Assembly: GCA_017460845.1 (NCBI GenBank)
Contig: JAFUAE010000108.1
Span: 15,567-79,566, forward strand
Direction: 5' to 3'
Origin: Lachnospiraceae bacterium
GTDB lineage: Bacteria; Bacillota; Clostridia; Lachnospirales; Lachnospiraceae
DNA: 64,000 nt
Shown: positions 1 through 64,000 of the stretch, piece by piece
Layout of the letters: each line of letters begins with the position of its first letter
Numbering within the stretch: position 1 is the stretch's first letter
The notes under the pieces: generated by a model
Databases searched by the model: none
Told to the model about the DNA's origin: nothing
What the model saw: the letters and a program-made list of their open reading frames with translations, nothing else
Translations under genes and position numbers: made by a program

Positions 1-742
1 GGATTTCATGGATCAGGCGGACATAATCTTCACCGCTGACGGCATTGCGGTCATCTGCAAACCGTATCGGCGGAATGAAATCCACTCCGTTCCAGCTGTA
101 GACCATCGAATAGATCTTCTGCCCTGTCAGCGATCCCTGTTTCATATGGTAAAGCGCGTCCGAAAGGCAGACCGTGAAGCTTTCACCTGTCAGATTCTCC
201 AGATTGGAAAACTCCTCCAGCGATAAATAAAGCGTTTTCTGCTTCTTTGACAGGATCCTGCAGAGGGTCAGCGCAAAAGTCGTCTTGCCGCACCGGCTGA
301 CAGGGCTGTAAATGCCAATGATCCGTACCGGTCGCCCGACCGCCTCTGATGCCGCGAGGAGCTCCATATCGCTGCAGCTTGTCATAATCTCCCTCAGCAG
401 CGTCTCTGCAGGCTGATATTTATTAATACAGTCGGCCGCCCTGATGCTGCCGGCGGAATCCGACACGGCCCGTTCAAAAGAAAAGCCCTCTTCCAGCGAA
501 ATGATTTTGCCTGCCTTGAGTTCACTTTTGCCGGAGGTTTCATAGGCACTTCCGTTCCCCTTGAGAAAGCGGCTGTCGGCGAGCAGCAGCTCTACCTTGT
601 GCTTTTTGCAGAATTCGGTATACTCTGCCGGATCATCAAACGGAACCGCCGTGAAAATCAGCTTTTTGTTTCTGTTGCAATAGCTGCAGAGGCGCTCCGC
701 ATATTTTTTCTCCCCTGTCAGCACTGCCATAATTTTTTCCAT
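1..742 (-). CDS. CpaE/TadZ-like MinD/ParA-superfamily ATPase of a Flp/Tad pilus locus. Only the N-terminal ~247 codons are present; the C-terminus lies beyond the window start.
   Basis: Absent from the supplied ORF track because it is open at the window edge. My own minus-strand translation from the ATG at 742 reads MEKIMAVLTGEKKYAERLCSYCNRNKKLIF...GRPVRIIGIYSPVSRCGKTTFALTL. That gives a P-loop (CGKTT) after a receiver-like N-terminal part. The gene lies directly downstream of an A24 prepilin peptidase gene. Confidence 0.55.
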   Translation of the reverse strand, partial: MEKIMAVLTGEKKYAERLCSYCNRNKKLIFTAVPFDDPAEYTEFCKKHKVELLLADSRFLKGNGSAYETSGKSELKAGKIISLEEGFSFERAVSDSAGSIRAADCINKYQPAETLLREIMTSCSDMELLAASEAVGRPVRIIGIYSPVSRCGKTTFALTLCRILSKKQKTLYLSLEEFSNLENLTGESFTVCLSDALYHMKQGSLTGQKIYSMVYSWNGVDFIPPIRFADDRNAVSGEDYVRLIHEI

Positions 743-862
743 ATTTTTCTATCCTTTCCCCGTCTGCCGTTTCATAACAGCACACCGGTTCTTTTCTTTT
801 TGTATCGGGCATTTTGAATCACCCGTCTGTCCTGCTGACTATCATTTCATGTCCGGCCTTCC

Positions 863-1327
863 CTAAGCGAGCAATGTCAGGCAGGAAGCCGCAAAGATAA
901 AGAGTCCCATCGGAATCGGCTGCCTGGCATAGATAAGCGCTCCGGAAATTCTGCCGCCGGCCGCGATCCCGCCTGCCGCCTGGAGGAGCGGCCATACTGC
1001 ACACAGCAGAACCGAAAGGATCATGACATTCAGCCCCTGCCGGTTCGGAAATGCGAACAGGATCAGCATATACAGCTTGACATCCGCCCCGCCTAACATC
1101 CGCAGCACAAAAAACAGGATCAGCGTAAAGATAAACATGAGTCCGTATCCGACTGCAACCGGATCCGTCTCAGGGCGTCCGACAAAGTAAGACAGCAGAA
1201 TAAACAGAAAGCCTGTTGCGGTCAGACGGTTGCAGATTTTATGGGATACCGTATCCGTCACTGCGGCAACAGCAAGAACGCATAATAAAACAAGAGTTCG
1301 GAAATAAAGACAGATATTCATATTCAA
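863..1327 (-). CDS. A24-family (CpaA/TadV-type) prepilin peptidase
   Basis: 154 aa polytopic membrane protein. Both aspartate contexts of type IV prepilin peptidases are present: AAVTDTVSHKI and MLGGADVKLY (GxGDxKL-like). Confidence 0.75.
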   Translation of the reverse strand: MNMNICLYFRTLVLLCVLAVAAVTDTVSHKICNRLTATGFLFILLSYFVGRPETDPVAVGYGLMFIFTLILFFVLRMLGGADVKLYMLILFAFPNRQGLNVMILSVLLCAVWPLLQAAGGIAAGGRISGALIYARQPIPMGLFIFAASCLTLLA

Positions 1328-1537
1328 GACCTGCCAAACGATAAATTAAAAATGAATCAAACGCAGAAACGCGATGAATCGGAACCCCGCAGACCGGGGT
1401 AAGAAAATCGGACAACGAACGTGTCCTGAAGTGACTTCATCATAAACCGCAAAGCGGAAAAGGTCAAATAAAAAATTTATAAACAATAGGCTCCGGACGA
1501 ATGGCGGCAGACGAGGCAGGCTTGCCTGCATCGAGCT

Positions 1538-1654
1538 GCAGACATTTGGACGGGCAACAAGTATGAGCAAAAAAGTCGGGCGTAATGAGCCCGACGATTT
1601 GCGAATACTTGTGAGCGCTGTGGGAGTGCGAAGCACGGAGCAGCGCGCAGCCTA
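1538..1654 (+). repeat. Full copy of the dispersed hairpin-rich intergenic repeat family (reference copy A1)
   Basis: Sequence: CAGACATTTGGACGGGCAACAAGTATGAGCAAAAAAGTCGGGCGTAATGAGCCCGACGATTTGCGAATACTTGTGAGCGCTGTGGGAGTGCGAAGCACGGAGCAGCGCGCAGCCTAT. Outer stem is CAAGTAT (1558-1564) with ATACTTG (1605-1611). Inner hairpin is GTCGGGC/GCCCGAC. Mini-hairpin is GTGC-GAA-GCAC (1626-1636). About 85% similar to the copy at 59538-59662. Confidence 0.85.
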
Positions 1655-1681
1655 TTTTAATTATTCATGTTTCCGAAAGCA

Positions 1682-1786
1682 ATGAATATGAGCAATAAAG
1701 CCGCACGATGCGAAGCGAGTGCGGCGAGTTGCGAATATTCAGTGCGGTATGGCGGGAGTGCGAAGCACGGAGCCATGCCTGCTTAT
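1682..1786 (+). repeat. Second copy of the repeat family (A2), in tandem with A1
   Basis: Same architecture as A1 with swapped stems. Outer stem is TGAATAT (1683-1689) with ATATTCA (1735-1741). Inner hairpin is GCCGCAC...GTGCGGC. It then continues GGCGGGAGTGCGAAGCACGGAGC. Confidence 0.8.
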
Positions 1787-1807
1787 TGTCACGATAGTAA
1801 TGCTGCA

Positions 1808-1856
1808 GAAATGCGAAGCACGGAGCAGCGCGCAGCCTATATTATAATATTCATTG
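1808..1856 (+). repeat. Partial copy (3' module only) of the repeat family (A3)
   Basis: GAAATGCGAAGCACGGAGCAGCGCGCAGCCTATATTATAATATTCAT duplicates 1622-1669 (GGGAGTGCGAAGCACGGAGCAGCGCGCAGCCTATTTTAATTATTCAT), including the A/T-rich flank. It abuts the stop codon of the DMT gene. Confidence 0.75.
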
Positions 1857-2798
1857 CGGCAGCTTCTCTTCCGCCTTTCTCCCCGCTGCCGGAAGCGGCA
1901 CCTGTGCAATGATCACCGCCGCAAACATCAGAACAGCGCCGAGCAGTTCCACCGGAAGCATACGCTCTCCGAGCACGATCCAGCCGGAAAGCGCACCGAA
2001 AACACTCTCCAGACTCATAATAAGGCTCGCCAGTGTCGGATTGACGCCCTCCTGTCCCACGATCTGCAGGGTATATGCCACTCCGCTTGAGAAAATACCC
2101 GCATAAAGGATCGCAGGCAGAGCAAGCCGTATCATTTCAAGTGACGGCTGTTCGAATACAAACATCAGGACCGTCGATTCCACAGCAACAACAGCAAACT
2201 GCACACGGCTCAGGCGGACGGGGTCCACCATCGGCACAAAATGCGCCACGCAAAGGACCTGGATCGTAAAAAGCAGCGCGCTCAGGATCACAAGGGCATC
2301 TCCTTTTTCTATCTCCAGAGTCTGGCCGCCCAGCAGACTTTTTCCGACGCACAGCAGAAGCATGCCGATCAGGGAAATCAGTACGCAGATCCAGATCTGC
2401 ACCGGTGGCTGCCTCTTCAGAAAAATGCTGAACAGAGGCACCAGCACGACATAAAGCGCAGTCAGGAAGCTGGCCTTGCTGGCGGTCGTATAAGCCATTC
2501 CGGCCTGCTGTGCCCAACTGGCGAGACAAAGACAGGTGCCGCAGATAAAGCCTGCTGCCAGCAGGTATTTCCGCTGCCAGGCATTTCTCGGCCTGCGGCT
2601 GTACTTTCCCTGTTTCTCCGTCATGGCATCGATCAGGGAAATAACCGGAGTCAGGATTATAACTGCGATCCAGCTGCGGCCGGCCAGATAAGTGTATGCC
2701 TGCACATAGCCGGCTCCGATACTTTGGGCTGCAAAGGTAGTGCCCCAGAAAAAGGCACAGATCAGCAGAAATAAGACATGCAGTTTGTTACTTTTCAT
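1851..2798 (-). CDS. DMT-superfamily (EamA-type) transporter
   Basis: 315 aa with about 10 hydrophobic helices arranged as two EamA-like halves. The N-terminus FFWGTTFAAQSIG is typical of the family. Confidence 0.8.
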   Translation of the reverse strand: MKSNKLHVLFLLICAFFWGTTFAAQSIGAGYVQAYTYLAGRSWIAVIILTPVISLIDAMTEKQGKYSRRPRNAWQRKYLLAAGFICGTCLCLASWAQQAGMAYTTASKASFLTALYVVLVPLFSIFLKRQPPVQIWICVLISLIGMLLLCVGKSLLGGQTLEIEKGDALVILSALLFTIQVLCVAHFVPMVDPVRLSRVQFAVVAVESTVLMFVFEQPSLEMIRLALPAILYAGIFSSGVAYTLQIVGQEGVNPTLASLIMSLESVFGALSGWIVLGERMLPVELLGAVLMFAAVIIAQVPLPAAGRKAEEKLPQ

Positions 2799-2838
2799 AA
2801 ATCAAATCCTCTGGTATGAGTCCCGGTTTAGTCATTGT

Positions 2839-4251
2839 TCAGGGCTGTACCCGTACTGCCCGCGAAGCTTCCATGCGTCTGAGCTCAGGCAGCACCGTCA
2901 GCAGCATAGTCGTAAAGGATGCCGTCCCTCCGATCACATTTGAGATTGGCTCCGCCAGGAAAACGCCCTTCAGGCCCAGGCCGAAAAGACCGGGCAGAAG
3001 GATCGTAAGCGGTACGACAATGACCACCTTCCGGAACAGTGAGAAAAAGATGGCCTTCTTTTTCTTTCCAAGCGCCTTAAAGGTCGTTTGTGCGCTGTGC
3101 TGCAGCGCCATAAATACAAAGGCAAAGAAGTACAGATGCATGGAGGGCAGCGCCGCACCGATCAGGCTTTGATCGGATGTAAAGATCGAAAGCAGCGGGA
3201 CCGGGATCGTCTCTACCAGGATCCAGCCGATCAGGGTATAGATACCGGAAACAAGCGACATCATAAAAATACTCTGCCGTACGCGCTGCGGCTTTTCAGC
3301 ACCGTAATTATAACTGATAATCGGAGATGCGCCTTCGACAATTGCAAATGCCGGCACCTCAAGTACCTGGCGCAGGGAAGAGATGATCGTCATGACCGAG
3401 ACATAAAGATCTCCGCCGGTTCCCATCAGTACATGATTGCAGACAGCCGTCACAAGGCCGTTTGTGAACTGCATGACAAATGCAGAAAGCCCTAAGCTGA
3501 CGATGCTGACAGAGGTGCCCGGATCCGGCAGAAGCGTATGTGTGCTCAGACTGAGCCGGTATTCCGCAGCCGATCGTCTGCCGAACAGAAAACGCAGCAC
3601 AAAAACTGCAGACAGCGCCTGGGAAATCACCGTAGCAAGTGCGGCCCCCCTGACGCCCATGCCCAGTATAAAAATGAAGACAGGATCCAGGATGATATTG
3701 CTCAGGGCGCCGATCGTGACCGTAAGCATGCCGATGCGCGGAAAGCCCTGCGCGTTGATAAACGGGTTCATGCCCGTTGCAATCATGACAAATACGGTGC
3801 CCCAGATATAGACCTGCAGATATGGCAGCGCATAAAGGATCGAATCCTGCGAAGCGCCGAACAGATACAGGATCGGACGTCCGAAAATAAAAAAGATCAG
3901 GATCAGCGCAAATCCCGTCAGCATTTCCAGCCGGAAGGATGTATTGATGATCTGTTCTGCCCTTTTCCGGTCTTTTCTGCCCCGTGCAATCGCAAACAGC
4001 GGCGCGCCTCCGCTTCCGTACAAGTTGGTAAATGCCGTGATCAGCATAATCACGGGAAAACAGAGCCCGATCCCGCCGAGCGCGGCAGTGCCTTCCCCGG
4101 GGATCCGGCCGATATAGATGCGGTCTACAATGCTGTAGAGCAGGTTCAGCACCTGCGCCACAAACATCGGGAAAGCAGTCTGGGCAATATTTACGGCGAT
4201 AGAGCCGTTTTCAAAATCAACCTGTTTCATACCGAAAGCATAGTATAGCAT
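2839..4251 (-). CDS. MATE-family efflux transporter
   Basis: 470 aa, about 12 TM helices. Contains the MATE N-terminal motif AQTAFPMFVAQVLNLLYSIVDRIYIGRIPGEGTAALGGIG. The start is uncertain; an in-frame ATG at 4230 is an alternative. Confidence 0.85.
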   Translation of the reverse strand: MLYYAFGMKQVDFENGSIAVNIAQTAFPMFVAQVLNLLYSIVDRIYIGRIPGEGTAALGGIGLCFPVIMLITAFTNLYGSGGAPLFAIARGRKDRKRAEQIINTSFRLEMLTGFALILIFFIFGRPILYLFGASQDSILYALPYLQVYIWGTVFVMIATGMNPFINAQGFPRIGMLTVTIGALSNIILDPVFIFILGMGVRGAALATVISQALSAVFVLRFLFGRRSAAEYRLSLSTHTLLPDPGTSVSIVSLGLSAFVMQFTNGLVTAVCNHVLMGTGGDLYVSVMTIISSLRQVLEVPAFAIVEGASPIISYNYGAEKPQRVRQSIFMMSLVSGIYTLIGWILVETIPVPLLSIFTSDQSLIGAALPSMHLYFFAFVFMALQHSAQTTFKALGKKKKAIFFSLFRKVVIVVPLTILLPGLFGLGLKGVFLAEPISNVIGGTASFTTMLLTVLPELRRMEASRAVRVQP

Positions 4252-4268
4252 GAAAGTCCGGCAACTGC

Positions 4269-4311
4269 AAAAAAAATGCCAGAGGTCTGCGAATAATGAG
4301 AACCTCTGGCA
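4269..4311 (-). terminator. Rho-independent terminator of the 4330-5436 gene
   Basis: 10-bp stem TGCCAGAGGT (4277-4286) with ACCTCTGGCA (4302-4311). On the minus strand it is followed by a run of 8 T (plus-strand A-run 4269-4276). Confidence 0.7.
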
Positions 4312-4329
4312 AATATTATTGATTGTCTT

Positions 4330-5436
4330 TTACTGAACCGGCTCGATATAATTCTTATTGACGACTACATTGACACCGTCAAGCGTGAACTGGACAAAAT
4401 CGGATCCGTCGATCGGCGTTACCGTTCCGATCACCGTGCCGTTGGAAAGCTGTGTATAGACACGGTTCTGGTTATCGGCAAATCTGATGTTGACGCCGTT
4501 GCCCTTGATCCTGTACTCCTGTACTGCCGGCTCGGTCTCCGCTTCGGTTGTCGGCGGAACCGTGGTCTCAGCAGGTGTCTCCTGCATGACGGTGGTCTCT
4601 GCAGGCGCTGCCGTAGTCGTTTCTGCCGGTTTTTTGGTCGGCAGGAAACTCCGGATGATAATGATCAGAAGGATTACGATGATTACCGGGATCAGGATCC
4701 TCAGAAGATCATAAATCGAAAAGCCGCCTCTGCTCTCTCCTGCATCAGACCTTGTGCGCCTTCTCTCCGGTCTTCTTCCGGCAGAACTCTGGGACGGTCT
4801 CCTTTCGGGTCTTCCCTGCGCGCTGTGCGCCTGGGAGCTTCGTCCGCCAGAAGAACGGCCCTCACTGCTGCTCCTGCGTCTTTCGGATCTCCTCAGGGAG
4901 GAAGCATCCACTCCCGATCCCTGATCGTCCTCACCTGTGCTGTAGGACGAACTGCGTCCGGAACCCAGATTTACTTCCACGTCGCCGTAGCTTTTCCGCT
5001 GTCCGGGCGCGGTATCAATGCGGACCGGCGTCCTGTCGACACTCACCGTCTTCCTGGAGGCAAAGGTCCGGACCTCATTTTTCAGCAGATAATATGCCTT
5101 CTGTGCATCTTCAGGATCATTGTCCTGTTCATGCACGGCCTTATTGCCGTAAAGCCTGATGTTGTGGAAAGCATCCCTGGAGGTCCTGTTGATCACGCCC
5201 TCCTGGAAGAGCTTTTCAATCGTGTCCGCCAGAGTCGTATACTCGATATTTTTTTCCGCAGCATATTCCTTTATGATCGTTTCCGCGGTCTGTCTGGATC
5301 TGACGATACTTAAATTATATTCTCTTCTGCTGATAAGGCCCGCCGCTTCTGCAAGTCCGTTATCAGTAAGCTCCTTGATATCAACGCTGCTGCCTGCCAT
5401 CATGCTCTCCAAAGTCTGATCAATTTTAAATCCCAT
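4330..5436 (-). CDS. Single-pass membrane protein of unknown function. Domain order: N-terminal DUF4145-like domain, Ser/Arg-rich disordered segment, TM helix, Thr/Pro/Glu linker, C-terminal SH3b-like beta domain.
   Basis: 368 aa. Contains AFHNIRLYGNKAVHEQ (the DUF4145-type R..GN.A.H motif) and a low-complexity RRSERRRSSSEGRSSGGRSS stretch. The TM helix is LLRILIPVIIVILLIIIIRSFL. The C-terminus reads EYRIKGNGVNIRFADNQNRVYTQLSNGTVIGTV. Confidence 0.5.
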   Translation of the reverse strand: MGFKIDQTLESMMAGSSVDIKELTDNGLAEAAGLISRREYNLSIVRSRQTAETIIKEYAAEKNIEYTTLADTIEKLFQEGVINRTSRDAFHNIRLYGNKAVHEQDNDPEDAQKAYYLLKNEVRTFASRKTVSVDRTPVRIDTAPGQRKSYGDVEVNLGSGRSSSYSTGEDDQGSGVDASSLRRSERRRSSSEGRSSGGRSSQAHSAQGRPERRPSQSSAGRRPERRRTRSDAGESRGGFSIYDLLRILIPVIIVILLIIIIRSFLPTKKPAETTTAAPAETTVMQETPAETTVPPTTEAETEPAVQEYRIKGNGVNIRFADNQNRVYTQLSNGTVIGTVTPIDGSDFVQFTLDGVNVVVNKNYIEPVQ

Positions 5437-5523
5437 GTGTTAGTGGTCATATCGGTAATGACACGCTATATATTGTATATTAAACTCTGGCAGATATTTT
5501 TGCAACAGAAAAGGGCTGATTCT

Positions 5524-6882
5524 TTAATAACTTTGTTTCTTCATGTATCGCCGGTAAACGGCCGCAGAAAGAACAACGGTCAGCAGGTCTCCGGCGACCT
5601 GCGCCCAGACGATCCCGTACATTCGGAATACGGCGTTCAGGATGAACAGCAGCGGAATATTGAAAACCAGCCACCTCGTGACGCCAAGAAACAGTGCCGT
5701 ATGTCCCTCCCCGAAGCCCTGGAAAACATACACCGTAAAAAAGCTGCTGAACATCAGCGGTGTTGCCAGAATGCGGACGCGTAAGAATCCCGTCCCAAGG
5801 ACCGCCGTCTCTGCATCTGTGATAAAGATATGCATGATCTCCGGAGCAAAGATTTCATAAAGTACTATGCTGAAAACACCGACAGCAAGACCGGCAAGAA
5901 TGGTATCCCGGATCGTTTCCTTCATTCTGGGGTAATTCCCCGCAGAACTGTTATAGGCCACGATCGGCATCATACCATGACAGAGCCCGATACCCGTGTT
6001 CAGGGGAAGCCGCTCCACCTTCAGCACGATACCGATGGCTGCCAGCGCCACATCCCCGTAGCCTGACATCAGCCTGTCGATCACAATATAATCCATGTCA
6101 AACAGAAATGCCGCAAGGCCGGAGGGAATGCCTACCCGGAATATGGAAAGGATGCTGCTGTTTTCAGGAAGCCCCCGGAAACGGAAGGTCACGGTCGACT
6201 CTTCGCGGATCCTGTAGATGACTGTAAAGAAATAGATGCAGGCGACGCAGTTGGAAAGGAGCGTGGCGATCCCGACGCCAAGTATCTCGTTTCCTTTCGG
6301 AAGCAGCACGAACATAAACAGCGGATCCAGGAAAATGTTCAGGATCCCGCCCGCCATAATGCCAAAACCGGCTTCTTTTGACAGTCCGGTGCTCCTCAGA
6401 TGATTTGCCATGACATTTGAGAGAACGGTAGGCACAGCCCCAAGAACGATCACACAGGTCGAATACTGTGCGGCATAGCGGATCGTACGGTCACTGGCAC
6501 CGAGGATACGCAGGATACCGTCCATAAAGAGGAACATGGTGAGTGAAAATGCCGCCGCCACACAGATTGCCAGATAAAAGCAGAATGCCGTGACTTTTGA
6601 AGCTTCCTCTTCTCTCTTTTTTCCAAGCAGTCTTGATACGACCGCCCCGCCGCCGATTCCGGCAAGTCCCGAAAGGGCAAGGCAAATGTTGAAGATCGGC
6701 AGGATCAGTGAGGCACCGGCGACCATATACGGGTCCCCGATCCTTCCCAGATAAAAGGTGTCCGCCATGTTGTAAATAAGTACAATGATCTGGGCGAAAA
6801 TGGTCGGAATTGCCATTTTCATCAGGGCCTGCGGGACGGGCAGGTTTTCAAATATTTCTGTACTGGCTGCGGTTTTCTTCAT
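5524..6882 (-). CDS. MATE-family efflux transporter
   Basis: The track ORF 5524-7176 is trimmed to the ATG at 6882 (MKKTAASTEIFENLPVPQALMKMAIPTIFAQIIVLIYNMADTFYLGRIG). The upstream 98 codons are read-through of a repeat element. Confidence 0.85.
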   Translation of the reverse strand: MKKTAASTEIFENLPVPQALMKMAIPTIFAQIIVLIYNMADTFYLGRIGDPYMVAGASLILPIFNICLALSGLAGIGGGAVVSRLLGKKREEEASKVTAFCFYLAICVAAAFSLTMFLFMDGILRILGASDRTIRYAAQYSTCVIVLGAVPTVLSNVMANHLRSTGLSKEAGFGIMAGGILNIFLDPLFMFVLLPKGNEILGVGIATLLSNCVACIYFFTVIYRIREESTVTFRFRGLPENSSILSIFRVGIPSGLAAFLFDMDYIVIDRLMSGYGDVALAAIGIVLKVERLPLNTGIGLCHGMMPIVAYNSSAGNYPRMKETIRDTILAGLAVGVFSIVLYEIFAPEIMHIFITDAETAVLGTGFLRVRILATPLMFSSFFTVYVFQGFGEGHTALFLGVTRWLVFNIPLLFILNAVFRMYGIVWAQVAGDLLTVVLSAAVYRRYMKKQSY

Positions 6883-6920
6883 GGTGCTGTTTCCCGTTTG
6901 CGTGGTGATAGTGTTTTTGG

Positions 6921-7135
6921 CATAAGTCCCGGATTGCTCCGTGCTTCGCACTCTGGTTTCCATACATTTCATAACGGCTCGCTGCGCTCGCCTATGAAAT
7001 TGTATCGCAATCCGGCAACGGAGTCTTGCGCTGACGCGCATAAGCTCCGGATTGCTCCGCGCTTCGCGCTCTCGCAATCCGAGCCCCGGAAATTCGGAAA
7101 TCACGCCGCTCCTTTCAGTCGCGTCGCTTTTTTCC
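6921..7135 (-). repeat. Composite copy of the repeat family (B), reverse orientation
   Basis: Two 33-bp direct modules: CATAAGTCCCGGATTGCTCCGTGCTTCGCACTC (6921-6953) and CATAAGCTCCGGATTGCTCCGCGCTTCGCGCTC (7039-7071). GGATTGC...GCAATCC closing stems are present. Mini-hairpins are GTGC-TTC-GCAC and GCGC-TTC-GCGC. Shares AACGGCTCGCT with the copy at 18117-18206. Confidence 0.8.
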
Positions 7136-7267
7136 TCATTTCCGTTGCCCCGTCCAATGAAGAAAAGCCCGCACAAGCAAGCCTGCGCGGGTCTTTTTTC
7201 ATTGTACTTAGCTTATGCGCTAAAAAAAGTCCGCCCCGATGCCTTACACACCAAAACAGACCCTTCG

Positions 7268-7340
7268 TGCGCCTTCAGGGACTCGAACCCTGGACACCCT
7301 GATTAAGAGTCAGGTGCTCTACCAGCTGAGCTAAAGGCGC
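7268..7340 (-). tRNA. tRNA-Lys (anticodon CTT)
   Basis: Reverse complement is GCGCCTTTAGCTCAGCTGGTAGAGCACCTGACTCTTAATCAGGGTGTCCAGGGTTCGAGTCCCTGAAGGCGCA. It folds as a canonical 73-nt cloverleaf with a 7-bp acceptor stem, anticodon loop CT-CTT-AA and T-loop GGTTCGAGTCC. CCA is not encoded. Confidence 0.95.
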
Positions 7341-7419
7341 TTATGTTTTATTCTCTTTTCGAGCGCTTTGTCATAATACATCAAACCCACTCTTATGTCA
7401 AGAAAAAAATCAATTTTTT

Positions 7420-8094
7420 CTAACTTCTTTGCGCAATCAGCTTGAAAATCGGATTTCCCTTGACGGAAAACTTCTCTTCATACTCCGTCATGACATTGCC
7501 TTCATTCATCACAGGGTCCTGATGCAGGTCATAGCTGATCTGAATGATTTTCCAGCCCTGCGCAGGGATCGTTTCCACGGAATAATCAAATAATCCGCGG
7601 TTATCCGTTTTAAATTCGATCAATCCCTCCGGGCGCAGGATCTTCTCATAGAGACTTAAAAACTGCGGAGAGGTCAGGCGTCTGCCCGCGGATTTTTCCT
7701 TGGGCCACGGATCCGAGAAATTCAGATAGATCCGGCTGATTTCATTTTCCGCAAAATATTCCTCGAGAAACCTCGCGTTGCTGTTGATAAAACGCAGATT
7801 CGTATCCGGCACCGCGCTCTGCATTCCGCGCTCCTCCAGGCAGGCTTTATAACGCGTGACCGCCTTGTACATAACTGTCGTATTCAGCTCAAAGCCTATG
7901 TAATTGTTTTCGGGATGCAGAAAGCTGTGGGTACGGATAAAGGTGCCCATCCCCATGCCGACCTCAAGATAGACCGGATGGTCGTTTCCGAACACCCCGC
8001 TGCTCCAGTTTCCCTTATATAGTTCCGGAGTGCTGATCACATACGGCTCTGCCTTGATCAGTTCCTCTACGCCCTTGATATGTCTGATTCTCAT
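7420..8094 (-). CDS. trmB: tRNA (guanine-N7)-methyltransferase
   Basis: 224 aa. Contains VYLEVGMGMGTF (SAM-binding loop), LNFSDPWPKEKSAGRRL and EFKTDNRGLF, all characteristic of TrmB. The start overlaps the kinase stop by 4 nt. Confidence 0.9.
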   Translation of the reverse strand: MRIRHIKGVEELIKAEPYVISTPELYKGNWSSGVFGNDHPVYLEVGMGMGTFIRTHSFLHPENNYIGFELNTTVMYKAVTRYKACLEERGMQSAVPDTNLRFINSNARFLEEYFAENEISRIYLNFSDPWPKEKSAGRRLTSPQFLSLYEKILRPEGLIEFKTDNRGLFDYSVETIPAQGWKIIQISYDLHQDPVMNEGNVMTEYEEKFSVKGNPIFKLIAQRS

Positions 8095-10382
8095 ATAGTA
8101 TTATTAGGTTCGTTTTTTTGCGCTTCATCCATCTCTTCGTTATACTCCGGGAGGATGACATTTGCCTTATAGAGATCCCCGTCGATCTCGATCACCAGCT
8201 TTCCGCCCATCAGAGTCGTCAGGCTCTTGGCAATGCTTAAGCCAAGTCCCGAGCCCTCCGTGCTTCTGGACACATCTCCGCGGATGAATCGCTCGGTCAG
8301 TTCGTCCGGGGAAATATTCAGCCTGTCCTGGGAAATGTTTTTGATGGAGAAAATGCAGTTTCCGTTTTCTTTCCTGACATCCGCATAGATCCTGGTGTGC
8401 TCCATGGAGTACTTGGCGGCGTTATTCAGAAGGTTTTCAAATACCCTCCACAGATGCCGTCCGTCGGCCAGGATATAGACGGGCTCCTCGGGCACGCTGA
8501 GGTTGAATTCCAGATTCCTCTTGGCAAATTTATCGTCAAATTCACCGCCCGCCTGGCCGGCAAGCTCCGCCATATCGAGCCGGCGCATTTCCAGCTTGAT
8601 ATTGCCCGAGCTGGCCTTGGACGCCTCGACCAGGTCCTCGGTCAGATTTTTAAGACGCGCGGACTTGCGGTCCAGCACATCGATATATTCCTTGATTTTC
8701 TCGTCTTCGATATTCTCCCGCTTCAGCAGGTCCACATAATTGATAATGGAGGTAAGCGGCGTTTTGATATCATGGGATACATTCGTGATCAGGTCCGCCT
8801 TGAGTCTGTCCGCCCTGACCTGTTCGCTGATCGCATGGCTTAAGCCGTCGGAAATGCTGTTAATGCTTCTGACCGCCTCCAGCTCGCCCCCGCTGTATCC
8901 CTCTTCATCGATCGTGTATGCCACATTTCCGCCGGAGATCTGCTTCAGCGCCTTATTGATGGCGGCACGCTGCTTTCTGCGTCCGTACAGAAGCACATAG
9001 ACCGCAATGTCGACCGCCCCGGCGAAGACAAAGAGCATAATCGCTGCAAATACGTAAAACCGCGAAAGCATGGCGTTCATACTGCACCAGACTCCCAGGC
9101 CGATGCAGACCGCGTTGACAATCATGAACAGGCCGTAGCCGGCAACCGTGCTCCAGATCATGTCGGTGCTGTCATCCGCGAGAGCCAGCATGCCCCTGCG
9201 CAGCAGGGAATTATAAAAGACACCTCCGTGGTAGGACCTGCGGTACATGGAGCAGAGGATGACCACGCAGAAAATATAGACAATGACCATTTTGGCGGTC
9301 TTGCACCAGAAATTCCAACTGCCCTCTTCCGCCAGCACCTCCATAAAATTGTAAAGGCCGATACGGAACATGCCGTAGACCGCAACAGCTCCGAAGGCCA
9401 GGATCAGGATCATGCTTTCCAGGGGGAGCCTGTCCATCACAAATACCTTCCCGGTCTTTGCGACATCGGAATCCCTTACGATCGGCACCAGCGTGATCAG
9501 CATGAGAACCGCTCCGCCGATCAGCATGGCCAGATAATAATATGCGTTTTTGATATAGCCCTCAAAGCTGTCCGCCGCGGCGCGGTAACGGTCCGCGTAC
9601 AGATACATGGTATCAATGCCGATTTCAAGAACATTGCCGTCAAGATCCGCATACGGAAAATCATTGATTCCCTGCATGATGTTGTCCGGCTGCGGCACGA
9701 TATTGGTCGTGACTGAATAATCGCTGCTGACGACCAGATACTTGCCGTAGGACTGAACGGAAGAACTCAGATCCTCCGCATTGGAGACCACCAGCTCCTC
9801 TTCGTCATCCGTAAGAAAATATGCCGCATACTGGAAGTTCGATTCCGGAGAGTCGTAGATCGCCTTCAGGGAGTAATACTCCGCAATGCTGCGCAGCGTC
9901 TCGATGCACAGATCCCGGATATTCATCACGCCCTGCGAAGGTCCCGGTACGATGTTCTGGAAATAATAGGGGTCGTATTCCTTATAGGTGACGCGGATCT
10001 GATAATTGTTGACGTCGCTGACGCGGTTAACGACCAGACTGTGCGAATCATTATCCAGCGTATAACCGAATTTCTTGGAGAGGGTCAGGATGTCGCCCAC
10101 CGTATAAACGATGCCGCCATTCATGCTCTCTGCGGTCACGATCGTCTTTTCCTCATCCAGGCTGTTGTCGGTCTCAAAGGCTTTTTTCAGGACCGCCAGG
10201 CGCTTGATCCCGGCAATGTCGCTGCTCACCATTTCCGAAAACCGGATCGAATCTTCAAAGGAGGAGCTGTTGATCCAGCTGATCCCGCGCCCTCTCACGG
10301 AATAATCGCGCAGCGAAACAAAGCCTGCGAGAACAAGCAGCATGGCAAGGATATGAAGAATGATCAGAATACTGCGCTTCAA
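8091..10382 (-). CDS. Sensor histidine kinase with a large extracytoplasmic domain
   Basis: 763 aa. N-terminal TM helix, an extracellular region of about 270 aa, then several TM helices. H-box is SHDIKTPLTSIINYVDLL. N and G boxes are NLLNNAAKYS and GSGLGLSIAKSL. Confidence 0.9.
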   Translation of the reverse strand: MKRSILIILHILAMLLVLAGFVSLRDYSVRGRGISWINSSSFEDSIRFSEMVSSDIAGIKRLAVLKKAFETDNSLDEEKTIVTAESMNGGIVYTVGDILTLSKKFGYTLDNDSHSLVVNRVSDVNNYQIRVTYKEYDPYYFQNIVPGPSQGVMNIRDLCIETLRSIAEYYSLKAIYDSPESNFQYAAYFLTDDEEELVVSNAEDLSSSVQSYGKYLVVSSDYSVTTNIVPQPDNIMQGINDFPYADLDGNVLEIGIDTMYLYADRYRAAADSFEGYIKNAYYYLAMLIGGAVLMLITLVPIVRDSDVAKTGKVFVMDRLPLESMILILAFGAVAVYGMFRIGLYNFMEVLAEEGSWNFWCKTAKMVIVYIFCVVILCSMYRRSYHGGVFYNSLLRRGMLALADDSTDMIWSTVAGYGLFMIVNAVCIGLGVWCSMNAMLSRFYVFAAIMLFVFAGAVDIAVYVLLYGRRKQRAAINKALKQISGGNVAYTIDEEGYSGGELEAVRSINSISDGLSHAISEQVRADRLKADLITNVSHDIKTPLTSIINYVDLLKRENIEDEKIKEYIDVLDRKSARLKNLTEDLVEASKASSGNIKLEMRRLDMAELAGQAGGEFDDKFAKRNLEFNLSVPEEPVYILADGRHLWRVFENLLNNAAKYSMEHTRIYADVRKENGNCIFSIKNISQDRLNISPDELTERFIRGDVSRSTEGSGLGLSIAKSLTTLMGGKLVIEIDGDLYKANVILPEYNEEMDEAQKNEPNNTI

Positions 10383-10396
10383 TGATGTTACCCGTA

Positions 10397-11098
10397 TTAT
10401 TGTTTTTCAATCTTATAGCCGACGCCCCAGACGACCTTCAGGTACTTTGGTTCTCTCGGATTGATCTCGATCTTCTCCCTGATATGGCGGATATGCACCG
10501 CTACGGTATTATCCGCACCGATCGCCTCCTCGTTCCAGATCTGCTCGTAGATCTCGTCAATGGAAAAGACCTTTCCGGCATTTCTCACGAGAAGCAGAAG
10601 AATGTTGTATTCGATCGGGGTCAGCTTGATCAGCTCCCCGTCTACAAATACTTCCTTATTGTCGTCGTTGATCGTCAGTCCGCCGCATTTGAAAACAGCC
10701 TGCGAGGAGCTTCCCGCAATGTTGCCGAGCTGCATGTACCTGCGCAGCTGGGATTTTACCCTCGCCACAAGCTCAAGCGGATTGAACGGCTTGGAAATGT
10801 AGTCGTCCGCACCGATATTAAGACCGAGGATCTTGTCATTATCTTCGGATTTTGCCGAAAGAATGATGATCGGAACATCCAGCTTTTCCCTGATCTTCAG
10901 GGTTGCATGGATCCCGTCCATGCCGGGCATCATCACGTCCATAATGATCAGGTCGACCTTCTGACCGGAGTTCATGATATCAACAGCCTCTTTTCCGTCA
11001 TAGGCCTTGATGATCTTATAGCCCTCGCCCTCCAGATAAATGGAGATCGCCTCTACTATCTCTTTTTCATCATCGCATACAAGAATCGTACTCTGCAT
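10397..11098 (-). CDS. OmpR/PhoB-family response regulator
   Basis: 233 aa. Receiver domain (ILVCDDE..., LIIMDVMMPGMDG, ILSAK) plus a winged-helix C-terminus (LTPIEYNILLLL..., VAVHIRHIREKIE, YLKVVWGVGYK). Confidence 0.92.
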   Translation of the reverse strand: MQSTILVCDDEKEIVEAISIYLEGEGYKIIKAYDGKEAVDIMNSGQKVDLIIMDVMMPGMDGIHATLKIREKLDVPIIILSAKSEDNDKILGLNIGADDYISKPFNPLELVARVKSQLRRYMQLGNIAGSSSQAVFKCGGLTINDDNKEVFVDGELIKLTPIEYNILLLLVRNAGKVFSIDEIYEQIWNEEAIGADNTVAVHIRHIREKIEINPREPKYLKVVWGVGYKIEKQ

Positions 11099-11151
11099 TT
11101 TGGCCTCCTTTTTATTCTTTCGGTGTTGGCAGCTGCTGTGTCAAATATGAA

Positions 11152-12765
11152 TCAGGCGAAAATACGCCATGCTACAATAAAGTTATTTCTCCACCAGTTG
11201 GAAATGGAACGGTGAACGACGCGTCCGTTGGAGGACGATGCGTCAATAACGGTTCCTCCGCCCGCACAGATGCCGACGTGTCCGCTGACTACGATAATGT
11301 CTCCTGCCTGTACGCTGTCAATGCTGGAGATCCTCTGGTATCTGCCCGGATTTCTCCATCCGCTTGAGGTCAGGTAGGACTGGCCGACGCCGGCCTGGTT
11401 CAGGCACCAGTATACGAATCCGGAACAGTCAAAGGAATTCGGTCCCTTGGAGCCCCAGACATACGGACAGCCGAGCTTGGAGGAGGCGATGCCGATCAGG
11501 TTGCCCGCGGAACCGCTGACGGTAGCGCCGCCGGCTCCCACTCCTGCGGAGGAAGAACCGCTGCCCGAGGAGGATCCGCTTCCTGAAGAGGATCCGCTGC
11601 TTCCGGAGCTGCCCGAATTGCTCTGTCCCGTAGACGCCGCCGGTACCTCCGCCGGCTTCTTTCTGGCATTATCCGACTCCAGCTTGCTCATGGTCTGGAT
11701 GCCGACCGTGCCGTCCTGCGTCAGGTTGTTATATCTCTGGAACTGCTTGACTGCAGCTTCCGTCGCTGAGCCGTAGTAGCCCGTGATCAGTCTGGAAGCC
11801 AGATATCCGTAATGATTAAGGCGCTTCTGTACGATCGTGACGGAATCCGAAGAATCGCCGACACGCAGACCGAAGGGCTTTGCATTGGAGCTGTCCATCG
11901 CGATCCTCGTATCCGGACCGAGATAGCCGTCCACGACCTGGTCGTTACGGGACTGGAATTCCCTGACTGCCCTCTCTGTTGCGCCGCCGAAGTTGCCGTC
12001 GGCTTCCTGTCTCAGGTATCCGAGCGCCACGAGACGCTCCTGATAATGCTTCACAAGGTCGGACTGCTCGCCGATGCCGATCAGGTTGGCCTTGACCTCA
12101 TCCGAATACAGGAGATTGATCGTTTCCTTTCCGACAGCGCCGTCAACGGAAAGACCGTTTCTTTCCTGCATTTTCTTAACGGCCGCCTCAGTTGTATCGC
12201 CGAAATGCCCTGTCAGGGAGTTGTCCATCAGATAACCCAGCTGGTAAAGACGCTGCTGGATATGGACAATATCGTCTCCGTCGTCGCCGTTCTTTACTTT
12301 GTAATACGGGGCATCCGCCGCGAAAAGCCTGTCCCAGGTATCGATTCCGCAGATGCCGTCCTGCTCGACGCCCTGCTGTCTCTGGAACTTGCGGATCGCA
12401 TCTGCGGTCGCATTTCCGTAATAGGTCGTCGGGTCATCGTTATCCATATAGCCGAGCGACATCAGCCTGCTCTGCACCTGTACCACGACCTGGTGCTGGT
12501 CACCCGGTCTCAGATATGCCGGTGCAAGGACTGCGTTGTCCTCCGCTGTCGTAACATCCTCGAGCACGGGAAGCACTTCCCCGTCCATATTTGCCTTAAT
12601 GACGGGCTCCGCTTCAAACTCCTCTTCCTGCTGGATCTCGATGACCGTCTCCGTCTCGGAAGCGGAGGTCTCGCCCGCGTCCTGCGCCTGGCTGCCGCAT
12701 GCCGCAAGCAGAAGCGCCGCTGCTGCCGTCAGACCTGTTAAAACTGTTTTCCTGTAATCAGACAC
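11152..12765 (-). CDS. Secreted peptidoglycan hydrolase: lipoprotein signal, four PG_binding_1 repeats, Ser/Gly linker, C-terminal NlpC/P60 (C40) domain
   Basis: 537 aa. Lipobox is LLAACGS. A repeated V..(L/I)Q.RL..LGY....(D/T)G.(F/Y)G..T..A(V/I)..FQ motif occurs four times. The C-terminus has GCPYVWGSKGPNSFDCSGFVYWC and SGHVGICAGGG. Confidence 0.85.
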   Translation of the reverse strand: MSDYRKTVLTGLTAAAALLLAACGSQAQDAGETSASETETVIEIQQEEEFEAEPVIKANMDGEVLPVLEDVTTAEDNAVLAPAYLRPGDQHQVVVQVQSRLMSLGYMDNDDPTTYYGNATADAIRKFQRQQGVEQDGICGIDTWDRLFAADAPYYKVKNGDDGDDIVHIQQRLYQLGYLMDNSLTGHFGDTTEAAVKKMQERNGLSVDGAVGKETINLLYSDEVKANLIGIGEQSDLVKHYQERLVALGYLRQEADGNFGGATERAVREFQSRNDQVVDGYLGPDTRIAMDSSNAKPFGLRVGDSSDSVTIVQKRLNHYGYLASRLITGYYGSATEAAVKQFQRYNNLTQDGTVGIQTMSKLESDNARKKPAEVPAASTGQSNSGSSGSSGSSSGSGSSSGSGSSSAGVGAGGATVSGSAGNLIGIASSKLGCPYVWGSKGPNSFDCSGFVYWCLNQAGVGQSYLTSSGWRNPGRYQRISSIDSVQAGDIIVVSGHVGICAGGGTVIDASSSNGRVVHRSISNWWRNNFIVAWRIFA

Positions 12766-12833
12766 CTGTTTTGCCGTCCTTGTGTTAGTAAAAAATGAAC
12801 TATACTATCATACCATAGAGGCATGCCGACAGT

Positions 12834-14561
12834 TTATCTTTTCCTTTTCTTTTTTCTTAATCTTCGCTGCACTTCCAGGTCCATGCGGATCTGCTGTGTC
12901 CCGGTCATATCCCCGGTCCTTTCAAGCCTTTCGGCCCTGCGCCTTGCCCTGCGTCCGGCCTGCTGCTTTTCCCTGATGGTTCCGATGACAGTCAGGAGAA
13001 CGAAAAGAGCGATGAGAGCGCCTGCGGCATAAGCGGCATACCTCAGAACGGTGCCTGCCTTCACGCCGAATACTTCCTTTTCCAGCCAGCTGTTCCTGCC
13101 GGCCGCCATATTGCCGTTTCCTGCTGCAGCAGCTGTCTGGGCGTTTTCCGGGGCAGCCCCGCCGCTTTCCGTGCTGCCGCCCGCAGCTGTCACGTTTTCC
13201 TGAGAAGCGCCTGCAGCCGGATCCGCGGCAGTTTCCGCATTACCTCCGGCTTCAGCATTTGCCGCTCCTTCTTCCTGCGCCCCCGTTTCAGAAGCATCCG
13301 TTTCGTTTACGAAAGGAATGCCCAGTGCATTTGCAAGCAGCGGATCCGTTTCGGCCGCCTCGGTCAGCTCGGCGCCGTCCCCGATATCCATCAGCTTCAG
13401 ATCTGCTGTTCCGACCACTCTGTCTCCATAGGTATAGGTCAGCCTTGCGGAAGCGGCATTTTCCGCGGGATCCGTGATCTCGAGGGATTTTTTGACCTCA
13501 ACAAAATTGCCGCCCTTCGGGATCGTGATCCTCGTATCCGGATCAATGCCAAGCGTTACGGATTCGACCATGTTGACGCCGCCGATCCTGTAATCCGAAG
13601 CAATCACGGAATTGGTGCTGTCATAGTCCGTCACGACGAGCGATGTAAAATTATCAAAACCGAAGTCCATCAGTCTCCGGGTATCGTTATAGTGATTTGC
13701 GTGAGCATTCAGCACACAGGTGACCAGGGTCATGCCGTTCTTCCTGCAGGCGGTCACAAGCGTATTTCCGGCAGTCATGGTATATCCCGTTTTTCCGGCG
13801 ATCGTCCCGCTGTAATACTGGCTTGAATTCCGCTTGATCATGGAATGCTTCGGATACACCGTGTTCCACGGGTCGTCGGCATTCGGATATCTGCGGATCG
13901 GCGCGTGGGTCCAGTAGGTATGGCCTTCAATGTCCAGAAAACGGTCGTTTTTGATAGCCGCAGCCATGATGCAGCACATATCGTAGGCGGTCGTATAATG
14001 GTTTTCATCCGTCAGGCCCGAAGGATTATTAAAATGAGAACCGCGGCAGCCGACCTCCGCCGCCTTCATGTTCATCATTTTCACGAATACGGCCCGGTCG
14101 TCCATACCGTCTTCCTTCAGCTCCGGATGCTTGGCGCCCACATGCTCGGCGAGTGCATTTGCAACCTCATTAGCTGACTGGAAGAGCAGACAGTAGAGAC
14201 AGTCGAGCACGGACAGCTTATCTCCCTCAGACGCACCGATGATGGTAGAGTTTTCCTCCTCGATATGCACGGCGTCATAGGAAAATGTTACCTGCTCGCT
14301 CAGGTTTTCGCAGTTTTCAAGCGTTACGAGCGCTGTCAGCACTTTTGTGATCGATGCGGGATAATAAGCGGTATCCTTGCTTTTTCCAAACAGTACCACA
14401 CCCGAGTCCGCATCCATCAGGCAGGCGCCCTCAGATGCGACATAACAGTCGTCCGCCCAGTTTTCCAGCGCATAAGCGCGCATCAAAAGAGACGGACACA
14501 GAAATGTCCATATCAAAAAAATGCATATTGATCTGCAGAAAATATGCCTGAAATGTTTCAT
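12834..14561 (-). CDS. D-alanyl-D-alanine carboxypeptidase (S11, low-molecular-weight PBP) with a C-terminal membrane anchor
   Basis: 575 aa. Motifs are SxxK (PASITKVLTA), SxN (FQSANE) and KTG (AGKTGYT). An Ala/Glu/Gly-rich linker leads to the TM helix AGALIALFVLLTVIG and a basic tail. Confidence 0.85.
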   Translation of the reverse strand: MKHFRHIFCRSICIFLIWTFLCPSLLMRAYALENWADDCYVASEGACLMDADSGVVLFGKSKDTAYYPASITKVLTALVTLENCENLSEQVTFSYDAVHIEEENSTIIGASEGDKLSVLDCLYCLLFQSANEVANALAEHVGAKHPELKEDGMDDRAVFVKMMNMKAAEVGCRGSHFNNPSGLTDENHYTTAYDMCCIMAAAIKNDRFLDIEGHTYWTHAPIRRYPNADDPWNTVYPKHSMIKRNSSQYYSGTIAGKTGYTMTAGNTLVTACRKNGMTLVTCVLNAHANHYNDTRRLMDFGFDNFTSLVVTDYDSTNSVIASDYRIGGVNMVESVTLGIDPDTRITIPKGGNFVEVKKSLEITDPAENAASARLTYTYGDRVVGTADLKLMDIGDGAELTEAAETDPLLANALGIPFVNETDASETGAQEEGAANAEAGGNAETAADPAAGASQENVTAAGGSTESGGAAPENAQTAAAAGNGNMAAGRNSWLEKEVFGVKAGTVLRYAAYAAGALIALFVLLTVIGTIREKQQAGRRARRRAERLERTGDMTGTQQIRMDLEVQRRLRKKKRKR

Positions 14562-14590
14562 ATCATTTCATATTACAATAAAACACGCAG

Positions 14591-15964
14591 TTAGTCAAAA
14601 TCCAATGCTTCCAGCTGCGGCCGGACATGTTTTTTCATAAAGAACAGGCAGAGCGAAAGGGAGACCAGCTCCGCGATAGGAAATGCAAGCCACACGCCGT
14701 TCAGCCCGATCAGGCGCGAAAGGATATAAGCGCTCGGCAGAAGCACCGCGAGCTGACGGATGATCGAGACCCACATGCTGAGGACACCGTGTCCAAGCGC
14801 CTGGAATGTGGAAACACAGATGATGGAGGCGCCTGCCAGAATGAAATGCGATGCAATGATGCGCAGCGCCGGTCTGCCGATTTCCTTCATATGTTCGGAA
14901 GCATTGAAAAGTGCCAGCAGCGGATCCGGTAAAAACTCGAAAATGATCGTGCCGATCACCATCATGGCCGAAGCATAGAGCAGGCCGTATTTCATGGTCT
15001 CCCTGATACGGTCGGGCCTGCGGGCGCCGTAGTTGAAGGCTATGATAGGCACCACGCCGTTGTTGAGGCCGAATACCGGCATGAACACAAAGCTCTGGAG
15101 CTTGTAATAAACGCCGAAAACAGCCGCCGCCGTACTGGTAAAGGAAAGCAGGATCTTATTCATGCCCAGATTCATCACAGAACCGATGGACTGCATAATA
15201 ATCGAAGGAATGCCCACTGCATAGATCCGCTCGATCGTTCTCCTGTGCGGTCTCAGATAACGCTTTGCAAATGTGATCTCCGGATTCTTTTTCAGATTGC
15301 AGTAAATGCCGATCATGCAGGCAAGTCCCTGTCCGAAAACAGTTGCGAGCGCAGCGCCCTTTGTGCCCATGGCCGGCAGGCCGAAGAGTCCAAAAATCAG
15401 GATCGGATCCATGATGATGTTTGTGATGGCGCCGACGGTCTGGGAAATCATGGAATAGAAGGTCTTGCCCGTGGACTGGAGCAGACGCTCAAAGGTGATC
15501 TGGAAAACCAGGGCGGGCGCAAGTGTCATAATGACCATCAGATAGTCATACCCGTGATGCCTGATATCGGCATCGGGCGTCATCATGTGATAGTAAAAGC
15601 CCGAAATGAAACGTCCCGCGATCACGATCAAAAAGGCATAGATCAGGTTGATCGTAAGGGCATTTCCGGCAGTATAATTTACTTCCTCATAATTGCGCTC
15701 TCCCAGTTTGGCGGAGAGTCTTGCATTAATACCGACTCCCGTGCCGCCGATCACGGAGATGATCAGCATCTGCACCGGGAACGCAAGCGATACGGCAGTC
15801 AGGGCATTCTCACTGATCCGCGCCACGAATATGGAGTCTACGATATTATACAGAGCCTGTACGATCATGGACACCATCATCGGCAGGGACATTTTCCAGA
15901 GCAGCTCCCCGCACGGCATATAGCCCATTTTATTCTGATTTTTTAATTCCGGTTTCTGATTCAT
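14591..15964 (-). CDS. MATE-family efflux transporter
   Basis: 457 aa, about 12 TM helices. Contains LWKMSLPMMVSMIVQALYNIVDSIFVARISENALTAVSLAFP. This is the third MATE paralogue in the first 16 kb. Confidence 0.85.
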   Translation of the reverse strand: MNQKPELKNQNKMGYMPCGELLWKMSLPMMVSMIVQALYNIVDSIFVARISENALTAVSLAFPVQMLIISVIGGTGVGINARLSAKLGERNYEEVNYTAGNALTINLIYAFLIVIAGRFISGFYYHMMTPDADIRHHGYDYLMVIMTLAPALVFQITFERLLQSTGKTFYSMISQTVGAITNIIMDPILIFGLFGLPAMGTKGAALATVFGQGLACMIGIYCNLKKNPEITFAKRYLRPHRRTIERIYAVGIPSIIMQSIGSVMNLGMNKILLSFTSTAAAVFGVYYKLQSFVFMPVFGLNNGVVPIIAFNYGARRPDRIRETMKYGLLYASAMMVIGTIIFEFLPDPLLALFNASEHMKEIGRPALRIIASHFILAGASIICVSTFQALGHGVLSMWVSIIRQLAVLLPSAYILSRLIGLNGVWLAFPIAELVSLSLCLFFMKKHVRPQLEALDFD

Positions 15965-15996
15965 TGATTATTTTTGTCATCTTTCTTTCTCTGCAG

Positions 15997-16033
15997 GAAA
16001 AGCCGTACAGGAGCAAACCCTGTACGGCTTTTC
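15997..16033 (-). terminator. Rho-independent terminator after the pyrophosphatase gene (bidirectional shape)
   Basis: 11-bp stem AGCCGTACAGG (16001-16011) with CCTGTACGGCT (16018-16028), flanked by A-run and T-run. Confidence 0.7.
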
Positions 16034-16070
16034 ATAATGGAATCAATAATTCCCTCAATCACCAAAAGGA

Positions 16071-18077
16071 TTATTTTGAGATGATATTTACAAGGATTCC
16101 GCCATAAGCAGAGATCAGCGGTGCAAATACCAGAGAAATAACTGTCATCAGCTTGATCAGGATGTTGATGGACGGTCCTGATGTATCCTTGAACGGATCG
16201 CCGACTGTATCGCCTACGACTGCAGCCTTATGAGCCTCTGAGCCCTTGCCGCCGAAGTGGCCGTTCTCGATGTATTTCTTTGCATTATCCCAGGCGCCGC
16301 CTGCATTGGACAGGAAGATCGCCATCAGTACGCCGGTGACCAGAGCACCTGCCAGAAGTCCGCCAAGTGCTTCCTTGCCGAGCAGAAGGCCCATTAAGAT
16401 CGGAGCGATAACCGCCATAACACCCGGACGGATCATCTCTCTGAGGGCTGCCTTTGTGGAAATGTCAACGCAGCGGTTGTAGTCCGGCTTTGCCTTCTCT
16501 TCCATGATGCCCGGGATCTCTCTGAACTGGCGTCTGACTTCCTCGATCATGCTGTGAGCAGCTCTGGAAACAGAAGACATGGTCCATGCGGAGAATACGA
16601 ACGGAAGCATGCCGCCGATAAAGATACCGATGATAACAAGCGGATCCATGATGTTGATTTCCTGAATGCCGACGACCTCAGCATAGGAAACGAACAGAGC
16701 AAGTGCTGTCAGGGCAGCGGAACCGATTGCGAATCCCTTACCCATAGCAGCTGTGGTGTTGCCGACTGCATCCAGAGAGTCTGTGATCTCACGAACGCTC
16801 TCGTCAAGGTGGCTCATCTCAGCAATACCGCCCGCATTATCAGCGATCGGGCCGTAAGCGTCAACTGCGACTGTAATACCGGTTGTGGAAAGCATACCGA
16901 CTGCAGCAAGTGCAATGCCGTATACGCCTGCGCATGCATATGCAATGAAGATACCGACCGCAACAAAGAGGATCGGAAGCGCTGTGGAAAGCATACCTAC
17001 GGAAACACCTGTAATAACAGTCGTAGCGGAACCGGTCTGTGCGGACTCGGCGATTTCCTTAACTGAGCTGTAATCTCCGGAGGTGTAGATCTCGGTGATC
17101 TTACCGATTGCAAGACCTACCAGAAGACCTGCAATGATTGCGACCGCATACTTCACATTGCCCATCATGGAAATGGAAAGTACGATGGAAGCAACAACAA
17201 CGACTGCTGCCGCGAAATAGGAACCTGTGTTCAGAGCCTTAGCCGGATTGGTATTCTCGCCGCCCTTTACGAACATGGAACCGATGATGGATGCGATGAT
17301 GCCGCAGCCTGCAAGTACAAACGGGAACAGAGCTGCCTGGCTTACGCCTTCAGCGCCGCTGTTTGCAAGTACAACACCCAGTGTGACTGCAGAAACGACT
17401 GCACCGACATAGGACTCGAAAAGGTCAGCGCCCATACCTGCAACGTCACCGACGTTATCACCGACGTTATCTGCGATAACTGCCGGGTTACGCGGGTCAT
17501 CCTCAGGGATGCCTGCCTCGACCTTACCTACAAGGTCAGCGCCTACGTCTGCAGCCTTGGTGTAAATACCGCCGCCGACACGGGCAAACAGTGCGATAGA
17601 GGATGCGCCGAGTGAGAATCCCATCATGACATTCGGGTCACCGGTTGCAATATAAACGATGGAGGTGCCCAGAAGTCCGAGACCTGCCACGCACATACCC
17701 ATAACGGAACCGCCTCTGAACGCGACTGTCAGAGCCTTTGTCATGCCGCCTTCCTTTGCAGCGTTGGCTGTTCTGACGTTTGCCTTAGTTGCAACGTCCA
17801 TGCCGATATATCCTGCCGCGATCGAGAAGCATGCGCCAAGTACAAAGCAAACTGCCGTGATCCAGCTGATACCTAAACCAATAAGAACAAACAGAACTGC
17901 GATGAAGATGACCAGAACGCGGTACTCCGCGAAAAGGAATGATTTTGCTCCGCCGTGAATTGCAGAAGCAAGCTCAGCCATTCTCTCGCTGCCCTCAGTC
18001 TGTTTTGTTACGTAAGATGCCATCGCGAACGCAAATACAAGCGCGCAGATAGCCGCAACAACTGATAAAAAAGCCAT
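16071..18077 (-). CDS. hppA: Membrane-integral ion-translocating (K+-stimulated type) pyrophosphatase
   Basis: 668 aa. Contains [40 protein letters not shown] and [15 protein letters not shown], the signature segments of H+/Na+-PPases. Confidence 0.92.
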
Positions 18078-18116
18078 AACCTTCTCCTTAACCCTTATTT
18101 TTTTGTTTTTGAGTTA

Positions 18117-18206
18117 CCAAGCTTCGCGACAGCCACGCTGTCACTACGCATACATGAAAGTAGCGCTCAAGCGTCGCCAACGGCTCGCTTTCGCTGACTT
18201 TCATAG
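18117..18206 (+). repeat. Copy of the repeat family (C)
   Basis: Sequence CCAAGCTTCGCGACAGCCACGCTGTCACTACGCATACATGAAAGTAGCGCTCAAGCGTCGCCAACGGCTCGCTTTCGCTGACTTTCATAG. Stem is ATGAAAGT/ACTTTCAT. Shares AACGGCTCGCT with copy B and ACGCATACATGA with copy H. Confidence 0.65.
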
Positions 18207-18323
18207 TAAAATACATATGCATCCAGATTACCTGCATGCATATGAAAAAATTCCTTTACCTTTTTTAGCACATTTTCCGGCATATTAAAAGTACTTAAAT
18301 GCGTCCAATGTGATTTTTATGAT

Positions 18324-19700
18324 TTATGCCATACGTTCCGGCTTAAAGACCTCATCAAACTTCTCTGCGCTCAGGAAGCCGAGCTTCAGGCACGCTTCCC
18401 TGAGCGAAATGCCTTCCGCATAGGCAAGCTTGGCTGTCTTCGCCGCATTTTCATATCCGATATACGGATTCAGCGCCGTCACGAGCATCAGGGAATTATG
18501 CAGGTTGTGACGCATCTTCTCCCTGTCTGCAGTGATGCCGGACGCACAGTGAAGGTCGAAGGAAATGATGGAATCCGCCAGCAGTCTTGCCGACTGGATA
18601 AAGTTGTACGCAAGCACGGGCATGAAGACATTCAGCTCGAAATTGCCCTGGCTGGCCGCTATCCCGACGGCAGTGTCATTTCCCATGACCTGTACCGCGA
18701 CCATCGTCACCTGTTCGCACTGGGTCGGGTTGACCTTGCCCGGCATGATGGAGGAGCCCGGCTCGTTTTCGGGGATCCTGATCTCCCCGAGGCCGTCGCG
18801 CGGTCCCGAAGCCAGCCACCTGACATCGTTCGCGATCTTCATCATGTCCGCCGCCAGTGCCTTGAGCGCCCCGTGCGCAAATACCAGCTCGTCCTTGGAG
18901 GTCAGCGCGTGGAATTTGTTTTCCGCAGTGCCGAAGGCCTTGCCGGTAAGCTCCGAGACCGCCGCCGCCACTTCCCTGTCAAAGCCCTTCGGCGCATTCA
19001 GGCCCGTGCCGACCGCAGTGCCGCCGAGTGCAAGCTTCCTGAGTGCCGGAAGGGAGGCGTCGATCAGCTGGATATCCCTTTCCAGGCTTGCCCGCCATCC
19101 GGAGATCTCCTGTGAAAAACGGATCGGGGTCGCGTCCTGCAGATGCGTCCTGCCGGATTTGACGATCCCGCGGTTTTCCTTTTCCAGGTGCTTAAAGGTC
19201 GCGATCAGCTGTCTCACCGCAGGCTTTACGCGGTCCTCCAGGATCGTGACCGCCGCAATATGCATGGCTGTCGGATATGTATCGTTGGAGGACTGGGACA
19301 TATTGACATCATCGTTCGGATGCAGCAGCTTCCTGCCTGCGAGCTCATTGCCCCTGTTCGCGATCACCTCATTGGCGTTCATGTTGGACTGGGTGCCTGA
19401 GCCTGTCTGCCAGACGACCAGCGGGAAATGCTCCATCAGGTCCCCCGAGGCGACCTCTGCCGCTGCCTGACGGATAACACCTAGCTTTTCCTCCGTCATC
19501 TTTTCCGGGCGCAGCCTGCTGTTTGCGATCGCTGCGGCCCCCTTCAGGATGCCGAACGCCCGGATGATCTCTTCCGGCATGGTCTCCAGTCCGACGCCGA
19601 TCCGGAAGTTATTTCTGCTGCGTTCCGTCTGTGCGCCCCAGTACCTGTCGGCGGGCACACTGACTTCGCCCATGGAATCATGTTCGATACGGTATTCCAT
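18324..19700 (-). CDS. fumC: Class II fumarate hydratase
   Basis: 458 aa. Contains GSSIMPGKVNPTQCE (the fumarate lyase signature) and an N-terminus YRIEHDSMGEVSVPADRYWGAQTERS typical of FumC. Confidence 0.93.
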   Translation of the reverse strand: MEYRIEHDSMGEVSVPADRYWGAQTERSRNNFRIGVGLETMPEEIIRAFGILKGAAAIANSRLRPEKMTEEKLGVIRQAAAEVASGDLMEHFPLVVWQTGSGTQSNMNANEVIANRGNELAGRKLLHPNDDVNMSQSSNDTYPTAMHIAAVTILEDRVKPAVRQLIATFKHLEKENRGIVKSGRTHLQDATPIRFSQEISGWRASLERDIQLIDASLPALRKLALGGTAVGTGLNAPKGFDREVAAAVSELTGKAFGTAENKFHALTSKDELVFAHGALKALAADMMKIANDVRWLASGPRDGLGEIRIPENEPGSSIMPGKVNPTQCEQVTMVAVQVMGNDTAVGIAASQGNFELNVFMPVLAYNFIQSARLLADSIISFDLHCASGITADREKMRHNLHNSLMLVTALNPYIGYENAAKTAKLAYAEGISLREACLKLGFLSAEKFDEVFKPERMA

Positions 19701-19843
19701 TTCTTTTCTCCCTTAAAGCTGTTCGCAGCAGCCTCATGCCTCACCGGCAAAGCACATATGCCAAAGAGGTGCCCGAACAGTTATCTCTTTTTCAGAAAGA
19801 CCGCCGCCCCTTTTTAAGGAGCATGCGGTCCTGAGCTTATATT

Positions 19844-21019
19844 TTAAATACGTGCGACCCCTGACTTCCTTGCCGCTTCTGCAACTGCAGACGCAACGGC
19901 GTCCTTGACTCTCGGATCGAAGGCTGCCGGGAGGATATAGTCCGCATTCAGCTCTTCATCGGAGATCAGGCCTGCGATCGCATGTGCCGCAGCGATCTTC
20001 ATTTCATCATTGATATCGCTCGCCCGCACATCCAGCGCGCCGCGGAAGATGCCCGGGAATGCCAGTACGTTATTGACCTGGTTCGGATAATCGCTGCGGC
20101 CCGTGGAGATGACCTTTGCGCCGCCTGCCTTTGCGTCGTCCGGGAAGATCTCCGGCGTCGGGTTTGCGCAGGCGAATACGATCGCATCCCTGTTCATGGT
20201 CTTTACCATTTCCGTCGTCAGAACGCCCGGAGCCGAAACGCCGATAAAGGCATCCGCGCCCCTGATCACGTCCGCAAGCTGTCCCTGCTCCCTGTTCGGG
20301 TTGGTGATGCGGGCAAGCTCTTCCTTGAACGGATTCATATTTTCCGTACGTCCCTCATAGATCGCGCCCTTTCTGTCGCAGAGCACGACATTTTTCAGGC
20401 CCGCGGAAACGAGGAGCTTCACGATCGCGGTCGCTGCAGCGCCTGCACCGTTAACTACCAGCTTGATATCCTCCAGCTTCTTGTCCACGACCTTGAGGGC
20501 GTTGGTCAGGCCGGCAAGGGTAATGACTGCCGTACCATGCTGGTCATCGTGGAAGATCGGAATATCACAGATCTGTTTAAGCTTCTGCTCGATCTCAAAG
20601 CAGCGCGGTGCCGAAATATCCTCGAGGTTCACGCCTCCGAAGGATCCTGCGAGCAGGGCCACTGTCTTTACGATATCATCCACTTCCTTCGAACGGATGC
20701 ACAGCGGGACCGCATCGACATCGCCAAATGCCTTGAACAGCACGCATTTTCCTTCCATGACCGGCATGCCGGCTTCCGGTCCGATATCACCAAGGCCGAG
20801 AACAGCGGTACCGTCGGTCACGACTGCGACCATGTTCCAGCGGCGGGTGAGTTCGTAGCTCTTGTTCACGTCCTTCGAGATCTCAAGGCTGGCCTGCGCA
20901 ACGCCGGGCGTATAAGCCAGGGACAGAGATTCCTTGTCGTTGACTGCGGCGCGCGGGACGACTTCCAGCTTGCCTTTCCACTCGTAATGCTTCTTTAATG
21001 ATTCCTCAGCGTAGTTCAT
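19844..21019 (-). CDS. NAD(P)-dependent malic enzyme (short form without a PTA domain)
   Basis: 391 aa. Contains LSLAYTPGVAQASLEI, VVTDGTAVLGLGDIGPEAGMPVMEGK, FGGVNLEDISAP and VVNGAGAAATA (Rossmann fold). Confidence 0.9.
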   Translation of the reverse strand: MNYAEESLKKHYEWKGKLEVVPRAAVNDKESLSLAYTPGVAQASLEISKDVNKSYELTRRWNMVAVVTDGTAVLGLGDIGPEAGMPVMEGKCVLFKAFGDVDAVPLCIRSKEVDDIVKTVALLAGSFGGVNLEDISAPRCFEIEQKLKQICDIPIFHDDQHGTAVITLAGLTNALKVVDKKLEDIKLVVNGAGAAATAIVKLLVSAGLKNVVLCDRKGAIYEGRTENMNPFKEELARITNPNREQGQLADVIRGADAFIGVSAPGVLTTEMVKTMNRDAIVFACANPTPEIFPDDAKAGGAKVISTGRSDYPNQVNNVLAFPGIFRGALDVRASDINDEMKIAAAHAIAGLISDEELNADYILPAAFDPRVKDAVASAVAEAARKSGVARI

Positions 21020-21107
21020 CTTGCATCCTTTCCTTAATATTCATAAATCGGCTCATGGCCGGGGTTTACTATTCCAAAAAATTCCATATCTTTTAATCTC
21101 GTAAATG

Positions 21108-21172
21108 ATGTAAGACGGATTGTTCCGCACTTCGTGCTCCCACTGATGAGCAAGCTCATCATGGGATCATGG
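21108..21172 (-). repeat. Minimal copy of the repeat family (D), reverse orientation
   Basis: GTAAGACGGATTGTTCCGCACTTCGTGCTCCCACTGATGAGCAAGCTCATCATGG. Mini-hairpin is GCAC-TTC-GTGC (21127-21137) and the palindrome is GATGAGC-AA-GCTCATC. It aligns with module CATAAGTCCCGGATTGCTCCGTGCTTCGCACTC of copy B. Confidence 0.7.
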
Positions 21173-21182
21173 CTTCTGACCC

Positions 21183-22544
21183 TTACATCCATATGATCCA
21201 TAACAATATATATCCCGTCAGGACTGCGATCAGCGTGAAGGGCACGGAATAATTCATGAATTCGGCGGTTTTTACCTCATATCCTTCTTTTCTGAGAATG
21301 CCGATGCCGGTGATATTGGCGGAAGCGCCGATCGGGGTCAGGTTGCCGCCGAGCGTCGCGCCGACGATCAGACCGAAATACAGCAGGTTCGGATCGATAT
21401 CAAGCCCTCCCGCCGCAGAGAGCCGTTTTGCCACGACTGCCACGACAGGCAGCATTGTCGCCGTATAGGGGATGTTATCAATAAAGGCCGAAAGCAGGAC
21501 CGAAGCCCAGACGATGACCGTATAGACCAGAAACACGGAGGCCCTGGACCCGTCTCCGCTTAATGAGGCGAGCAGCGAACCGATATAATCGATCAGTCCC
21601 GCTCTTTCAACGCCGCCGATCACAATAAAAAGACCTGTCAGCAGCGCGATCGTATAGTAATCGATCTCCTGGATCGCATTCAGGACTTTATCAAAGGTCC
21701 TGTCCGTATTGACCTGATTTGCCAGCGCGATCAGGAAAAAGAACAGGCAGATCGCACCGTTTGTGATGCCGGGCTTGTAAAACTGCCCGGGCGCTGCATT
21801 TTCCTTATAAGGAATAAATGAAACCAGGATCAGCGAAATGATGGTAGAAAACAGAAGAATCGCCGGGACACGATCCCTTACCTCCGTCTTGCGTTCGACA
21901 TGGATCTCGGCGTTATTACCGCGGAACATATACAGGATGACGAATGAGGTCACCAGCGCGCCCGCCTCCGTGACCCAGAACATGCCGGGCTTTCCTTTTA
22001 CAAAAAAGAAATCCATAAAATCGAGTCCGGCCTGCTTGGCCAGCAGAAGTGAGGTCGTGTCGCCGACCAGGGTAGCCGCTCCCTGCAGATTGGAGGAGAT
22101 GGAAATGCATATGATCGCCGGAACCGGTGAAATATTGAGGCTCCTGCAGATCGAAAGCGCAACCGGCGCGATCATCAGCACAGTCGCGACATTATCCACA
22201 AAGGCTGAAATAATACCTGCAAACAGCGACAGCGCCAGGACCATGATCTTGACCGAATGCACTCTTGCTACGATCAGGTCGCTCATACGGTCCGGCATGC
22301 CGGAATCGATAAACAGAAAAACCGTGCCCATGGTGCCGCTGATCATCATCAGCACATTCCAGTCGACCGCGCGGATCGCATCGATCCACGAATATTGAAA
22401 TCCCGGAAGTATGCCGATGCTGCCGATGATCACAAAAACCAGAGCAGATACGATCGATACATGAGGCCTGATTTTCTGAAAGGAAAACATCAGGACATAG
22501 GTAATAATAAAAATACAAAGTGCTGTCAGTATCGTTATGTTCAT
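21183..22544 (-). CDS. Anion permease of the ArsB/NhaD/SLC13-like (IT) superfamily; candidate C4-dicarboxylate carrier
   Basis: 453 aa polytopic membrane protein with the two-repeat organisation typical of ion-transporter superfamily permeases. The substrate is inferred only from its position next to malic enzyme and fumarase. Confidence 0.6.
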   Translation of the reverse strand: MNITILTALCIFIITYVLMFSFQKIRPHVSIVSALVFVIIGSIGILPGFQYSWIDAIRAVDWNVLMMISGTMGTVFLFIDSGMPDRMSDLIVARVHSVKIMVLALSLFAGIISAFVDNVATVLMIAPVALSICRSLNISPVPAIICISISSNLQGAATLVGDTTSLLLAKQAGLDFMDFFFVKGKPGMFWVTEAGALVTSFVILYMFRGNNAEIHVERKTEVRDRVPAILLFSTIISLILVSFIPYKENAAPGQFYKPGITNGAICLFFFLIALANQVNTDRTFDKVLNAIQEIDYYTIALLTGLFIVIGGVERAGLIDYIGSLLASLSGDGSRASVFLVYTVIVWASVLLSAFIDNIPYTATMLPVVAVVAKRLSAAGGLDIDPNLLYFGLIVGATLGGNLTPIGASANITGIGILRKEGYEVKTAEFMNYSVPFTLIAVLTGYILLWIIWM

Positions 22545-22589
22545 TGAATCAGATATATCTCCTCCCGTCCGTTCCGGACGCGCACATAA

Positions 22590-23165
22590 TTATAACAGAA
22601 GTTGGAAAGCCTGATAACCCGTCAGTATTCCATAACCGGTAAAAATGCAGAATGCAAGCCGTTTCAGTGTCTTTCCGGAGAAGCGGTCCTTCAGCAGGAT
22701 CCCTGCCGCAACGCCTGCCAGATCGGCTGCAAAAAGGCCCGTGGAACAGGCCAGCCAGACCGTCAGTGCCGCACCCATGCCTTCATTTGCACCGAAGGTA
22801 ATGGCTGTCAGCTGGGTCTTATCGCCGAGCTCCGCCGCAAAAAAAGTCAGAAATACGGAAACAGCCGCCGACCTCCCGTTTCCCCTGACCTCGGATCCTT
22901 CGTCCCCGTCATCTTCTTTGAGTGAAGTGAAGGCAAAGTATAAAAATGCTGCAGCCGCTGCCAGTTTGATCATCCACTCGGGAACCAGTTTGCTGACCAG
23001 GCCTCCTGCAAGGACTGCGATCCCGTTCAGGCAGAGGATCGCCGCCGCGGTGCCGAGCAGAATATCCCTCACCCTGTATCTGGAGGTCAGGGCAAGCAGC
23101 ATCAGCTGGGTCTTGTCTCCCATCTCCGCAATAAATTCCGTCAGCATGATTCTGAGAAAAAGCAT
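22590..23165 (-). CDS. GDT1/TMEM165 (UPF0016) family cation (Mn2+/Ca2+) transporter
   Basis: 191 aa with two copies of the family signature E-x-G-D-K-T: FIAEMGDKTQL and FAAELGDKTQL. Confidence 0.85.
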   Translation of the reverse strand: MLFLRIMLTEFIAEMGDKTQLMLLALTSRYRVRDILLGTAAAILCLNGIAVLAGGLVSKLVPEWMIKLAAAAAFLYFAFTSLKEDDGDEGSEVRGNGRSAAVSVFLTFFAAELGDKTQLTAITFGANEGMGAALTVWLACSTGLFAADLAGVAAGILLKDRFSGKTLKRLAFCIFTGYGILTGYQAFQLLL

Positions 23166-23359
23166 ATGGCAGCTCCATTTGATGTAATTTCGCCGGTGCG
23201 GTCCGAAAAGGTCTGACTGTCCGTTTTATTGGACATAAAAAGGGTTAGACTTCAGACATACGGCAAAGATAAGCCGGCAGGGTAAGTCCGGCAGAACATA
23301 GCAGCTGTCCCAAATGAAGGATATACAGCTGTCAGGTCACAGAACAGGAGGATCGGAAA

Positions 23360-23788
23360 ATGTCAAAAACCAGAAAAAACAATTTTTTAAAGGAACTCAG
23401 ACAAAACAAAGAATATATGCTCTTTTTGCACACCTCGCTGCTGAACTCCAGGTTTACCTGGTTCGTTGCGGCGCTCTGCATTCTCTTTACCGTTGCGGAA
23501 TATCATACGGGCGGCGCTTTCTCGGGATTTATGATCGCGATCCTGATCTATCTCCTTAATTATCTGGCGATCCTTTACACGGCTGCGCCGGCATTTGCCA
23601 TGAAAGGCCGCATCCAGAGAAAGGTCGTTTACGGGGAATATGTCGACTATACTGTCGAAAACAGCCATATCACCCGCAAGGTCCTGAGCGAAAAAACAGA
23701 CTACCAGGTCGGAGACGAAGTCTGGCTGTACCGTTTCAATCCCTGCTTTTTTATCAGCGAGGACAAGACCGGCATGGCTTCTGCCTGA
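23360..23788 (+). CDS. Hypothetical two-TM membrane protein
   Basis: 142 aa with two hydrophobic helices (FTWFVAALCILFTVA and GFMIAILIYLLNYLAILY). RBS GGAGGA lies 8 nt upstream and a terminator follows. No recognisable family motif. Confidence 0.55.
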   Translation: MSKTRKNNFLKELRQNKEYMLFLHTSLLNSRFTWFVAALCILFTVAEYHTGGAFSGFMIAILIYLLNYLAILYTAAPAFAMKGRIQRKVVYGEYVDYTVENSHITRKVLSEKTDYQVGDEVWLYRFNPCFFISEDKTGMASA

Positions 23789-23825
23789 AGCAGGACCAGC
23801 CCCGTGTTTCTCCAAGCTTTAAAAT

Positions 23826-23860
23826 CCCCGTCAGTCTCGGGGGCTGACGGGGATCTCTTT
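23826..23860 (+). terminator. Rho-independent terminator shared by convergent genes
   Basis: 9-bp stem CCCCGTCAG (23826-23834) with CTGACGGGG (23844-23852), followed by a T-rich ATCTCTTTTC tail. It lies between the 23360 gene and the pckA stop. Confidence 0.7.
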
Positions 23861-23876
23861 TCAACAATAATCGCTA

Positions 23877-25490
23877 TTAGAGCTGCGGGCCTGCAGCGGT
23901 GAGTTCCGCACCGCCTTCGATGCCCTCATATTTCTTGAAATTCTTGATGAAGCGGCCGGCCAGATCCTCTGCCTTTTTGTCCCATTCGGAGCCGTCTGCG
24001 TAAGTGTCTCTCGGATCAAGGATCCTGGTATCCACTCCGTTCAGCTCTGTCGGTACCTCAAAGTTGAAGTACGGGATCTTCTTGGTCGGTGCCTGATTGA
24101 TATCTCCGTTCAGGATCGCATCGATGATGCCTCTGGTATCCTTAATGGAAATACGCTTGCCGGTTCCGTTCCAGCCGGTATTGACAAGATATGCCTTCGC
24201 GCCGCTCATCTCCATTCTCTTTACAAGCTCCTGCGCATATTTTGTCGGAGGAAGCTCGAGGAACGCCTGTCCGAAGCACGCCGAGAAGGTCGGGGTCGGC
24301 TCGGTGATGCCGCGCTCTGTGCCTGCAAGCTTAGCGGTAAAGCCTGACAGGAAATAATACTGTGTCTGCTCCGGAGTCAGGATCGATACCGGCGGCAGTA
24401 CGCCGAAAGCATCCGCGGAAAGGAAGATCACGTTCTTTGCTGCCGGACCGGAAGAGGTCGGGCGTACCTTCTGAACGATCTTCTCGATGTGTGTGATCGG
24501 ATAGGACACACGGGTATTTTCGGTCACGCTCTTATCCGCAAAGTCGATTTTGCCGTTTTCATCCAGGGTGACGTTTTCCAGCAGCGCGTTCTTCTTGATC
24601 GCATTGTAGATATCCGGCTCTGAATCCTTGTCGAGGTTGATGACCTTTGCGTAGCAGCCGCCCTCAAAGTTAAAGACGCCGTTATCATCCCAGCCGTGCT
24701 CGTCGTCGCCGATCAGAAGTCTCTTCGGGTCTGTGGAAAGCGTTGTCTTGCCGGTTCCGGAAAGTCCGAAGAAGATCGCCGTATTCTCACCGTTCATATC
24801 GGTATTTGCGGAGCAGTGCATTGCAGCGATGCCCTTCAGCGGAAGGTAATAGTTCATCATGGAGAACATACCCTTCTTCATTTCTCCGCCGTACCAGGTA
24901 TTGATAATGACCTGCTCGCGGCTGGTAATGTTGAATGCGACTGCAGTCTCGGAATTAAGGCCCAGCTCCTTATAGTTCTCAACCTTTGCCTTGGAAGCAT
25001 TGTAAACGACGAAGTCTGGAGTGAAGTCCTTCAGCTCCTCCTCTGACGGAACGATGAACATGTTCTTGATAAAGTGTGCCTGCCATGCGACTTCCATGAT
25101 AAAGCGCACTGCCATGCGCGTATCCTTGTTGGCGCCGCAGAAGGCATCCACGACATAAAGCTTTTTGCCTGAAAGCTCTTTCTTCGCAATGTCCTTCAGG
25201 ACCTTCCAGTTTTCCTGGGACAGCTCGTGGTTGTCGTTCGGATAGCTCTCGCTGTTCCACCAGACGGTATCCTTTGAGTTTTCATCCATGACAATATACT
25301 TATCTTTCGGGGAACGGCCCGTATAAATGCCGGTCATGACATTGACAGCACCGAGCTCGCTGACCTGTCCCTTGTCATATCCGGTCAGCGCCGGATCATT
25401 TTCCGCTTCATAAAGCGCATCGTAGGACGGATTGTAAACGATCTCCGTAGTTCCCGTAATGCCATACTTTGTTAAATCAATATTTGCCAT
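23877..25490 (-). CDS. pckA: Phosphoenolpyruvate carboxykinase (ATP)
   Basis: Trimmed to the ATG at 25490 ([11 protein letters not shown]...), which follows AAGGAG. Contains [13 protein letters not shown] (kinase-1a P-loop), LIGDDEHGW and YLVNTGWNG, diagnostic for ATP-dependent PckA. Confidence 0.93.
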
Positions 25491-25618
25491 ATCAGAAATA
25501 CTCCTTTCTATGTCTCTTTTCATTCCGGAATGTCCGGCTCTTCGCCGGTCCCGTATCTGTGATCTTCTCTGAAGTAATGATTATACCATACCATGCCCGA
25601 GGTACAAGCAACATTTTC

Positions 25619-26440
25619 TCAATAACAGGTTTCCCTGTATACGAATTCCTTCCGAAGCTGCTCCTCCGTCATTGTCCGTCCCCAGTGGACGCCGCCGTAA
25701 TAAGAAGCCTCCGCAACCGTGATATATCCGTCGCCCTTTGTAAGTACGATCACGGAATGCCGGTTATTCTGCACCCGGATATGATCTCCGACCCTGAGCT
25801 CCGCCATGTCAAAGCTTGAGTCGGTCAGCGGCCTGGCGGGGGCACCGTAAAGGGAATCCTGCACATAGAAAATAAAGGCTGCGCAGCCGTACCCGTATCG
25901 CTGTCCGGAAATATAGAGTTCATTTTCTCCCCAGGGTGTTCCGTCCGGATACTTGCTTCTGATCACCATCAGCCTGCGATAGGCTTCTTCGTCAGAAATA
26001 TCCGAATGTGTCGCGTTTTCTTCGCTGAATCCGTTCTGCAGCGGATTGATCGCATTTGCCGGTACTTCATGGACAGAATCCGCTTTTTCCACCTGCCCGC
26101 CCGGCACCCAGATGTTCGGGAATGCCTGTACGACGCCGTTTTTAGTCCATGCGCCGTTCTCGTCTACAGTATAATTGTCGGGGCGTAGGGGAGCCGCCAG
26201 CATATACCCGTCCGGATTGAAGTAATAGCTTTCCGCAAGGCCGTCCCCGTTGCCGTCGATCCACACCCAGACACCTGCCGGTTCGGCACCGCTGCTGCTG
26301 CGCCAGCGCCAGTTCGTGACGCCGCCGGCATTTGCAGCACGGGAAGGATCCTGGTACCAGCTGCCCGCCAGGGCCGTAAAGCTGAAAACAGCTGCAGCCA
26401 GCACCCCGGCCGCAGCTGAACATAATACTTTCTTCATCAT
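25619..26440 (-). CDS. Secreted protein with cell-wall-binding repeats and a C-terminal putative papain-like (Cys/His) domain
   Basis: 273 aa with a signal peptide (AAVFSFTALAGS). Contains GW/Y-rich repeats (GVWVWIDGNGDGLAESYYFNPDGYMLA; VDENGAWTKNG). The C-terminus has GYGCAAFIFYV ... NNRHSVIVL. Catalytic function is not established. Confidence 0.5.
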   Translation of the reverse strand: MMKKVLCSAAAGVLAAAVFSFTALAGSWYQDPSRAANAGGVTNWRWRSSSGAEPAGVWVWIDGNGDGLAESYYFNPDGYMLAAPLRPDNYTVDENGAWTKNGVVQAFPNIWVPGGQVEKADSVHEVPANAINPLQNGFSEENATHSDISDEEAYRRLMVIRSKYPDGTPWGENELYISGQRYGYGCAAFIFYVQDSLYGAPARPLTDSSFDMAELRVGDHIRVQNNRHSVIVLTKGDGYITVAEASYYGGVHWGRTMTEEQLRKEFVYRETCY

Positions 26441-26461
26441 ATAGAATCTTTCTCCGTCAGC

Positions 26462-27133
26462 TTACCAGTTAAACTCGCTGCCGGTTTTGTCAGCCCTGCT
26501 CTCCAGATTTTTCACAAAGCTGCTGACCATCTCCTGAAATTCATCCTCAGGGATCGCCTTGCCGTCTGCCATAACTCTGTCAAACACGAGATGATAGAAA
26601 TTTGCCCGCTCTGTCTCCGGAGAAATACTGTCCCTGACGATCGGCCTGATGGAATACAGATACTCCAGGATCGCCTCGATATTGTCCGGAATGATTTCGT
26701 TGATCCTGTCCTTGAAATAGACGGATGCCCTCGGGCTGGCGCCTTCTGTGGTAATGCCGATGGAAAGCATGCCCTTTTTGACGAGTGCGGGGAAAATAAA
26801 TGAGCAGTCCGCAACACGGTCGACAACATTGACCGGGATCTTATGCTCCTTGCAGTATACGGAGATTTCGTGATTCAGCTCGTTGTTGTTGGTCGCTGAA
26901 ATTACAAGTCCCGCATCCTCGATATCCTTCCATTCAAATCCGCGCTCCACGATCGTAATCTTCTGCTCATACGCGTTGAACGCTCTCATCTGGTCGCTGA
27001 TAAACGGAGCCACGACCGTGATCTTCGGACCATAAGGCAGCAGCTTGTCGACCTTGCCGCAGGCGATGTGTCCGCCTCCGACCACAACAGCCTTCATGCC
27101 TTCTATATCAAAATAAAACGGAAAATAACTCAT
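26462..27133 (-). CDS. Precorrin-2 dehydrogenase / sirohydrochlorin ferrochelatase (SirC/Met8/CysG-N type)
   Basis: 223 aa. N-terminal Rossmann motif is AVVVGGGHIACGKVDKLL. Length and layout match the siroheme synthase N-terminal module. Confidence 0.8.
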   Translation of the reverse strand: MSYFPFYFDIEGMKAVVVGGGHIACGKVDKLLPYGPKITVVAPFISDQMRAFNAYEQKITIVERGFEWKDIEDAGLVISATNNNELNHEISVYCKEHKIPVNVVDRVADCSFIFPALVKKGMLSIGITTEGASPRASVYFKDRINEIIPDNIEAILEYLYSIRPIVRDSISPETERANFYHLVFDRVMADGKAIPEDEFQEMVSSFVKNLESRADKTGSEFNW

Positions 27134-27256
27134 ATGACATCTCCTTTGTCTGTATCATGTCGTTTATCTTTGTCCTGATATGCTAAAAATCTTATTTATT
27201 ATAACTTATAATTTTCTTATGTAAAAGAGAAAAGCAAAAAAGGAACAAGAACCGTC

Positions 27257-27435
27257 GGGGCACGGTGCGGGCCGTCAGACTGCCCAGACCATGCAGAATG
27301 CAATTCACGCGGTCTTCCGGCTTGTCTATCCTCGAAAAATGCTAAGCACGCATTTTTCTACGGCTATCCTGCGCCATAAGACCTGGAATTGCGATTCCAC
27401 AGATCTACAGCATCTGACGGCCCGCACCGTGCCCC
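27257..27435. repeat. 179-bp element closed by a perfect 23-bp inverted repeat, inserted between two siroheme genes
   Basis: GGGGCACGGTGCGGGCCGTCAGA (27257-27279) is the exact reverse complement of TCTGACGGCCCGCACCGTGCCCC (27413-27435). The interior is itself imperfectly palindromic (GCAATTC/GAATTGC, GGTCTT/AAGACC), with a central hairpin GAAAAATGC-TAAGCAC-GCATTTTTC. Confidence 0.9.
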
Positions 27436-27456
27436 TCCGAAAGCATTTTGCCCGCG

Positions 27457-29055
27457 TCAGCATTCCTGTGCGTCCTGCAGGATCGTCCGGATAATGCCTT
27501 CCGCCGAGATTTCCCCGGATACCAGGTAATTTCCGCATCCGCGCTCCTTCAGTATTTCCGCAGTTTTTTCCCCGATACAGATGCAGCGGATCCTTTCCGG
27601 AATGGAGCCATAAAGGTCATAAAAATACTCTGCACCGCTCCCGCTCGAAAATACCAGATAATCCGTATTCTCCAGCTGTCTCCGGATGTAGTTTTCCCTG
27701 TCCGCTTCCGGACGCAGCCGGTAGACCGGCACATCTTTTACGCTGAATTTTTCTGAAAGGAGACTTGCGGTTTCCGGATTGCCGATTGCCGACCGGAACA
27801 GCCAGACGTCCTGTATGCCGTTCTGATCCGCAAGCAGCGCTTCCGCCAGCTTTTCCCCGGTATAATGCTCCGGGCACAGATCTGCATGAAAGCCCGCTTC
27901 CATAAGCGCCCGGCCGGTGGCTTTTCCGATGACGGCAAAGCGGCAGGCCGCCAGGCTCCTTAAGTCTCTCGAGACTCTCCGGTTTTCCCGGTCTTCCGGT
28001 ATTTTCCTGCTTTGACAGGCTTCCAGATATTGGCGGAAGAAGCATTTTACGCCATTCTCACTGGTAAAAACGATCCAGTGCGGCTGCCCGTCACATATTT
28101 CATCAAACCCGCTTTCCGGCACCGCGACCGGCTCAATAACGGAGCGTTCTGCGGAATATACCTGTGCTCCAAGGCTTTTCAGCATGGCCTTCAGCTTTTT
28201 TTGAATGCTGTCTGTCCCGGTAAGGGCAATTTTCATGCTTCGGAGAGGAGCTTCGCCGTTTTTCAGAGCTCCGGGATCACTATGGCTGATTTTTCCGGCT
28301 TCCGGGCCTGCCCCCTGATACAGATCCATTGCGGCCGTCTCTCCGATCACGATGACCGCAGGGGCCTGAACGCCTGCGGCTTTCGTCCTCTCCGCAATTT
28401 CTCCGAGCGGTGCCCGGACATCTGCAAAATGACCTGTCATTTTTCCCGAAATCACTGCTGCCGGCGTGCCCGGGTCCATACCTGCCGCTATCAGGCGGGC
28501 CGCGATTTCATTGATCTGCCGGAGTCCCATCAGGATCACTATGGTGCCGTTAACCGCCGCAAGCTTCTCTAGATCCTCCGGTATACCTCCATCCGGACCG
28601 CCTGTGTGTGCGGTAACCACATGGAAGCTCCTGCTGACGCCGCGATGGGTGACCGGAATGCCGGCCTCCGCCGGAACTGCGATGCAGGAGGATATGCCGG
28701 GCACGATTTCAGCTTCAATACCGGCTTTCAAAAGTGCAAGCATTTCTTCCCCGCCGCGTCCGAAGACAAGCGGATCACCGCCCTTGAGACGCACAACGCA
28801 AAGACCGCGGGATGCAAGTTCGATCAGCGTACTGCAGATTTCCTCCTGCGGCGCACTGTGACTGCCGCGCCGTTTGCCCATATAGATTTTTATCGCTTCC
28901 GGCGAAACCAGATCCATCAGGCTGTTATCGATCAGATCGTCATATACGACTGCATCGCAGGCCTTAAGCAGCTCTGCACCCCTGACCGTGATCAGACCGG
29001 CCTCTCCGCATCCGGCGCCGACCAGATATACTTTTCCTTCCCTATGCTTTGTCAT
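27457..29055 (-). CDS. Bifunctional uroporphyrinogen-III C-methyltransferase / uroporphyrinogen-III synthase (CobA-HemD fusion)
   Basis: 532 aa. The N-terminal half has VYLVGAGCGEAGLITVRGAELLKACDAVVYDDL and VVRLKGGDPLVFGRGGEE (SUMT signatures). The C-terminal ~260 aa is a HemD-like fold. Confidence 0.88.
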   Translation of the reverse strand: MTKHREGKVYLVGAGCGEAGLITVRGAELLKACDAVVYDDLIDNSLMDLVSPEAIKIYMGKRRGSHSAPQEEICSTLIELASRGLCVVRLKGGDPLVFGRGGEEMLALLKAGIEAEIVPGISSCIAVPAEAGIPVTHRGVSRSFHVVTAHTGGPDGGIPEDLEKLAAVNGTIVILMGLRQINEIAARLIAAGMDPGTPAAVISGKMTGHFADVRAPLGEIAERTKAAGVQAPAVIVIGETAAMDLYQGAGPEAGKISHSDPGALKNGEAPLRSMKIALTGTDSIQKKLKAMLKSLGAQVYSAERSVIEPVAVPESGFDEICDGQPHWIVFTSENGVKCFFRQYLEACQSRKIPEDRENRRVSRDLRSLAACRFAVIGKATGRALMEAGFHADLCPEHYTGEKLAEALLADQNGIQDVWLFRSAIGNPETASLLSEKFSVKDVPVYRLRPEADRENYIRRQLENTDYLVFSSGSGAEYFYDLYGSIPERIRCICIGEKTAEILKERGCGNYLVSGEISAEGIIRTILQDAQEC

Positions 29056-29254
29056 CGTAGGTTCCCTAATTTATTTATACTGTTCAGGATTGTTTTGTTA
29101 CGTTTTACTTTATCACATTTTAATATATTTTATTTTTATTTTATTGTTAGGACACATTGAAGTCACAAATTCCCGATATGATATAGGCGTAAACGAGAGA
29201 GAGAAAAGATATTAGATGATTCCCTTAAAAAACAAACCTTTCTAAAACACCCTT

Positions 29255-29286
29255 CGAAGAAAGCACCCCGTCGGGGTGCTTTTTTC
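29255..29286 (-). terminator. Rho-independent terminator after the VanX-like gene
   Basis: 8-bp GC-rich stem AGCACCCC (29262-29269) with GGGGTGCT (29273-29280), with T-rich flanks on both strands. Confidence 0.65.
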
Positions 29287-29331
29287 GTTTCCATTTTTCT
29301 TCTATCAATACAGCGGCCCTGTCGCAGGTCA

Positions 29332-30306
29332 TCAGGCAGCATTTGAAAGCTCGCCGCCGGAATCGGCCTCTATCGAATTACTGTTTACGGGGAATGTAAA
29401 GTAGGTATCCGGATAGGGTTCATTTTCAAGGGTAAAATGCCACCATTCTTCAACCAGCGGCCGGAAGCCGTGTGCTGTCATGGCTTCCCGCAGGATCATG
29501 CGGTTGTCATACTGTTCCTTCGTAATGTCCATATAATCCGGATGGCTGAGCTCTCCGAAATAATCGAAGGTTCCGCCCATGTCCACTTCTTTTTCCTTTT
29601 TCATATCAAACAGGGTCAGATCCACGGTACTGCCGCGGCTGTGGCCGGAGTGCTCCGCGATATATCCCTGCGGAAAGAGGACATCCTTCTCCAGTTCCGG
29701 ATAGAAATATTCCTTCATGCGGGTGTCATCCGGATCCAGCGCCCAGTTCATGAAATGCGTGACTGCCTTCTGCGGACGGTACGCATCAAAGATCTTCAGG
29801 CGGTATCCTTTTTCCATCAGGTCATCGCTGACTTCCTTCAGTGCGGCTGCTGCTTCCTTTGTCAAAAAGGCCAGCGGCTCCTCATAGCCGTCGATCCGCT
29901 CCCCGACAAAATTATAGGTGGAATAATAGCGGATCTCCAGGATCACATCCGGAACCGCCTCGCTGAGCAGTACAAACCCGGAGGAATCGTCAGACAGCTT
30001 TACGCCGTCAGGTCCGATCGTTACACCTGTCTGTGTTTCCTGCCCGGCCTCAGATCCCTCTGCCGCTGCATCCGTTTCAGCCGCCAGTGAAGCTGCAGCT
30101 GTCTCTGTCTGCGCTTCCGCTTCTGTCTGCGCCGCTGTTGTCTGGGCCGCTGTCGTCTGCACCGGCGTCGTCTGTGCTGCTGTTGTCTGTGCTGCTGTTG
30201 TCTGCGCTGCTGTCGTCTGTGCTGCCGCTCCGGAGGCGCCGCATGCAGCAAGCGTCATCATCAGTAATGCAGCCGCGATAATAAAGTATTTATGATGTCT
30301 TTTCAT
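29332..30306 (-). CDS. D-alanyl-D-alanine dipeptidase (VanX-type, peptidase M15D) lipoprotein
   Basis: Trimmed to the ATG at 30306 (MKRHHKYFIIAALLMMTLAACGASG, which contains a lipobox). Contains IFDAYRPQKAV, HSGHSRGSTVDLTL and EEWWHF, which match VanX/DdpX metal and catalytic motifs. The linker is (AAQTT)n. Confidence 0.85.
   Translation of the reverse strand: MKRHHKYFIIAAALLMMTLAACGASGAAAQTTAAQTTAAQTTAAQTTPVQTTAAQTTAAQTEAEAQTETAAASLAAETDAAAEGSEAGQETQTGVTIGPDGVKLSDDSSGFVLLSEAVPDVILEIRYYSTYNFVGERIDGYEEPLAFLTKEAAAALKEVSDDLMEKGYRLKIFDAYRPQKAVTHFMNWALDPDDTRMKEYFYPELEKDVLFPQGYIAEHSGHSRGSTVDLTLFDMKKEKEVDMGGTFDYFGELSHPDYMDITKEQYDNRMILREAMTAHGFRPLVEEWWHFTLENEPYPDTYFTFPVNSNSIEADSGGELSNAA
30131..30220 (-). 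repeat. Six tandem 15-bp coding repeats (AAQTT linker)
   Basis: Units GC(C/T)GCTGT(T/C)GTCTG(G/C/T) start at 30131, 30146, 30161, 30176, 30191 and 30206. They encode the AAQTT-repeat lipoprotein linker. Confidence 0.9.
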
Positions 30307-30394
30307 TTTATGGCTTCCATCGTAAAGAGGGCCGCCGCACCTGCGGCAGCCCTCCATGTTTTTAATCGTATATTGTGGTGTTCCTTCTTCAGGA

Positions 30395-31438
30395 TCAGCC
30401 GTTCTTTCTCATATCTGCGATCAGCTTAAGAGCATTGCCCCATGCATCCTCGAAGCTTGTTCTGAACAGAACGACCGGACCATACTCCTCATACTCTGAC
30501 GGATCGATTGCATTGATATAGTATGCTTTTCTGTAGACATCGATCTTCTCGGTAAGCTCGTCAATTACGGAAAGCGGAGTCGGTGCGCAGAATCTGTCAA
30601 CTACGACTGCATTCTGCTCAAGCAGCTTGTCAGCGGTTCCCTTCCAGTTGATGGTGATGCTTGCATTAGCGCCAACCATCTCGGTGAAGTGGTGAAGACC
30701 TCTTGCGCCGCCGCCGATGAAGCCGACATTGTACTTTCTCTCTGCAACGATCTGATGAACCTTCTTTGCTACGGAGAATCCTGCCTGCCAGAGAACGTCC
30801 GGGCTGATCTCGATGCCCTTCTCCTTGACATACTTAGCAAGATACTCATCAAAGATACCTGTGATCAGGCTGAAGTAGCAGATCGGCGGGTTCTCCATGT
30901 TCTTTGCTACACGCTCATAAACCTCGCAGAGGTCCAGAACCTGGCGTACTGCCATACACTCTGTAGCATTGATCGGGGTTCCCTCAGCAAGAAGGATCTC
31001 AATAGCCTTAAGGCCTTCCGGAGTAACCGGAACCTTAGCCATGATGTTAGGAGATACTTCTCTGTTGTAACGTGCACACTTAACGATCGTCTCGCAATCC
31101 TCATGGAAAGGATCGCCCTGAATACTTACGTAGCCCTGTGTATGATGAGAGCTCTCATAGAGAGGCATGTAAACTTCCGCAACCTTAGCAACCAGCTCAC
31201 GCTGAAGCTTAACTTCTGCCATCGTATCATCCGGCTCGTCCGCAAGAATCTTTCTGAGAAGATCCTTAGCATAATCGCCATCGGACTCGCTGATCAGCAT
31301 CTTCCATGTATAACTCGGGTTCTGGGTGCAGCCTACAGCGCCCATATCAAGAGCCTTCTGAGCTTCTTCGCGGGTGACATTGTTGATCCAGAAGTTGGTG
31401 GGAGTCTGAGCCATGACTCTCTCGAAATAATTTCCCAT
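30395..31438 (-). CDS. Transaldolase-family protein
   Basis: 347 aa. The N-terminus PTNFWINNVTREEAQKALDMGAVGCTQNPSY and overall TIM-barrel length fit the transaldolase family found in Firmicutes. Exact specificity is unknown. Confidence 0.7.
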   Translation of the reverse strand: MGNYFERVMAQTPTNFWINNVTREEAQKALDMGAVGCTQNPSYTWKMLISESDGDYAKDLLRKILADEPDDTMAEVKLQRELVAKVAEVYMPLYESSHHTQGYVSIQGDPFHEDCETIVKCARYNREVSPNIMAKVPVTPEGLKAIEILLAEGTPINATECMAVRQVLDLCEVYERVAKNMENPPICYFSLITGIFDEYLAKYVKEKGIEISPDVLWQAGFSVAKKVHQIVAERKYNVGFIGGGARGLHHFTEMVGANASITINWKGTADKLLEQNAVVVDRFCAPTPLSVIDELTEKIDVYRKAYYINAIDPSEYEEYGPVVLFRTSFEDAWGNALKLIADMRKNG

Positions 31439-31555
31439 TGGTGCAATTCCTCCTCAAAAACAAAAATATTCATGCAAGCTGCATTTGTAAGGATATTCTA
31501 CTATATTTCCAAATCAATATCAAATAGGAAACGAAGATTTATAACATTTTAACAA

Positions 31556-31702
31556 TTATTCCGCCAGAAAAACGACAACATAGAAAGCGCAGAGCACTCC
31601 CAGCGCGACCAGCGCGGCTATTTTCTTTTTTCCGGGAAAATATCCGGTAGACAGACTCAACAGAATGATCCCCGTGATCATCAGCATTTTAGGAAAGGTC
31701 AT
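31556..31702 (-). CDS. Candidate 48-aa two-TM small membrane protein
   Basis: An internal ATG at 31702 is preceded by GAGGTG. The sequence is MTFPKMLMITGIILLSLSTGYFPGKKKIAALVALGVLCAFYVVVFLAE. No family assignment. Confidence 0.35.
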   Translation of the reverse strand: MTFPKMLMITGIILLSLSTGYFPGKKKIAALVALGVLCAFYVVVFLAE

Positions 31703-31805
31703 ACATTTCACCTCATTTGATCGTATTCCGACATTATCAGGCAGTGGCACCCGGCCTGACAGTAACTTTCCGCCTGCTGTAATTCAGCCGGCAGCACGGT
31801 TGCAA

Positions 31806-31834
31806 TTGAAATTCAATCGCGAGTTTAGTATATT
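31806..31834 (+). promoter_or_regulatory. SigA-type promoter candidate for pgi
   Basis: TTGAAA (31806-31811), then a 17-nt spacer, then TATATT (31829-31834). It lies about 40 nt upstream of the pgi ATG. Confidence 0.45.
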
Positions 31835-31872
31835 CTAAATGATTCCGTATATAAAAGAAAGGGGATAAAAGA

Positions 31873-33456
31873 ATGGTTTCCTGGAAGAATTTTGATGAAT
31901 TGAAAACATATTCAAAACTGATGGAACTGGGTGACAAAGTGGACCTCGCTTCCGCTATGGCCGGAGAAAACGGTGCAAAGCGTGTTGCGGAATACTGCGT
32001 ATCCATGTCCGGAGGACTTGTGTATAACTACGCATCCAAAAAGGTGGATGATAAGGTGCTCTCCGTCCTGCAGGAGCTTGCTGACGAGGCCCAGCTGACG
32101 GAAAAATATGCCGAGCTCTTCAATGGCGCAATGATCAACACCGGCGAGAAAAGACTGGTCCTTCACCAGCTCTGCCGCGGACAGCTTGGAAACGCAGTCG
32201 TGGCAGACGGCGTGGATAAGCGTGCCTTTTATACGGAGCAGCAGGCAAAGATCGCGGAGTTTGCAGCCAGGGTGCACTCCGGTGAAATTGCAAATGCTGC
32301 CGGCGAAAAGTTCACGACCGTCGTCCAGATCGGTATCGGCGGAAGCGACCTCGGTCCCCGCGCCATGTACATTGCCCTTGAGAACTGGGCAAAGAAAAAT
32401 AACGCATTTAAGATGGAGGCAAAATTCATCAGCAACGTAGATCCTGACGATGCGGCTTCCGTACTTGCCTCGATCGATGTCGCGCATTCGCTTTTCATTC
32501 TGGTATCCAAATCCGGCACCACGCTGGAGACTCTGACCAACGAATCCTTTGTCAAGGATGCGCTGAAAAATGCAGGCCTCGATGCATCAAAGCACATGAT
32601 TGCCGTGACCAGCGAGACCTCCCCGCTTGCGAAGAGCAGCGACTATCTTGCAGCCTTCTTTATGGACGACTATATCGGCGGCCGTTATTCTTCCACCTCC
32701 GCCGTCGGCGGCGCAGTCCTTTCCCTGGCCTTCGGCCCCGAGATCTTTGCAAGATTCCTGGACGGCGCGGCTGCAGAAGACAAGCTGGATACAAATGCAG
32801 ACATCCGGAAGAATCCGGCGCTGCTCGACGCCCTGATCGGCGTATATGAGAGAAATGTCCTCGGCTATGAGGCGACCGCAGTCCTTCCGTACTCCCAGGC
32901 GCTGAGCCGTTTCCCGGCGCATCTGCAGCAGCTGGATATGGAGTCTAACGGCAAGAGCGTCAACCGTTTCAGCCAGCCTGTCAGCTACAAGACCGGGCCG
33001 GTAATCTTCGGCGAGCCGGGTACCAACGGCCAGCATTCCTTCTATCAGCTCCTGCATCAGGGTACGGACATCATCCCGCTGCAGTTTGTCGGTTTTAAAC
33101 AGAACCAGACGGAATGCGACGTCGTGATCCAGGGAAGCACCAGCCAGCAGAAGCTCTGCGCCAATGTTGCGGCCCAGATCATGGCCTTTGCCTGCGGCAA
33201 GGACGATGAAAACCCGAATAAGTTCTTCGCCGGCGGCAGGCCGTCCAGCATCATTGTCGGCGACCGCCTGACCCCGGAAGCGCTCGGCGCGATCCTGGCG
33301 CACTTTGAGAACAAGGTCATGTTCCAGGGCTTCGTATGGAACCTCAACAGCTTTGACCAGGAGGGCGTACAGCTCGGCAAGGTCCTTGCAAAGAAGGTAC
33401 TTGCCCACGAGACTGACGGTGCCCTGAAGGCTTACAGTGATCTGCTGGCCATCTGA
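31873..33456 (+). CDS. pgi: Glucose-6-phosphate isomerase
   Basis: 527 aa. Contains VQIGIGGSDLGPRAMY, ILVSKSGTTLET and GEPGTNGQHSFYQLLHQG, the classical PGI signatures. Confidence 0.93.
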   Translation: MVSWKNFDELKTYSKLMELGDKVDLASAMAGENGAKRVAEYCVSMSGGLVYNYASKKVDDKVLSVLQELADEAQLTEKYAELFNGAMINTGEKRLVLHQLCRGQLGNAVVADGVDKRAFYTEQQAKIAEFAARVHSGEIANAAGEKFTTVVQIGIGGSDLGPRAMYIALENWAKKNNAFKMEAKFISNVDPDDAASVLASIDVAHSLFILVSKSGTTLETLTNESFVKDALKNAGLDASKHMIAVTSETSPLAKSSDYLAAFFMDDYIGGRYSSTSAVGGAVLSLAFGPEIFARFLDGAAAEDKLDTNADIRKNPALLDALIGVYERNVLGYEATAVLPYSQALSRFPAHLQQLDMESNGKSVNRFSQPVSYKTGPVIFGEPGTNGQHSFYQLLHQGTDIIPLQFVGFKQNQTECDVVIQGSTSQQKLCANVAAQIMAFACGKDDENPNKFFAGGRPSSIIVGDRLTPEALGAILAHFENKVMFQGFVWNLNSFDQEGVQLGKVLAKKVLAHETDGALKAYSDLLAI

Positions 33457-33488
33457 ATCGGCTGATCACAAAAGATACTGTTAAAAAA

Positions 33489-33530
33489 GGACTCTTTGCT
33501 GGAATTCTGTTCAGTAAAGAGTCCTTTCAT
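33489..33530 (+). terminator. Rho-independent terminator of pgi
   Basis: 9-bp stem GGACTCTTT (33489-33497) with AAAGAGTCC (33516-33524), followed by TTTCAT. Confidence 0.6.
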
Positions 33531-33566
33531 CATCTAAACTTCATGCGATAAATCGCACAACCAGGC

Positions 33567-33678
33567 ATATGAGCTGCGCGCTGTTCCGCACTACGTGCTA
33601 CCACAGCGCTCACAAGTGTCCGATTTACCGTGCGTACTTCGTACGCCCGTAAATCTTCCACTTTCTGAGAGCTCATAT
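33567..33678 (-). repeat. Copy of the repeat family (E), reverse orientation, closed by 9-bp terminal inverted repeats
   Basis: It aligns to the reverse complement of A1 through GCTGCGCGCTGTTCCGCACTACGTGCTACCACAGCGCTCACAAGTGTCCG. Mini-hairpin is GCAC-TAC-GTGC (33588-33598). Inner hairpin is GATTTAC-CG-TGCGTAC-TTC-GTACGC-CC-GTAAATC. Ends are ATATGAGCT and AGCTCATAT. Confidence 0.8.
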
Positions 33679-33736
33679 AGTAAACTCTTTAAAAATTTTC
33701 CTTGCAATGCAGTCTGCCCGGTCATAAGATACTTCC

Positions 33737-34420
33737 ATGAATAGAAATACCCTTAAATTCGCTTTTTATACATCCCTTCCTGTAATGGCAGGCTATATCG
33801 TACTGGGCATCGGCTTCGGCATTCTGCTGCGCTCTGCAGGCTACGGCGTCCTGTGGGCTTTTGCAATGAGCGCCCTGATTTATGCGGGTTCCATGCAGTA
33901 TGTCGGCGTCGGCCTGATCTCCGGTGGCGCCTCTGTCCTGACAGTCATGCTGACGACACTCATGGTCAATGCAAGGCATCTGTTCTACAGCATTTCCATG
34001 ATCGGCAGATATCAGAATGCAGGAAAATACAAGCCTTACCTGATCTTCGGCCTGACAGACGAGACCTATTCGCTCCTCTGCAGCGGCGCGGCTCCCCCGG
34101 ATGGGGATGCGGATCTCTACCGTTTTCTTGTCACCCTCTTCAATCACAGCTACTGGGTGACGGGCAGCGTTCTGGGCAGTCTTCTCGGTGCAATTCTTCC
34201 CTTTTCCGCGGCGGGGATCGAATTTTCGATGACTGCACTCTTTATTGCCTCCTTCACGGAGCAGTGGATCACGCACAAAGACCACAGACCTGCGCTGACC
34301 GGCATTTGCAGCACAGCTTTATGCCGCTTTCTTTTCGGTCCTTCCAGCTTCCTGATCCCGTCTATGATCCTGATCACGCTGGTGCTGACGGTACTGCGCG
34401 GAAAGGAGGAGACGGTATGA
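33737..34420 (+). CDS. azlC: AzlC-family branched-chain amino acid exporter subunit
   Basis: 227 aa. Contains SLPVMAGYIVLGIGFGIL and YAGSMQYVGVGLI...NARHLFYS, typical AzlC motifs. It overlaps azlD by ATGA. Confidence 0.85.
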   Translation: MNRNTLKFAFYTSLPVMAGYIVLGIGFGILLRSAGYGVLWAFAMSALIYAGSMQYVGVGLISGGASVLTVMLTTLMVNARHLFYSISMIGRYQNAGKYKPYLIFGLTDETYSLLCSGAAPPDGDADLYRFLVTLFNHSYWVTGSVLGSLLGAILPFSAAGIEFSMTALFIASFTEQWITHKDHRPALTGICSTALCRFLFGPSSFLIPSMILITLVLTVLRGKEETV

Positions 34421-34752
34421 CCCCTGAACATGCACATACTGCTGTCCTGGTTGCTGTAATGGCTGCGATGACTGCCCTGACCAGATTTCTTCCCTTCCTT
34501 GTTTTCCGGAAACGCATCCCGCCTTACATCTCTTACCTCGGCCGGGTGCTGCCGCCCGCAATCATCGGAATGCTGGTCGTTTACTGCCTGAAGGATGTCC
34601 GGCTCACTGCAGCGCCGTTCGGGATCCCCGAGCTCGCCGCGGGCCTTGCAGTCGCAGCTCTGCAGGCCTGGAGGCGAAATGCTATTTTAAGTATTCTGGG
34701 CGGCACGATCATCTATATGCTGCTGACAAGAATGATCGGCGCCGGCATTTGA
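34417..34752 (+). CDS. azlD: AzlD-family small membrane subunit
   Basis: 111 aa starting at the ATG at 34417 (MTPEHAHTAVLVAVMAAMTALTRFLPFLVF...). The start overlaps the azlC stop by 4 nt. In the ORF track it is hidden inside the 33853-34752 ORF. Confidence 0.8.
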   Translation: MTPEHAHTAVLVAVMAAMTALTRFLPFLVFRKRIPPYISYLGRVLPPAIIGMLVVYCLKDVRLTAAPFGIPELAAGLAVAALQAWRRNAILSILGGTIIYMLLTRMIGAGI

Positions 34753-34804
34753 ATCGGTCAGGAACTTTTTTATAAACGCGCAAATGAATTAACGGAGGTT
34801 TTTT

Positions 34805-35593
34805 ATGAGGTTTGGGTTTACAACATCTTTTTCCTGTCCGAAAGACAGGATAGATCCGGATTTTTACAGGGCGGCAAAAGAAGCCGGATTTGATTTTCTG
34901 GAGCTGACAGCAGTCATGATCGACAGCATCAGTGAGGATGAGAGAAAAAGACTTGCCGAATGCCTGCAGAAGATCGGGATCGAATCCATGGGATTAAGCT
35001 CTTTATTCCCTGCCAGAATCAGATTTTTCGAGTCAAGCGGCGAGGAAATCGAAGAATATCTTGACAATATGTTCGCAAAGGTAAAAGATCTTGGCGTCAG
35101 GACGATTGGCTTTGGAAGCGGAAAAAGCCGCTGCCTGCCTGAGAATATGAGCCGTTCTGAAGGCATGGAGATTTTTGTGGAAAGAGTGCAAAAGCACATG
35201 CTCCCGTATCTTGAAAAGTATCATTATGACATGGTGATCGAACCCTTTAATCCCGCAGAATGCAACTTCATTCTCACGGTAGCCGAGGCTGCAGAAGCCA
35301 TCCGAAAGATCGGCAGCAGCCTGATCGGTATTCTTCCCGATACCCTGCATATGATCGGATCAAAGGATGATCCCGCTTTAATCGCAGATGAAATCGGCCT
35401 GATCCGGAATATTCATGTCAGCGAACGGGACCGCGTGATGCCGGTAAAAGCGTACAGTCCGGAATGCTTTGCCTATCTGCAGGCCTTTGCATCTGCCGGA
35501 TATGACCGGGATGTATGCTTTGAGACAAAGTGTGCTGATTTCAGGGATCTCAGACCGGCGCTCGAGCTTCTGCGGAAAACAATCGTAAAGTAA
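34805..35593 (+). CDS. Sugar phosphate isomerase/epimerase (xylose-isomerase-like TIM barrel) family protein
   Basis: 262 aa. The alternating beta/alpha pattern with FDFLEL, VIEPFNP and HVSERD is consistent with AP-endonuclease-2/xylose-isomerase-like barrels. The substrate is unknown. Confidence 0.65.
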   Translation: MRFGFTTSFSCPKDRIDPDFYRAAKEAGFDFLELTAVMIDSISEDERKRLAECLQKIGIESMGLSSLFPARIRFFESSGEEIEEYLDNMFAKVKDLGVRTIGFGSGKSRCLPENMSRSEGMEIFVERVQKHMLPYLEKYHYDMVIEPFNPAECNFILTVAEAAEAIRKIGSSLIGILPDTLHMIGSKDDPALIADEIGLIRNIHVSERDRVMPVKAYSPECFAYLQAFASAGYDRDVCFETKCADFRDLRPALELLRKTIVK

Positions 35594-35610
35594 CGGGAAG
35601 GAAGGAAATA

Positions 35611-36402
35611 ATGGCAAGCGGAAGAATGGAATTTCATGCAGACACGATTATGCAGCACGCAAATTTTACATTTGTACTGCCTAATGATGTAGAAATGGCT
35701 GAGGTAAGAGATCTCCGGCATTATCAGCGCCCGGCCGGATCGCTGATCCTCCTGCATGGACTGACGGGAACCGATACCGACTGGCTGTTCGGGGGCGTGG
35801 CACAGCAGATAGCGATTCAGTACAATCTGGCAGTTTTCATGCCGTCAGCGGCCAATTCTTTTTATCTGGACCGGGGATACCGGGGCGGGAATTTTGCATC
35901 CTTCGTCGGACAGGAACTTCCGGAATATATCAGAAAAGTTTTCGGTTACTGTGAGAGCAGGGAGACGACGATGATTGCCGGACTGTCCATGGGCGGGTTC
36001 GGCGCCCTTCATACGGCACTTGCCTTTCCGGAGCATTTCTCTTCCTGTATTGCCCTTTCCCCGGCACTGGCACTCTATGAGATCGCGGAAACCGGGAAGA
36101 GGAAGGACGGCGTGATGCCGGAAAAAATGATCAGAGACGTATTCGGAGATCCGGAAAAGCTTCTGGAATCAGAAAAGAATCCGGAGTATCTGTACCGGAG
36201 ATGTATTAAAGCAGGAAAACCTCTTCCCAGGATTTACATGGCGATTGGAACAGAAGACAGCCTCTATGACTGTAATCAGAGGTTCCGTGCTTTTCTGGAA
36301 AAAGAAAAGGCTGATTTTCGATATGAAGACGGGCCGGGAAGACATGACTGGTTTTTCTGGAACGAGTATATTGAGAAAGGATTATCCTGGATACTGGAAT
36401 GA
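35611..36402 (+). CDS. Esterase-D / tributyrin-esterase-like alpha/beta hydrolase (cytoplasmic)
   Basis: 263 aa. Contains LILLHGLTGTDTDW, the nucleophile elbow GLSMGGFGA and C-terminal GRHDWFFW. There is no signal peptide. Confidence 0.75.
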   Translation: MASGRMEFHADTIMQHANFTFVLPNDVEMAEVRDLRHYQRPAGSLILLHGLTGTDTDWLFGGVAQQIAIQYNLAVFMPSAANSFYLDRGYRGGNFASFVGQELPEYIRKVFGYCESRETTMIAGLSMGGFGALHTALAFPEHFSSCIALSPALALYEIAETGKRKDGVMPEKMIRDVFGDPEKLLESEKNPEYLYRRCIKAGKPLPRIYMAIGTEDSLYDCNQRFRAFLEKEKADFRYEDGPGRHDWFFWNEYIEKGLSWILE

Positions 36403-36433
36403 CAGGTGCTATTCGTTATCGGGAGGAAAAACC

Positions 36434-36919
36434 ATGTCTCTGGAAAGAGCACAGAAATATCTGGAAATGAAAGGCTTTGCAGACCGTATTATTATCCCGG
36501 AGCACAGCAGCGCCACTGTCGCCGAGGCGGCGGAGGCACTCGGCTGCAAGCCGGGTATGATTGCGAAAACACTGTCCTTTCTGCAGAATGACAGACCCGT
36601 ACTGATCCTGGCGGAAGGTACGGCAAGAATTGACAATAAGAAATATAAGGCGCGTTTCGGCTGCAAGGCCAGGATGATCCCCGGTGAAATGGTCGAAACT
36701 CTGATCGGACATGATATCGGAGGCGTTTGTCCCTTTGGGGTCAACGCAGGCGTCGAGGTCTATCTCGACGAAAGCCTGAAGCTCCACGAAACCGTCTATC
36801 CCGCTGCCGGAACCGATCACAGTGCGGTCAGACTTACGATTGCGGATCTCGAACAGTCCTGCGATCATCTCGGCTGGGTCGATGTCTGCAAACTGCCTGA
36901 AACGGAGCAGTCACTGTAA
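36434..36919 (+). CDS. YbaK/EbsC-family aminoacyl-tRNA deacylase domain protein
   Basis: 161 aa from the ATG at 36434, preceded by GGGAGGAAA. Contains IAKTLSFLQNDRPVLILAEGTARIDNKK and IGGVCPFG. In the ORF track it is hidden in the 36245-36919 ORF. Confidence 0.75.
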   Translation: MSLERAQKYLEMKGFADRIIIPEHSSATVAEAAEALGCKPGMIAKTLSFLQNDRPVLILAEGTARIDNKKYKARFGCKARMIPGEMVETLIGHDIGGVCPFGVNAGVEVYLDESLKLHETVYPAAGTDHSAVRLTIADLEQSCDHLGWVDVCKLPETEQSL

Positions 36920-37027
36920 AATCAGGACTGCCCAGACTGTCAGTCAGTTTTTTCTTATATTATCGTCTATGCTGTCGGTCATCACGGCCGTCAGCTCCGG
37001 AAAGCAGGGTCATGCAGGTATCACGGG

Positions 37028-38053
37028 CTATGCTGCCGCGAGTCCTGTGCCGGCCTGGATGTCTTTGCGCGGGATCACCTCGGTATTATAATGCCCGGAC
37101 CGGGTGTAGTGGTCGATCAGGATCTCATTGCCTGAAAGTGTCAGTGTGGAAGCGCTCCAGTTCCCTTCGTCCTTTCCCAGAAATCCCGTCATCCCATAGG
37201 TGAACAGGATCTGCCTTCCTCCGGCGGCGCCCTGAACCGTAAGCGACGCCCCGGGTTTCAGAAAAGCGGCCTGTGCATCGGCAAAAGACCAGCCTGAATG
37301 ATTGTGCCCCCAGAAAAAGAAAAGATCATTTTTCTGTGCCGCCGCATTAAGCGCATCCAGCCAGACCGCTGCGCCTTTATTATCCTGGCGCCGGTCATGC
37401 AGGGGCATATGGCTTATGACAAGGATCGGTCTGCGGTCTTCATCCGGCAGGCTCTCAGCCCAGGCAGTGAAGACAGCAGCCGCTGCCGCGGCGCATGATT
37501 CATCCTTCATTTCATAATAATCGATCCCCCAGAGCCAGAAACAGCCGTTAAGGTCTACAGCGCCTGCTGTCCTCGCAGGGGACTCCTTTCCGCTGCAGCC
37601 TGCGCTGCATATAAAGGCATTCGGTCCGTCCGCCTTAACATTGCGGTCATGGTTGCCATAGGTATAATAGCAGTCAGAGCCGGCAGGATCGATCGAATGA
37701 AAGACTTCGGCAAATGCGGCATTGAACTCGCTGAGTCTGCCCTCATGTGTTTTTTTCACCAGATCTCCCGCATAGATCACTGCTGATACGGACCGGCCGT
37801 AATTGCTGTTTACATAATATTCCGCCTGTTCTGCAGCCTTGCGCAGATCTGCAGGATCCTCATGCAGGTCTGACCCGAGGAAGACCGAGCCTGCGCTTTC
37901 GTACGCAATTCCCGGGCCGGCCTGACCCGGAGCTGTTATGCTGCTGCCTCCCGGGCCTCCTGCTGCAAATACAGTGCCTGTGCAGTACAGGCAGAGTAAA
38001 AGAGCTGTGAGAAGTCTTACTACCGGTTGTCTTTTTAAAAATGTCATTTGCAT
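37028..38053 (-). CDS. Secreted calcineurin-like metallophosphoesterase
   Basis: 341 aa with a signal peptide. Metal-binding motifs are GSDLHED, AGDLV, GNHD and WGHNHSG. Confidence 0.75.
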   Translation of the reverse strand: MQMTFLKRQPVVRLLTALLLCLYCTGTVFAAGGPGGSSITAPGQAGPGIAYESAGSVFLGSDLHEDPADLRKAAEQAEYYVNSNYGRSVSAVIYAGDLVKKTHEGRLSEFNAAFAEVFHSIDPAGSDCYYTYGNHDRNVKADGPNAFICSAGCSGKESPARTAGAVDLNGCFWLWGIDYYEMKDESCAAAAAAVFTAWAESLPDEDRRPILVISHMPLHDRRQDNKGAAVWLDALNAAAQKNDLFFFWGHNHSGWSFADAQAAFLKPGASLTVQGAAGGRQILFTYGMTGFLGKDEGNWSASTLTLSGNEILIDHYTRSGHYNTEVIPRKDIQAGTGLAAA

Positions 38054-38116
38054 ACCCCCGCTGCCGGCTTTGATGATTGTCCTGCAGTTTTTATAGTATC
38101 ATATTTCTGTTCCTCT

Positions 38117-38560
38117 TTAATAATTACTTTCATCCAACTGCAGCGGCTTTCCCCCGTTTTCCAGAATTGTCAGCATTTCCCGTGGAGTTACCACGAATGG
38201 TTTCAAAGGGAAATGCTTCGTATTGCCGGTGACAAGATATGCATCGTCACCCTTTCTTGCCTCCATCGTGACAGCATAGAAAACCACATCTTTAGGATCC
38301 GGAAGATTCTCCTCGACCTTTGCGGGATCAAGAAAGACTCCTCTTTTTCGGATGCCTTCTGTCAGTGCCAGGATGTCCTGTTCCTGAAACGGGAACTTTT
38401 TCCGTCGCAATACTTCTTCATACTCATCCATGATCTCGTCGCTTAAAACAGGAACAATGCTTCCTACAAGGGCCTGTTCCAGGACGGCCCCGGGAACAGA
38501 ATCCCACCGGAGCAGCGCCGAAACCAAAACATTGGTGTCAATCACTGCATAAAGCTTCAT
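38117..38560 (-). CDS. PIN-domain toxin of a type II toxin-antitoxin pair
   Basis: 147 aa. The N-terminus MKLYAVIDTNVLVSALL is the PIN first acidic motif. Later acidic residues are present (DEIMDEYEEV and TGNTKHF). It overlaps the upstream antitoxin gene by 4 nt. Confidence 0.8.
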   Translation of the reverse strand: MKLYAVIDTNVLVSALLRWDSVPGAVLEQALVGSIVPVLSDEIMDEYEEVLRRKKFPFQEQDILALTEGIRKRGVFLDPAKVEENLPDPKDVVFYAVTMEARKGDDAYLVTGNTKHFPLKPFVVTPREMLTILENGGKPLQLDESNY

Positions 38561-38856
38561 CTGTTATTCCCGCTCCTTGCCGCTGCAATCTCTGCGTTGA
38601 TTTCCTCTAATGTCATATCTGAAACCCCGGCCTTTTCAGCATCCCTGCTCATCCGTTTCATGGCAGCAATCGCCGCGGTTGCTTTGTAATCCTCGTCCGG
38701 AAGAAGCATACTGAAAGGAATTCCGCGGACCTGCACCGAACGTGTCAGGAACATGCGGATCGCGGTAGGCAGATCCAAACCGAGCTGTGCGTAAATATCA
38801 GCGGCCTCCTGCCGCAGCGTATCATCTATCCGAAGCTGAAGTAATCCATTTGCCAT
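38557..38856 (-). CDS. RelB/DinJ-family antitoxin
   Basis: 99 aa from the ATG at 38856 (RBS GGAGGC). MANGLLQLRIDDTLRQEAADIYAQLGLDLPTAIRMFLTRSV is the ribbon-helix-helix DinJ/RelB signature. The longer track ORF (to 39015) has no RBS support. Confidence 0.8.
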   Translation of the reverse strand: MANGLLQLRIDDTLRQEAADIYAQLGLDLPTAIRMFLTRSVQVRGIPFSMLLPDEDYKATAAIAAMKRMSRDAEKAGVSDMTLEEINAEIAAARSGNNR

Positions 38857-38945
38857 AGTAATGCCTCCAATAACTGCATTTGTTTGTAATGCAAGTGTAA
38901 TATAATGTTGCAATAAAATCAAGTGCATCATAAATTCATGCAATT

Positions 38946-38977
38946 GAAATAAAAAGGCCGTTCCAAAGAACGGTCCT
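38946..38977 (-). terminator. Rho-independent terminator upstream of the toxin-antitoxin promoter region
   Basis: Hairpin AGGCCGTTC (38955-38963) with GAACGGTCCT (38968-38977, one bulge). On the minus strand it is followed by TTTTTATTTC. Confidence 0.5.
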
Positions 38978-39169
38978 TTTCTACCAGCTATCTTACCTAT
39001 TGTTATCGTGCACACCCGTTTTCCACTTTTTGTGCGATTTTTACTTCCATTCCGTAAATGTCGGAAAATAGATATTTTCCGCCGCTTCCCGCGGCTGCTC
39101 TCTAAAACCGGCTTCCAAAATGCCTGTCAGATAAGGATTTCCGAAAAGATAAAATTCTAGTTTTATCGG

Positions 39170-39203
39170 ACACAAAAGGAGCCCCGGCTTTTGCCAAGGC
39201 TCC
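39170..39203 (-). terminator. Terminator-like hairpin downstream of the hydrogenase operon and its repeat element
   Basis: GGAGCC (39178-39183) pairs with GGCTCC (39198-39203). On the minus strand it is followed by TTTTGTG. Confidence 0.45.
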
Positions 39204-39220
39204 TCGAATGGAAATTGAAT

Positions 39221-39400
39221 GATTAAGCCCTGTCGCAAAGCGTACACAGACTGAAGGCTTGCCTTCATGGATGGGTGCGCTTTCGCGACGCAAACATGCA
39301 TGAGCAAAAAAGCTCGGCGACTTCAGGAGCAGAGCGATTTGCGAATGCATGCAGGATTGCGGAAGCTTCGAAGAAGCGAAGCAATCCGTTGGGCTTAATC
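39221..39400 (+). repeat. 180-bp copy of the repeat family (G) with 10-bp terminal inverted repeats and three internal hairpins
   Basis: Terminal inverted repeats are GATTAAGCCC (39221-39230) and GGGCTTAATC (39391-39400). Hairpin 1 is TCGCAAAGCG...GCGCTTTCGCGA. Hairpin 2 is CATGCAT-GAGCAAAAAA...GATTTGCGA-ATGCATG (39295-39351), equivalent to stem I of A1. Hairpin 3 is GGATTGC-GGAAGCTTCGAAGAAGCGAAGC-AATCC. Confidence 0.85.
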
Positions 39401-39429
39401 AAGCCTGAAATTCCGTTAGCTGCGGATCA

Positions 39430-41157
39430 TTAATTTTTCCTCTCCACCTTATGCTCCACATGAAGCAAATGATGTGACTTCTCGCCAAGCGGCTTCTTCA
39501 GGTAGGTATGATAGAGTTCCTGGATCTCCGGATTCTCATGCGAATACCTGATCTCACACTTCTTATCCAGATCCCAGAGCATTGCGCCTCTGTCGGCAGC
39601 GCGCTCCTGGCCTTCATGGATCGGCTGTCCGCCGCCGCCCGCGCATCCGCCCGGACAGGCCATGACTTCGACGAAATCATAATCGACCTCACCGTTATCG
39701 ATCGCCTCCATCAGTTCTCTGGTATTTGACAGGCCGCTGACGACCGCAACCTTCACATCTCCTGCTTTCGGAATGCTGAAGACCGCTTCCTTCCAGGGCT
39801 TATTGACCCTGACCGCCGCAAATGCATCCGGATCCGGGTTATTGCCGGTCACGAGATAATAAGCGCTTCGCAGAGCCGCATCCATAACGCCGCCGGTCGC
39901 GCCGAAGATCACAGCCGCGCCGGTACTGCTGCCAAGCGGCGAATCAAACGGCATCTCTCCAAGCTCGCTCGGTACAATGCAGTCGCTCCGGAACAGACGG
40001 CAGAGCTCTCTGGTCGTAAGAACCACATCCACATCCGGATCGCCGCATGCCGAATCCATGCCCGGCAGCTCGCGCTCCGCCTTCTTTGCGGAACATGGCA
40101 TAACGGATACTACAAACATCTTGTGCGGATCAATGCCCATCTTCTCCGCAAAATAGGTCTTCGCGATCGGACCGAACATCTGCTGCGGAGACTTTGCCGT
40201 AGACAGGCAGTCCACATAAGACGGGTACTGGGATTTGATAAAGCTCACCCACCCCGGACAGCAGCTGGTAAACATCGGCCAGCGGTATTTGCCCTTATGC
40301 GTAAATCTGTGCACAAACTCGCTGCCTTCCTCCATGATAGTCAGGTCAGCCGTGAAGTTGGTATCAAAGACATAATCAAAGCCGAGGCTCTTCAGGCCTG
40401 CCACCATCCTGCCTGCAGTTGCGTAGCGCTTGCTGAGTCCGAAGCTTTCCGCCCAGGCGACCCTGACCGCGGGCGCGATCTGTACGACGGTCGTGATTTC
40501 CGGATCTGCCAATGCATACAGCACCTTGACTGTGTCATCACGGACAGTCAGCGCACCGGTCGGGCAATGCGTCACGCACTGTCCGCAGAAGGTGCAGTCG
40601 GTGTCCTTGAGTCTCCTGCTGTAGCTGACGTCGATCGTCGTACGGGAACCGGTTCCTGCCAGATCCCAGATATGCATGCCCTGGATCTTATCGCAGACCT
40701 GGATGCATCGCATGCACTTAATGCACTTGCTGGCCTCGCGGACGATCGGAACGCTTAAGTCGATCTTGGATTTCTCGGGCTTCACGTTATACGGCTGATA
40801 GTGGATATTCAGGTCGTATGACAGTTTCTGAAGCTCGCAGTTATTACTCCTGACACAGGTCGTGCAGGTGGAATTGTGCTGGGAAAGGATCAGACGCAGA
40901 TTGGTCTTTCTCGCCAGACGCACACCCGGTGAATTGGTCCGGATCACCATGCCTTCCGCCACTTCCGTATTGCAGGCCGGCTGATAACGCTCCGTGCCTT
41001 CGACCTCCACGATACACATCCTGCAGGCTGCGATTTCATTGATATCCTTCAGATAGCAGAGATGCGGGATCGGGATATTGTTCTTTTCAGCGGCTTCCAG
41101 AATGGTCGTGCCTTCGGGAGCCCGCAGCTGTTTTCCGTTAATTGTAAAGCTTACCAT
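39430..41157 (-). CDS. [FeFe]-hydrogenase catalytic subunit (group A architecture: 2Fe-2S plus 4Fe-4S clusters plus H-cluster domain)
   Basis: 575 aa. The N-terminal ferredoxin fold is FTINGKQLRAPEGTTILEAAEKNNIPIPHLCY...CRMCIVEV. H-cluster motifs are FTSCCPGW, VMPCSAKKAE and VEVMACPGGCAGGGGQP. The start overlaps the upstream gene by 7 nt. Confidence 0.92.
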   Translation of the reverse strand: MVSFTINGKQLRAPEGTTILEAAEKNNIPIPHLCYLKDINEIAACRMCIVEVEGTERYQPACNTEVAEGMVIRTNSPGVRLARKTNLRLILSQHNSTCTTCVRSNNCELQKLSYDLNIHYQPYNVKPEKSKIDLSVPIVREASKCIKCMRCIQVCDKIQGMHIWDLAGTGSRTTIDVSYSRRLKDTDCTFCGQCVTHCPTGALTVRDDTVKVLYALADPEITTVVQIAPAVRVAWAESFGLSKRYATAGRMVAGLKSLGFDYVFDTNFTADLTIMEEGSEFVHRFTHKGKYRWPMFTSCCPGWVSFIKSQYPSYVDCLSTAKSPQQMFGPIAKTYFAEKMGIDPHKMFVVSVMPCSAKKAERELPGMDSACGDPDVDVVLTTRELCRLFRSDCIVPSELGEMPFDSPLGSSTGAAVIFGATGGVMDAALRSAYYLVTGNNPDPDAFAAVRVNKPWKEAVFSIPKAGDVKVAVVSGLSNTRELMEAIDNGEVDYDFVEVMACPGGCAGGGGQPIHEGQERAADRGAMLWDLDKKCEIRYSHENPEIQELYHTYLKKPLGEKSHHLLHVEHKVERKN

Positions 41158-42992
41158 TTCTCAACACGTCCTCCCCTGAAATTACCGAATCCGAAGTGAT
41201 CGCAGCGCAGGCATCTTCCCGATTCCTTAAATGCCTCTTCATCCGTATATCCGCATTCGATACACTCAAAGTCACCTTTTCGTTCCATTGCGTCTCTTTC
41301 GGAAATGTTAATGCGTCCTCTTGCTCTCAGATCCTTAAATACCGGTGCCGGAAGCTGAACGTCCGTCGTGATCTCATGATGGAATCCGAGATATTCGTCA
41401 ATGTTAGCTGCAGCAGCCTTGCCTGCAGCGATCGCACGGATGACCGTTGCGGGGCCCGTCACGCAGTCGCCGCCTGCAAATACGCCTTCCAGATACGGAA
41501 GCTGTGTATTGGACTCTGCCAGGAATGCGCCGCCCCGCTGGATCTTGACGCCGCCCTGCTCAAAGCTTGCGGAATGTATGCCCTGGCCGACCGCGATAAT
41601 AATGATATCTGCGGGGATACGGCGTTCCGGGACATCTGCCACATCAGGCTTCGGCCGGCCTGTGGTCCTGTCGATCTCACCGATGATCTGCGGCTGTGTC
41701 CAGAGTGCGACCGCCCGGCCTTCTTCATTTGTTTCGATCCGTACGGGCGCTTCAAGTGAGCTGACCTCCGCACCTTCTGCGATCGCGCCTTCTACTTCCT
41801 CTGCCAGTGCCGTCATATCCTCCTGTCTTCTGCGGTAGACGCAGGTGACCTTGGACGCGCCGAGACGGATCGCGCTGCGGGTCACGTCCATTGCAACATT
41901 GCCGCCGCCGATGACCACGATCTGTTTGCCGGAAAAATCGATCGGCTCATCGTCTCCGATACTTCTGAGCATTTCTACGGCGGAGATAACGCCCTCCGCG
42001 TCTTCTCCTTCAATACCGGTCTTTTTATCGGTCTGCGCGCCGATGGAAAGATACAGACAGTCATAGCTGCGCTTGAGTTCATCGAAGGTCACATCCGTAC
42101 CGATGTTGACATTTGTATGGACCTCAATGCCGAGCGACAGAATGGACTCGATCTCTTCGTCAAGCACCGTGCGTGGCAGCCGGTAGTTCGGAATGCCGTA
42201 GCGCATCATGCCGCCGAGCTTTTTATGTCTTTCGAAAACGGTGACCTTGTGTCCCATCAGTGTCAGGAAATATGCTGCCGACAGTCCGCCGGGGCCTCCT
42301 CCGACGACCGCAATGCTGCGTCCCGTGGGCTTCGCGCACTTCGGCTGCGGAACATTGCCCGCATGATCTACCGCATATTTCTTCAGTCCCCTGATGTTCA
42401 GCGGATCATCTACCATGTTTCTGCGGCATCTCGCCTCGCACGGATGCTCGCAGATATAAGCGCAGGCTGACGGGAACGGATTGTCCTTTCGGATCAGGCG
42501 CACTGCATCCGCGCACCTGCCCTCATGCACAAGCGCGATATATCCGGGAATGTCGACTCCCGCGGGACAGAGCGCCACGCAGGGAACGGGGTTCTTCAGG
42601 CTGCCGAGACACCTGTGATGGTAGACATGCTCCTCATAGTCATCCTTAAAGCCCTTCAGGCCCATCAGTACAAGCTGGGCCGCGTCAATACCGATCGCGC
42701 AGTCAGCGGTATTGACAATGACCTGGGCAGTTTCCTCGATTCTTACAAGAATAGAAGGATCCGGCTCTCCTTCCAGGATCTCCTGCAGCATTTCATTAAG
42801 CTGTTCGAGACCGATCCTGCACGGCACACATTTTCCGCAGGTCTGGGCCTGACACATGCTTAGGAAATTCAGTGCCATATCAACCGGGCACAGACCAGGC
42901 GGGCTGGCCGCGATGCGATGCTCCATGTTGCGGTACATCTGGTCAACGATCGCCTGGGCTTTACTTGGTGTTTTTACATTCAAACGACTCAT
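41151..42992 (-). CDS. NuoF-type 4Fe-4S domain fused to a GltD-like (glutamate synthase small-subunit-like) NAD(P)H-dependent FAD oxidoreductase; hydrogenase partner subunit
   Basis: 613 aa. Contains CGKCVPCRIGLEQL (NuoF C-terminal cluster motif), CVALCPAGVDIPGYI...CEHPCEARCRR (GltD N-terminal clusters), IAVVGGGPGGLSAAYFL (FAD site), VVVIGGGNVAMDVTRSA (NAD(P)H site) and a C-terminal Cys pair CIECG...CLRCD. Confidence 0.85.
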   Translation of the reverse strand: MSRLNVKTPSKAQAIVDQMYRNMEHRIAASPPGLCPVDMALNFLSMCQAQTCGKCVPCRIGLEQLNEMLQEILEGEPDPSILVRIEETAQVIVNTADCAIGIDAAQLVLMGLKGFKDDYEEHVYHHRCLGSLKNPVPCVALCPAGVDIPGYIALVHEGRCADAVRLIRKDNPFPSACAYICEHPCEARCRRNMVDDPLNIRGLKKYAVDHAGNVPQPKCAKPTGRSIAVVGGGPGGLSAAYFLTLMGHKVTVFERHKKLGGMMRYGIPNYRLPRTVLDEEIESILSLGIEVHTNVNIGTDVTFDELKRSYDCLYLSIGAQTDKKTGIEGEDAEGVISAVEMLRSIGDDEPIDFSGKQIVVIGGGNVAMDVTRSAIRLGASKVTCVYRRRQEDMTALAEEVEGAIAEGAEVSSLEAPVRIETNEEGRAVALWTQPQIIGEIDRTTGRPKPDVADVPERRIPADIIIIAVGQGIHSASFEQGGVKIQRGGAFLAESNTQLPYLEGVFAGGDCVTGPATVIRAIAAGKAAAANIDEYLGFHHEITTDVQLPAPVFKDLRARGRINISERDAMERKGDFECIECGYTDEEAFKESGRCLRCDHFGFGNFRGGRVEKW

Positions 42993-43082
42993 ATGATCAC
43001 CCCTTGCACGCTACAAAGCTATTACTGAACAGTTATGAATTACAACAACACTGCCGGCTCTCGCCTTCCGGCAAATATAGTT

Positions 43083-43112
43083 TTGATAATATCGAGATAT
43101 ATTAAATATAAA
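43083..43112 (+). promoter_or_regulatory. SigA-type promoter candidate for the group-B-like hydrogenase unit
   Basis: TTGATA (43083-43088), then an 18-nt spacer, then TATAAA (43107-43112) in an A/T-rich tract. This would give a leader of about 320 nt. Confidence 0.3.
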
Positions 43113-43235
43113 ATGATTTTTGTGCAAAAACAATAAATGTCTATGATTTAACAGACTATTTTTTAGTGATTTTTGTTAGTGCTGGCTAACTTTTGATTTT
43201 GCGGCATCACGGGGGACCGGCCGGATGCGTTACTT

Positions 43236-43320
43236 TCACTATAGAATGCAGCGAGTTGTAACGAGCGCTCATTCCATGTGTGCGTTAGCTCATGTATGCG
43301 TCGCGCCAAAGAGGTTGGCA
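43236..43320 (-). repeat. Partial copy of the repeat family (H), reverse orientation, inside the hydrogenase leader
   Basis: The reverse complement of 43262-43320 reads CCAACCTCTTTGGCGCGACGCATACATGAGCTAACGCACACATGGAATGAGCGCTC. It matches GCGCTTTCGCGACGCAAACATGCATGAGCAAAA of copy G and ACGCATACATGA of copy C. GCGAGTTGTAACGAGCGCTCAT resembles GCGAGTTGCGAATACTTGT. Confidence 0.55.
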
Positions 43321-43437
43321 TGGAGTTTAGGTGGAAAGTATCTGGAGTTAATGATAGAATAAATCCAGAATACAACGGCCGGAAAGCGTCATGGAAATGG
43401 TGCTTTCCGCCTGTCAGAAAAGGAAAAGGGGTAATCA

Positions 43438-45009
43438 ATGCGAGGAATACACACCAATGTCGTGGACGCCAGAAAGGACGTCTACAAGGAAATAGCCAGA
43501 CTTTCATATGAATATGATGACAAAGATCCGGATAACATAAAGCGCCGTCTGGAACAGATCCCCTATGAGATCATTCCGGGAGAGGTCTCCAACTACAGGG
43601 CCGACGTTTTCCTTGACAGAGCGATCGTCAGGGAGCGTATGCGTCTTGCAATGGGACTGCCTTTAAGATCGGCCAATGAAATGGGCGCCGTCTCACAGGG
43701 CGTGGAAGAAGCGCTCAAACCGGAGAAGTATTACCAGCCGCCGCTGATCGACGTTATCAAATTCGCCTGTCACGCCTGTCCGGACAATGTAGTCCATGTG
43801 ACGGAGCTCTGCCAGGGCTGTCTTGCAAGATCCTGCCAGGCTGTGTGCCCGAAGGATGCTGTCAAATTCGACAACAGGGAGCGGAAGTCCTACATTGACC
43901 AGGATGCATGCATCAAGTGCGGCAGATGCATAGAGGCCTGTTCCTATCACGCGATCGTCAGGCAGGTCCGTCCGTGTGCGGATGCCTGCGGTATGAAGGC
44001 CATCGGCTCCGATGAGTACGGCAGAGCCGAAATTGATCAGAAGAAGTGCGTTTCCTGCGGCATGTGCCTGGCAAACTGCCCCTTCGGCGCAATTTCCGAC
44101 AAGGCGCAGATCTTCCAGGTCATTCAGGCCATCAAGAGCGGCGTGCCGGTCTATGCGGCGCTCGCACCGGCAGTTACCGGACAGTACGGCAATGACATGC
44201 CGACCAATAAGATTCGTTCCGCCTTCAAGGCCCTGGGCTTTGAGGATGCCGTAGAGGTCGCGATCGGCGCGGATCTCTGCACGATCATGGAGGCCAAGGA
44301 CTTTATGGAAGAGGTTCCTGAGAAGCTGCCCTTTATGGCGACCTCCTGCTGCCCTGCCTGGTCCGTCATGGCCAAAAAGCTTTTCCCGGAGCAGGCAAAG
44401 TGCATTTCCATGGCGCTGACCCCGATGGTACTGACCGGGCGGCTGATCAAGAAAACGCATCCCGGCTGCAGGGTCGCCTTCATCGGACCTTGTTCCGCCA
44501 AGAAGCTTGAGGCCAGCCGTCACTCCATCCGGAGCGATGTCGATTTTGTCCTGACCTTTGAAGAAGTCATGGGCATGTTTGAAGCGAAAAATATCGATTT
44601 TAAAGAACTGCCCGAAATGGACGTCATGCATGGCGCCAGCGGAGACGGACGCGGATTTGCCATCAGCGGAGGCGTTGCCAATGCTGTTGTCAATTATATT
44701 AAAGAAGTATATCCGGACAAAGAGGTCAATGTCGCAAGCGCCGAAGGCCTCGAGGAATGCCGCAAGCTGCTGACCGCAGCCAAAGCCGGCAAATACAACG
44801 GCTATCTGCTCGAGGGCATGGCCTGTCCGGGCGGCTGCATTGCCGGCGTGGGCACCATCCAGCCGATCGCCAAATCGAGAGCAGCCAATCTTGCCCAGCA
44901 AAAGCGTGCTACCAACGCTCACTCCAACACAAACAGATACCAGGATCTCCTAGCCTCTCTGGAAGAACGCGATCTTGCAGCACCTGCGGAAGTTGAAGCA
45001 GAGAGTTAA
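43438..45009 (+). CDS. Monomeric [FeFe]-hydrogenase, group-B-like
   Basis: 523 aa. An N-terminal domain of about 100 aa is followed by two ferredoxin-type CxxCxxCxxxCP motifs (CQGCLARSCQAVCP, CIKCGRCIEAC, CVSCGMCLANCP). H-cluster motifs are variant: TSCCPAW, IGPCSAKKLE and EGMACPGGCIAGVG. Confidence 0.85.
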   Translation: MRGIHTNVVDARKDVYKEIARLSYEYDDKDPDNIKRRLEQIPYEIIPGEVSNYRADVFLDRAIVRERMRLAMGLPLRSANEMGAVSQGVEEALKPEKYYQPPLIDVIKFACHACPDNVVHVTELCQGCLARSCQAVCPKDAVKFDNRERKSYIDQDACIKCGRCIEACSYHAIVRQVRPCADACGMKAIGSDEYGRAEIDQKKCVSCGMCLANCPFGAISDKAQIFQVIQAIKSGVPVYAALAPAVTGQYGNDMPTNKIRSAFKALGFEDAVEVAIGADLCTIMEAKDFMEEVPEKLPFMATSCCPAWSVMAKKLFPEQAKCISMALTPMVLTGRLIKKTHPGCRVAFIGPCSAKKLEASRHSIRSDVDFVLTFEEVMGMFEAKNIDFKELPEMDVMHGASGDGRGFAISGGVANAVVNYIKEVYPDKEVNVASAEGLEECRKLLTAAKAGKYNGYLLEGMACPGGCIAGVGTIQPIAKSRAANLAQQKRATNAHSNTNRYQDLLASLEERDLAAPAEVEAES

Positions 45010-45063
45010 TAAAGATATGGTATTGAGGACAAAGAGTCCGTATCTTTCAAAGGAGGGATCGTT

Positions 45064-46245
45064 ATGAAAAGAAAAATTGCATTTCTTATGAGTTCTTTAC
45101 TGGTGCTGTCTGCCCTGATCACGGGCTGCTCCGGTCAGACCGAGAAGCAGACAACAGCCTCACAGACGACCGCTGCGGTACAGACGGAGGCCCAGACCGC
45201 AGAGGTAGGTGCGGCGCCGGAGGAGTCGGCTGCTGACTCTGCGAAATCACAGGCACCTGCAGAATCAACAGTCCCGGCGGTCGAAACCGCCGACACGCCT
45301 CATAACGGCGAAGATACGGGAGCACAGACTGCGGCAGATACGGACGAAACGACGGTCCGTGTCGGCGCTATGAGCGGCCCGACTGCTATGGGCATGGCAA
45401 AGCTCATGAGCGATGCCGAAGCGGGCAGTACGGAAATATCCTATCAGTTTGCCGATCTGGCGACAGAGGCATCCGCTATGGTGACCCCGCTCGCCCAGGG
45501 TGAGCTGGATATCGCAGCCGTTCCGGCCAACCTTGCCGCGACTCTGTACAGCAAGACCAAGGGCGGCATTCAGGTTCTGGCAGTCAATACGCTCGGCGTC
45601 CTGAACCTTCTGGAAAAAGGCGATACTGTCTCCGGCATTCAGGATCTGGCGGGCAAAAAGCTCTATGCAACAGGGCAGGGCGCAGTTCCCGAATATGTGA
45701 TCCGCTATCTGCTGAAAGAAAACGGGATCGATCCGGACAAGGATCTTGAGATCCAGTGGTGCGCCGATACGACGGAGGCACTGTCTTATCTCAAGGAATC
45801 CGAAGGCGCGATCGCGGTTCTTCCGCAGCCGTTTGCAACCGCCGCCATGTCCCAGATCGAAAACTTAAGGATCGTCCAGGATCTTAACGACGCCTGGGCT
45901 GCGCACGATACAGGCTGCGAGATCACGACAGGCGTAACTGTCGTGCGGACAGCATTTGCCAAAGAGCATCCGGAGCTGGTCGAGACCTTCCTCAGGGAAT
46001 ATGCGGCATCTGCAGCCTATACTTCTGAAAATGTCGAAGGCGTTGCAGAGCTGACTGCAAAATACGGCATCGTTGCAAAGGCGCCGCTTGCACAGAAGGC
46101 GCTTCCGAAATGCCACATTGTCTGCCTGACAGGCGATGAAATGAAAACTGCCCTTGAGGGCTTCCTTCAGGTCATTTTTGACCAGAAGGCGGAAGCTGTC
46201 GGCGGCTCAATGCCCGGCGACGACTTCTATTACGGAATCAACTGA
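45064..46245 (+). CDS. ABC transporter substrate-binding lipoprotein (NMT1/THI5-like, SsuA/TauA-type fold)
   Basis: 393 aa. Lipobox is LSALITGCSG, followed by a Thr/Ala/Glu-rich linker and a periplasmic-binding-protein type 2 body (VRVGAMSGPTAMGMAKL..., LYATGQGAVPEYV). The ligand is unknown. Confidence 0.75.
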   Translation: MKRKIAFLMSSLLVLSALITGCSGQTEKQTTASQTTAAVQTEAQTAEVGAAPEESAADSAKSQAPAESTVPAVETADTPHNGEDTGAQTAADTDETTVRVGAMSGPTAMGMAKLMSDAEAGSTEISYQFADLATEASAMVTPLAQGELDIAAVPANLAATLYSKTKGGIQVLAVNTLGVLNLLEKGDTVSGIQDLAGKKLYATGQGAVPEYVIRYLLKENGIDPDKDLEIQWCADTTEALSYLKESEGAIAVLPQPFATAAMSQIENLRIVQDLNDAWAAHDTGCEITTGVTVVRTAFAKEHPELVETFLREYAASAAYTSENVEGVAELTAKYGIVAKAPLAQKALPKCHIVCLTGDEMKTALEGFLQVIFDQKAEAVGGSMPGDDFYYGIN

Positions 46246-46253
46246 CAGAAAGA

Positions 46254-46295
46254 TCCGGGCGGCGGTTTTATCCTGCTGCCCGGATTTCTTCTTCC
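46254..46295 (+). terminator. Intra-operon hairpin or partial terminator between the binding-protein and permease genes
   Basis: ATCCGGGC (46254-46261) pairs with GCCCGGAT (46279-46286), followed by TTCTTCTTC. Confidence 0.45.
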
Positions 46296-46364
46296 CCTGT
46301 GTCCCGGAAGGTCCTGAACAGTTACCTTTCCCGTTGCACGATCCATAGATGTTTTCTGCTTCTT

Positions 46365-47186
46365 ATGAATGAAATTCAGGATAACAAAAATCAGATTGTC
46401 CCGGCTGCCAGTCATGATACTTCCGGAGAAAAGGTTCCGGGCAAGAGCGTGAGCTTTCGGACCTTTTGGGAAAAGGCTGTGCCGATTCTGCTTGCGCTGC
46501 TCATCTGGCAGGCCGCATCCATGCTGGTCAGCAGCTCTATTTTGCTTTCCTCTCCGCTGGATGTACTGCTTCGTCTCGGCACCATCTGGCGGGAGGAGGG
46601 ATTCTTCCGTATACTTTTATTCACCATCTCCCACATAGCAGGGGGATATCTGCTGGCCCTGTGCTCCGGGATCCTGCTTGCTTTCCTTGCAGCGCGTTTT
46701 TCTGTGATCGAAATGCTGCTATGGCCCTGGGTCACCTGTTTCCGTTCGGTCCCCGTTGCATCCATGGTCGTGATCTTTCTGATCTGGGTCTCTTCAAGAA
46801 ATCTGTCTGTCCTGATATCGTTTCTCGTTGTTTTTCCGGTTATCTACAACAATGTCCTGACCGGACTCAAAAATGTCGACCGCCGCATGCTGGAGCTGGC
46901 ACAGGTCTTCCGTCTCCCGGCCGGCAGGAAGCTCCGCTATATCGTCTTACCCCAGATCCGGCCTTATCTGGTGTCAGCGGCAAGCGTCACGGCCGGTATG
47001 GCCTGGAAGGCAGGCGTTGCTGCAGAAATCATCGGTACGCCGCCGCTTTCAGTCGGTAAAATGATTTATCAATCCAAGATCTGGCTGGATACGGACGATT
47101 TATTCGCGTGGACGCTGATCCTGGTGGTCTTAAGCGTCCTGTTCGAAAAACTCTTTACTGCACTGCTGAAAAAGCTCATTCCGTGA
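46365..47186 (+). CDS. ABC transporter permease (SsuC/TauC-like, binding-protein-dependent family)
   Basis: Six TM helices with an EAA-like loop (MLELAQVFRLPAGRKLRYIVLPQIRPYL). The start is set at ATG 46365. The track start at 46299 is possible but lies within the hairpin tail. Confidence 0.75.
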   Translation: MNEIQDNKNQIVPAASHDTSGEKVPGKSVSFRTFWEKAVPILLALLIWQAASMLVSSSILLSSPLDVLLRLGTIWREEGFFRILLFTISHIAGGYLLALCSGILLAFLAARFSVIEMLLWPWVTCFRSVPVASMVVIFLIWVSSRNLSVLISFLVVFPVIYNNVLTGLKNVDRRMLELAQVFRLPAGRKLRYIVLPQIRPYLVSAASVTAGMAWKAGVAAEIIGTPPLSVGKMIYQSKIWLDTDDLFAWTLILVVLSVLFEKLFTALLKKLIP

Positions 47187-47193
47187 CTCTGTT

Positions 47194-47778
47194 ATGACTG
47201 ACATTATTCTTCATGAAATCTCAAAAAGCTATGGAAACAAAACCGTCTTCAGCCGGTTTTCCCTTACGCTGCAAAGCGGTCATATCTATCGTCTGTCAGA
47301 GCCCTCCGGTTCCGGAAAGACGACTCTGCTGCGGATGCTGATGGGGCTGGAAAAGCCGGATGGCGGAAGTATTTCCGGCGTACCGGCTGACATCAGTGCC
47401 GTATTCCAGGAAGACCGCCTGATCGAAAATCTTACCGTCCTGGAAAACATTGCGCTCATGATTCCGGGGAAGGCTGATCCCGCACTCATCGAAGCCCATT
47501 TAAATGAAATCGGCCTTCCCGGCTGTGCCGGAAAGACCGCAGGAACCTTAAGCGGGGGAATGAAGCGCCGCACGGCAATCGTCCGCGCTGTGCTGCATCC
47601 GTCGGAGCTTTTACTTCTTGATGAGCCTTTTACCGGGCTCGATATGTTTTCGGCTGCCATGACCGTCAGTTATCTCCTGAATCACATTGACGGCCGGACC
47701 GCTGTCATCGCGAGCCATATCCCGGAGGCACTTCTGGAAAAGAACTCGGAGCTGATCCTGTTCCCGGAGCGGCACTAA
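47194..47778 (+). CDS. ABC transporter ATP-binding protein (short, 194 aa)
   Basis: Walker A is EPSGSGKTTLL, the signature is LSGGMKRR, Walker B is LLLLDEP and the H-loop is IASH. Confidence 0.88.
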   Translation: MTDIILHEISKSYGNKTVFSRFSLTLQSGHIYRLSEPSGSGKTTLLRMLMGLEKPDGGSISGVPADISAVFQEDRLIENLTVLENIALMIPGKADPALIEAHLNEIGLPGCAGKTAGTLSGGMKRRTAIVRAVLHPSELLLLDEPFTGLDMFSAAMTVSYLLNHIDGRTAVIASHIPEALLEKNSELILFPERH

Positions 47779-47802
47779 GACCTTGTTTCTGATTTTGGTT
47801 TT

Positions 47803-48624
47803 TCAGTTCTGAATCTTATCTTTCTCAGCCGGCGGGCCATCCGGAATCGCATCGATTTCCGGTATGATCTCCCGCAGATTTACTCTGCATTCCCCTCCCC
47901 AGACCAGGACGGGTATATCATCAGTAAAGGTATAAATGACCGGGAGATCCTCATGCTCAAGGTCATAAACAACGACCTGTTTTCTGTCCGTATCCACAAG
48001 CCAGTATTCCCGCACGCCTGCATCGGTATATTTCTTCAGCTTCAGGCTCATGTCCTTTTTGCGGGTAGAGGGCGACAGAATCTCAACAACCAGATCCGGA
48101 GCTCCGTAAATACATCGTTTGATCAGCTTTGACGGATCGCAGAGGATCACAACATCCGGTTCCACCATTGTCTTATTATCTCTGTCCAGCTGGACGCTGA
48201 TCGGCGAAATGTACGGAAAACAGCGGGTCTTCTTTTTCTTCTGAAAAGAGAGCAGCTGGAAATAAATTTCTCCGGCGGCTACCTGATGCTGGACTGCCGG
48301 TGTCGCCATATCATAAAAAACCCCGTCGATCAGTTCTGCCCTGCAGTCATCCGGAAGTGCATAATAATCATCTACCGTATATTCCTTCTGCCGGTTATAA
48401 ACAGGCCGCCCGGAATCACACAGCAAAAACTCCGGAACTCCATGAAAATGATAACCCGTGCCCAGTATCCGTTCCAGCTTCTCGATCGTTTCCCTGCGCG
48501 GGCGTTCCGTGATGCCGCCCAGAACCTTCTGCAGCGTCCCGAGCGGCAGACCGGTCAGCGCTGACAGTTCCTTATAAGAATATCCGAGTTCTGTCTTTCG
48601 CTTTCTCATTTCATCTATCGTCAT
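47803..48624 (-). CDS. XRE-type HTH domain fused to a Uma2 (DUF820) PD-(D/E)xK endonuclease-fold domain (paralogue 1)
   Basis: 273 aa from the ATG at 48624 (RBS AAAGGAG). The HTH is YSYKELSALTGLPLGTLQKVLGG. The nuclease fold has ELIDGVFYDMATP, EPDVVILCD, GAPDLVVEILSPST and YTDAGVREYWLVD. The 405-aa track ORF is an upstream read-through of tandem repeats. Confidence 0.8.
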   Translation of the reverse strand: MTIDEMRKRKTELGYSYKELSALTGLPLGTLQKVLGGITERPRRETIEKLERILGTGYHFHGVPEFLLCDSGRPVYNRQKEYTVDDYYALPDDCRAELIDGVFYDMATPAVQHQVAAGEIYFQLLSFQKKKKTRCFPYISPISVQLDRDNKTMVEPDVVILCDPSKLIKRCIYGAPDLVVEILSPSTRKKDMSLKLKKYTDAGVREYWLVDTDRKQVVVYDLEHEDLPVIYTFTDDIPVLVWGGECRVNLREIIPEIDAIPDGPPAEKDKIQN

Positions 48625-48673
48625 AAGCGGGCTCCTTTCGGCATCTTTCTCTGTTTGTCCTCTGCTTATCCTT

Positions 48674-48702
48674 ATTATAACCTTTTCATCTCCATTTTTC
48701 AA
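48674..48702 (-). promoter_or_regulatory. Near-consensus SigA promoter of HTH-Uma2 paralogue 1
   Basis: On the minus strand: TTGAAA (plus 48697-48702), then a 17-nt spacer, then TATAAT (plus 48674-48679), 50 nt upstream of the ATG. AATATATCCAA (plus 48707-48717) lies just upstream and recurs in the paralogue 2 promoter. Confidence 0.6.
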
Positions 48703-48736
48703 GTAGTTGGATATATTGCGGTTGATTTGTGGATCA

Positions 48737-48836
48737 ATTTCGGCAGATCTATCTCGGCGGATATATCTCGGCGGATAATATCTCGGCGGATATATCTCGG
48801 CGGATAATATCTCGGCGGATATATCTCGGCGGATCA
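48737..48836. repeat. Iteron-like array: 6 perfect plus 1 degenerate copies of ATCTCGGCGGATA with alternating 14/15-bp spacing
   Basis: Unit starts are 48751, 48765, 48780, 48794, 48809 and 48823, with a degenerate unit at 48737. The array is bracketed by the direct repeat GGATCAATTT (48731-48740 and 48831-48840). It lies 35-140 nt upstream of the -35 box of the HTH-Uma2 gene. Confidence 0.9.
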
Positions 48837-48930
48837 ATTTCTGCTGTTTTGCAATCAGATTTTTTGCATGCCACAGTTCTTCAAAGCGCTGATATCCGGT
48901 GTGAACGACCACAGCCTGATTTTCTCTCAA

Positions 48931-49230
48931 TTTTCTCTGTCCTTTTGAATCCTTGATGTCCTGATCGAACTGCCACATCCAGGCTCCTTCATATTTTTCT
49001 CCGTCCTTTTTAGCTCTCAAGGTTCAAAATAGACACCCACATTTTAACATTTCATCATTTTTCTCCGTCCTTTTTGCCGCTCAAGGATTTAAAAGGACAA
49101 CCACATCAATCGATTTAATAACTATTCTCTGTCCGAACCACGTTTTCCGGCAAAAAAAGAACAACCACATCTGACGATTCAACTATTTTTCTCTGTCCTC
49201 TCCATCATTCTGATAATAAAACCAACAGAT
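48931..49230. repeat. Degenerate tandem array of about 62-67-bp units (about 5 copies)
   Basis: Units start at about 48931, 48994, 49058, 49125 and 49186. Each opens with TTTTCTC(C/T)GTCC, and most contain (A/G)ACA(A/C)CCACAT about 40 nt later. Confidence 0.75.
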
Positions 49231-49277
49231 AATAATACTAATACTTAATAATACTAATACTTAATAATACTGATACC
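49231..49277. repeat. 16-bp tandem repeat AATAATACTAATACTT, about 3 copies
   Basis: 49231-49246 and 49247-49262 are identical. 49263-49277 is AATAATACTGATACC. Confidence 0.9.
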
Positions 49278-49291
49278 AATAAGATATACAG

Positions 49292-49359
49292 GAAAACAGG
49301 CCGTCCGGTATAGATATGCTGCATATTCCAGCATCCCATAACCGTTACGGCCTGTTTTC
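49292..49359 (-). terminator. Long hairpin downstream of the 49442 esterase gene (terminator-like)
   Basis: Perfect 13-bp stem GAAAACAGGCCGT (49292-49304) with ACGGCCTGTTTTC (49347-49359), enclosing a 42-nt loop with an internal palindrome ATATGC-T-GCATAT. The flanks are T-rich. Confidence 0.4.
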
Positions 49360-49441
49360 TTTTCCATCTATCACAGGAGGAACTATGCCGGCAATGTCAT
49401 CTGCCGGATCGTCCTTTTACATTGGCATTTCGCCGTGTGCA

Positions 49442-50614
49442 TTACTGCATTTTTCTCTGTGCAAACATCCAGTCTCTGAAGCCCTTGTCGGCATACATCG
49501 GTACCCAGGAGAAATGCGCGGAGGTTCCGAATACGGTACCCGGAGCATAAAGTGTTGTCCTGAAGGAAATGCCTGCTGCCGTAAGCGCCTGGATCGTCGG
49601 ATAGTAATACTCATCCGGCTTGACTGTCGGGTCGTCTGCTGCCTGGAAGATCCACATCGGAATACCTCTGAGGGCACCGACCTTGGACGGATCTGCACCT
49701 GCTGCGTCCGGAGCGATTGCTGCAAATACTTCCGGATGCTCGATTGCAAGGGTATAGGTACCGAAGCCGCCTGCGGAAAGACCGGTCATGTAGACTCTGC
49801 TTCTGTCTACGGAATACTCGTTCATGACCTTCTGCAGAAGGTTATAAGCGCCGTAGAGGTAAGGCATGCCGTCAAAAGAATTCGGTGCTGTACCGCCTCT
49901 GTAGCCCATCAGTGTGGTCCAGTTGTCTGTGCTGGTCTTATCAGCAGTCATGGAGCACTGCGGAGCCAGTACGATGCACTGGTTATGTCCGGCCTCGGAA
50001 TCCTTTGCCCAGACTGTTGCCATCTGATATCTCTTCAGGACCATATCTACAGTCTGTGTTCTCTGGCCCGAGCCATGGAGTGCAAATACGATCGGATACT
50101 GCTTTGACGGATCGTAGTTGCTCGGTACGTAGAGCTCATACGGAATATTTACATTGTTCTCTGCATCAAAATAGGTTCCCGGTGTAAACAGGTTGTAAGC
50201 CCAGGTATCGCAGTCTCTGACGACGTTGATGGTGTAGGTCTTGCTGAGTCCGTCCTTGGAAACGACTACCGGGATCGGGGTTACAAGCTCAATATCATAG
50301 TTTGCATAGCTGCCGTCAATGGAAACGATCTTGCCCTGTCCGGAGATTGCTTCATCTCCATTGATCGTAAGAGATGCACCTGCCGGTGCAACTGCTGTTA
50401 CCTTTACGCCGTAGCAGTCAGACTGTACATTATAGGTATAGTCCGTCACGTTTGAGTAGAACGGAATGTTCCTGCCATCCTGCACTGCTGTGGTGATCGA
50501 AAGGCTGATGAGGGAAATATCCCCGTTCCCCTGATCTGCCATGGCCATCTGCGAAGCGCCGATCGTCATGACCGCTGCCATCAGGAGCGCTGCAATTCTT
50601 TTCATCTTTTTCAT
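49442..50614 (-). CDS. Secreted esterase: N-terminal cadherin-like beta-sandwich plus alpha/beta-hydrolase (CE1 / PHB-depolymerase-like esterase) domain
   Basis: 390 aa with a signal peptide (AALLMAAVMTIGASQMAMA). The beta-sandwich segment is ISLISLSITTAV...YTYNVQSDCYGVKVTAVAPAGASLTING. Catalytic motifs are FALHGSG and the nucleophile elbow MTGLSAGGFG. Confidence 0.75.
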   Translation of the reverse strand: MKKMKRIAALLMAAVMTIGASQMAMADQGNGDISLISLSITTAVQDGRNIPFYSNVTDYTYNVQSDCYGVKVTAVAPAGASLTINGDEAISGQGKIVSIDGSYANYDIELVTPIPVVVSKDGLSKTYTINVVRDCDTWAYNLFTPGTYFDAENNVNIPYELYVPSNYDPSKQYPIVFALHGSGQRTQTVDMVLKRYQMATVWAKDSEAGHNQCIVLAPQCSMTADKTSTDNWTTLMGYRGGTAPNSFDGMPYLYGAYNLLQKVMNEYSVDRSRVYMTGLSAGGFGTYTLAIEHPEVFAAIAPDAAGADPSKVGALRGIPMWIFQAADDPTVKPDEYYYPTIQALTAAGISFRTTLYAPGTVFGTSAHFSWVPMYADKGFRDWMFAQRKMQ

Positions 50615-50744
50615 GGTGTCCTCTCCTCTGCTATTTTCACTTCAGCCCTTTTCCCGGGCTCAGCTTTAATATATCCGAAGGAAGGGATTTTTTAAATTTC
50701 AGTGTTATTGACCGGTTCACACTTCATTGTCAAACCGGAACATA

Positions 50745-50765
50745 TGTTCATTTCCGATGAAATGT
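50745..50765 (-). promoter_or_regulatory. Candidate operator shared within the esterase/AraC locus (site 1), directly upstream of a -35 box
   Basis: Plus strand reads TGTTCATTTCCGATGAAATGT. It is part of the direct repeat ATGTTCATTT at 50744 and 50762 (18-bp period). On the minus strand TTGACA (plus 50728-50733) lies 10 nt downstream. The site is 130-150 nt upstream of the esterase ATG. Confidence 0.5.
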
Positions 50766-50815
50766 TCATTTTCGGCTTTTTTCACGGGCCGGCATAGTGA
50801 AAAGTCGCTTAAAGC

Positions 50816-53062
50816 TTACCTCAGAACGGTTTTTCTATACTGTCCCGGCGTCATTCCGACATATTTCTTGAATACGCGAATGAAATTCTGATCGGAATTA
50901 AAGCCGGTCTGCGCACAGATCTCGCTGACCGTAAGGTCCGTATTCTCCAGCAGTTCTTTTGCCTTCCCGATCCTGACTCCGTTCAGGTAATCGGTGAATC
51001 CGGCACTCAGCACATCATTCATCAGCGTACTCAGGTAGGATTTGTTCAGGTTGAGCGCTTCTGCTGCGTCCGTCAGGGAAAGGCTGCTGTTCTGATAGTT
51101 TTTTCCGATATACTCTTTTGCCGCGGCTACATACCGGTTCTTGCGCCTCTTATTGACAGAATCCAGCTCCTTCAGGATCTGTGTGCCATAGGTGTCCGCA
51201 AGCGCCTGCAGCTTGTCATACTCCCCGCTTTCAAGGGCCGCCAGGCAGCTTTCGCCAAGTCCCGGAGGATCTGTCAGGATCCTATTGGAGCTCTCCTCCC
51301 CGGCAAAGATCCGGATCACCTCACCGTAAGCTGCACGTTTTTCCTCATCCCCGCCATACTCCCGGATCTCAGTCATCAGCGTCCGGAATACGGTTTCCGC
51401 GTTTTTCAGGTCTCCTTCCTTCAGATTCTTTTCCAGAAGACTGATCTTCTTTGTCCTTGCCTGATCGAAGCTGATGCCCTCCTGCTTTATAAGGCTTTCC
51501 TCACTCTCCGCCCGTGCGCTGACCGCAGCAGACAGATCCCTGTATGCCAGGGGCAGGCTCTGTATGCCGGAATAAACAAAACTGACAGCCATCCGTACAC
51601 TGAACGGGCGGTTCTCCGAGACTCTCAGCATTTTCTTGTATAGATTGTTCATCCGGCTGCGGATCGTCTGCGATGAAACCTCTTTTGCAAAGCCTGCCAG
51701 GAAAATCAGATCTCCGTTCAGGTGCAGCACCGCCAGCACGGCATCTTTTTCGCGAAGAGCGTCTTCTGCAGTCTTCCGGAGCACTTCCTCAAATCCTGAA
51801 AGCTCCCCAAGTCCCGGAGCACTGTTTTCCGCCTCTCTTGCCAGGATCATACAGTATTTACTGTCCATGCGGAAACCGGATCCCGTATGCTCTATGATCT
51901 TCCGAACCTCTTCTTCATCCGCATTTTCTTCGATCACACCGATCAGTGTCCGTTCCAGCGCCTCTCCCGAGATCTCACGGAGGACATTCTGCATATGGCT
52001 TTCTTTTTCTGCGGAATAATTATATTCCCTGGCCAGGAAATCCATTTCGTTCTTTGAGCTCTGAAGTCTTTCCGTGGTCGTCTGGTCCTGCATGAGAATA
52101 TTCTCAACGATGCTTTTGATCGGTCTGGAAATGCTGACCGAAATCACAACTGAGGCCAGGAAACTTATAAGCAGCATGATCCCGAGTACAGGCAGCATGG
52201 AAAACAGATTCTGGGTCAGGCTTAACTCGGCAAATCCGAAATCATAGCGGAAAATGTACTGCCAGTCCAGATAATCCGACCGGCAGAAATAAAAGTCCCC
52301 GTCCCATGCAGATCCTGCCGCGCTGAAATCAGCTGCCGCGAGCATCTGCTCGGCCGCATCAGGCATGCCCGAGACCCGGATCAGGATACCGTCGGTATCC
52401 GACACGAGATAGTCCCATCCCGGATCATGGTCCATCGAAGAAAACAGCTCGGCTGTATCCAGCTTTACGATCAGGCGGGACAGCGGCTCCCTGACGGAAT
52501 ACAGAAATTCCATGCACAGGTACAGACTGTCCCCGACCCTTCTCAGGGAAACATTCCAGAAGCGGTTCCGCTCCGTATAATGCAAACCTTTTCCATCCAG
52601 GATCCGGTCCAGCTCCTGCTGAAGGCCGCTTTCCCGTTTTTTGCTGATGATACCCGAGGAGGTATACAATTCGTCCCCTCCGGATTCATAAAGGATCACG
52701 GAGTCGATCCCGCTGTTGTACTGCTGCAGATTCCGGAGCAGGGACAGGATCTCGATATTTCTCGCATTGTGATTTTTATCCAGAATACCCGGAGTTATCG
52801 CGGCATTCACTACGGAGCTTTCATTTGCAAGCTGGAGCATCCGCTGCTGAATATTTTCCACCTTCTGGTCAATGTGTGAGATCTCGTAGCCCGCAGTCCT
52901 CTGAAACGCTTCCTGCATGCCGCTGCGGATATTGCGGTACATGAAGCGGCTGACCAGCCCGTAAAACACCAGGCTGATCAGTACGGTCAATGCCGCCAGA
53001 GACAGAAATGTTCTGACAAAGAGGCTGTTAAATCTGAGATTTTCCCTGAATGATTTCTTCAT
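50816..53062 (-). CDS. Membrane-anchored AraC/XylS-family transcriptional regulator with an extracytoplasmic sensor domain
   Basis: 748 aa. TM1 is FLSLAALTVLISLVFYGLV, followed by an external domain of about 250 aa and TM2 LPVLGIMLLISFLASVVISVSI. A long cytoplasmic linker leads to the C-terminal double HTH (LSLTDAAEALNLNKSYLSTLM...VSEICAQTGFNSDQNFIRVFKKYVGMTPGQYR). Confidence 0.8.
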   Translation of the reverse strand: MKKSFRENLRFNSLFVRTFLSLAALTVLISLVFYGLVSRFMYRNIRSGMQEAFQRTAGYEISHIDQKVENIQQRMLQLANESSVVNAAITPGILDKNHNARNIEILSLLRNLQQYNSGIDSVILYESGGDELYTSSGIISKKRESGLQQELDRILDGKGLHYTERNRFWNVSLRRVGDSLYLCMEFLYSVREPLSRLIVKLDTAELFSSMDHDPGWDYLVSDTDGILIRVSGMPDAAEQMLAAADFSAAGSAWDGDFYFCRSDYLDWQYIFRYDFGFAELSLTQNLFSMLPVLGIMLLISFLASVVISVSISRPIKSIVENILMQDQTTTERLQSSKNEMDFLAREYNYSAEKESHMQNVLREISGEALERTLIGVIEENADEEEVRKIIEHTGSGFRMDSKYCMILAREAENSAPGLGELSGFEEVLRKTAEDALREKDAVLAVLHLNGDLIFLAGFAKEVSSQTIRSRMNNLYKKMLRVSENRPFSVRMAVSFVYSGIQSLPLAYRDLSAAVSARAESEESLIKQEGISFDQARTKKISLLEKNLKEGDLKNAETVFRTLMTEIREYGGDEEKRAAYGEVIRIFAGEESSNRILTDPPGLGESCLAALESGEYDKLQALADTYGTQILKELDSVNKRRKNRYVAAAKEYIGKNYQNSSLSLTDAAEALNLNKSYLSTLMNDVLSAGFTDYLNGVRIGKAKELLENTDLTVSEICAQTGFNSDQNFIRVFKKYVGMTPGQYRKTVLR

Positions 53063-53067
53063 ACAGA

Positions 53068-54261
53068 TTACAAAGCATCCACTTTTTCATAAAAGCCTTC
53101 GGGGAAGATCCCTTCCAGCATTTCCTTTGTGGCGGAAAGCAGCAGCTGCCTGATGCGCCTTTGCTCCTTTTCTTCCGGTACGATTGTTTCGATCCCGGCT
53201 TTTTCGGCCTGGCTGTATGCAGCTTCCTGTCCCGCCATGTACTGCTCAAAGGCAGTCCGGCTGTATTTTCTGGCACAGTCGGTCAGAATATTGCGGTCAT
53301 TTTCATCGATCTGCATCAGGGCCTTCTCGTTGATCAGCAGAAGCAGTGTCGAATACGCATGCTCCGTCTTGATCTGATAATGGATCTGGCTGATCATATC
53401 TGAATTTACAATGGTCTCCACATTATTTTCCAGCCCGTCAATATAACCGGACTGGAGCGCGGCGCTGCAGTCGCTTAACGGCAGCGGAACGACTTCGGCC
53501 TTCAGGGCCTGAAACTCCTTTTCCCGTATCCTGACGCCGGCCGGGATCCGGAGCCTGAGTCCTGAAAAATCCTCCGCCCGGTAGACCCTTGCTTCCCTTA
53601 GCCAGACATTCCTGACGCCGTCATGAAAAAGAGCGAGTGAACGGATCCCGCTTTCCTGCCGGAAGCGGTCCAGGAGTTCACGGCAGATATCGCTCTCATA
53701 AAAACGATTTACCTTTTCCGCCGAGGTAAACAGGCCGGGCATGCCGAATATAACGAAATGAGGGTCGATCGCCTCAAGCGCAGCCGTAGATACCAGGCAC
53801 ATTTCCACCGTTCCCTGGCGTATGCCGCTCAGATATTCCACCTGGTCCCCGAGCGAACTGGAATCGTAGATCTGAATGTCGATCCTTCCCGAGGTCTCGC
53901 GGAACACCTCCTCCGAAAACCCTCTGAGCGCATTCAGTGCCATCATTTCCGGATTCAGCGTAGATGCCAGCTTGAGGACGATCCTGTTTTCGTCACCGGG
54001 CCAGATATCCGGCTGATCCGAAGCTTCAGTCTCCGCCGTTGTTGCCGGGATATCCGAAGGCATTGCGCCGGAGGCGCTTTCGACGGCATTTGCAGCATTT
54101 GCAGTGTCTGCAATGTCCGCTGCCGGGTTCGTTTTGCCGGAGCAGCCGGCCAATAGCAGCGCAAAAAGGAAAACGGCTATGATCAGAATTCCCGGCAGGC
54201 GCCCTGACGGATGCACCGGTACGCATTCCTTAAGGCCCGTCATATTAAACTTTCGTTTCAT
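53068..54261 (-). CDS. DctP-type (TRAP-family) solute-binding lipoprotein, orphan (no DctQ/DctM nearby)
   Basis: 397 aa. Lipobox is LLLAGCSG. SGRIDIQIYDSSSLGDQVEYLSGIRQGTVEMCLVSTAAL aligns with the DctP core. The carboxylate-clamping Arg context is conserved (FHDGVRNVW). It ends 5 nt before the AraC gene start. Confidence 0.75.
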   Translation of the reverse strand: MKRKFNMTGLKECVPVHPSGRLPGILIIAVFLFALLLAGCSGKTNPAADIADTANAANAVESASGAMPSDIPATTAETEASDQPDIWPGDENRIVLKLASTLNPEMMALNALRGFSEEVFRETSGRIDIQIYDSSSLGDQVEYLSGIRQGTVEMCLVSTAALEAIDPHFVIFGMPGLFTSAEKVNRFYESDICRELLDRFRQESGIRSLALFHDGVRNVWLREARVYRAEDFSGLRLRIPAGVRIREKEFQALKAEVVPLPLSDCSAALQSGYIDGLENNVETIVNSDMISQIHYQIKTEHAYSTLLLLINEKALMQIDENDRNILTDCARKYSRTAFEQYMAGQEAAYSQAEKAGIETIVPEEKEQRRIRQLLLSATKEMLEGIFPEGFYEKVDAL

Positions 54262-54273
54262 ATTGTGATCCTC

Positions 54274-54293
54274 CGTTCTTCCTGATGAAGGTT
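54274..54293 (-). promoter_or_regulatory. Weaker third occurrence of the shared motif, in the leader of the binding-protein gene
   Basis: Plus strand CGTTCTTCCTGATGAAGGTT compared with TGTTCTTTCTGATGAAATGT gives 15 of 20 identical. It lies 13-32 nt upstream of the ATG and overlaps the RBS region, so it may be fortuitous. Confidence 0.3.
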
Positions 54294-54404
54294 TTCCGGG
54301 AAATAAAGCTCCTATTATGAAATACCGGAAGAAAGCAGCTGCAGGCAGCCGCCTTCTTCCATGTAATCATAACTTAAAATGTCAAAAATGTAAAAACCGC
54401 AGTC

Positions 54405-55487
54405 TTATTTTGCAAACTGATCCTTCACAAACCGCAGCGCGCAGTTTGCGCCGAACTCACCCTGATTGCCGTGTGTCGTGGAGGAGGTTCCGAACATATA
54501 TGCCTCAACCCCGTACTTTGTCAGGGCTTCAAACAGCTCATAGCTCTGTGCCGGAGCGACTCTGTGGTCTTTTCCGCCAAACAGGATCATAAACGGAACA
54601 TCGTTTTTATCCGTAAAATTCAGCGGGCAGGCAAGGTACGCTCTGTGAAGCGCAGCCTGCGTCTCCTCATCGGCGTCGGGATTAATATACGGGCTTCCCG
54701 GATTTCCCATCTGTGCCCTGAGTGCATACAGGCCCTGGTTTTCTCCCGTATATCCGATCAGCAGAGATCTGGAGGATTCCGGATCATCCGCCTGCTTGTA
54801 CATTTCCGCAGGATCGATGATGTGCGGTCTCAGATACTGTGCCGGTGCAAGGTCCAGAATGTCTGTCATTCCATAGTAGTCCACAACTGCCAGCGGCTTG
54901 GAGGAGTATTCCAGGTTTCCTCCGACCTCGCCCTCCAGCTCCTCCACGCCATCCGTGGTGCCGAGGATATTGCACAGCTGCGCGCCTGCGCTCTGACCCC
55001 AGACAATGATCCTGTCCGGATCGATGTTGTACTCATCCGCATGGGCTCTCAGGAATCGGATCTGGCCCTTGAGGTCCCAGACCATTGCCGGATACAGGGC
55101 TTCATTTGCAAGCCTGTAATCTGCCGTCACGACTGTGATGCCCATATCAAGGGCTCTCATGCAGGCGAAAAACGGATCATTGGTACCTGTATCCTTCTCC
55201 ATCAGATTCTCGCAGGTATAGTCTCCGGAAGTCCATGCTCCGCCGTGTACATAAAGGATCACGGGAGTCGGCCCGCTGACATTTTCCGGGTTGTATATAT
55301 TCATGCGAAGCTCCCTGGAAGGGCCGGCCTCGGAAAGCTCTGTATCTACTGTATCCACTACGACATCTGCAAATGTCGGCTTCTTTTCAAAATGTGTCCC
55401 CTCGAGCGGCTTATATTCCGCGAAAGAGCAGAGATGCGCGCCGAGCACGAGTGATACGCCAAGCAATACGGATAAAACTTTTTTCAT
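54405..55487 (-). CDS. Secreted alpha/beta-hydrolase esterase (HGG-type oxyanion hole, GQSAG nucleophile elbow), paralogue A
   Basis: 360 aa with a signal peptide. Contains VILYVHGGAWTSGD, IIVWGQSAGAQL and C-terminal TTHGNQG (catalytic His context). It lies 18 nt downstream of paralogue B. Confidence 0.8.
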   Translation of the reverse strand: MKKVLSVLLGVSLVLGAHLCSFAEYKPLEGTHFEKKPTFADVVVDTVDTELSEAGPSRELRMNIYNPENVSGPTPVILYVHGGAWTSGDYTCENLMEKDTGTNDPFFACMRALDMGITVVTADYRLANEALYPAMVWDLKGQIRFLRAHADEYNIDPDRIIVWGQSAGAQLCNILGTTDGVEELEGEVGGNLEYSSKPLAVVDYYGMTDILDLAPAQYLRPHIIDPAEMYKQADDPESSRSLLIGYTGENQGLYALRAQMGNPGSPYINPDADEETQAALHRAYLACPLNFTDKNDVPFMILFGGKDHRVAPAQSYELFEALTKYGVEAYMFGTSSTTHGNQGEFGANCALRFVKDQFAK

Positions 55488-55505
55488 TTTCCTGCCTCCT
55501 CTGCA

Positions 55506-56789
55506 TTAATATAATGAAGGTTCTTCCAGTCCGAACTGGTTGCATACAAACCTTGCCGCCGCATCGTCTGCAAACGGGCCCTGGTTGCCGTGGGACTGAA
55601 GTGTGCTGGTAAACATATAGGCTTCGATCCCCTCTTTGGTCAGCGCATCAAAGAGTCTCTCGCTCTGCACCATGGCAACGCGGAAATCCATACCGCCCTG
55701 GCAGATAAAGAAGGGGCAGTCATCCTTGCTGATGAAATTCAGCGGGGAAGCCAGATATGCTCTGTGAAGCGCAGCCTGGTCATATTCCGGAATTTCCGGA
55801 TTCTCATACGGATTCGACGGATTGCCCAGTTCGCCGCGCAGGTAAGCATTTCCCTCTCCGTCCACCTCTCCGCCGAAGCCAAGCAGCTGGCCGCGGGTGG
55901 CTGTTTTTGCATCGTTGGTATCATACAGAGACTGGAAGCCCTGCACATACGGCCGCACATACTGATCCGGTGCAAGCTGCAGGATCTCCGTCATTCCGAA
56001 ATAATCGACAACTGCCGTCGGCTTTGAGGAGAATTCCAGATTTCCGCCCACATCTCCCTCAAGCTCTTCCACACCGTCCGTGGTGCCGAGAATGTTGACC
56101 AGCTGGCCGCCTGCGGATTCTCCCCAGACAATGATCCTGTCAGGATCGATCCCGTATTCGTCCGCATGCGCTCTCAGGAAGCGGATCTGGCCCTTCAGGT
56201 CCCAGATCATCGCCGGATAGGATGCTTCCTGGCTCAGTCTGTAATCCGCGGTCACAACCGTGCATCCGTAATCGACCATCTTCATGCAGGCAAGGAAGGT
56301 GCCGTTTTCCTTATTTCCATCCATCAGGCTGGCGCAGGTATAATCGCCCGAGCTCCACTTTCCGCCGTGTACATAGATCACTGCCGGAGTTGCTTCCTCC
56401 GTGCCTTCCGGCTTGTAAATATTCATTTTTAATTCTCTGGAGGTTCCTGCTCCCGCAATTTCGGTATCCACCTCGGCAACGACCACATCGCTGAATGCCG
56501 GCTTGCCTTCAAATACGGGGAACTTCGGCTTTTCTTCGGCAGCCTTTGTTTCTGCCGGTGCAGTCTCAGCCGCAGCGCTTGTCTCCGAAACAGCTTTGGT
56601 CTCTGCTGCCGCAGTTTCCTGTACTGCTTCAGTTGTCTCTGCCGGGGCCTCCGCTTTCGTTTCCGCTGCTGCGGTTTCGACCGCCGCAGTTTCCTGTACT
56701 GCTGCCGTCTGTGATGTGCCGCTTCCCGAGCAGGCCGTCAGCATAGCTGCTCCCAGCATTGCCGCTCCCAATAAACATCTCTTTCTCAT
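55506..56789 (-). CDS. Lipoprotein alpha/beta-hydrolase esterase, paralogue B, with an Ala/Glu/Thr-rich linker
   Basis: 427 aa. Lipobox is AMLTACSG and the linker has repeated AAETKA/ETAAA. Contains VIYVHGGKWSSGD, IIVWGESAGGQL and LQSHGNQG. The DNA is about 85% identical to paralogue A across the core (for example 55000-55110 against 56120-56230). Confidence 0.8.
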   Translation of the reverse strand: MRKRCLLGAAMLGAAMLTACSGSGTSQTAAVQETAAVETAAAETKAEAPAETTEAVQETAAAETKAVSETSAAAETAPAETKAAEEKPKFPVFEGKPAFSDVVVAEVDTEIAGAGTSRELKMNIYKPEGTEEATPAVIYVHGGKWSSGDYTCASLMDGNKENGTFLACMKMVDYGCTVVTADYRLSQEASYPAMIWDLKGQIRFLRAHADEYGIDPDRIIVWGESAGGQLVNILGTTDGVEELEGDVGGNLEFSSKPTAVVDYFGMTEILQLAPDQYVRPYVQGFQSLYDTNDAKTATRGQLLGFGGEVDGEGNAYLRGELGNPSNPYENPEIPEYDQAALHRAYLASPLNFISKDDCPFFICQGGMDFRVAMVQSERLFDALTKEGIEAYMFTSTLQSHGNQGPFADDAAARFVCNQFGLEEPSLY

Positions 56790-56932
56790 AAGATTCTTCT
56801 GCTCCTTTCTGACAGAGTCATACCCTGATGATTTTCAGGACGCTTGACTTTAAATCCGCGTCCTGTGTCAAAAATATACAAAAAATCAAATGAACGGTAA
56901 ATTTTGAAATGTTCTGATGATTTTCAATTATT

Positions 56933-56952
56933 TGTTCTTTCTGATGAAATGT
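56933..56952 (-). promoter_or_regulatory. Candidate operator shared within the esterase/AraC locus (site 2)
   Basis: Plus strand reads TGTTCTTTCTGATGAAATGT, 145-165 nt upstream of the paralogue B ATG. Related half-sites GAAATGTTCTGATGA (56906-56920) and AAATGAACGG (56888-56897) are nearby. Confidence 0.5.
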
Positions 56953-57045
56953 GAAATTTCAGATGAGATGTATATAAAAACAGCCGTCCGGGGGAGTGCC
57001 CCGGGCAGCCGTAACAGAGAATCCGATATTATCCGGATCAGAAGT

Positions 57046-58254
57046 TTATTTCTCAGGTTTTTCCTCGTAGATGGCCGCAAGACCTCCGTGCGAGGTCTCC
57101 CGGTATTTTTCATTCATATCGAGACCGGTCCTGTACATTGTGTCGATGACCTGGTCGAGGGAGATCCGCCTGGTCTCATAGAGGAAACGGGAAATATTGA
57201 CCGAATTGACGGCGCGCATGGCCGCAACGGCATTTCTCTCGATACACGGGATCTGCACGAGTCCTTTTACCGGATCGCAGGTCAGCCCGAGATGATGCTC
57301 CATCGCAATCTCCGCCGCATATTCGATCTGACGGATATTGAGCCCGTACAGGCTGGCCAGAGCACCTGCCGCCATGGAGCAGGCAGAACCGATCTCCGCC
57401 TGGCATCCGCACTCCGCGCCTGAGATGCTGGCATTGGTCTGGATCACATTTCCGATGATGCCGGCAACCGCCAGGGCGTCAAGGATCTCATCCTCCCCGA
57501 AGCCGCGGTCATGGCGCATATAATAAAAGAGAGCAGGGATGACGCCGCAGCTGCCGCAGGTCGGTGCGGTCACGACGATGTGCTCGTCAGCATTTTCCTC
57601 ACTCACTGCAAATGCATAGGCCGCCAGGGTCCGCTCCATGGTGATGTCCGAGCTTTCATTGTGGCAGCGCATGGCGTAAAGCTTCCTGGCCTTGCGGGTC
57701 AGCTTCAGGCCGCCGGGCAGGGTCCCGTCCGCTGCCAGTCCCCTTTCTACGGCATCTTCCATCGTATGCCAGACCTCTCTCAGATACTCACGGAGCGCAG
57801 CTTCTCCCTCTGTGCGGTATACAAACTGACTGATGGTGCTCCCTTCTGCCTCACAGGCTTCAAGGATCTGGGCGAAATTTTTCTGTGCGTAGATCTCGTC
57901 TTCCTCTTCGGAGCTTTCTCCTTCGATCCGGATGGAGCCTCCGCCGATACTCATGATCCTCACCGAGGCGATCTCGACGCCCTTTTGATACGCCCTGAAC
58001 AGCATCGTATTCGGATGCGGCAGATCTGATGTTTTCTTGTCGAATATTACTTTAGCCCCCGGAATTGCCGAACGTACCGCCTTCCCGGTACCGTGGCCGG
58101 CTCCCGTAAATGCGAGAGAGCCGTATAGTGTCACTTCAAAGCTGTCCGCTTCCGGATAGCGGGCGCGGAAAAGCTTTGCCGCGCGGTAGGGACCGACCGT
58201 ATGGGAGCTGGATGGTCCGTGTCCGATCTTATATATTTGCCGGATCGTTTTCAT
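57046..58254 (-). CDS. sdaA: L-serine ammonia-lyase (iron-sulfur-dependent, single-chain form)
   Basis: 402 aa. Contains IYKIGHGPSSSHTVGP at the N-terminus plus GSCGVIPA, GAECGCQAEIGSACSMAA and LGLTCDPVKGLVQIPCIERNA, the cluster-binding and catalytic motifs of L-serine dehydratases. Confidence 0.9.
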   Translation of the reverse strand: MKTIRQIYKIGHGPSSSHTVGPYRAAKLFRARYPEADSFEVTLYGSLAFTGAGHGTGKAVRSAIPGAKVIFDKKTSDLPHPNTMLFRAYQKGVEIASVRIMSIGGGSIRIEGESSEEEDEIYAQKNFAQILEACEAEGSTISQFVYRTEGEAALREYLREVWHTMEDAVERGLAADGTLPGGLKLTRKARKLYAMRCHNESSDITMERTLAAYAFAVSEENADEHIVVTAPTCGSCGVIPALFYYMRHDRGFGEDEILDALAVAGIIGNVIQTNASISGAECGCQAEIGSACSMAAGALASLYGLNIRQIEYAAEIAMEHHLGLTCDPVKGLVQIPCIERNAVAAMRAVNSVNISRFLYETRRISLDQVIDTMYRTGLDMNEKYRETSHGGLAAIYEEKPEK

Positions 58255-58313
58255 TGACTTCCTCCATGTAATGCTTATTCTTTTTAAACAATGCTCTGTA
58301 AAAATGCCAAATT

Positions 58314-58345
58314 CATTCCGGCAATCAGCCGAAATTGCCGGAATG
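58314..58345 (-). terminator. Terminator-like hairpin after HTH-Uma2 paralogue 2
   Basis: 12-bp stem CATTCCGGCAAT (58314-58325) with ATTGCCGGAATG (58334-58345). The T-tract on the minus strand is weak. Confidence 0.45.
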
Positions 58346-58365
58346 CCGGGCCGGACGCAATAATA

Positions 58366-59244
58366 TCAGGGCTCTATACTTTCGAATTCTTCTATAATTT
58401 CCCTGATGCGGTCAAGATCGATCAGCAGCTCTTCCTCAAAAATACCGATGGCGTACTTTCCTTCCAATGGAAGTATGTGGGTCTGCGGTCTGGAATAATC
58501 ATAGACGACCAGCTTATTTTTATAGGGATCAATGATCCAGTATTCCCTGACCCCGGCATCCATGTATTTTGTAGCTTTCACGATCTTATCCTTAGCTGCC
58601 GTGGAGGGTGATATTACCTCCAGCACAAAGTCCGGAGCTCCGAGAATGCTGTCCTTTCGAAGCTTGCTCCTGTCACAGACCACAAACAGATCGGGGATCA
58701 CATAGGTTGAATCCCTGTTTCCGTCCAGAAAGATGCCGACCGGAGCCAGAGATACCATGCACTTACCCTTATGATCTCGTATATGCTGATGAATCGCAAG
58801 AAAGACCTCCTCCCCGATTTTCTGATGGATCCAGCTGGGCGTCGCCATATCAAACAGCATTCCGTCAATCAGTTCATACAATCTTCCCTCCGGCAGTTTC
58901 TCAAGATCCGAAAACGTATATTCCCCCTGTTCCTTGAGCGGTGCTCCATATGCGATTGCCTTTTCACAAAGCATCCATGGAGTGTTTTCCCCTGTTTCCG
59001 GAGAATAGCCGGGAATCTCACGCTTCGGAATCTCTTCTCCCTGATAGCTGTACAGATCTCCCGGCAGCCAGGAACGCTGCCGAAAAAAATCCTCGATCTG
59101 CTTCATGGTATCGACTCTCGGATTCTTCGTCTGCCCTGACAAAATCTTGGTCAGGGTACCAAGCGGCACGCCGGTATACTCCGAAAGCTGGGCAGCGCTG
59201 TAGCCGCGCTCTGCTTTGATCTTTAACATTTCTTCTCTCGTCAT
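58366..59244 (-). CDS. XRE-type HTH domain fused to a Uma2 (DUF820) PD-(D/E)xK endonuclease-fold domain (paralogue 2)
   Basis: 292 aa from the ATG at 59244 (RBS AGGAGG). The HTH is YSAAQLSEYTGVPLGTLTKILSG. The nuclease fold has ELIDGMLFDMATP, IPDLFVVCD, GAPDFVLEVISPST and YMDAGVREYWIID. About 40% identical to paralogue 1. Confidence 0.8.
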   Translation of the reverse strand: MTREEMLKIKAERGYSAAQLSEYTGVPLGTLTKILSGQTKNPRVDTMKQIEDFFRQRSWLPGDLYSYQGEEIPKREIPGYSPETGENTPWMLCEKAIAYGAPLKEQGEYTFSDLEKLPEGRLYELIDGMLFDMATPSWIHQKIGEEVFLAIHQHIRDHKGKCMVSLAPVGIFLDGNRDSTYVIPDLFVVCDRSKLRKDSILGAPDFVLEVISPSTAAKDKIVKATKYMDAGVREYWIIDPYKNKLVVYDYSRPQTHILPLEGKYAIGIFEEELLIDLDRIREIIEEFESIEP

Positions 59245-59306
59245 CTTCGGCCTCCTGTCTCCGTCTTTTTCAAATATGTGATCCAAAAGTCAATTATTCT
59301 ATACCG

Positions 59307-59334
59307 ATTATACCATATTTGGATATATTTTCAA
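59307..59334 (-). promoter_or_regulatory. Near-consensus SigA promoter of HTH-Uma2 paralogue 2
   Basis: On the minus strand: TTGAAA (plus 59329-59334), then a 16-nt spacer, then TATAAT (plus 59307-59312). The spacer contains AATATATCCAA (plus 59319-59329), the same 11-mer found next to the paralogue 1 promoter. Confidence 0.6.
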
Positions 59335-59500
59335 CCATATTTGGTTATTCATTCCATTAATGGTTATTAATCGTTATATCAAAGCGGCTGATCACAGCCC
59401 GGTCACTGACCGGCATGAATGCAGCCGACATTGAAGTGCAGCTGCCTTCAGCGAATTCTGCTCTTGACCCTCTGGCTCTAAAAGTATAGTATAAGCTCTT

Positions 59501-59524
59501 GGAAAATGGACGAAAAAAGAAAGC
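59501..59524 (+). repeat. Left copy of the perfect 24-bp direct repeat flanking repeat copy F
   Basis: GGAAAATGGACGAAAAAAGAAAGC is identical to 59670-59693. Its last 13 nt form a perfect inverted repeat with the adjacent GCTTTCTTTTTTC (59527-59539). Confidence 0.95.
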
Positions 59525-59537
59525 AAGCTTTCTTTTT

Positions 59538-59662
59538 TCAGGACATTTGACAAGGCAACAAGTATGAGCAATAAAGGCACGCGAGTGAAACGAGCGGGGC
59601 GAGTTGCGAATACTTGTTAGCGATGCGGGAGCTGCTTTAGCAGCAGAGCAGCGCGCAGCTTA
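59538..59662 (+). repeat. Full copy of the repeat family (F)
   Basis: Sequence CAGGACATTTGACAAGGCAACAAGTATGAGCAATAAAGGCACGCGAGTGAAACGAGCGGGGCGAGTTGCGAATACTTGTTAGCGATGCGGGAGCTGCTTTAGCAGCAGAGCAGCGCGCAGCTTAT. It is collinear with A1. The mini-hairpin is replaced by GCTGC-TTTA-GCAGC (59631-59644). Confidence 0.85.
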
Positions 59663-59669
59663 TAAAAAA

Positions 59670-59693
59670 GGAAAATGGACGAAAAAAGAAAGC
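59670..59693 (+). repeat. Right copy of the perfect 24-bp direct repeat flanking repeat copy F
   Basis: GGAAAATGGACGAAAAAAGAAAGC is identical to 59501-59524. It lies 45 nt upstream of the pepD start. Confidence 0.95.
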
Positions 59694-59737
59694 CTGCCGG
59701 TGTCACTCGGCTCATAAACAAACAGGAGGTTCCTGAC

Positions 59738-61183
59738 ATGAGTGAAAAATGGTATCAGGGATATGAACAATACGCGAATTTCAGATACTTTGACGAGATC
59801 CTGCAGATTCCCCGCGGCTCCTTCCACGAGGAAAAGATCTCAGATTATATAGAAGAAAAGGTCAAAACAGCCGGCCTCTCCTATCACAGAAATGATCTCG
59901 GCGACTTTGTGATCCGTATTCCCGCTTCCAGAGGACGTGAGCAGGAGGCTCCCCTTGCGATCCAGGCGCACACGGACATGGTCTGCATGAAGACGGCGGA
60001 AAGCAGCCATGACTTCACAAAGGACCCGATCAGAGTCTATACCGAAGACGGATGGCTGAAGACCTTCGGCACAACGCTGGGTGCGGATGACGGGGCCGGC
60101 GTGGCTATGATCCTTGGTCTTATCGAAGAAAGAAATACCCTTTCCAATCCTCCGCTGGAGCTGATCCTGACCGTACAGGAAGAGGATGGCATGGGCGGTG
60201 CCAAAGGGCTTGATTTCTCACTGATCTCTGCAAAAAGAATGATCGGACTGGACGGTCTTCGCCTTGGCTCCACTTCATTTTCCGCTTCTGCTGTCGACCA
60301 GGATAAGCTGACGCACACGATCACAAGAGAGCCTGCAGAGGGACAGGCGTGGCGCATAAGTGTCAGCGGGCTCCGCTCCGGTCACGGCGGCAACAACATT
60401 GGAGACGGACTCGGCAATGCAATCAAAATCGCAGGCCGCATCCTGTATGCGCTGGACACCCGCTGCGGCATCCGCTTCGCATCCATTGACGGGGGAACTA
60501 TGGTACACACCATTCCGCCTGTCTGTACAGCTCTCTTTAAATCGCCGGCTTCCGGCGTGGAGCTCCGGGAAGCCTTTGAAGCAATTTCCGCAAAGATCTT
60601 CCGCCAACAGGCTGAGGCAGATCCTGATATGAAGCTGGTCCTGGAAAAATGTGATGACTGTCTCTGTGCATCCGAAGCGGAAAGCCGTGAGATCCTGGAT
60701 CTGCTCTTTGCGATCCCGGTCGGTGCCGTAAAGCGCTGGTACGGGCATCAGGAGCGCATCATTTTAAGCTATAATCTTTCAACTTCACATACAGACGAAG
60801 CGTCAGTTTCCTTCGATTATGTCTGCCGGGCAAATCTGCCCGAGGACTGCGGAGAGCTTTACGAGTCGGCCAAGCTCTTTGCAGAAAAATTCGGCTTCGG
60901 ATTTGCGAGGGTCTCCGCCTACGACGGCCATACCGTTGGCGAAAACTCACCGCTCACCCTGAACTATGAGGCAGTCTACAGCCGGAAATATCCCGGCAGA
61001 TTCGAGCGCCTGTTTATGCATGCGGGACTGGATGCCGGTACGATCATTACCGCAAAGCAGATGGATGATTTTATCATCATGATGCCGGATGTAAAGGATG
61101 TGCATATGCCGACGGAACGGATGCACCTGCAGACCTTTGCGGAATGCTATGAAATGTTAAAAGAGGTGATTGCCGGGTGCTGA
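59738..61183 (+). CDS. pepD: Aminoacyl-histidine (Xaa-His) dipeptidase, peptidase M20C
   Basis: 481 aa from the ATG at 59738 (RBS AGGAGG at 59724-59729). Contains LAIQAHTDMV, GTTLGADDGAGVAMILGL and LTVQEEDGMGGA, the metal-binding motifs of PepD-type M20 enzymes. Confidence 0.88.
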   Translation: MSEKWYQGYEQYANFRYFDEILQIPRGSFHEEKISDYIEEKVKTAGLSYHRNDLGDFVIRIPASRGREQEAPLAIQAHTDMVCMKTAESSHDFTKDPIRVYTEDGWLKTFGTTLGADDGAGVAMILGLIEERNTLSNPPLELILTVQEEDGMGGAKGLDFSLISAKRMIGLDGLRLGSTSFSASAVDQDKLTHTITREPAEGQAWRISVSGLRSGHGGNNIGDGLGNAIKIAGRILYALDTRCGIRFASIDGGTMVHTIPPVCTALFKSPASGVELREAFEAISAKIFRQQAEADPDMKLVLEKCDDCLCASEAESREILDLLFAIPVGAVKRWYGHQERIILSYNLSTSHTDEASVSFDYVCRANLPEDCGELYESAKLFAEKFGFGFARVSAYDGHTVGENSPLTLNYEAVYSRKYPGRFERLFMHAGLDAGTIITAKQMDDFIIMMPDVKDVHMPTERMHLQTFAECYEMLKEVIAGC

Positions 61184-61203
61184 ATTCAGCACCCGGTTTT
61201 TTC
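61173..61203 (+). terminator. Rho-independent terminator of pepD (bidirectional)
   Basis: Perfect 24-bp palindrome CCGGGTGCTGAATTCAGCACCCGG (61173-61196) overlapping the pepD stop codon, followed by TTTTTT. Confidence 0.8.
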
Positions 61204-62413
61204 AGATAAATACGTATTTGCTCAGGCGCTCCATCGCTTCCTCCAGTCTGCTCAGAGGCAGCGCACAGTTAATGCGGATCGCATCCTCCCATGCAAACTT
61301 TCTGCCGTCCTGATAGGCGACGCCGACATCCCAACCGGCCTTCAGGACCTCGTCCAGTGTTCTGCCGGTCCTCTTCAGATATCCGGAGCAGTCCATGAAA
61401 AGCATATAGGTCCCCTGCGGCATGGAAACGCTGCAGCCTTCAAAATGCTGATCGATATAATCCGCCGCGTAACGGCAGTTTTCTTCCAGAACCATACACA
61501 GTTCATCTGTCCAGATCTGTCCCTCCTCCGAGTATGCCCCGATCAGGGCGTGCATGGACAGTACATTCATCTCATTGTAATGCGTCCTGTCCCCGTGATT
61601 TCTGATTTTTTCCCGGAGTATCTCGTCATAAATGATGTGATAGCTGCCGATCAGGCCGGCCAGATTAAAGGTCTTGGACGGTGCATAGATTCCGATCGTA
61701 CGGTGTTTTGCATCCTCGTCGATCATCGCCGTAGGAATATGATGATGCCCGGCAAATATAATATCGGACCAGATCTCATCGCTGATCACGATGCAGCGGT
61801 TTGACCGATATACTTCCATGGCCTTTTCGATCTCCCATCTCTCCCAGACGCGTCCGGTCGGATTGTGCGGGGAACAGAACATCGCCAGCCGGATATGATT
61901 CTGCCTGATCCTGCGGTCCATGTCCTCATAATCCATGCGCCATATCCCGTCCCGGTCCTTTTTCAGGGGGCTTAAGACCGCCCGGCGCCCGGTCTGCTTC
62001 AGGTCCTTCAGAAATCCGACATAGGAGGGGCTGTGTACCAGCACCGCGTCTCCCGGCTCGGTCAGAGTGTTGAGGCAGCTGATGACACAGCCGTGGACGC
62101 CGTTCTCGTATCCGATCAGACCGGCAGTAAGACCGGTATATCCGTGGCGCTTTGTCTGCCAGTCTATGATACTCTGATAATAAGTGTCGGAAGGGATAAA
62201 ATACCCATACAGCGGATGACGGATCCTTTCCTCCAGTGCCCTGGTCACCGCCGGGCAGGTTTCAAAATTCATATCCGCCACCCACATCGGAATCTCATCA
62301 AATCCAGGGCGGGCGGCGTCCGGCTCAATGCCCCAGACCGTTTTTCCGATGCCGTCGTAAGCGGTCGCATCCTTCCCTCTCCGGTCTATCAGCTTGGTAA
62401 AATCATAGTTCAT
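61202..62413 (-). CDS. PLP-dependent C-S lyase / aminotransferase of the MalY/PatB class (cystathionine beta-lyase-like)
   Basis: 403 aa from the ATG at 62413 (RBS AAGGAG). Contains MNYDFTKLIDRRGKDATAYD (typical PatB/MalY N-terminus), WVADMNF, CSPHNPTGRVW and APSKTFNLAGL (PLP lysine). Confidence 0.85.
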   Translation of the reverse strand: MNYDFTKLIDRRGKDATAYDGIGKTVWGIEPDAARPGFDEIPMWVADMNFETCPAVTRALEERIRHPLYGYFIPSDTYYQSIIDWQTKRHGYTGLTAGLIGYENGVHGCVISCLNTLTEPGDAVLVHSPSYVGFLKDLKQTGRRAVLSPLKKDRDGIWRMDYEDMDRRIRQNHIRLAMFCSPHNPTGRVWERWEIEKAMEVYRSNRCIVISDEIWSDIIFAGHHHIPTAMIDEDAKHRTIGIYAPSKTFNLAGLIGSYHIIYDEILREKIRNHGDRTHYNEMNVLSMHALIGAYSEEGQIWTDELCMVLEENCRYAADYIDQHFEGCSVSMPQGTYMLFMDCSGYLKRTGRTLDEVLKAGWDVGVAYQDGRKFAWEDAIRINCALPLSRLEEAMERLSKYVFI

Positions 62414-62494
62414 TCCGCTTTCTCTCCTTTGCAGAAAAAACATCGGTCATTTCAGGCGCGGCCAGGGAAGCCCCGCAGTAAATGCCGGAGACAT

Positions 62495-63334
62495 TCAGCC
62501 CGAGATCCGGCTTTGTCCTGTCAGGTAGTCTATCTCGATCCCCGGCTGATAATTATACACAAATACATGGAAGCAGACGCTCCTGCCCCTGTCTTCCACG
62601 GAATAGGCTTCCATCTCCACGCCGCGGGCAACCAGCTCACGGCCCCGGAAATACGGTGTGACGCGGTAAAGGACATGCCTTCCGATCGCATTCTCCAGAT
62701 ACTCCATCACCTGCAATTCAAACGGCAGCATGCTGACCTGGTTCATGTACTGCGTACCCGTAATCAGGTTTCTTTCGTTGGCGTTCTGCCCGGTCAGCCT
62801 GTAGGCGATCAGATGGCTGCGGTTATAGAGATATCCCTCGGGTATCAGCTCCGGATACTGCATATACTGCCAGCCGGAAGGACGGATCATGCCGATCTCA
62901 TCTCTGGTCCCCTCTGCCATCATGGTCCGGTCCAGCAGGGCATATGCAGTCCCGCAGCGGCCAAGCTGGTCAAGCTGTGCATAATGCTCCCCTGTGATCC
63001 CGGTAAGATCCTTTTCCGTAAACATCGGAATATTGGCATTAAGCACTGCATAGTCCGCGCCTGAAAAATCAGGGATCTGTGAGGGATCATACGCGGCAAT
63101 GCTTCTGGAAAAGCCGTCCCCGGTCACCGCGGCAGTGTCCGTGCCGCCCGGATCGACCGGCTGCCCGAAAAGATGGAAGCGCAGAGCCAGGGTAAAGCAA
63201 AAGAACACCAAAATCAAACAAAGAAGCAATCTGATCCAGGTGCCCTGATACCATTTTTGTTTTCCGGCTGTTTTCCTTCCGGATGATTTTCTGACGGCCC
63301 GATTTGTACGGGCCGCTTTCTTTTCTGATTTCAA
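62495..63334 (-). CDS. Membrane-anchored DNA/RNA non-specific endonuclease (EndA/NucA-type)
   Basis: 279 aa. The N-terminal anchor is WIRLLLCLILVFFCFTLAL. Contains YNRSHLIAYRLTGQNANERNLITGTQYMNQ, the DRGH-like active-site region of the EndA/NucA family, here as NRSH. Confidence 0.8.
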   Translation of the reverse strand: MKSEKKAARTNRAVRKSSGRKTAGKQKWYQGTWIRLLLCLILVFFCFTLALRFHLFGQPVDPGGTDTAAVTGDGFSRSIAAYDPSQIPDFSGADYAVLNANIPMFTEKDLTGITGEHYAQLDQLGRCGTAYALLDRTMMAEGTRDEIGMIRPSGWQYMQYPELIPEGYLYNRSHLIAYRLTGQNANERNLITGTQYMNQVSMLPFELQVMEYLENAIGRHVLYRVTPYFRGRELVARGVEMEAYSVEDRGRSVCFHVFVYNYQPGIEIDYLTGQSRISG

Positions 63335-63340
63335 CTGTGC

Positions 63341-63721
63341 TTATGCCTTAACTGCAATAAACTCCACTTCAACCAGTCCGCCCTTCGGAAGCTTTGCAAC
63401 CTCCACACAGGACCTCGCCGGCCTGGAGTCTCCGAAAAACTCTGCATAGATTCCGTTAACTGTGCCGAAATCATCCATGTTGTCAAGAAAAACGGTCGTC
63501 TTGACAATCTCCTCCTTCACGAAGCCCGCCTCCTCGAGGATCGCGGCAACATTGGCCAGAGCCTGCTTCGTCTGGGCTTCGATGCCTTCGGGAAGCGTTC
63601 CGGTTTCAGGGATCAGTCCGAGCTGGCCGGAAGCAAAAAGAAGATTGCCTGCATGGATCGCCTGTACATAAGGTCCTACCGCCGCCGGAGCTTTTGATGT
63701 GTTAATTACCTGATGTGCCAT
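63341..63721 (-). CDS. ridA: RidA-family (YjgF/YER057c/UK114) reactive-intermediate deaminase
   Basis: 126 aa. Contains APAAVGPYVQA, GQLGLIPETG and PARSCVEVAKLPKGGLVEVEFIA, canonical RidA motifs including the Arg in ARS. Confidence 0.9.
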   Translation of the reverse strand: MAHQVINTSKAPAAVGPYVQAIHAGNLLFASGQLGLIPETGTLPEGIEAQTKQALANVAAILEEAGFVKEEIVKTTVFLDNMDDFGTVNGIYAEFFGDSRPARSCVEVAKLPKGGLVEVEFIAVKA

Positions 63722-63750
63722 TTTCCGTATCCTCCTGTAAAAACATATAA

Positions 63751-64000
63751 TTATACTGCCTGCAGTTCCTGTCTGAAGAACTCCGCCACGTCCTGCATCC
63801 TGTCATCCAGATAGACATCTGCAAAGATCTTGCGGGAATCTCCCCCGTACTTTTCCACGATCTCCGGCAGATTGGCATTGACCGTATCGAAATAAAGCCC
63901 ATGCTCTTCGCACCAGCGGACTGCGCGCTGCAGCTGCCTGCCTGATCTGCAGGTCCAGAGGATCAGCCGGTCTCCGAACTGCTCTGCATATTTTAAAATA
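63751..64000 (-). CDS. Small HAD-like/hypothetical protein. Only the C-terminal 83 codons are present; the N-terminus lies beyond the window end.
   Basis: Absent from the ORF track because it is open at the window edge. My own minus-strand translation reads ILKYAEQFGDRLILWTCRSGRQLQRAVRWCEEHGLYFDTVNANLPEIVEKYGGDSRKIFADVYLDDRMQDVAEFFRQELQAV, with the stop at 63751-63753. The track ORF 63702-63902 is in another frame and is rejected. Confidence 0.55.
   Translation of the reverse strand, partial: ILKYAEQFGDRLILWTCRSGRQLQRAVRWCEEHGLYFDTVNANLPEIVEKYGGDSRKIFADVYLDDRMQDVAEFFRQELQAV

Follow-up and report, generated by a model that had tools for sequence, protein, structure and literature searches.

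Hairpin-rich intergenic repeats in a Lachnospiraceae genome are copies of the catalogued Clostridiales-1 RNA (RF01699)

Clostridiales-1 copies among the genes of the window

The window analyzed here, a 64-kb stretch of a Lachnospiraceae genome taken at its full length, carries hairpin-rich repeats in spacers next to genes for an EamA protein, tRNA-Lys, a MatE protein, a CitMHS transporter, malic enzyme, PGI, AzlC/D, an [FeFe]-hydrogenase, and the M20 dipeptidase PepD. The closest named protein relatives of the window genes belong to 'Eubacteriales bacterium' MAGs, at 73-83% identity. The original prediction had presented the repeats as something other than a named element and had proposed an Rfam search, with a known Rfam family as an outcome that would contradict it. 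This search matched RF01699, and the window repeats are copies of the already catalogued Clostridiales-1 RNA. By cmscan of the window, five copies scored above the RF01699 gathering score of 48 bits (52-104 bits) and two more matches fell below it (40.5 and 24.8 bits). The window copies and RF01699 have the same four-stem architecture, conserved motifs, and taxon range (Clostridia, with gut and rumen metagenomes). Since an Rfam accession has existed since 2010, the repeats are to be annotated as RF01699 and not as new, and our finding is a rediscovery of an element already known.

The Clostridiales-1 motif was published in 2010 with four stems and no function given (Weinberg et al. 2010, Genome Biol 11:R31, PMC2864571). 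Weinberg et al. judged it a likely RNA that is not cis-regulatory, and their 'rep' evidence code was placed on Chloroflexi-1, which they suspected to be a repetitive element, and not on Clostridiales-1 (PMC2864571). The Rfam type of RF01699 is 'Gene; sRNA'. In our literature search, Clostridiales-1 was mentioned only in the 2010 discovery paper and in incidental Rfam listings. None of the papers found mentions its dense multi-copy occurrence, partial modules, strain-level rearrangement, within-genome homogeneity, target duplications, or stop-codon placement; these behaviors, all observed here, are new beyond the published description.

A covariance model built in this analysis (R2) was run without filters across the window, with nhmmer as a cross-check. 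This exhaustive scan recovered nine copies or fragments at six intergenic loci in the 64 kb, in agreement with nhmmer, and added 6921-7030 on the minus strand and the 3′ fragment 1802-1840 on the plus strand to the Rfam set (Table 1). The pattern ATGAGCAANAAAG-N14-40-TTGCGAAT occurred four times in the window versus 0.00 expected from 100 shuffles. The family of related structured repeats that had been proposed is real, lies far beyond chance, and is present at most of the places given for it. The proposed number of at least 10 copies was not upheld, with 18117-18206 and 43236-43320 left unsupported: neither was detected by the covariance model (E>10) or by nhmmer, and they share with one copy only ~21 nt (CGCGACGCA[A/T]ACATG), scoring barely above shuffles. 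The first copy, previously placed from 1538, has its true start at 1485.

Table 1. Clostridiales-1 copies and fragments in the window (positions and strands are those of the window)
Feature	Position	Strand	Scores and content
Full-length copy A	1485-1656	+	RF01699 103.8 bits; P1 AATAGGC/GCCTATT, P2, P3, P4
Copy B, without P2 hairpin	1660-1787	+	RF01699 52.5 bits over 1659-1787; R2 81.5 bits
Solo 3′ fragment (P4 tip + P1 3′ strand)	1802-1840	+	R2 15.3 bits; nhmmer E=0.002
Partial tandem copy	6921-7030	-	R2 19.1 bits, E=0.004; nhmmer E=1e-5
Full-length copy	7039-7217	-	RF01699 92.9 bits over 7040-7216; R2 126 bits
Minimal copy (P1, short hairpin, P4 tip)	21107-21189	-	RF01699 24.8 bits over 21106-21190 (below threshold); R2 24.8 bits, E=1e-4
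Copy without P2	33568-33677	-	R2 59.9 bits; RF01699 40.5 bits over 33568-33726 (threshold 48)
Full-length copy	39224-39397	+	RF01699 101 bits
Full-length copy	59490-59664	+	RF01699 78 bits over 59491-59663; R2 123 bits
Internally deleted tandem remnant	59670-59716	+	59670-59693 = exact 24-nt repeat of P2 5′ arm (59501-59524)

Copy A is antisense to both neighboring genes, and its minimum free energy (MFE) fold, at -89.1 kcal/mol, recovers the four stems. Within the solo 3′ fragment, positions 1812-1840 match copy A 1627-1655 exactly over 29 nt and duplicate it; this fragment falls in repeat family D8 (88% identity), has its end 10 nt away from the EamA stop, and is absent in strains L003 and L007. 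The full-length copy at 7039-7217 starts 4 nt past the T-run behind tRNA-Lys (7267-7340) and lies in sense orientation upstream of the MatE gene, and the partial copy in tandem with it contains the P1 3′ strand (GGGACTTATG) and a P4 module that an unrelated hairpin splits; it overlaps with the start assigned to the MatE ORF. In the minimal copy, the P1 5′ strand GGATGTAAG includes the TAA stop of the CitMHS transporter gene (21183-22544), and the malic-enzyme gene lies 87 nt downstream. The copy at 33568-33677 is situated between the PGI and AzlC/D genes, antisense to both. The copy at 39224-39397 lies antisense in the 3′ UTR behind the [FeFe]-hydrogenase gene, between the stop codon of this gene (39430) and a terminator-like hairpin with T-run recognized by eye on the minus strand at ~39150-39205.

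The copy at 59490-59664 occupies the 5′ leader of pepD in sense orientation, and the remnant behind it runs from the 24-nt repeat into a degenerate 3′ end (...CGGCTCAT). This 24-nt repeat hinted at an origin of P2 or P1 from host target sequence, an idea we rejected because copies on different contigs of one genome have P2 in common; a truncated tandem unit accounts better for the repeat. Modularity and partial copies were confirmed, as were the presence of both orientations and of 3′, intercistronic, and 5′-leader sites. The spurious ORFs and false N-terminal extensions ascribed to the repeats also proved real, since the start given for pepD in the ORF list (59675) crosses the repeat fragment; a start at 59738 gives 481 aa, the length of a 97%-identical homologue.

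Fold and covariation of the Clostridiales-1 unit

The Clostridiales-1 unit spans ~170 nt, with a closing helix, P1, that unites both ends and three hairpins inside. P2 is a long hairpin with the tip G(CUUG)C, P3 holds a tandem G.A internal loop inside the motifs AUGAGCAA...UUGCGAAU, and P4 combines an internal loop GGGA/GGA and a GNA tip with a base formed by GCGCTG/CAGCGC pairing. MFE folds reproduce this four-stem fold with stabilities of -70 to -89 kcal/mol. P1 pairs the termini over 7-15 bp and differs in sequence among subfamilies. The architecture originally read from the window captured P3 (called 'Stem I') and the tip of P4 (called 'mini-hairpin') and overlooked P1, P2, and the base of P4; all the arm sequences that it quoted agree with the DNA.

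The covariation of stems held up on the window copies, as the six best had 92.7% of cells paired versus 31-43% with slid partners and 44 of 60 pairs changed on both sides. Loci in other genomes were fetched by a pattern located in P3, and all loci counts below are among the matches listed; conservation of ATGAGCAA/TTGCGAAT in this locus sample is forced because the fetching pattern lies in P3. Among the matches listed, homologues confirmed by the model were overwhelmingly from Lachnospiraceae and other Eubacteriales of gut or rumen origin. Cultured carriers among them include Moryella indoligenes DSM 19659 (L077), Oribacterium sp. C9 (L112), and Clostridium sp. Marseille-P3244 (L111). Across 66 copies, drawn from the window and from the matches listed in other genomes, 92% of cells were paired versus 31-40% with slid partners, compensatory changes occurred in 60 of 60 pairs and in every helix, and the covariation score was 0.62 versus 0.04-0.08. 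For orthologous-position pairs across species, double changes keeping versus breaking pairing stood at 7:1, 2:0, and 11:2. This covariation supports the earlier claim that a folded single-stranded structure is maintained over stem sequence, whether by selection or otherwise.

We also observed signals that distinguish the two strands. Of 73 copies among the matches listed, 48 had GCTTGC at the P2 tip and 12 had GCAAGC, and the Rfam strand of the five threshold-passing copies folds 13-19 kcal/mol better than its complement. Paired cells in the matches listed were 89% Watson-Crick and only 3% G-U, with G-U in 114 cells versus A-C in 59. Because G-U is rare and only two-fold over A-C, this RNA-strand signal is modest. 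The G-U excess was absent in a small antisense-context set (12 versus 10), and the difference between sense and antisense contexts was not significant.

Rearrangement, target duplications, and placement of copies

Copies on different contigs within one genome had a median identity of 76%, with many at 85-96%, versus a median of 52% and a 99th percentile of 75% for copies of different genomes (both among the matches listed). At the EamA locus, strains with identical EamA proteins showed three arrangements (copy A alone; A, B, and the A fragment; or a full B and A), and near-identical strain L007 contained a full-length B with P2 at another position than in the window. At the pepD locus, where the window has a full copy and a remnant, a strain with PepD at 97% identity shows only a P4-like remnant of ~45 nt with GGCTTAT at its end. 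Likewise, a relative with 83% amino acid identity at the hydrogenase locus has only a solo P4 in the same place and orientation. Many copies were trailed by partial tandem reiterations of P2, P3 and P4, or P4.

Two copies from one genome other than that of the window, L043 and L069, passed the Rfam threshold (52.5 and 53.7 bits) and were 91% identical. These carried distinct perfect 8-bp direct repeats (ATAATTTT and AAACCTGT) just outside a perfect 14- to 15-bp inverted repeat that constitutes P1. Near-perfect 8-bp duplications were found at 5 of 72 copies in the matches listed versus 0.48 expected, with that at L048 due to a neighboring tandem copy instead. Besides L043, L069, and L048, the five include the sub-threshold relative L049, with 9 bp, and L110, with 7 of 8 positions. 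The window copies, like most others, lacked a recognizable target duplication.

Our searches yielded no empty site whose boundaries were exact, and polymorphism of modules or whole copies was seen at three loci. Synteny was broken in the element-free relative L124, and pepD relatives at 71-73% identity were likewise nonsyntenic. In the empty-site search by exact protein, three ORFs had no match, possibly reflecting differing start codons or strain differences, and one metagenome scan in the same search gave only three loci. No parent insertion sequence with matching ends was detected in the loci examined. All-against-all BLASTP of 532 flanking ORFs from ~75 loci found only ordinary ABC transporters to be recurrent, and no transposase, integrase, or RAYT (Y1 transposase) was enriched near copies at these loci. 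A plasmid collection gave no Clostridiales-1 match, and a phage collection gave three partial P4 matches only, on unannotated fecal 'Bacteriophage sp.' contigs.

Placement relative to genes was analyzed with co-oriented ORFs of at least 100 codons whose stop lies within 12 nt of the element 5′ end, with the mirrored end as the control. Among the matches listed, the 5′ end lay at a co-oriented upstream stop at 30 of 77 loci (39%) versus 7 of 77 for the mirror (Fisher p=2e-5). A co-oriented terminator-like hairpin with T-run was found upstream at 18 of 76 loci versus 7-8 of 76 for other side and strand combinations, and ~12 of the 18 end 4-13 nt ahead of the element (matches listed). A copy just past a terminator T-run would be transcribed only through read-through, which counts against the interpretation favored below. 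The upstream gene was co-oriented at 41 loci and opposed at 21, again among the matches listed. Copies antisense to both neighbors accounted for 12 of 62 loci (~20%, matches listed) and for three of the six window loci, and we found no promoter of its own for the modeled strand at such loci, which also counts against that interpretation.

A probable mobile repeat and its alternatives

Several characterized repeats resemble Clostridiales-1. The bcr1 element of the Bacillus cereus group, known along with bcr2 and bcr3 (Okstad 2004; Klevan 2007; Kristoffersen 2011; review PMC3184786), is also a Firmicute, intergenic, MITE-like element, of ~155 bp, with a cruciform-like fold and independent stem-loops kept through compensatory changes; it is transcribed within UTRs and intercistronic regions and flanked by short direct repeats (PMC3184786). 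Every bcr1 copy is flanked by 5-bp direct repeats, and the element is restricted to a single species group; Clostridiales-1, by contrast, has 8-bp repeats at few young copies only and keeps its conserved loops over many genera. A sequence relation is not expected. The BOX elements of Streptococcus pneumoniae (Martin 1992; Croucher 2011, PMC3049150) are similar in their modular mosaic (boxA-boxB(n)-boxC) with strain-variable module number via slippage or unequal crossover, their extensive RNA structure, their low current mobility, and the absence of their own transposase, and they are co-transcribed with neighbors, as we propose for Clostridiales-1. In contrast, BOX elements consist of other modules and sequence in a linear A-B-C array rather than a closed four-way architecture and are over-represented between convergent genes, and stop-codon contact has not been reported for them. 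REP/BIME sequences of Enterobacteria and REPIN-RAYT systems are likewise dispersed intergenic palindromes in 3′ UTRs and intercistronic spacers with mosaic clusters, but the REP is a ~35-nt single hairpin with a RAYT gene, whereas the Clostridiales-1 unit is five times larger and contains three internal hairpins. REPs stabilize upstream mRNA, and a REP within ~15 nt of a stop codon lowers translation.

These comparisons and the behavior of the copies lead us to regard Clostridiales-1 as probably a structured mobile repeat that is modular and non-autonomous, akin to MITEs, bcr1, and BOX, rather than a set of independent sRNA genes. Clostridiales-1 is small (~170 bp), non-coding, and multi-copy with terminal inverted repeats formed by P1, all of which are features of MITEs. 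However, P1 varies among subfamilies while the internal loops are conserved, the opposite of a classical MITE, in which the terminal inverted repeats are the transposase site, and this argues against a mobile repeat, as do the missing target duplications at the window copies and the failure to recover an exact empty site or, in the loci examined, a parent insertion sequence. We suggest that a transposase acting in trans on P1 would create new copies and that local slippage or recombination among modules would also generate them. Copies would survive chiefly just behind genes, and their co-transcription with neighbors would equip 3′ UTRs and intercistronic spacers with a very stable four-way junction (-70 to -89 kcal/mol); we infer this co-transcription into 3′-UTR and intercistronic RNA, together with any RNA-level role. 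The junction may block 3′-to-5′ decay, and P1 over a stop codon may hinder or sense terminating ribosomes by analogy to E. coli REP sequences, which Liang, Rudd and Deutscher reportedly described in 2015 as interfering with or sensing terminating ribosomes. The conserved purine-rich loops are presumed to form the binding site of a conserved protein, either the transposase or a host factor. Between RNA and single-stranded DNA, both of which the original prediction had allowed, the evidence leans toward a mobile DNA repeat whose transcribed strand is of importance.

A purely DNA-level element is one alternative, along the lines suggested for REP/BIME: single-stranded DNA or cruciform hairpins would serve only the enzyme that mobilizes them or a process acting on DNA (recombination, gyrase, or replication), with the RNA fold as a by-product. 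It would accommodate the dominance of Watson-Crick over G-T cells (89% and only 3%), the occurrence of both orientations, the terminal inverted repeats with 8-bp duplications, the homogeneity within genomes, and the rearrangement hot spots at copies. The P4 tip GCGAAGC, which Hirao et al. are said to have found to form an unusually stable DNA mini-hairpin, also favors it. We nonetheless think it rather unlikely that DNA structure is the whole explanation, considering that orientation to the upstream gene is non-random (41 co-oriented versus 21 opposed), that stop-codon contact occurs only at the 5′ end of the modeled strand (30 versus 7 loci; both counts from the matches listed), and that the P2 tip is asymmetric (GCTTGC outnumbers GCAAGC), with G-T two-fold above A-C. 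Even less likely, in our assessment, is a family of trans-acting sRNA genes, with each copy independently transcribed and its conserved loops binding a protein or target. The strong covariation of four stems and the conservation of unpaired motifs over many Lachnospiraceae genomes agree with such genes, as do the strand-specific CUUG-type tetraloop at the P2 tip, the copies kept at orthologous positions across species with compensatory changes, the judgment of Weinberg et al., and the copies antisense or divergent to their neighbors, where the modeled strand needs its own promoter.

Independent sRNA genes are, however, difficult to reconcile with the lack of a conserved flanking promoter or terminator, as P2 does not resemble a terminator (T-run in 7 of 76, matches listed) and P1 has no following T-run, or with a 5′ end that coincides with an upstream stop codon at 39% of the loci in the matches listed. 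The common partial and tandem modules, the different arrangements in near-identical strains, the homogenization of copies inside genomes, the target duplications, and a density of up to nine copies in 64 kb also oppose this explanation. A leader that regulates the gene downstream in cis, in the manner of a riboswitch or by binding a protein, would match the window copies 7039-7217 before MatE and 59490-59664 before pepD, which are divergent and sense to the downstream gene, and the 9 of 62 loci elsewhere with the same layout (matches listed). We consider this explanation very improbable, given that the downstream genes are unrelated in function, that copies are mostly behind genes and not before them, that no expression platform was seen, and that Weinberg et al. 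did not regard the motif as cis-regulatory.

Other element classes were considered and rejected. The copies do not behave as intrinsic (Rho-independent) terminators, as T-runs at the P2 3′ half (7 of 76) and downstream hairpins with T-runs (7 of 76) are at background and none follows P1. Integron attC sites make a similar stop-codon contact, but the neighbors of Clostridiales-1 are housekeeping genes in mixed orientation with no recurrent integrase. A REP/REPIN-RAYT system is inconsistent with a ~170-nt unit of four helices and with the absence of a recurrent protein family among the 532 flanking ORFs. TnpB/IscB omega-RNA, IS110 bridge RNA, group II intron domains, k-turns, and riboswitches were rejected on misfit of context or motif, the grounds being housekeeping flanks, no recurrent protein, small invariant loops, and unfitting helix registers.

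Beyond the mobile-repeat interpretation favored above, we tentatively put forward a more specific possibility: that Clostridiales-1 is misfiled as an sRNA gene and is a mobile structured Lachnospiraceae repeat whose conserved purine-rich loops bind a conserved factor and whose 5′ end sits strand-specifically at an upstream stop codon or T-run. This placement might stem either from insertion targeted to gene ends, a mechanism not known for MITEs, or from a function of the RNA tied to the termination of translation, for which a terminating ribosome would need to melt P1 of the four-way junction.

Repeat copies cause spurious ORFs and false starts, as for pepD and MatE, and gene calling in these genomes would benefit from masking the copies. 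Clostridiales-1 occurs very commonly in Clostridia of the gut and rumen, and our data argue for an mRNA-embedded mobile repeat and not an sRNA gene. Viewing these copies as a mobile repeat alters which experiments make sense, and the strand-specific stop-codon contact provides a concrete testable hypothesis.

Identity and fold of the window elements

A scan of the whole window against Rfam at curated thresholds matched RF01699, the Clostridiales-1 RNA, five times along with one tRNA, and two further RF01699 matches, reported on an E-value threshold, fell below the family's gathering score of 48 bits. A covariance model seeded with 1485-1656, rebuilt from 66 matches and run on the window with filters off supported nine elements, whole or fragmentary, spread over six loci, and the same nine were recovered with a sequence-only profile (nhmmer). 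The window contains the conserved pattern of hairpin P3 four times, compared with an expected 0.00.

Copies and fragments of the Clostridiales-1 repeat in the window
Feature	Rfam coordinates	Covariance-model coordinates	Strand	RF01699 score
Copy A	1485-1656	1485-1656	+	103.8 bits
Copy B	1659-1787	1660-1787	+	52.5 bits
3' fragment		1802-1840		
Copy or fragment		6921-7030		
Copy	7040-7216	7039-7217	-	92.9 bits
Copy	21106-21190	21107-21189	-	24.8 bits (sub-threshold)
Copy	33568-33726	33568-33677	-	40.5 bits (sub-threshold)
Copy	39224-39397	39224-39397	+	101 bits
Copy	59491-59663	59490-59664	+	78 bits

These matches identify the window elements as RF01699, a family described by Weinberg et al. 2010 (PMC2864571). 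The original prediction had recognized no named element and had set membership of a known Rfam family beforehand as one outcome that would refute it, and this is the outcome obtained; because the element belongs to an already named family, it counts as already known. The table of that paper lists Clostridiales-1 as a likely RNA that is neither cis-regulatory nor a switch, with Clostridiales and human gut as its taxa; the paper counts 206 representatives and offers no function. Full-text literature searches by name and accession returned only Weinberg et al. 2010 and incidental listings.

Alignment to the RF01699 consensus gave P1 as a 7-8-bp closing helix that pairs both ends, P2 as a long hairpin with a GCUUGC tip, P3 as the previously described "Stem I" with its inner hairpin, and P4 as a hairpin whose tip is the previous "mini-hairpin" and whose base pairs GCGCUG with CAGCGC, sequences that had been listed as unpaired. 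The consensus fold was recovered in minimum-free-energy structures of the copies (-70 to -89 kcal/mol). Standard pairs occupied 92.7% of pair cells in the six best window copies versus 31-43% when 3' partners were slid by 1-3 columns, with both-sided changes in 44 of 60 pairs. Across 66 copies from the window and other genomes, 92.0% of cells were paired versus 31-40% when slid, both-sided changes occurred at 60 of 60 pairs, and the covariation score was 0.62 versus 0.04-0.08. Thus, the central observation of the original prediction, that stems covary between copies, is correct in both sets, and the repeat folds as a four-way junction whose stems genuinely covary. The repeats are real and the earlier interpretation is partly right, in that structure is maintained; the architecture had been incomplete, the element was already named, and two listed copies are unsupported. 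Neither the covariance model nor nhmmer detected 18117-18206 or 43236-43320, which share about 21 nt with one copy at its P2/P3 junction and score at the edge of the shuffle distribution.

Repeat copies also cause false N-terminal extensions of ORFs at 59675-59737 (pepD) and 6891-6972 (MatE). For pepD, the listed start at 59675 belongs to a repeat fragment, and translation probably begins at 59738, downstream of AGGAGG. For MatE, the start called near 6972 falls within partial copy 6921-7030; an ATG further on, near 6891, is the more plausible one. Elsewhere in the window, three tandem-repeat sets (48740-48842, 48987-49134, and 49230-49276) occupy the gap between ORFs 47803-49020(-) and 49316-50107(+) plus the adjoining 3' end of the first ORF. 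Their units are a 14/29-nt sequence, TCGGCGGATATATC, repeated about 6.6 times with a 92-96% match, a 64-nt unit present two to three times, and a 16-nt unit, TAATAATACTAATACT, present 2.9 times; judged by sequence, the layout of 48740-49276 looks like an iteron-like or binding-site array. A 15-nt (45-nt) tandem repeat at 30124-30225 (6.8 copies, 82% match) within ORF 29332-30357(-) presumably encodes a repeated pentapeptide. On the minus strand, ORFs 54405-55487 and 55506-56789 lie next to each other as tandem paralogues (54405-56789); they share 79% identity over 300 nt, with up to 89% over shorter segments. Rfam matches to a cobalamin riboswitch at 23754-23975(-) (21.3 bits; cut-off, 31.5) and a SAM-III riboswitch at 27490-27612(-) (24 bits; cut-off, 45) are probably due to chance.

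Relatives, proliferation and rearrangement

The P3 pattern was found at at least 109 loci in a collection of species-representative genomes; because loci were picked by this pattern, conservation of the P3 motif in the sample is forced. Among the matches listed, most were from Lachnospiraceae and other Eubacteriales, with carriers including Moryella indoligenes DSM 19659, Oribacterium sp. C9, Blautia, Marvinbryantia, and Mediterraneibacter, and about 25-30 were from unrelated phyla, which is the chance expectation. The rebuilt model detected 92 copies in 100 of the matches listed and more in the remaining loci. Some subfamilies in other genomes carry extra conserved sequence outside the model ends, TTTAC[A/T] upstream and A(T/C)(T/C)ATGGTGGTG downstream, the latter followed by a short hairpin and CATG (loci L095 2445-2820, L042 3023-3230, L098 124-340, L075, and L044). 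This sequence amounts to a fifth module, a hairpin, outside the Rfam model. In Candidatus Mediterraneibacter merdavium, about 100 nt separate a strong cobalamin riboswitch (107 bits; L031, 5109-5317, minus strand) from a weak relative of the repeat that scores below threshold (22.9 bits with the rebuilt model).

Copies on different contigs of one genome had a median identity of 76%, with many at 85-96%, and copies from different genomes had a median of 52% and a 99th percentile of 75%; two distinct subfamilies co-exist in some genomes. The EamA protein beside the first cluster is 100% identical on 19 metagenome contigs, and the gap behind its gene exists in three states: copy A alone (L003); A followed by a B lacking P2 and a 29-nt duplicate of the 3' end of A (the window, L001, L002, and L004-L006); and a full-length B upstream, fused to a 5'-truncated A (L007). 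At the pepD locus of a strain whose protein is 97% identical, a P4-like remnant of about 45 nt is all that is present. The window carries a full copy at this locus, together with 24 nt repeated from that copy's own P2 arm and a second, degenerate 3' end. Behind the [FeFe]-hydrogenase gene, an 83%-identity relative has a solo P4 in the place and orientation of the full copy in the window. In many copies across genomes, some of the element's modules are repeated, incompletely, within the next 4-40 nt, such as P2 alone, P3 and P4 three times with a 120-nt period (L067), or P4 three times (L077). These findings demonstrate that the repeat is modular and proliferates. Between the hydrogenase operon, including its repeat copy, and a metallophosphatase gene lies a toxin-antitoxin module, a pair made up of a RelB antitoxin and a PIN-domain protein (38117-39015); since PGI directly follows the hydrogenase in the 83%-identity relative, this segment is rearranged.

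Transposition signs and ties to neighbouring genes

We screened 72 full-length copies for 8-bp direct repeats just outside P1, using 300 shuffles. Near-perfect repeats occurred at five copies versus 0.48 expected (shuffle maximum, 4). One of the five, L048, was rejected as a target duplication because the repeat there is formed by the end of a neighbouring tandem copy. The strongest examples, L043 and L069, are 91% identical to each other and lie on separate contigs of a single Lachnospiraceae genome. Both score above the Rfam threshold (52.5 and 53.7 bits), each has a perfect 14-15-bp terminal inverted repeat corresponding to P1, and they are flanked by different perfect 8-bp duplications, ATAATTTT and AAACCTGT. 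L049, a relative below the threshold, shows a 9-bp duplication, and in L110 (112.6 bits) 7 of 8 positions match. Some members therefore carry hallmarks of DNA transposition. The screen found no target duplication at window copies, no extension of P1 past the model ends was seen, no parent element with the L043/L069 ends was found in the loci examined, and no protein family recurred beside copies.

Among the matches listed, 62 loci had ORFs called on both sides: 30 elements were co-oriented with both neighbours, 11 lay behind the co-oriented member of a convergent gene pair, 9 lay in a divergent region in sense to the downstream gene, and 12 were antisense to both neighbours. The most striking feature concerns the 5' end of the element: at 30 of 77 loci, the stop of a co-oriented ORF (at least 100 codons) lay within 12 nt of it, most often at -6 to +4, versus 7 of 77 for the mirrored 3' end (Fisher p=2e-5). 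In the window this holds for 21107-21189, where the TAA stop codon of a CitMHS transporter gene lies within the P1 strand GGATGTAAG. In a second class of about 12 loci, which includes the window copy behind tRNA-Lys, a co-oriented terminator-like hairpin and T-run precedes the element by 4-13 nt, and such sites occurred within 120 nt upstream at 18 of 76 loci versus a background of 7-8. These results link the 5' end of the repeat to the upstream gene's end in a strand-specific way.

The modelled strand is modestly favoured by the P2 tip (GCTTGC in 48 and GCAAGC in 12 of 73 copies), an excess of G-U over A-C cells (114 versus 59), folding energy (13-19 kcal/mol better than the reverse complement in the five Rfam-threshold copies), and double changes keeping versus breaking pairing in pairs at orthologous positions between species (7:1, 2:0, and 11:2). 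G-U pairs make up only 3% of cells, the few antisense-context copies show no G-U excess, and at three of the six loci in the window the element runs antisense to the genes on both sides.

Analogues and interpretation

By behaviour, the closest analogue is bcr1 of the Bacillus cereus group, a cruciform-like element of about 155 bp with independent stem-loops kept by compensatory changes, transcription in UTRs, and short direct repeats at its flanks (PMC3184786). BOX elements of Streptococcus pneumoniae, whose boxB modules are reshuffled by slippage or recombination (Croucher 2011, PMC3049150), come next. The main oddity is that in RF01699 P1 varies between subfamilies and internal loops are conserved across genera, the reverse of a classical MITE; this sequence pattern points to a conserved factor that may read the loops. 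We suggest that copies are mobilised in trans through P1, that modules are reshuffled via slippage or recombination as in boxB, and that copies are likely co-transcribed with neighbouring genes. In such transcripts, a fold of this high stability could stabilise the upstream mRNA or, where P1 overlaps the stop codon, interfere with termination. The result is incremental and does not describe a new kind of system, but the added behaviour yields a testable hypothesis and argues for re-typing RF01699 as a structured mobile repeat.

Follow-up and report, generated by a model that had tools for sequence, protein, structure and literature searches.

The locus described here raises the question of what a binding protein of the TRAP-type DctP family does when its gene adjoins that of a membrane-anchored AraC regulator. 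The window, i.e. the whole 64-kb stretch of DNA that was analysed, belongs to a metagenome-assembled genome (88% complete) of a Lachnospiraceae bacterium. A sequence-only reading of this stretch had proposed that the binding protein signals through the regulator to the promoters of secreted esterases.

The five-gene block and its binding protein

The block at 49442-56960 consists of five open reading frames, all on the minus strand, which encode two BD-FAE esterases (estA and estB), a DctP-family lipoprotein (dctP(S)), a regulator of 748 amino acid residues (mAraC) and an esterase with cadherin-like and CE1-like domains (estC). The five co-oriented genes of the sequence-only reading are found again, with exact coordinates, in the ORF list and by their Pfam and NCBIfam domains, as is the gap of 5 nt between the DctP stop codon and the ATG of the AraC gene. 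The block is flanked on both sides by paralogous HTH-Uma2 genes, and 32 other species of the genus do not have it. A search with Rfam found no known RNA in the block. The ORFs and their Pfam matches include no kinase or receiver gene within the block, and a hidden two-component system was ruled out on this basis.

The lipoprotein esterase estA (55506..56789, minus strand; Pfam BD-FAE, 4e-44) has the lipobox LTAC, an HGG oxyanion motif and the nucleophile elbow GESAG. The secreted esterase estB (54405..55487, minus strand; BD-FAE, 2.6e-45) starts 18 nt downstream of estA, to which it is 63% identical, and has a signal peptide and the motif GQSAG; its nearest solved relatives include acetyl xylan esterase 6xyc, carbohydrate esterase 6tkx and the GH43-CE protein 6mly. 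The secreted esterase estC (49442..50614, minus strand) consists of an N-terminal cadherin-like/Ig-like domain (Cadherin-like, 1.7e-08) and an α/β hydrolase domain of the CE1/PHB-depolymerase-like type (Esterase match; GLSAG). The best solved relative of estC is Thermotoga maritima EstA (3doh, 6.7e-46).

The order DctP-mAraC-estC, with estC downstream of mAraC, is kept in all four orthologous contexts, in which the regulator identity falls as low as 52%. This three-gene unit is the conserved core, and the window adds estA-estB to it. The two BD-FAE esterases of the five-gene block are missing from two of the four orthologous contexts (estA is kept in L019 and missing from L017 and L018).

The gene dctP(S) (53068..54261, minus strand) codes for a DctP-family lipoprotein (PF03480, 1.8e-51), the proposed ligand-binding co-receptor. 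The scores are 175.6 bits for Pfam DctP (cut-off 23.4) and 146.7 bits for NCBIfam TRAP_S1 (cut-off 50), and the lipobox is LLAGC. Residue R217 (FHDGVRNVW) aligns with the Arg of the GFRN motif in the solved DctP proteins 4p47 and 7bbr, and the fragment IDGLENN aligns with DGQEN; the solved DctP proteins nearest to dctP(S) are only about 25-30% identical to it. Both R217 and IDGLENN are invariant among the orthologues, in agreement with the carboxylate-clamping Arg (DGVRN) recognized in the sequence-only reading. The orthologues of dctP(S) are 66-69% identical, while their regulators are only 51-53% identical. The dN/dS values of 0.10-0.16 indicate purifying selection, and in the DctP tree a long stem branch carries dctP(S). 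A decaying pseudo-binding protein was also considered and was rejected on the basis of purifying selection and intact motifs.

A kinase-less transmembrane regulator

The protein mAraC (50816..53062, minus strand) is a one-component regulator with two TM helices, as established from HTH_18/HTH_AraC matches, hydropathy and an AlphaFold model. The order of its domains is TM, dCache, TM, GGDEF_2-like and AraC HTH. Two distinct TM peaks stand out in the hydropathy profile, near residues 11-42 and 280-315; TM1 is placed at about residues 14-39 and TM2 at about 284-312, and between them lies a dCache-like ectodomain of about 240 residues (approximately 40-275). In the AlphaFold model (pLDDT 82.8), helices 14-79 and 276-325 flank an α/β region spanning residues 82-272; a long N-terminal stalk helix and two α/β modules are found between the TM helices, as in dCache_1 sensors. 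Hydropathy and model both bear out the two TM helices and external domain noted from the sequence. With Foldseek, the ectodomain matches the dCache sensors KinD (4jgo), DctB (3e4o), Tlp3, TlpA and McpH with TMt values of 0.50-0.59; the Pfam dCache_1 match is weak (17.9 bits, cut-off 45). The dCache domains of DctB and KinD bind small acids directly, and an ectodomain of this kind may need no partner, a point against sensing through dctP(S). The GGDEF_2 match (residues 396-513) is weak. The double HTH at residues 635-745 is recognized by HTH_18 (5.6e-21) and HTH_AraC (3.5e-15), and its Foldseek matches are AraT (6swi), YesN (3lsg) and also 2k9s, with TMt values of 0.82-0.88. With its two TM helices, ectodomain and GGDEF_2-like cytoplasmic linker, mAraC departs from the soluble cytoplasmic AraC/XylS plan.

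A word-indexed protein search gave only four full-length relatives of mAraC, and the family was revealed by an exhaustive search with the N-terminal 630 residues, which yielded the 63 homologues sampled here. The AraC HTH occurs in all 63, GGDEF_2 in 29 and dCache_1 in 11 (best E-value 1.3e-15). No His_kinase/HATPase_c core or receiver domain was found in mAraC, in the 63 homologues or in neighbouring genes. A pattern-based contig scan with the regulator alignment gave only unrelated AraC HTH matches in Bacteroidota. Proteins of about 535 residues that match profile positions 356-765 are REC + GGDEF_2 + AraC HTH regulators of the YesN type, and those of the same order adjoin kinases with dCache_1, HAMP and His_kinase domains. 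Thus, mAraC is a kinase-less transmembrane transcription factor in which a YesM-type dCache sensor is joined to a YesN-type output half. Signalling from a binding protein to a membrane-embedded AraC had been described as a departure from textbook architecture; the regulator itself is not a one-off, as it belongs to a large family in this order, derived from YesM/YesN systems. Most members of the family adjoin sugar ABC transporters.

Several known systems can be compared with this arrangement. The three-component sugar sensors of Firmicutes act on nearby genes for uptake or degradation, and in XylFII-LytS, HptA-HptS and CuaD-CuaS a dedicated binding protein docks on the ectodomain of the kinase (PMC8050422, PMC10384115); the ectodomain of HptS is dCache-like and that of LytS is TarH/4-helix-bundle-like (PMC8050422). 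These sets include XylFII-LytS-YesN of Clostridium beijerinckii, HptA-HptS-HptR of Staphylococcus aureus, CuaD-CuaS-CuaR of Ruminiclostridium cellulolyticum and AraP-AraS-AraT of Geobacillus. They resemble the present locus in having a binding protein, in their case dedicated and non-transporting, encoded beside a membrane sensor, and in the YesN-type GGDEF_2-like and AraC HTH output, the mAraC HTH being nearest to those of AraT and YesN. However, mAraC is without the histidine kinase core, HAMP and receiver and carries the sensor and the DNA-binding output in one polypeptide; the binding protein beside it belongs to the TRAP DctP family and theirs to ABC-type families, and the proposed targets here are secreted esterases. 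The DctP proteins are named in PMC8050422 only as transport subunits and not as a signalling partner.

The hybrid two-component systems of Bacteroidota, for example BT1754, likewise combine in one membrane protein a sensor outside the cytoplasm with an AraC HTH inside it, and the solved HTCS fragment 12aw matches the mAraC HTH. However, they keep kinase, phosphotransfer and receiver domains, all three of which are absent from mAraC, and perform their own periplasmic sensing, while for mAraC a separate binding-protein partner is proposed. The pairs ToxR/ToxS and VtrA/VtrC are ToxR-like 'co-component' membrane regulators (PMC9214523). As in these and in CadC/LysP, a membrane-spanning one-component factor would here sense extracytoplasmic signals by means of a separately encoded partner. 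The ToxR-like regulators and CadC have an N-terminal winged-helix OmpR-type DNA-binding domain, a single TM and lipocalin-like proteins or permeases as partners, whereas in mAraC the DNA-binding part is an AraC HTH at the C-terminus, two TM helices flank a dCache ectodomain, and the proposed partner is of the DctP type. Whole-word searches of the literature found no description of a kinase-less membrane AraC paired with a binding protein.

Transport context and pairing across genomes

No DctQ or DctM above the cut-off was found in the 64-kb window, as had been claimed; a single sub-threshold match of 21 bits lies about 30 kb away, and none is present in the block or in the orthologous contigs. 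The whole genome contains eight unfused DctM genes. Of the seven other DctP genes, six have a DctM nearby on the same contig, and the remaining one (C36) is truncated by the end of its contig. A genome-wide check for DctQM partners, proposed in the sequence-only reading, gives a divided result: most DctP genes have a DctM nearby, but the DctQ and partial DctM at the end of contig C107 have no known DctP, which leaves some room for the refuting case named in that reading, a DctQM elsewhere that is specific for this binding protein. The nearest paralogue of this DctQM, in C40, has the order Q-M-x-P, which places a DctP for C107 most probably outside the assembled contig. No close orthologue of the C107 DctQM was found in the congeners searched. 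With its lipoprotein anchor and its conserved Arg and DGxEN motifs, dctP(S) is a bona fide member of the family of SiaP, DctP and TarP of the TRAP DctPQM transporters. Unlike them, it lacks a DctQM next to it, is closely coupled to a regulator gene and stands on a long stem branch, and paralogous loci carry separate transport-type DctP copies. The protein dctP(S) has left the TRAP transport context. In principle, the C8 DctQM, which belongs to its sister paralogue, could accept it.

In a tree of 50 sequences, the regulators linked to DctP fall into a single clade (SH-aLRT 98), which includes the C8 paralogue, and a DctP gene is directly adjacent in nine of its 11 sampled members. The other 39 regulators of the tree are not DctP-adjacent, and those of their neighbours that were examined with Pfam belong to sugar ABC transporters. 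The clustering of DctP-adjacency labels on the regulator tree was equalled in none of 500 shuffles. Of the roughly 2,400 genes in such a genome, about 8 code for a DctP. Co-occurrence of the pair in other genomes had been suggested as a check, and the pair does recur. From these gene neighbourhoods (4/4 orthologous loci, 9/11 clade members), the adjacency is more than chance.

The tight coupling of DctP to the regulator, by a 5-nt gap or by overlapping genes, recurs across lineages, while the genes beside the pair vary and include esterases, TRAP, ABC or a HAD hydrolase. In G485, two loci contain mAraC, a divergent DctP (149 bits) and then a canonical DctP (268 bits)-DctQ-DctM. In G061, DctQMP is found in addition to mAraC-DctP, and in G215, mAraC-DctP is followed by an ABC permease. 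Since a separate canonical DctP serves DctQM in related loci, the mAraC-adjacent DctP is not the transport subunit there. The window DctP is sister (98/97) to the C8 DctP of a DctPQM operon elsewhere in the same genome, with an identity of only 27%, and the window mAraC is sister to the C8 mAraC (91). The pair was therefore duplicated as a unit, and the comparisons support the view that binding protein and membrane AraC have been conserved and copied together. The layout of mAraC and DctP, with its proposed sensing role, recurs in gut and rumen Clostridia.

Candidate operators and the proposed signalling

A tandem 18-bp direct repeat, GCCGAAAATGAACAT-TTC-ATCGGAAATGAACAT (50744..50776, minus strand), is the candidate mAraC operator of estC and stands out as an invariant stretch when aligned with L017 and L019. 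A third TGAAC box (50715..50719, minus strand; alignment columns 112-116) is located between the repeat and the -10-like hexamer TATATT (50668..50673, minus strand), which is TATAYT in the orthologues. The repeat, the box, which is invariant, and TATAYT are conserved in three orthologous regions. Upstream of estA, the candidate regulator site TTCATCAGAAAGAACA (56933..56948, minus strand) is weaker than the estC site, its pattern being post hoc, and directly downstream of it is a promoter-like TTTACC-17-TATATT (56901-56873, minus strand). The L019 estA upstream region has the boxes ATGAACA / ATGTACA / ATGAACA. The promoter-like TTTACA-17-TATGAT before dctP-mAraC (54366..54394, minus strand) is a consensus match only (10/12), and directly downstream of it is a 16-bp GC-rich hairpin (54326..54361, minus strand; MFE -34.8 kcal/mol, z = -3.4). 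This hairpin may terminate estAB, act as a leader element for dctP-mAraC, or do both; a similar hairpin is found upstream of dctP in L017, L018 and L019, where the upstream genes differ. A weak motif match, TTCATCAGGAAGAACG (54274..54289, minus strand), overlaps the dctP ribosome-binding region and may be due to chance.

The 16-mer is found upstream of all three transcription units, the estA and dctP matches being post hoc and their arrangement unlike that of the estC site. It has 44 matches per genome, three of them in the block, a count inflated by the post hoc choice of pattern. When the whole genome was scanned with a PWM of the tandem operator, the estC site came out clearly on top, but it had been part of the training set and the estA site was not recovered, so that the scan carries little weight. 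No GAACA repeat was found in the intergenic region of the C8 paralogue. The conserved estC repeat and the weaker matches at the other two units would fit local autoregulation.

These observations allow us to propose sensing through the binding protein, with mAraC switching on the secreted esterases, as the best-supported reading, for which confidence and doubt are evenly balanced. The lipoprotein dctP(S) would be an extracytoplasmic co-receptor that uses its Arg clamp to bind a carboxylate-bearing compound, which could plausibly be released by the secreted esterases; a hydroxycinnamate, as suggested in the sequence-only reading, would be one candidate. The liganded, closed form would dock on the dCache ectodomain of mAraC, and the signal would cross via TM2 to the cytoplasmic module. 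The regulator would then activate transcription by way of direct repeats with GAACA that lie immediately before the estC promoter, and would probably also act at the estAB promoter and its own. Overall, a three-component system of binding protein, kinase and AraC-type regulator would be collapsed to two proteins. The signalling model of the sequence-only reading gains from the conserved, co-duplicated pair, the separate transport DctPs and the estC repeat, but its esterase pair is not part of the core. We also put forward, as a single proposal in which doubt slightly outweighs confidence, that mAraC-side DctPs are dedicated non-transporting co-receptors, giving the first SBP-dependent one-component transcription factor and the first signalling role of a DctP; that transport binding proteins repeatedly gave rise to such co-receptors as YesM/YesN-type systems became one polypeptide; and that the secreted esterases, through their own product, signal back to their promoters.

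It is also conceivable, but seems unlikely, that the mAraC dCache binds the signal itself and that dctP(S) is a merely co-regulated transport subunit for a distal DctQM (C107 or C8). The ectodomain does match ligand-binding dCache sensors, including succinate-bound DctB, and most family members adjoin ABC transporters, in which the binding protein serves as a transport subunit. The ligand clamp is retained in dctP(S), which is sister to the C8 DctP, and the C107 DctQ and partial DctM have no upstream DctP. However, the C40 gene order puts the C107 DctP most likely past the contig end, and the 27% identity to the C8 DctP is low. In addition, the two G485 loci and G061 have an extra canonical DctP with its own DctQM, the adjacent transporter in G215 is ABC and not TRAP, and the tight coupling to the regulator recurs across lineages.

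The membrane anchor of dctP(S), its location in one block with secreted esterases and the weak motif match upstream of dctP could also indicate a product controlled by mAraC that captures or retains esterase products or substrates at the surface for non-TRAP uptake, without signalling. We consider this improbable: it leaves unexplained why the constant partner is the regulator gene, the output genes being variable, and why the two genes were duplicated together, and the loss of the Arg clamp in some mAraC-adjacent DctP proteins (L074_S, L039_S) better fits a docking partner than a capture protein. Least credible, and very improbable, is a relic of a degraded mAraC/DctPQM module with no current role, beside which the esterases were placed by an accident of island insertion. 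The lack of the block in the 32 other species and the flanking HTH-Uma2 genes are consistent with recent acquisition and rearrangement. However, the low dN/dS, the intact frame, lipobox and binding motifs, the stronger conservation of dctP(S) than of its regulators, and the same triad kept in four separate contexts argue against a relic.

If sensing through dctP(S) is true, binding-protein sensing would need no phosphorelay, and a two-protein transmembrane switch would carry an outside signal to DNA. Descriptions of gpPULs name such genes only as AraC-type regulators, with membrane anchoring unmentioned (PMC5320581, PMC10318527); better annotation may become possible for 'orphan' TRAP binding proteins and for many 'AraC family' genes of about 760 residues in gut and rumen Clostridia. 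The pair might also serve in biosensors as a compact modular chassis, in which the binding protein would be exchanged and the regulator kept. For the organism, the proposed circuit suggests a route of induction for esterases that strip plant fibre.

The esterase block and its membrane-bound regulator

The block consists of five co-oriented ORFs on the minus strand, with coordinates exactly as in the sequence-only reading. EstA (55506-56789) and EstB (54405-55487) are BD-FAE esterases by Pfam and NCBIfam and share 63% identity. The ORF at 53068-54261 encodes a DctP-family binding protein (Pfam, 1.8e-51), and in EstC (49442-50614) a cadherin-like domain is joined to a CE1/PHB-depolymerase-like hydrolase (Pfam, NCBIfam); the best solved relative of EstC is Thermotoga maritima EstA (3doh). 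Read from the sequence, the lipoboxes are LTAC in EstA and LLAGC in the binding protein, and plain signal peptides are seen in EstB and EstC. The spacing between the dctP stop codon and the regulator ATG is 5 nt, as described before. The block is flanked by two paralogous HTH-Uma2 genes on the minus strand (47803-49020 and 58366-59286), and a serine dehydratase gene (57046-58254) lies in the stretch bracketed by them as well. The regulator gene was found in 0/32 further species of the genus, which makes the block a probable accessory island. On the plus strand, the Rfam motif RF01699 (Clostridiales-1 RNA) is matched over its full length at 59491-59663 (78 bits), upstream of a peptidase gene at 59675.

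The regulator, mAraC (50816-53062), carries an AraC double HTH at its C-terminus and gives weak Pfam matches to GGDEF_2 and dCache_1. Hydropathy shows two hydrophobic peaks, at about residues 11-42 and 280-315. In the AlphaFold model (pLDDT 82.8), long helices at 14-79 and 276-325 flank a pair of alpha/beta modules (82-272). In Foldseek comparisons of this predicted model, the ectodomain resembles the dCache sensors KinD, DctB, Tlp3, TlpA and McpH, and the HTH resembles AraT and YesN. An exhaustive search with residues 1-630, from which the HTH was excluded, recovered 181 representative clusters, nearly all 740-790 residues long. AraC HTH domains were present in all 63 homologues sampled, GGDEF_2 in 29 and dCache_1 in 11, while a kinase or receiver domain was found in 0/63. 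The family profile, run against 301 genomes of the order, matched many full-length copies and also proteins of about 535 residues that aligned at profile positions 356-765 only. The two of these examined have the composition REC, GGDEF_2 and AraC, and each adjoins a kinase of dCache_1, HAMP, His_kinase and HATPase domains. The homologue domains, the fold model and these REC regulators beside kinases therefore identify mAraC as a YesM-type kinase sensor joined to the YesN-type output half, without the phosphorelay.

Recurrence and origin of the DctP-mAraC pair

The pairing of DctP with mAraC, on which the sequence-only reading depended, is found in other genomes, both in the orthologous contexts and at other loci with an adjacent DctP. 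The gene order DctP-mAraC-estC is held in 4/4 orthologous contexts, among which regulator identity goes as low as 52%. Two orthologous loci (L017 and L018) lack the BD-FAE pair; the contig of GCA_016648615.1 is too short to show whether the pair is present there. Neighbourhoods of about 14 kb were taken around each of 40 more family members, and longer ones around eight known earlier; DctP, DctQ and DctM were located in them by HMMs made from the window's own genome. Most family members adjoin triads sized like CUT1-type sugar ABC transporters, and Pfam confirmed SBP_bac_1/SBP_bac_8 and BPD_transp_1 in 3/3 such loci checked. A directly adjacent DctP gene is found in a minority. On a tree of 50 regulators, every DctP-linked copy falls into one clade of 11 (SH-aLRT 98) and the remaining clade of 39 has an adjacent DctP in 0/39; this clustering was equalled in 0/500 shuffles.

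The DctP-linked loci differ in arrangement. Two loci of genome G485 (L072 and L074), tandem copies about 11 kb apart on contig C21, have the order mAraC, divergent DctP (149 bits), canonical DctP (268 bits), DctQ, DctM. Genes for a family III CoA-transferase and an enoyl-CoA hydratase neighbour L072. The order in genome G061 is DctQ-DctM-DctP followed by mAraC-DctP, and at two further loci a HAD hydrolase follows mAraC-DctP. In genome G215 (L073, contig C78, 1054-8304), mAraC is followed by a DctP-type protein, after which come a permease of ABC type and an ABC binding protein of DUF3502 type; this gene order therefore places a TRAP-family binding protein beside an ABC transporter.

The source genome itself contains a paralogous mAraC of 755 residues (contig C8, 6143-11534), divergent from a complete DctP-DctQ-DctM operon. 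The regulator and binding protein were duplicated as one unit, since the window mAraC is sister to the C8 mAraC (support 91, regulator tree) and the window DctP to the C8 DctP (98/97, DctP tree). After the duplication, the window copy lost DctQM and came to adjoin the esterase genes.

Ligand site, and possible transport partners or direct sensing

In the binding protein, R217 and the motif IDGLENN correspond in alignment to the residues that clamp the ligand in solved DctP structures, and both are invariant among orthologues. The dN/dS of this protein is 0.10-0.16, with dS saturated, and it is more conserved than the regulator. The Arg is missing from some other mAraC-adjacent DctP proteins; the divergent DctP of L074 has lost the Arg clamp, and that of L072 has no lipobox cysteine. 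Because some of these proteins are without the Arg, a docking role would fit better than a transport role.

Transport through membrane partners encoded elsewhere would be another explanation of the orphan binding protein. The source genome, an 88%-complete MAG, has eight DctP and eight unfused DctM genes. Six DctP-DctQM sets are each together on one contig and one more pair is split across the contig ends C36/C136. The exception is contig C107 (12745-13870), where DctQ and a DctM truncated by the contig end have no upstream DctP and none known. Their DctP is probably located in unassembled sequence, because the order Q-M-x-P is found in C40, the nearest paralogue. An orthologue of the C107 DctQM was not found in congeners. 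The C107 genes are preceded by a GntR-type-like regulator and an acyl-CoA dehydrogenase-like gene, as judged by N-terminal sequences alone, and by an unassigned 361-residue ORF. Within the window, a match to DctM that stays below threshold (21 bits, E = 1e-4) at 22089-22580 lies within a 453-residue ORF, which may encode another ion-transporter-superfamily permease and not a TRAP component. Direct sensing, in which the dCache domain of mAraC binds the acid itself, is a serious rival to capture by the orphan DctP, and direct binding of acids is possible for dCache domains.

Promoter regions and relation to known systems

Upstream of estC, an 18-bp direct repeat occurs in tandem (GCCGAAAATGAACAT / ATCGGAAATGAACAT). 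Aligned against two orthologous regions, the repeat stands out as an invariant island; downstream of it lie a third box, TGAAC, and the hexamer TATAYT. Judged by this sequence, estC is likely to be under mAraC control. A 16-mer derived from the repeat recurs upstream of estA and of dctP; these matches are post hoc, weaker and arranged unlike the estC site, and control of estAB by mAraC is plausible. At 54326-54394 (minus strand), a sigma-70-like promoter, TTTACA-17-TATGAT, is followed immediately by a 16-bp GC-rich hairpin, with which its transcript would start. A comparable hairpin lies upstream of dctP in orthologues (L017, about 1255-1300; L019, about 3445-3490) despite different upstream genes, and the hairpin could stabilise the leader, act as an attenuator or serve as a shared terminator.

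Among known systems, XylFII-LytS-YesN, HptA-HptS-HptR and CuaD-CuaS-CuaR, all of them three-component sensors, come closest (PMC8050422, PMC10384115). In PMC8050422, no membrane transcription factor is among the systems given, and its table of ligand-dependent expression has the DctP family as transport subunits only. Papers on Lachnospiraceae polysaccharide loci name regulators only as 'AraC-type' (PMC5320581, PMC10318527). A description of the DctP and membrane-AraC layout was not found in the literature searched, the coverage of which was incomplete.

The earlier model, in which the esterases release an organic acid that the orphan DctP captures and signals through the membrane AraC to the esterase promoters, is thus supported in part: the DctP-mAraC pairing is recurrent and co-duplicated and the estC repeat is conserved, but the motif matches of estA and dctP are weaker and post hoc. 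The comparisons lend partial support to the mAraC system being a kinase-less, binding-protein-coupled transmembrane AraC regulator, which here would be wired to secreted esterases.
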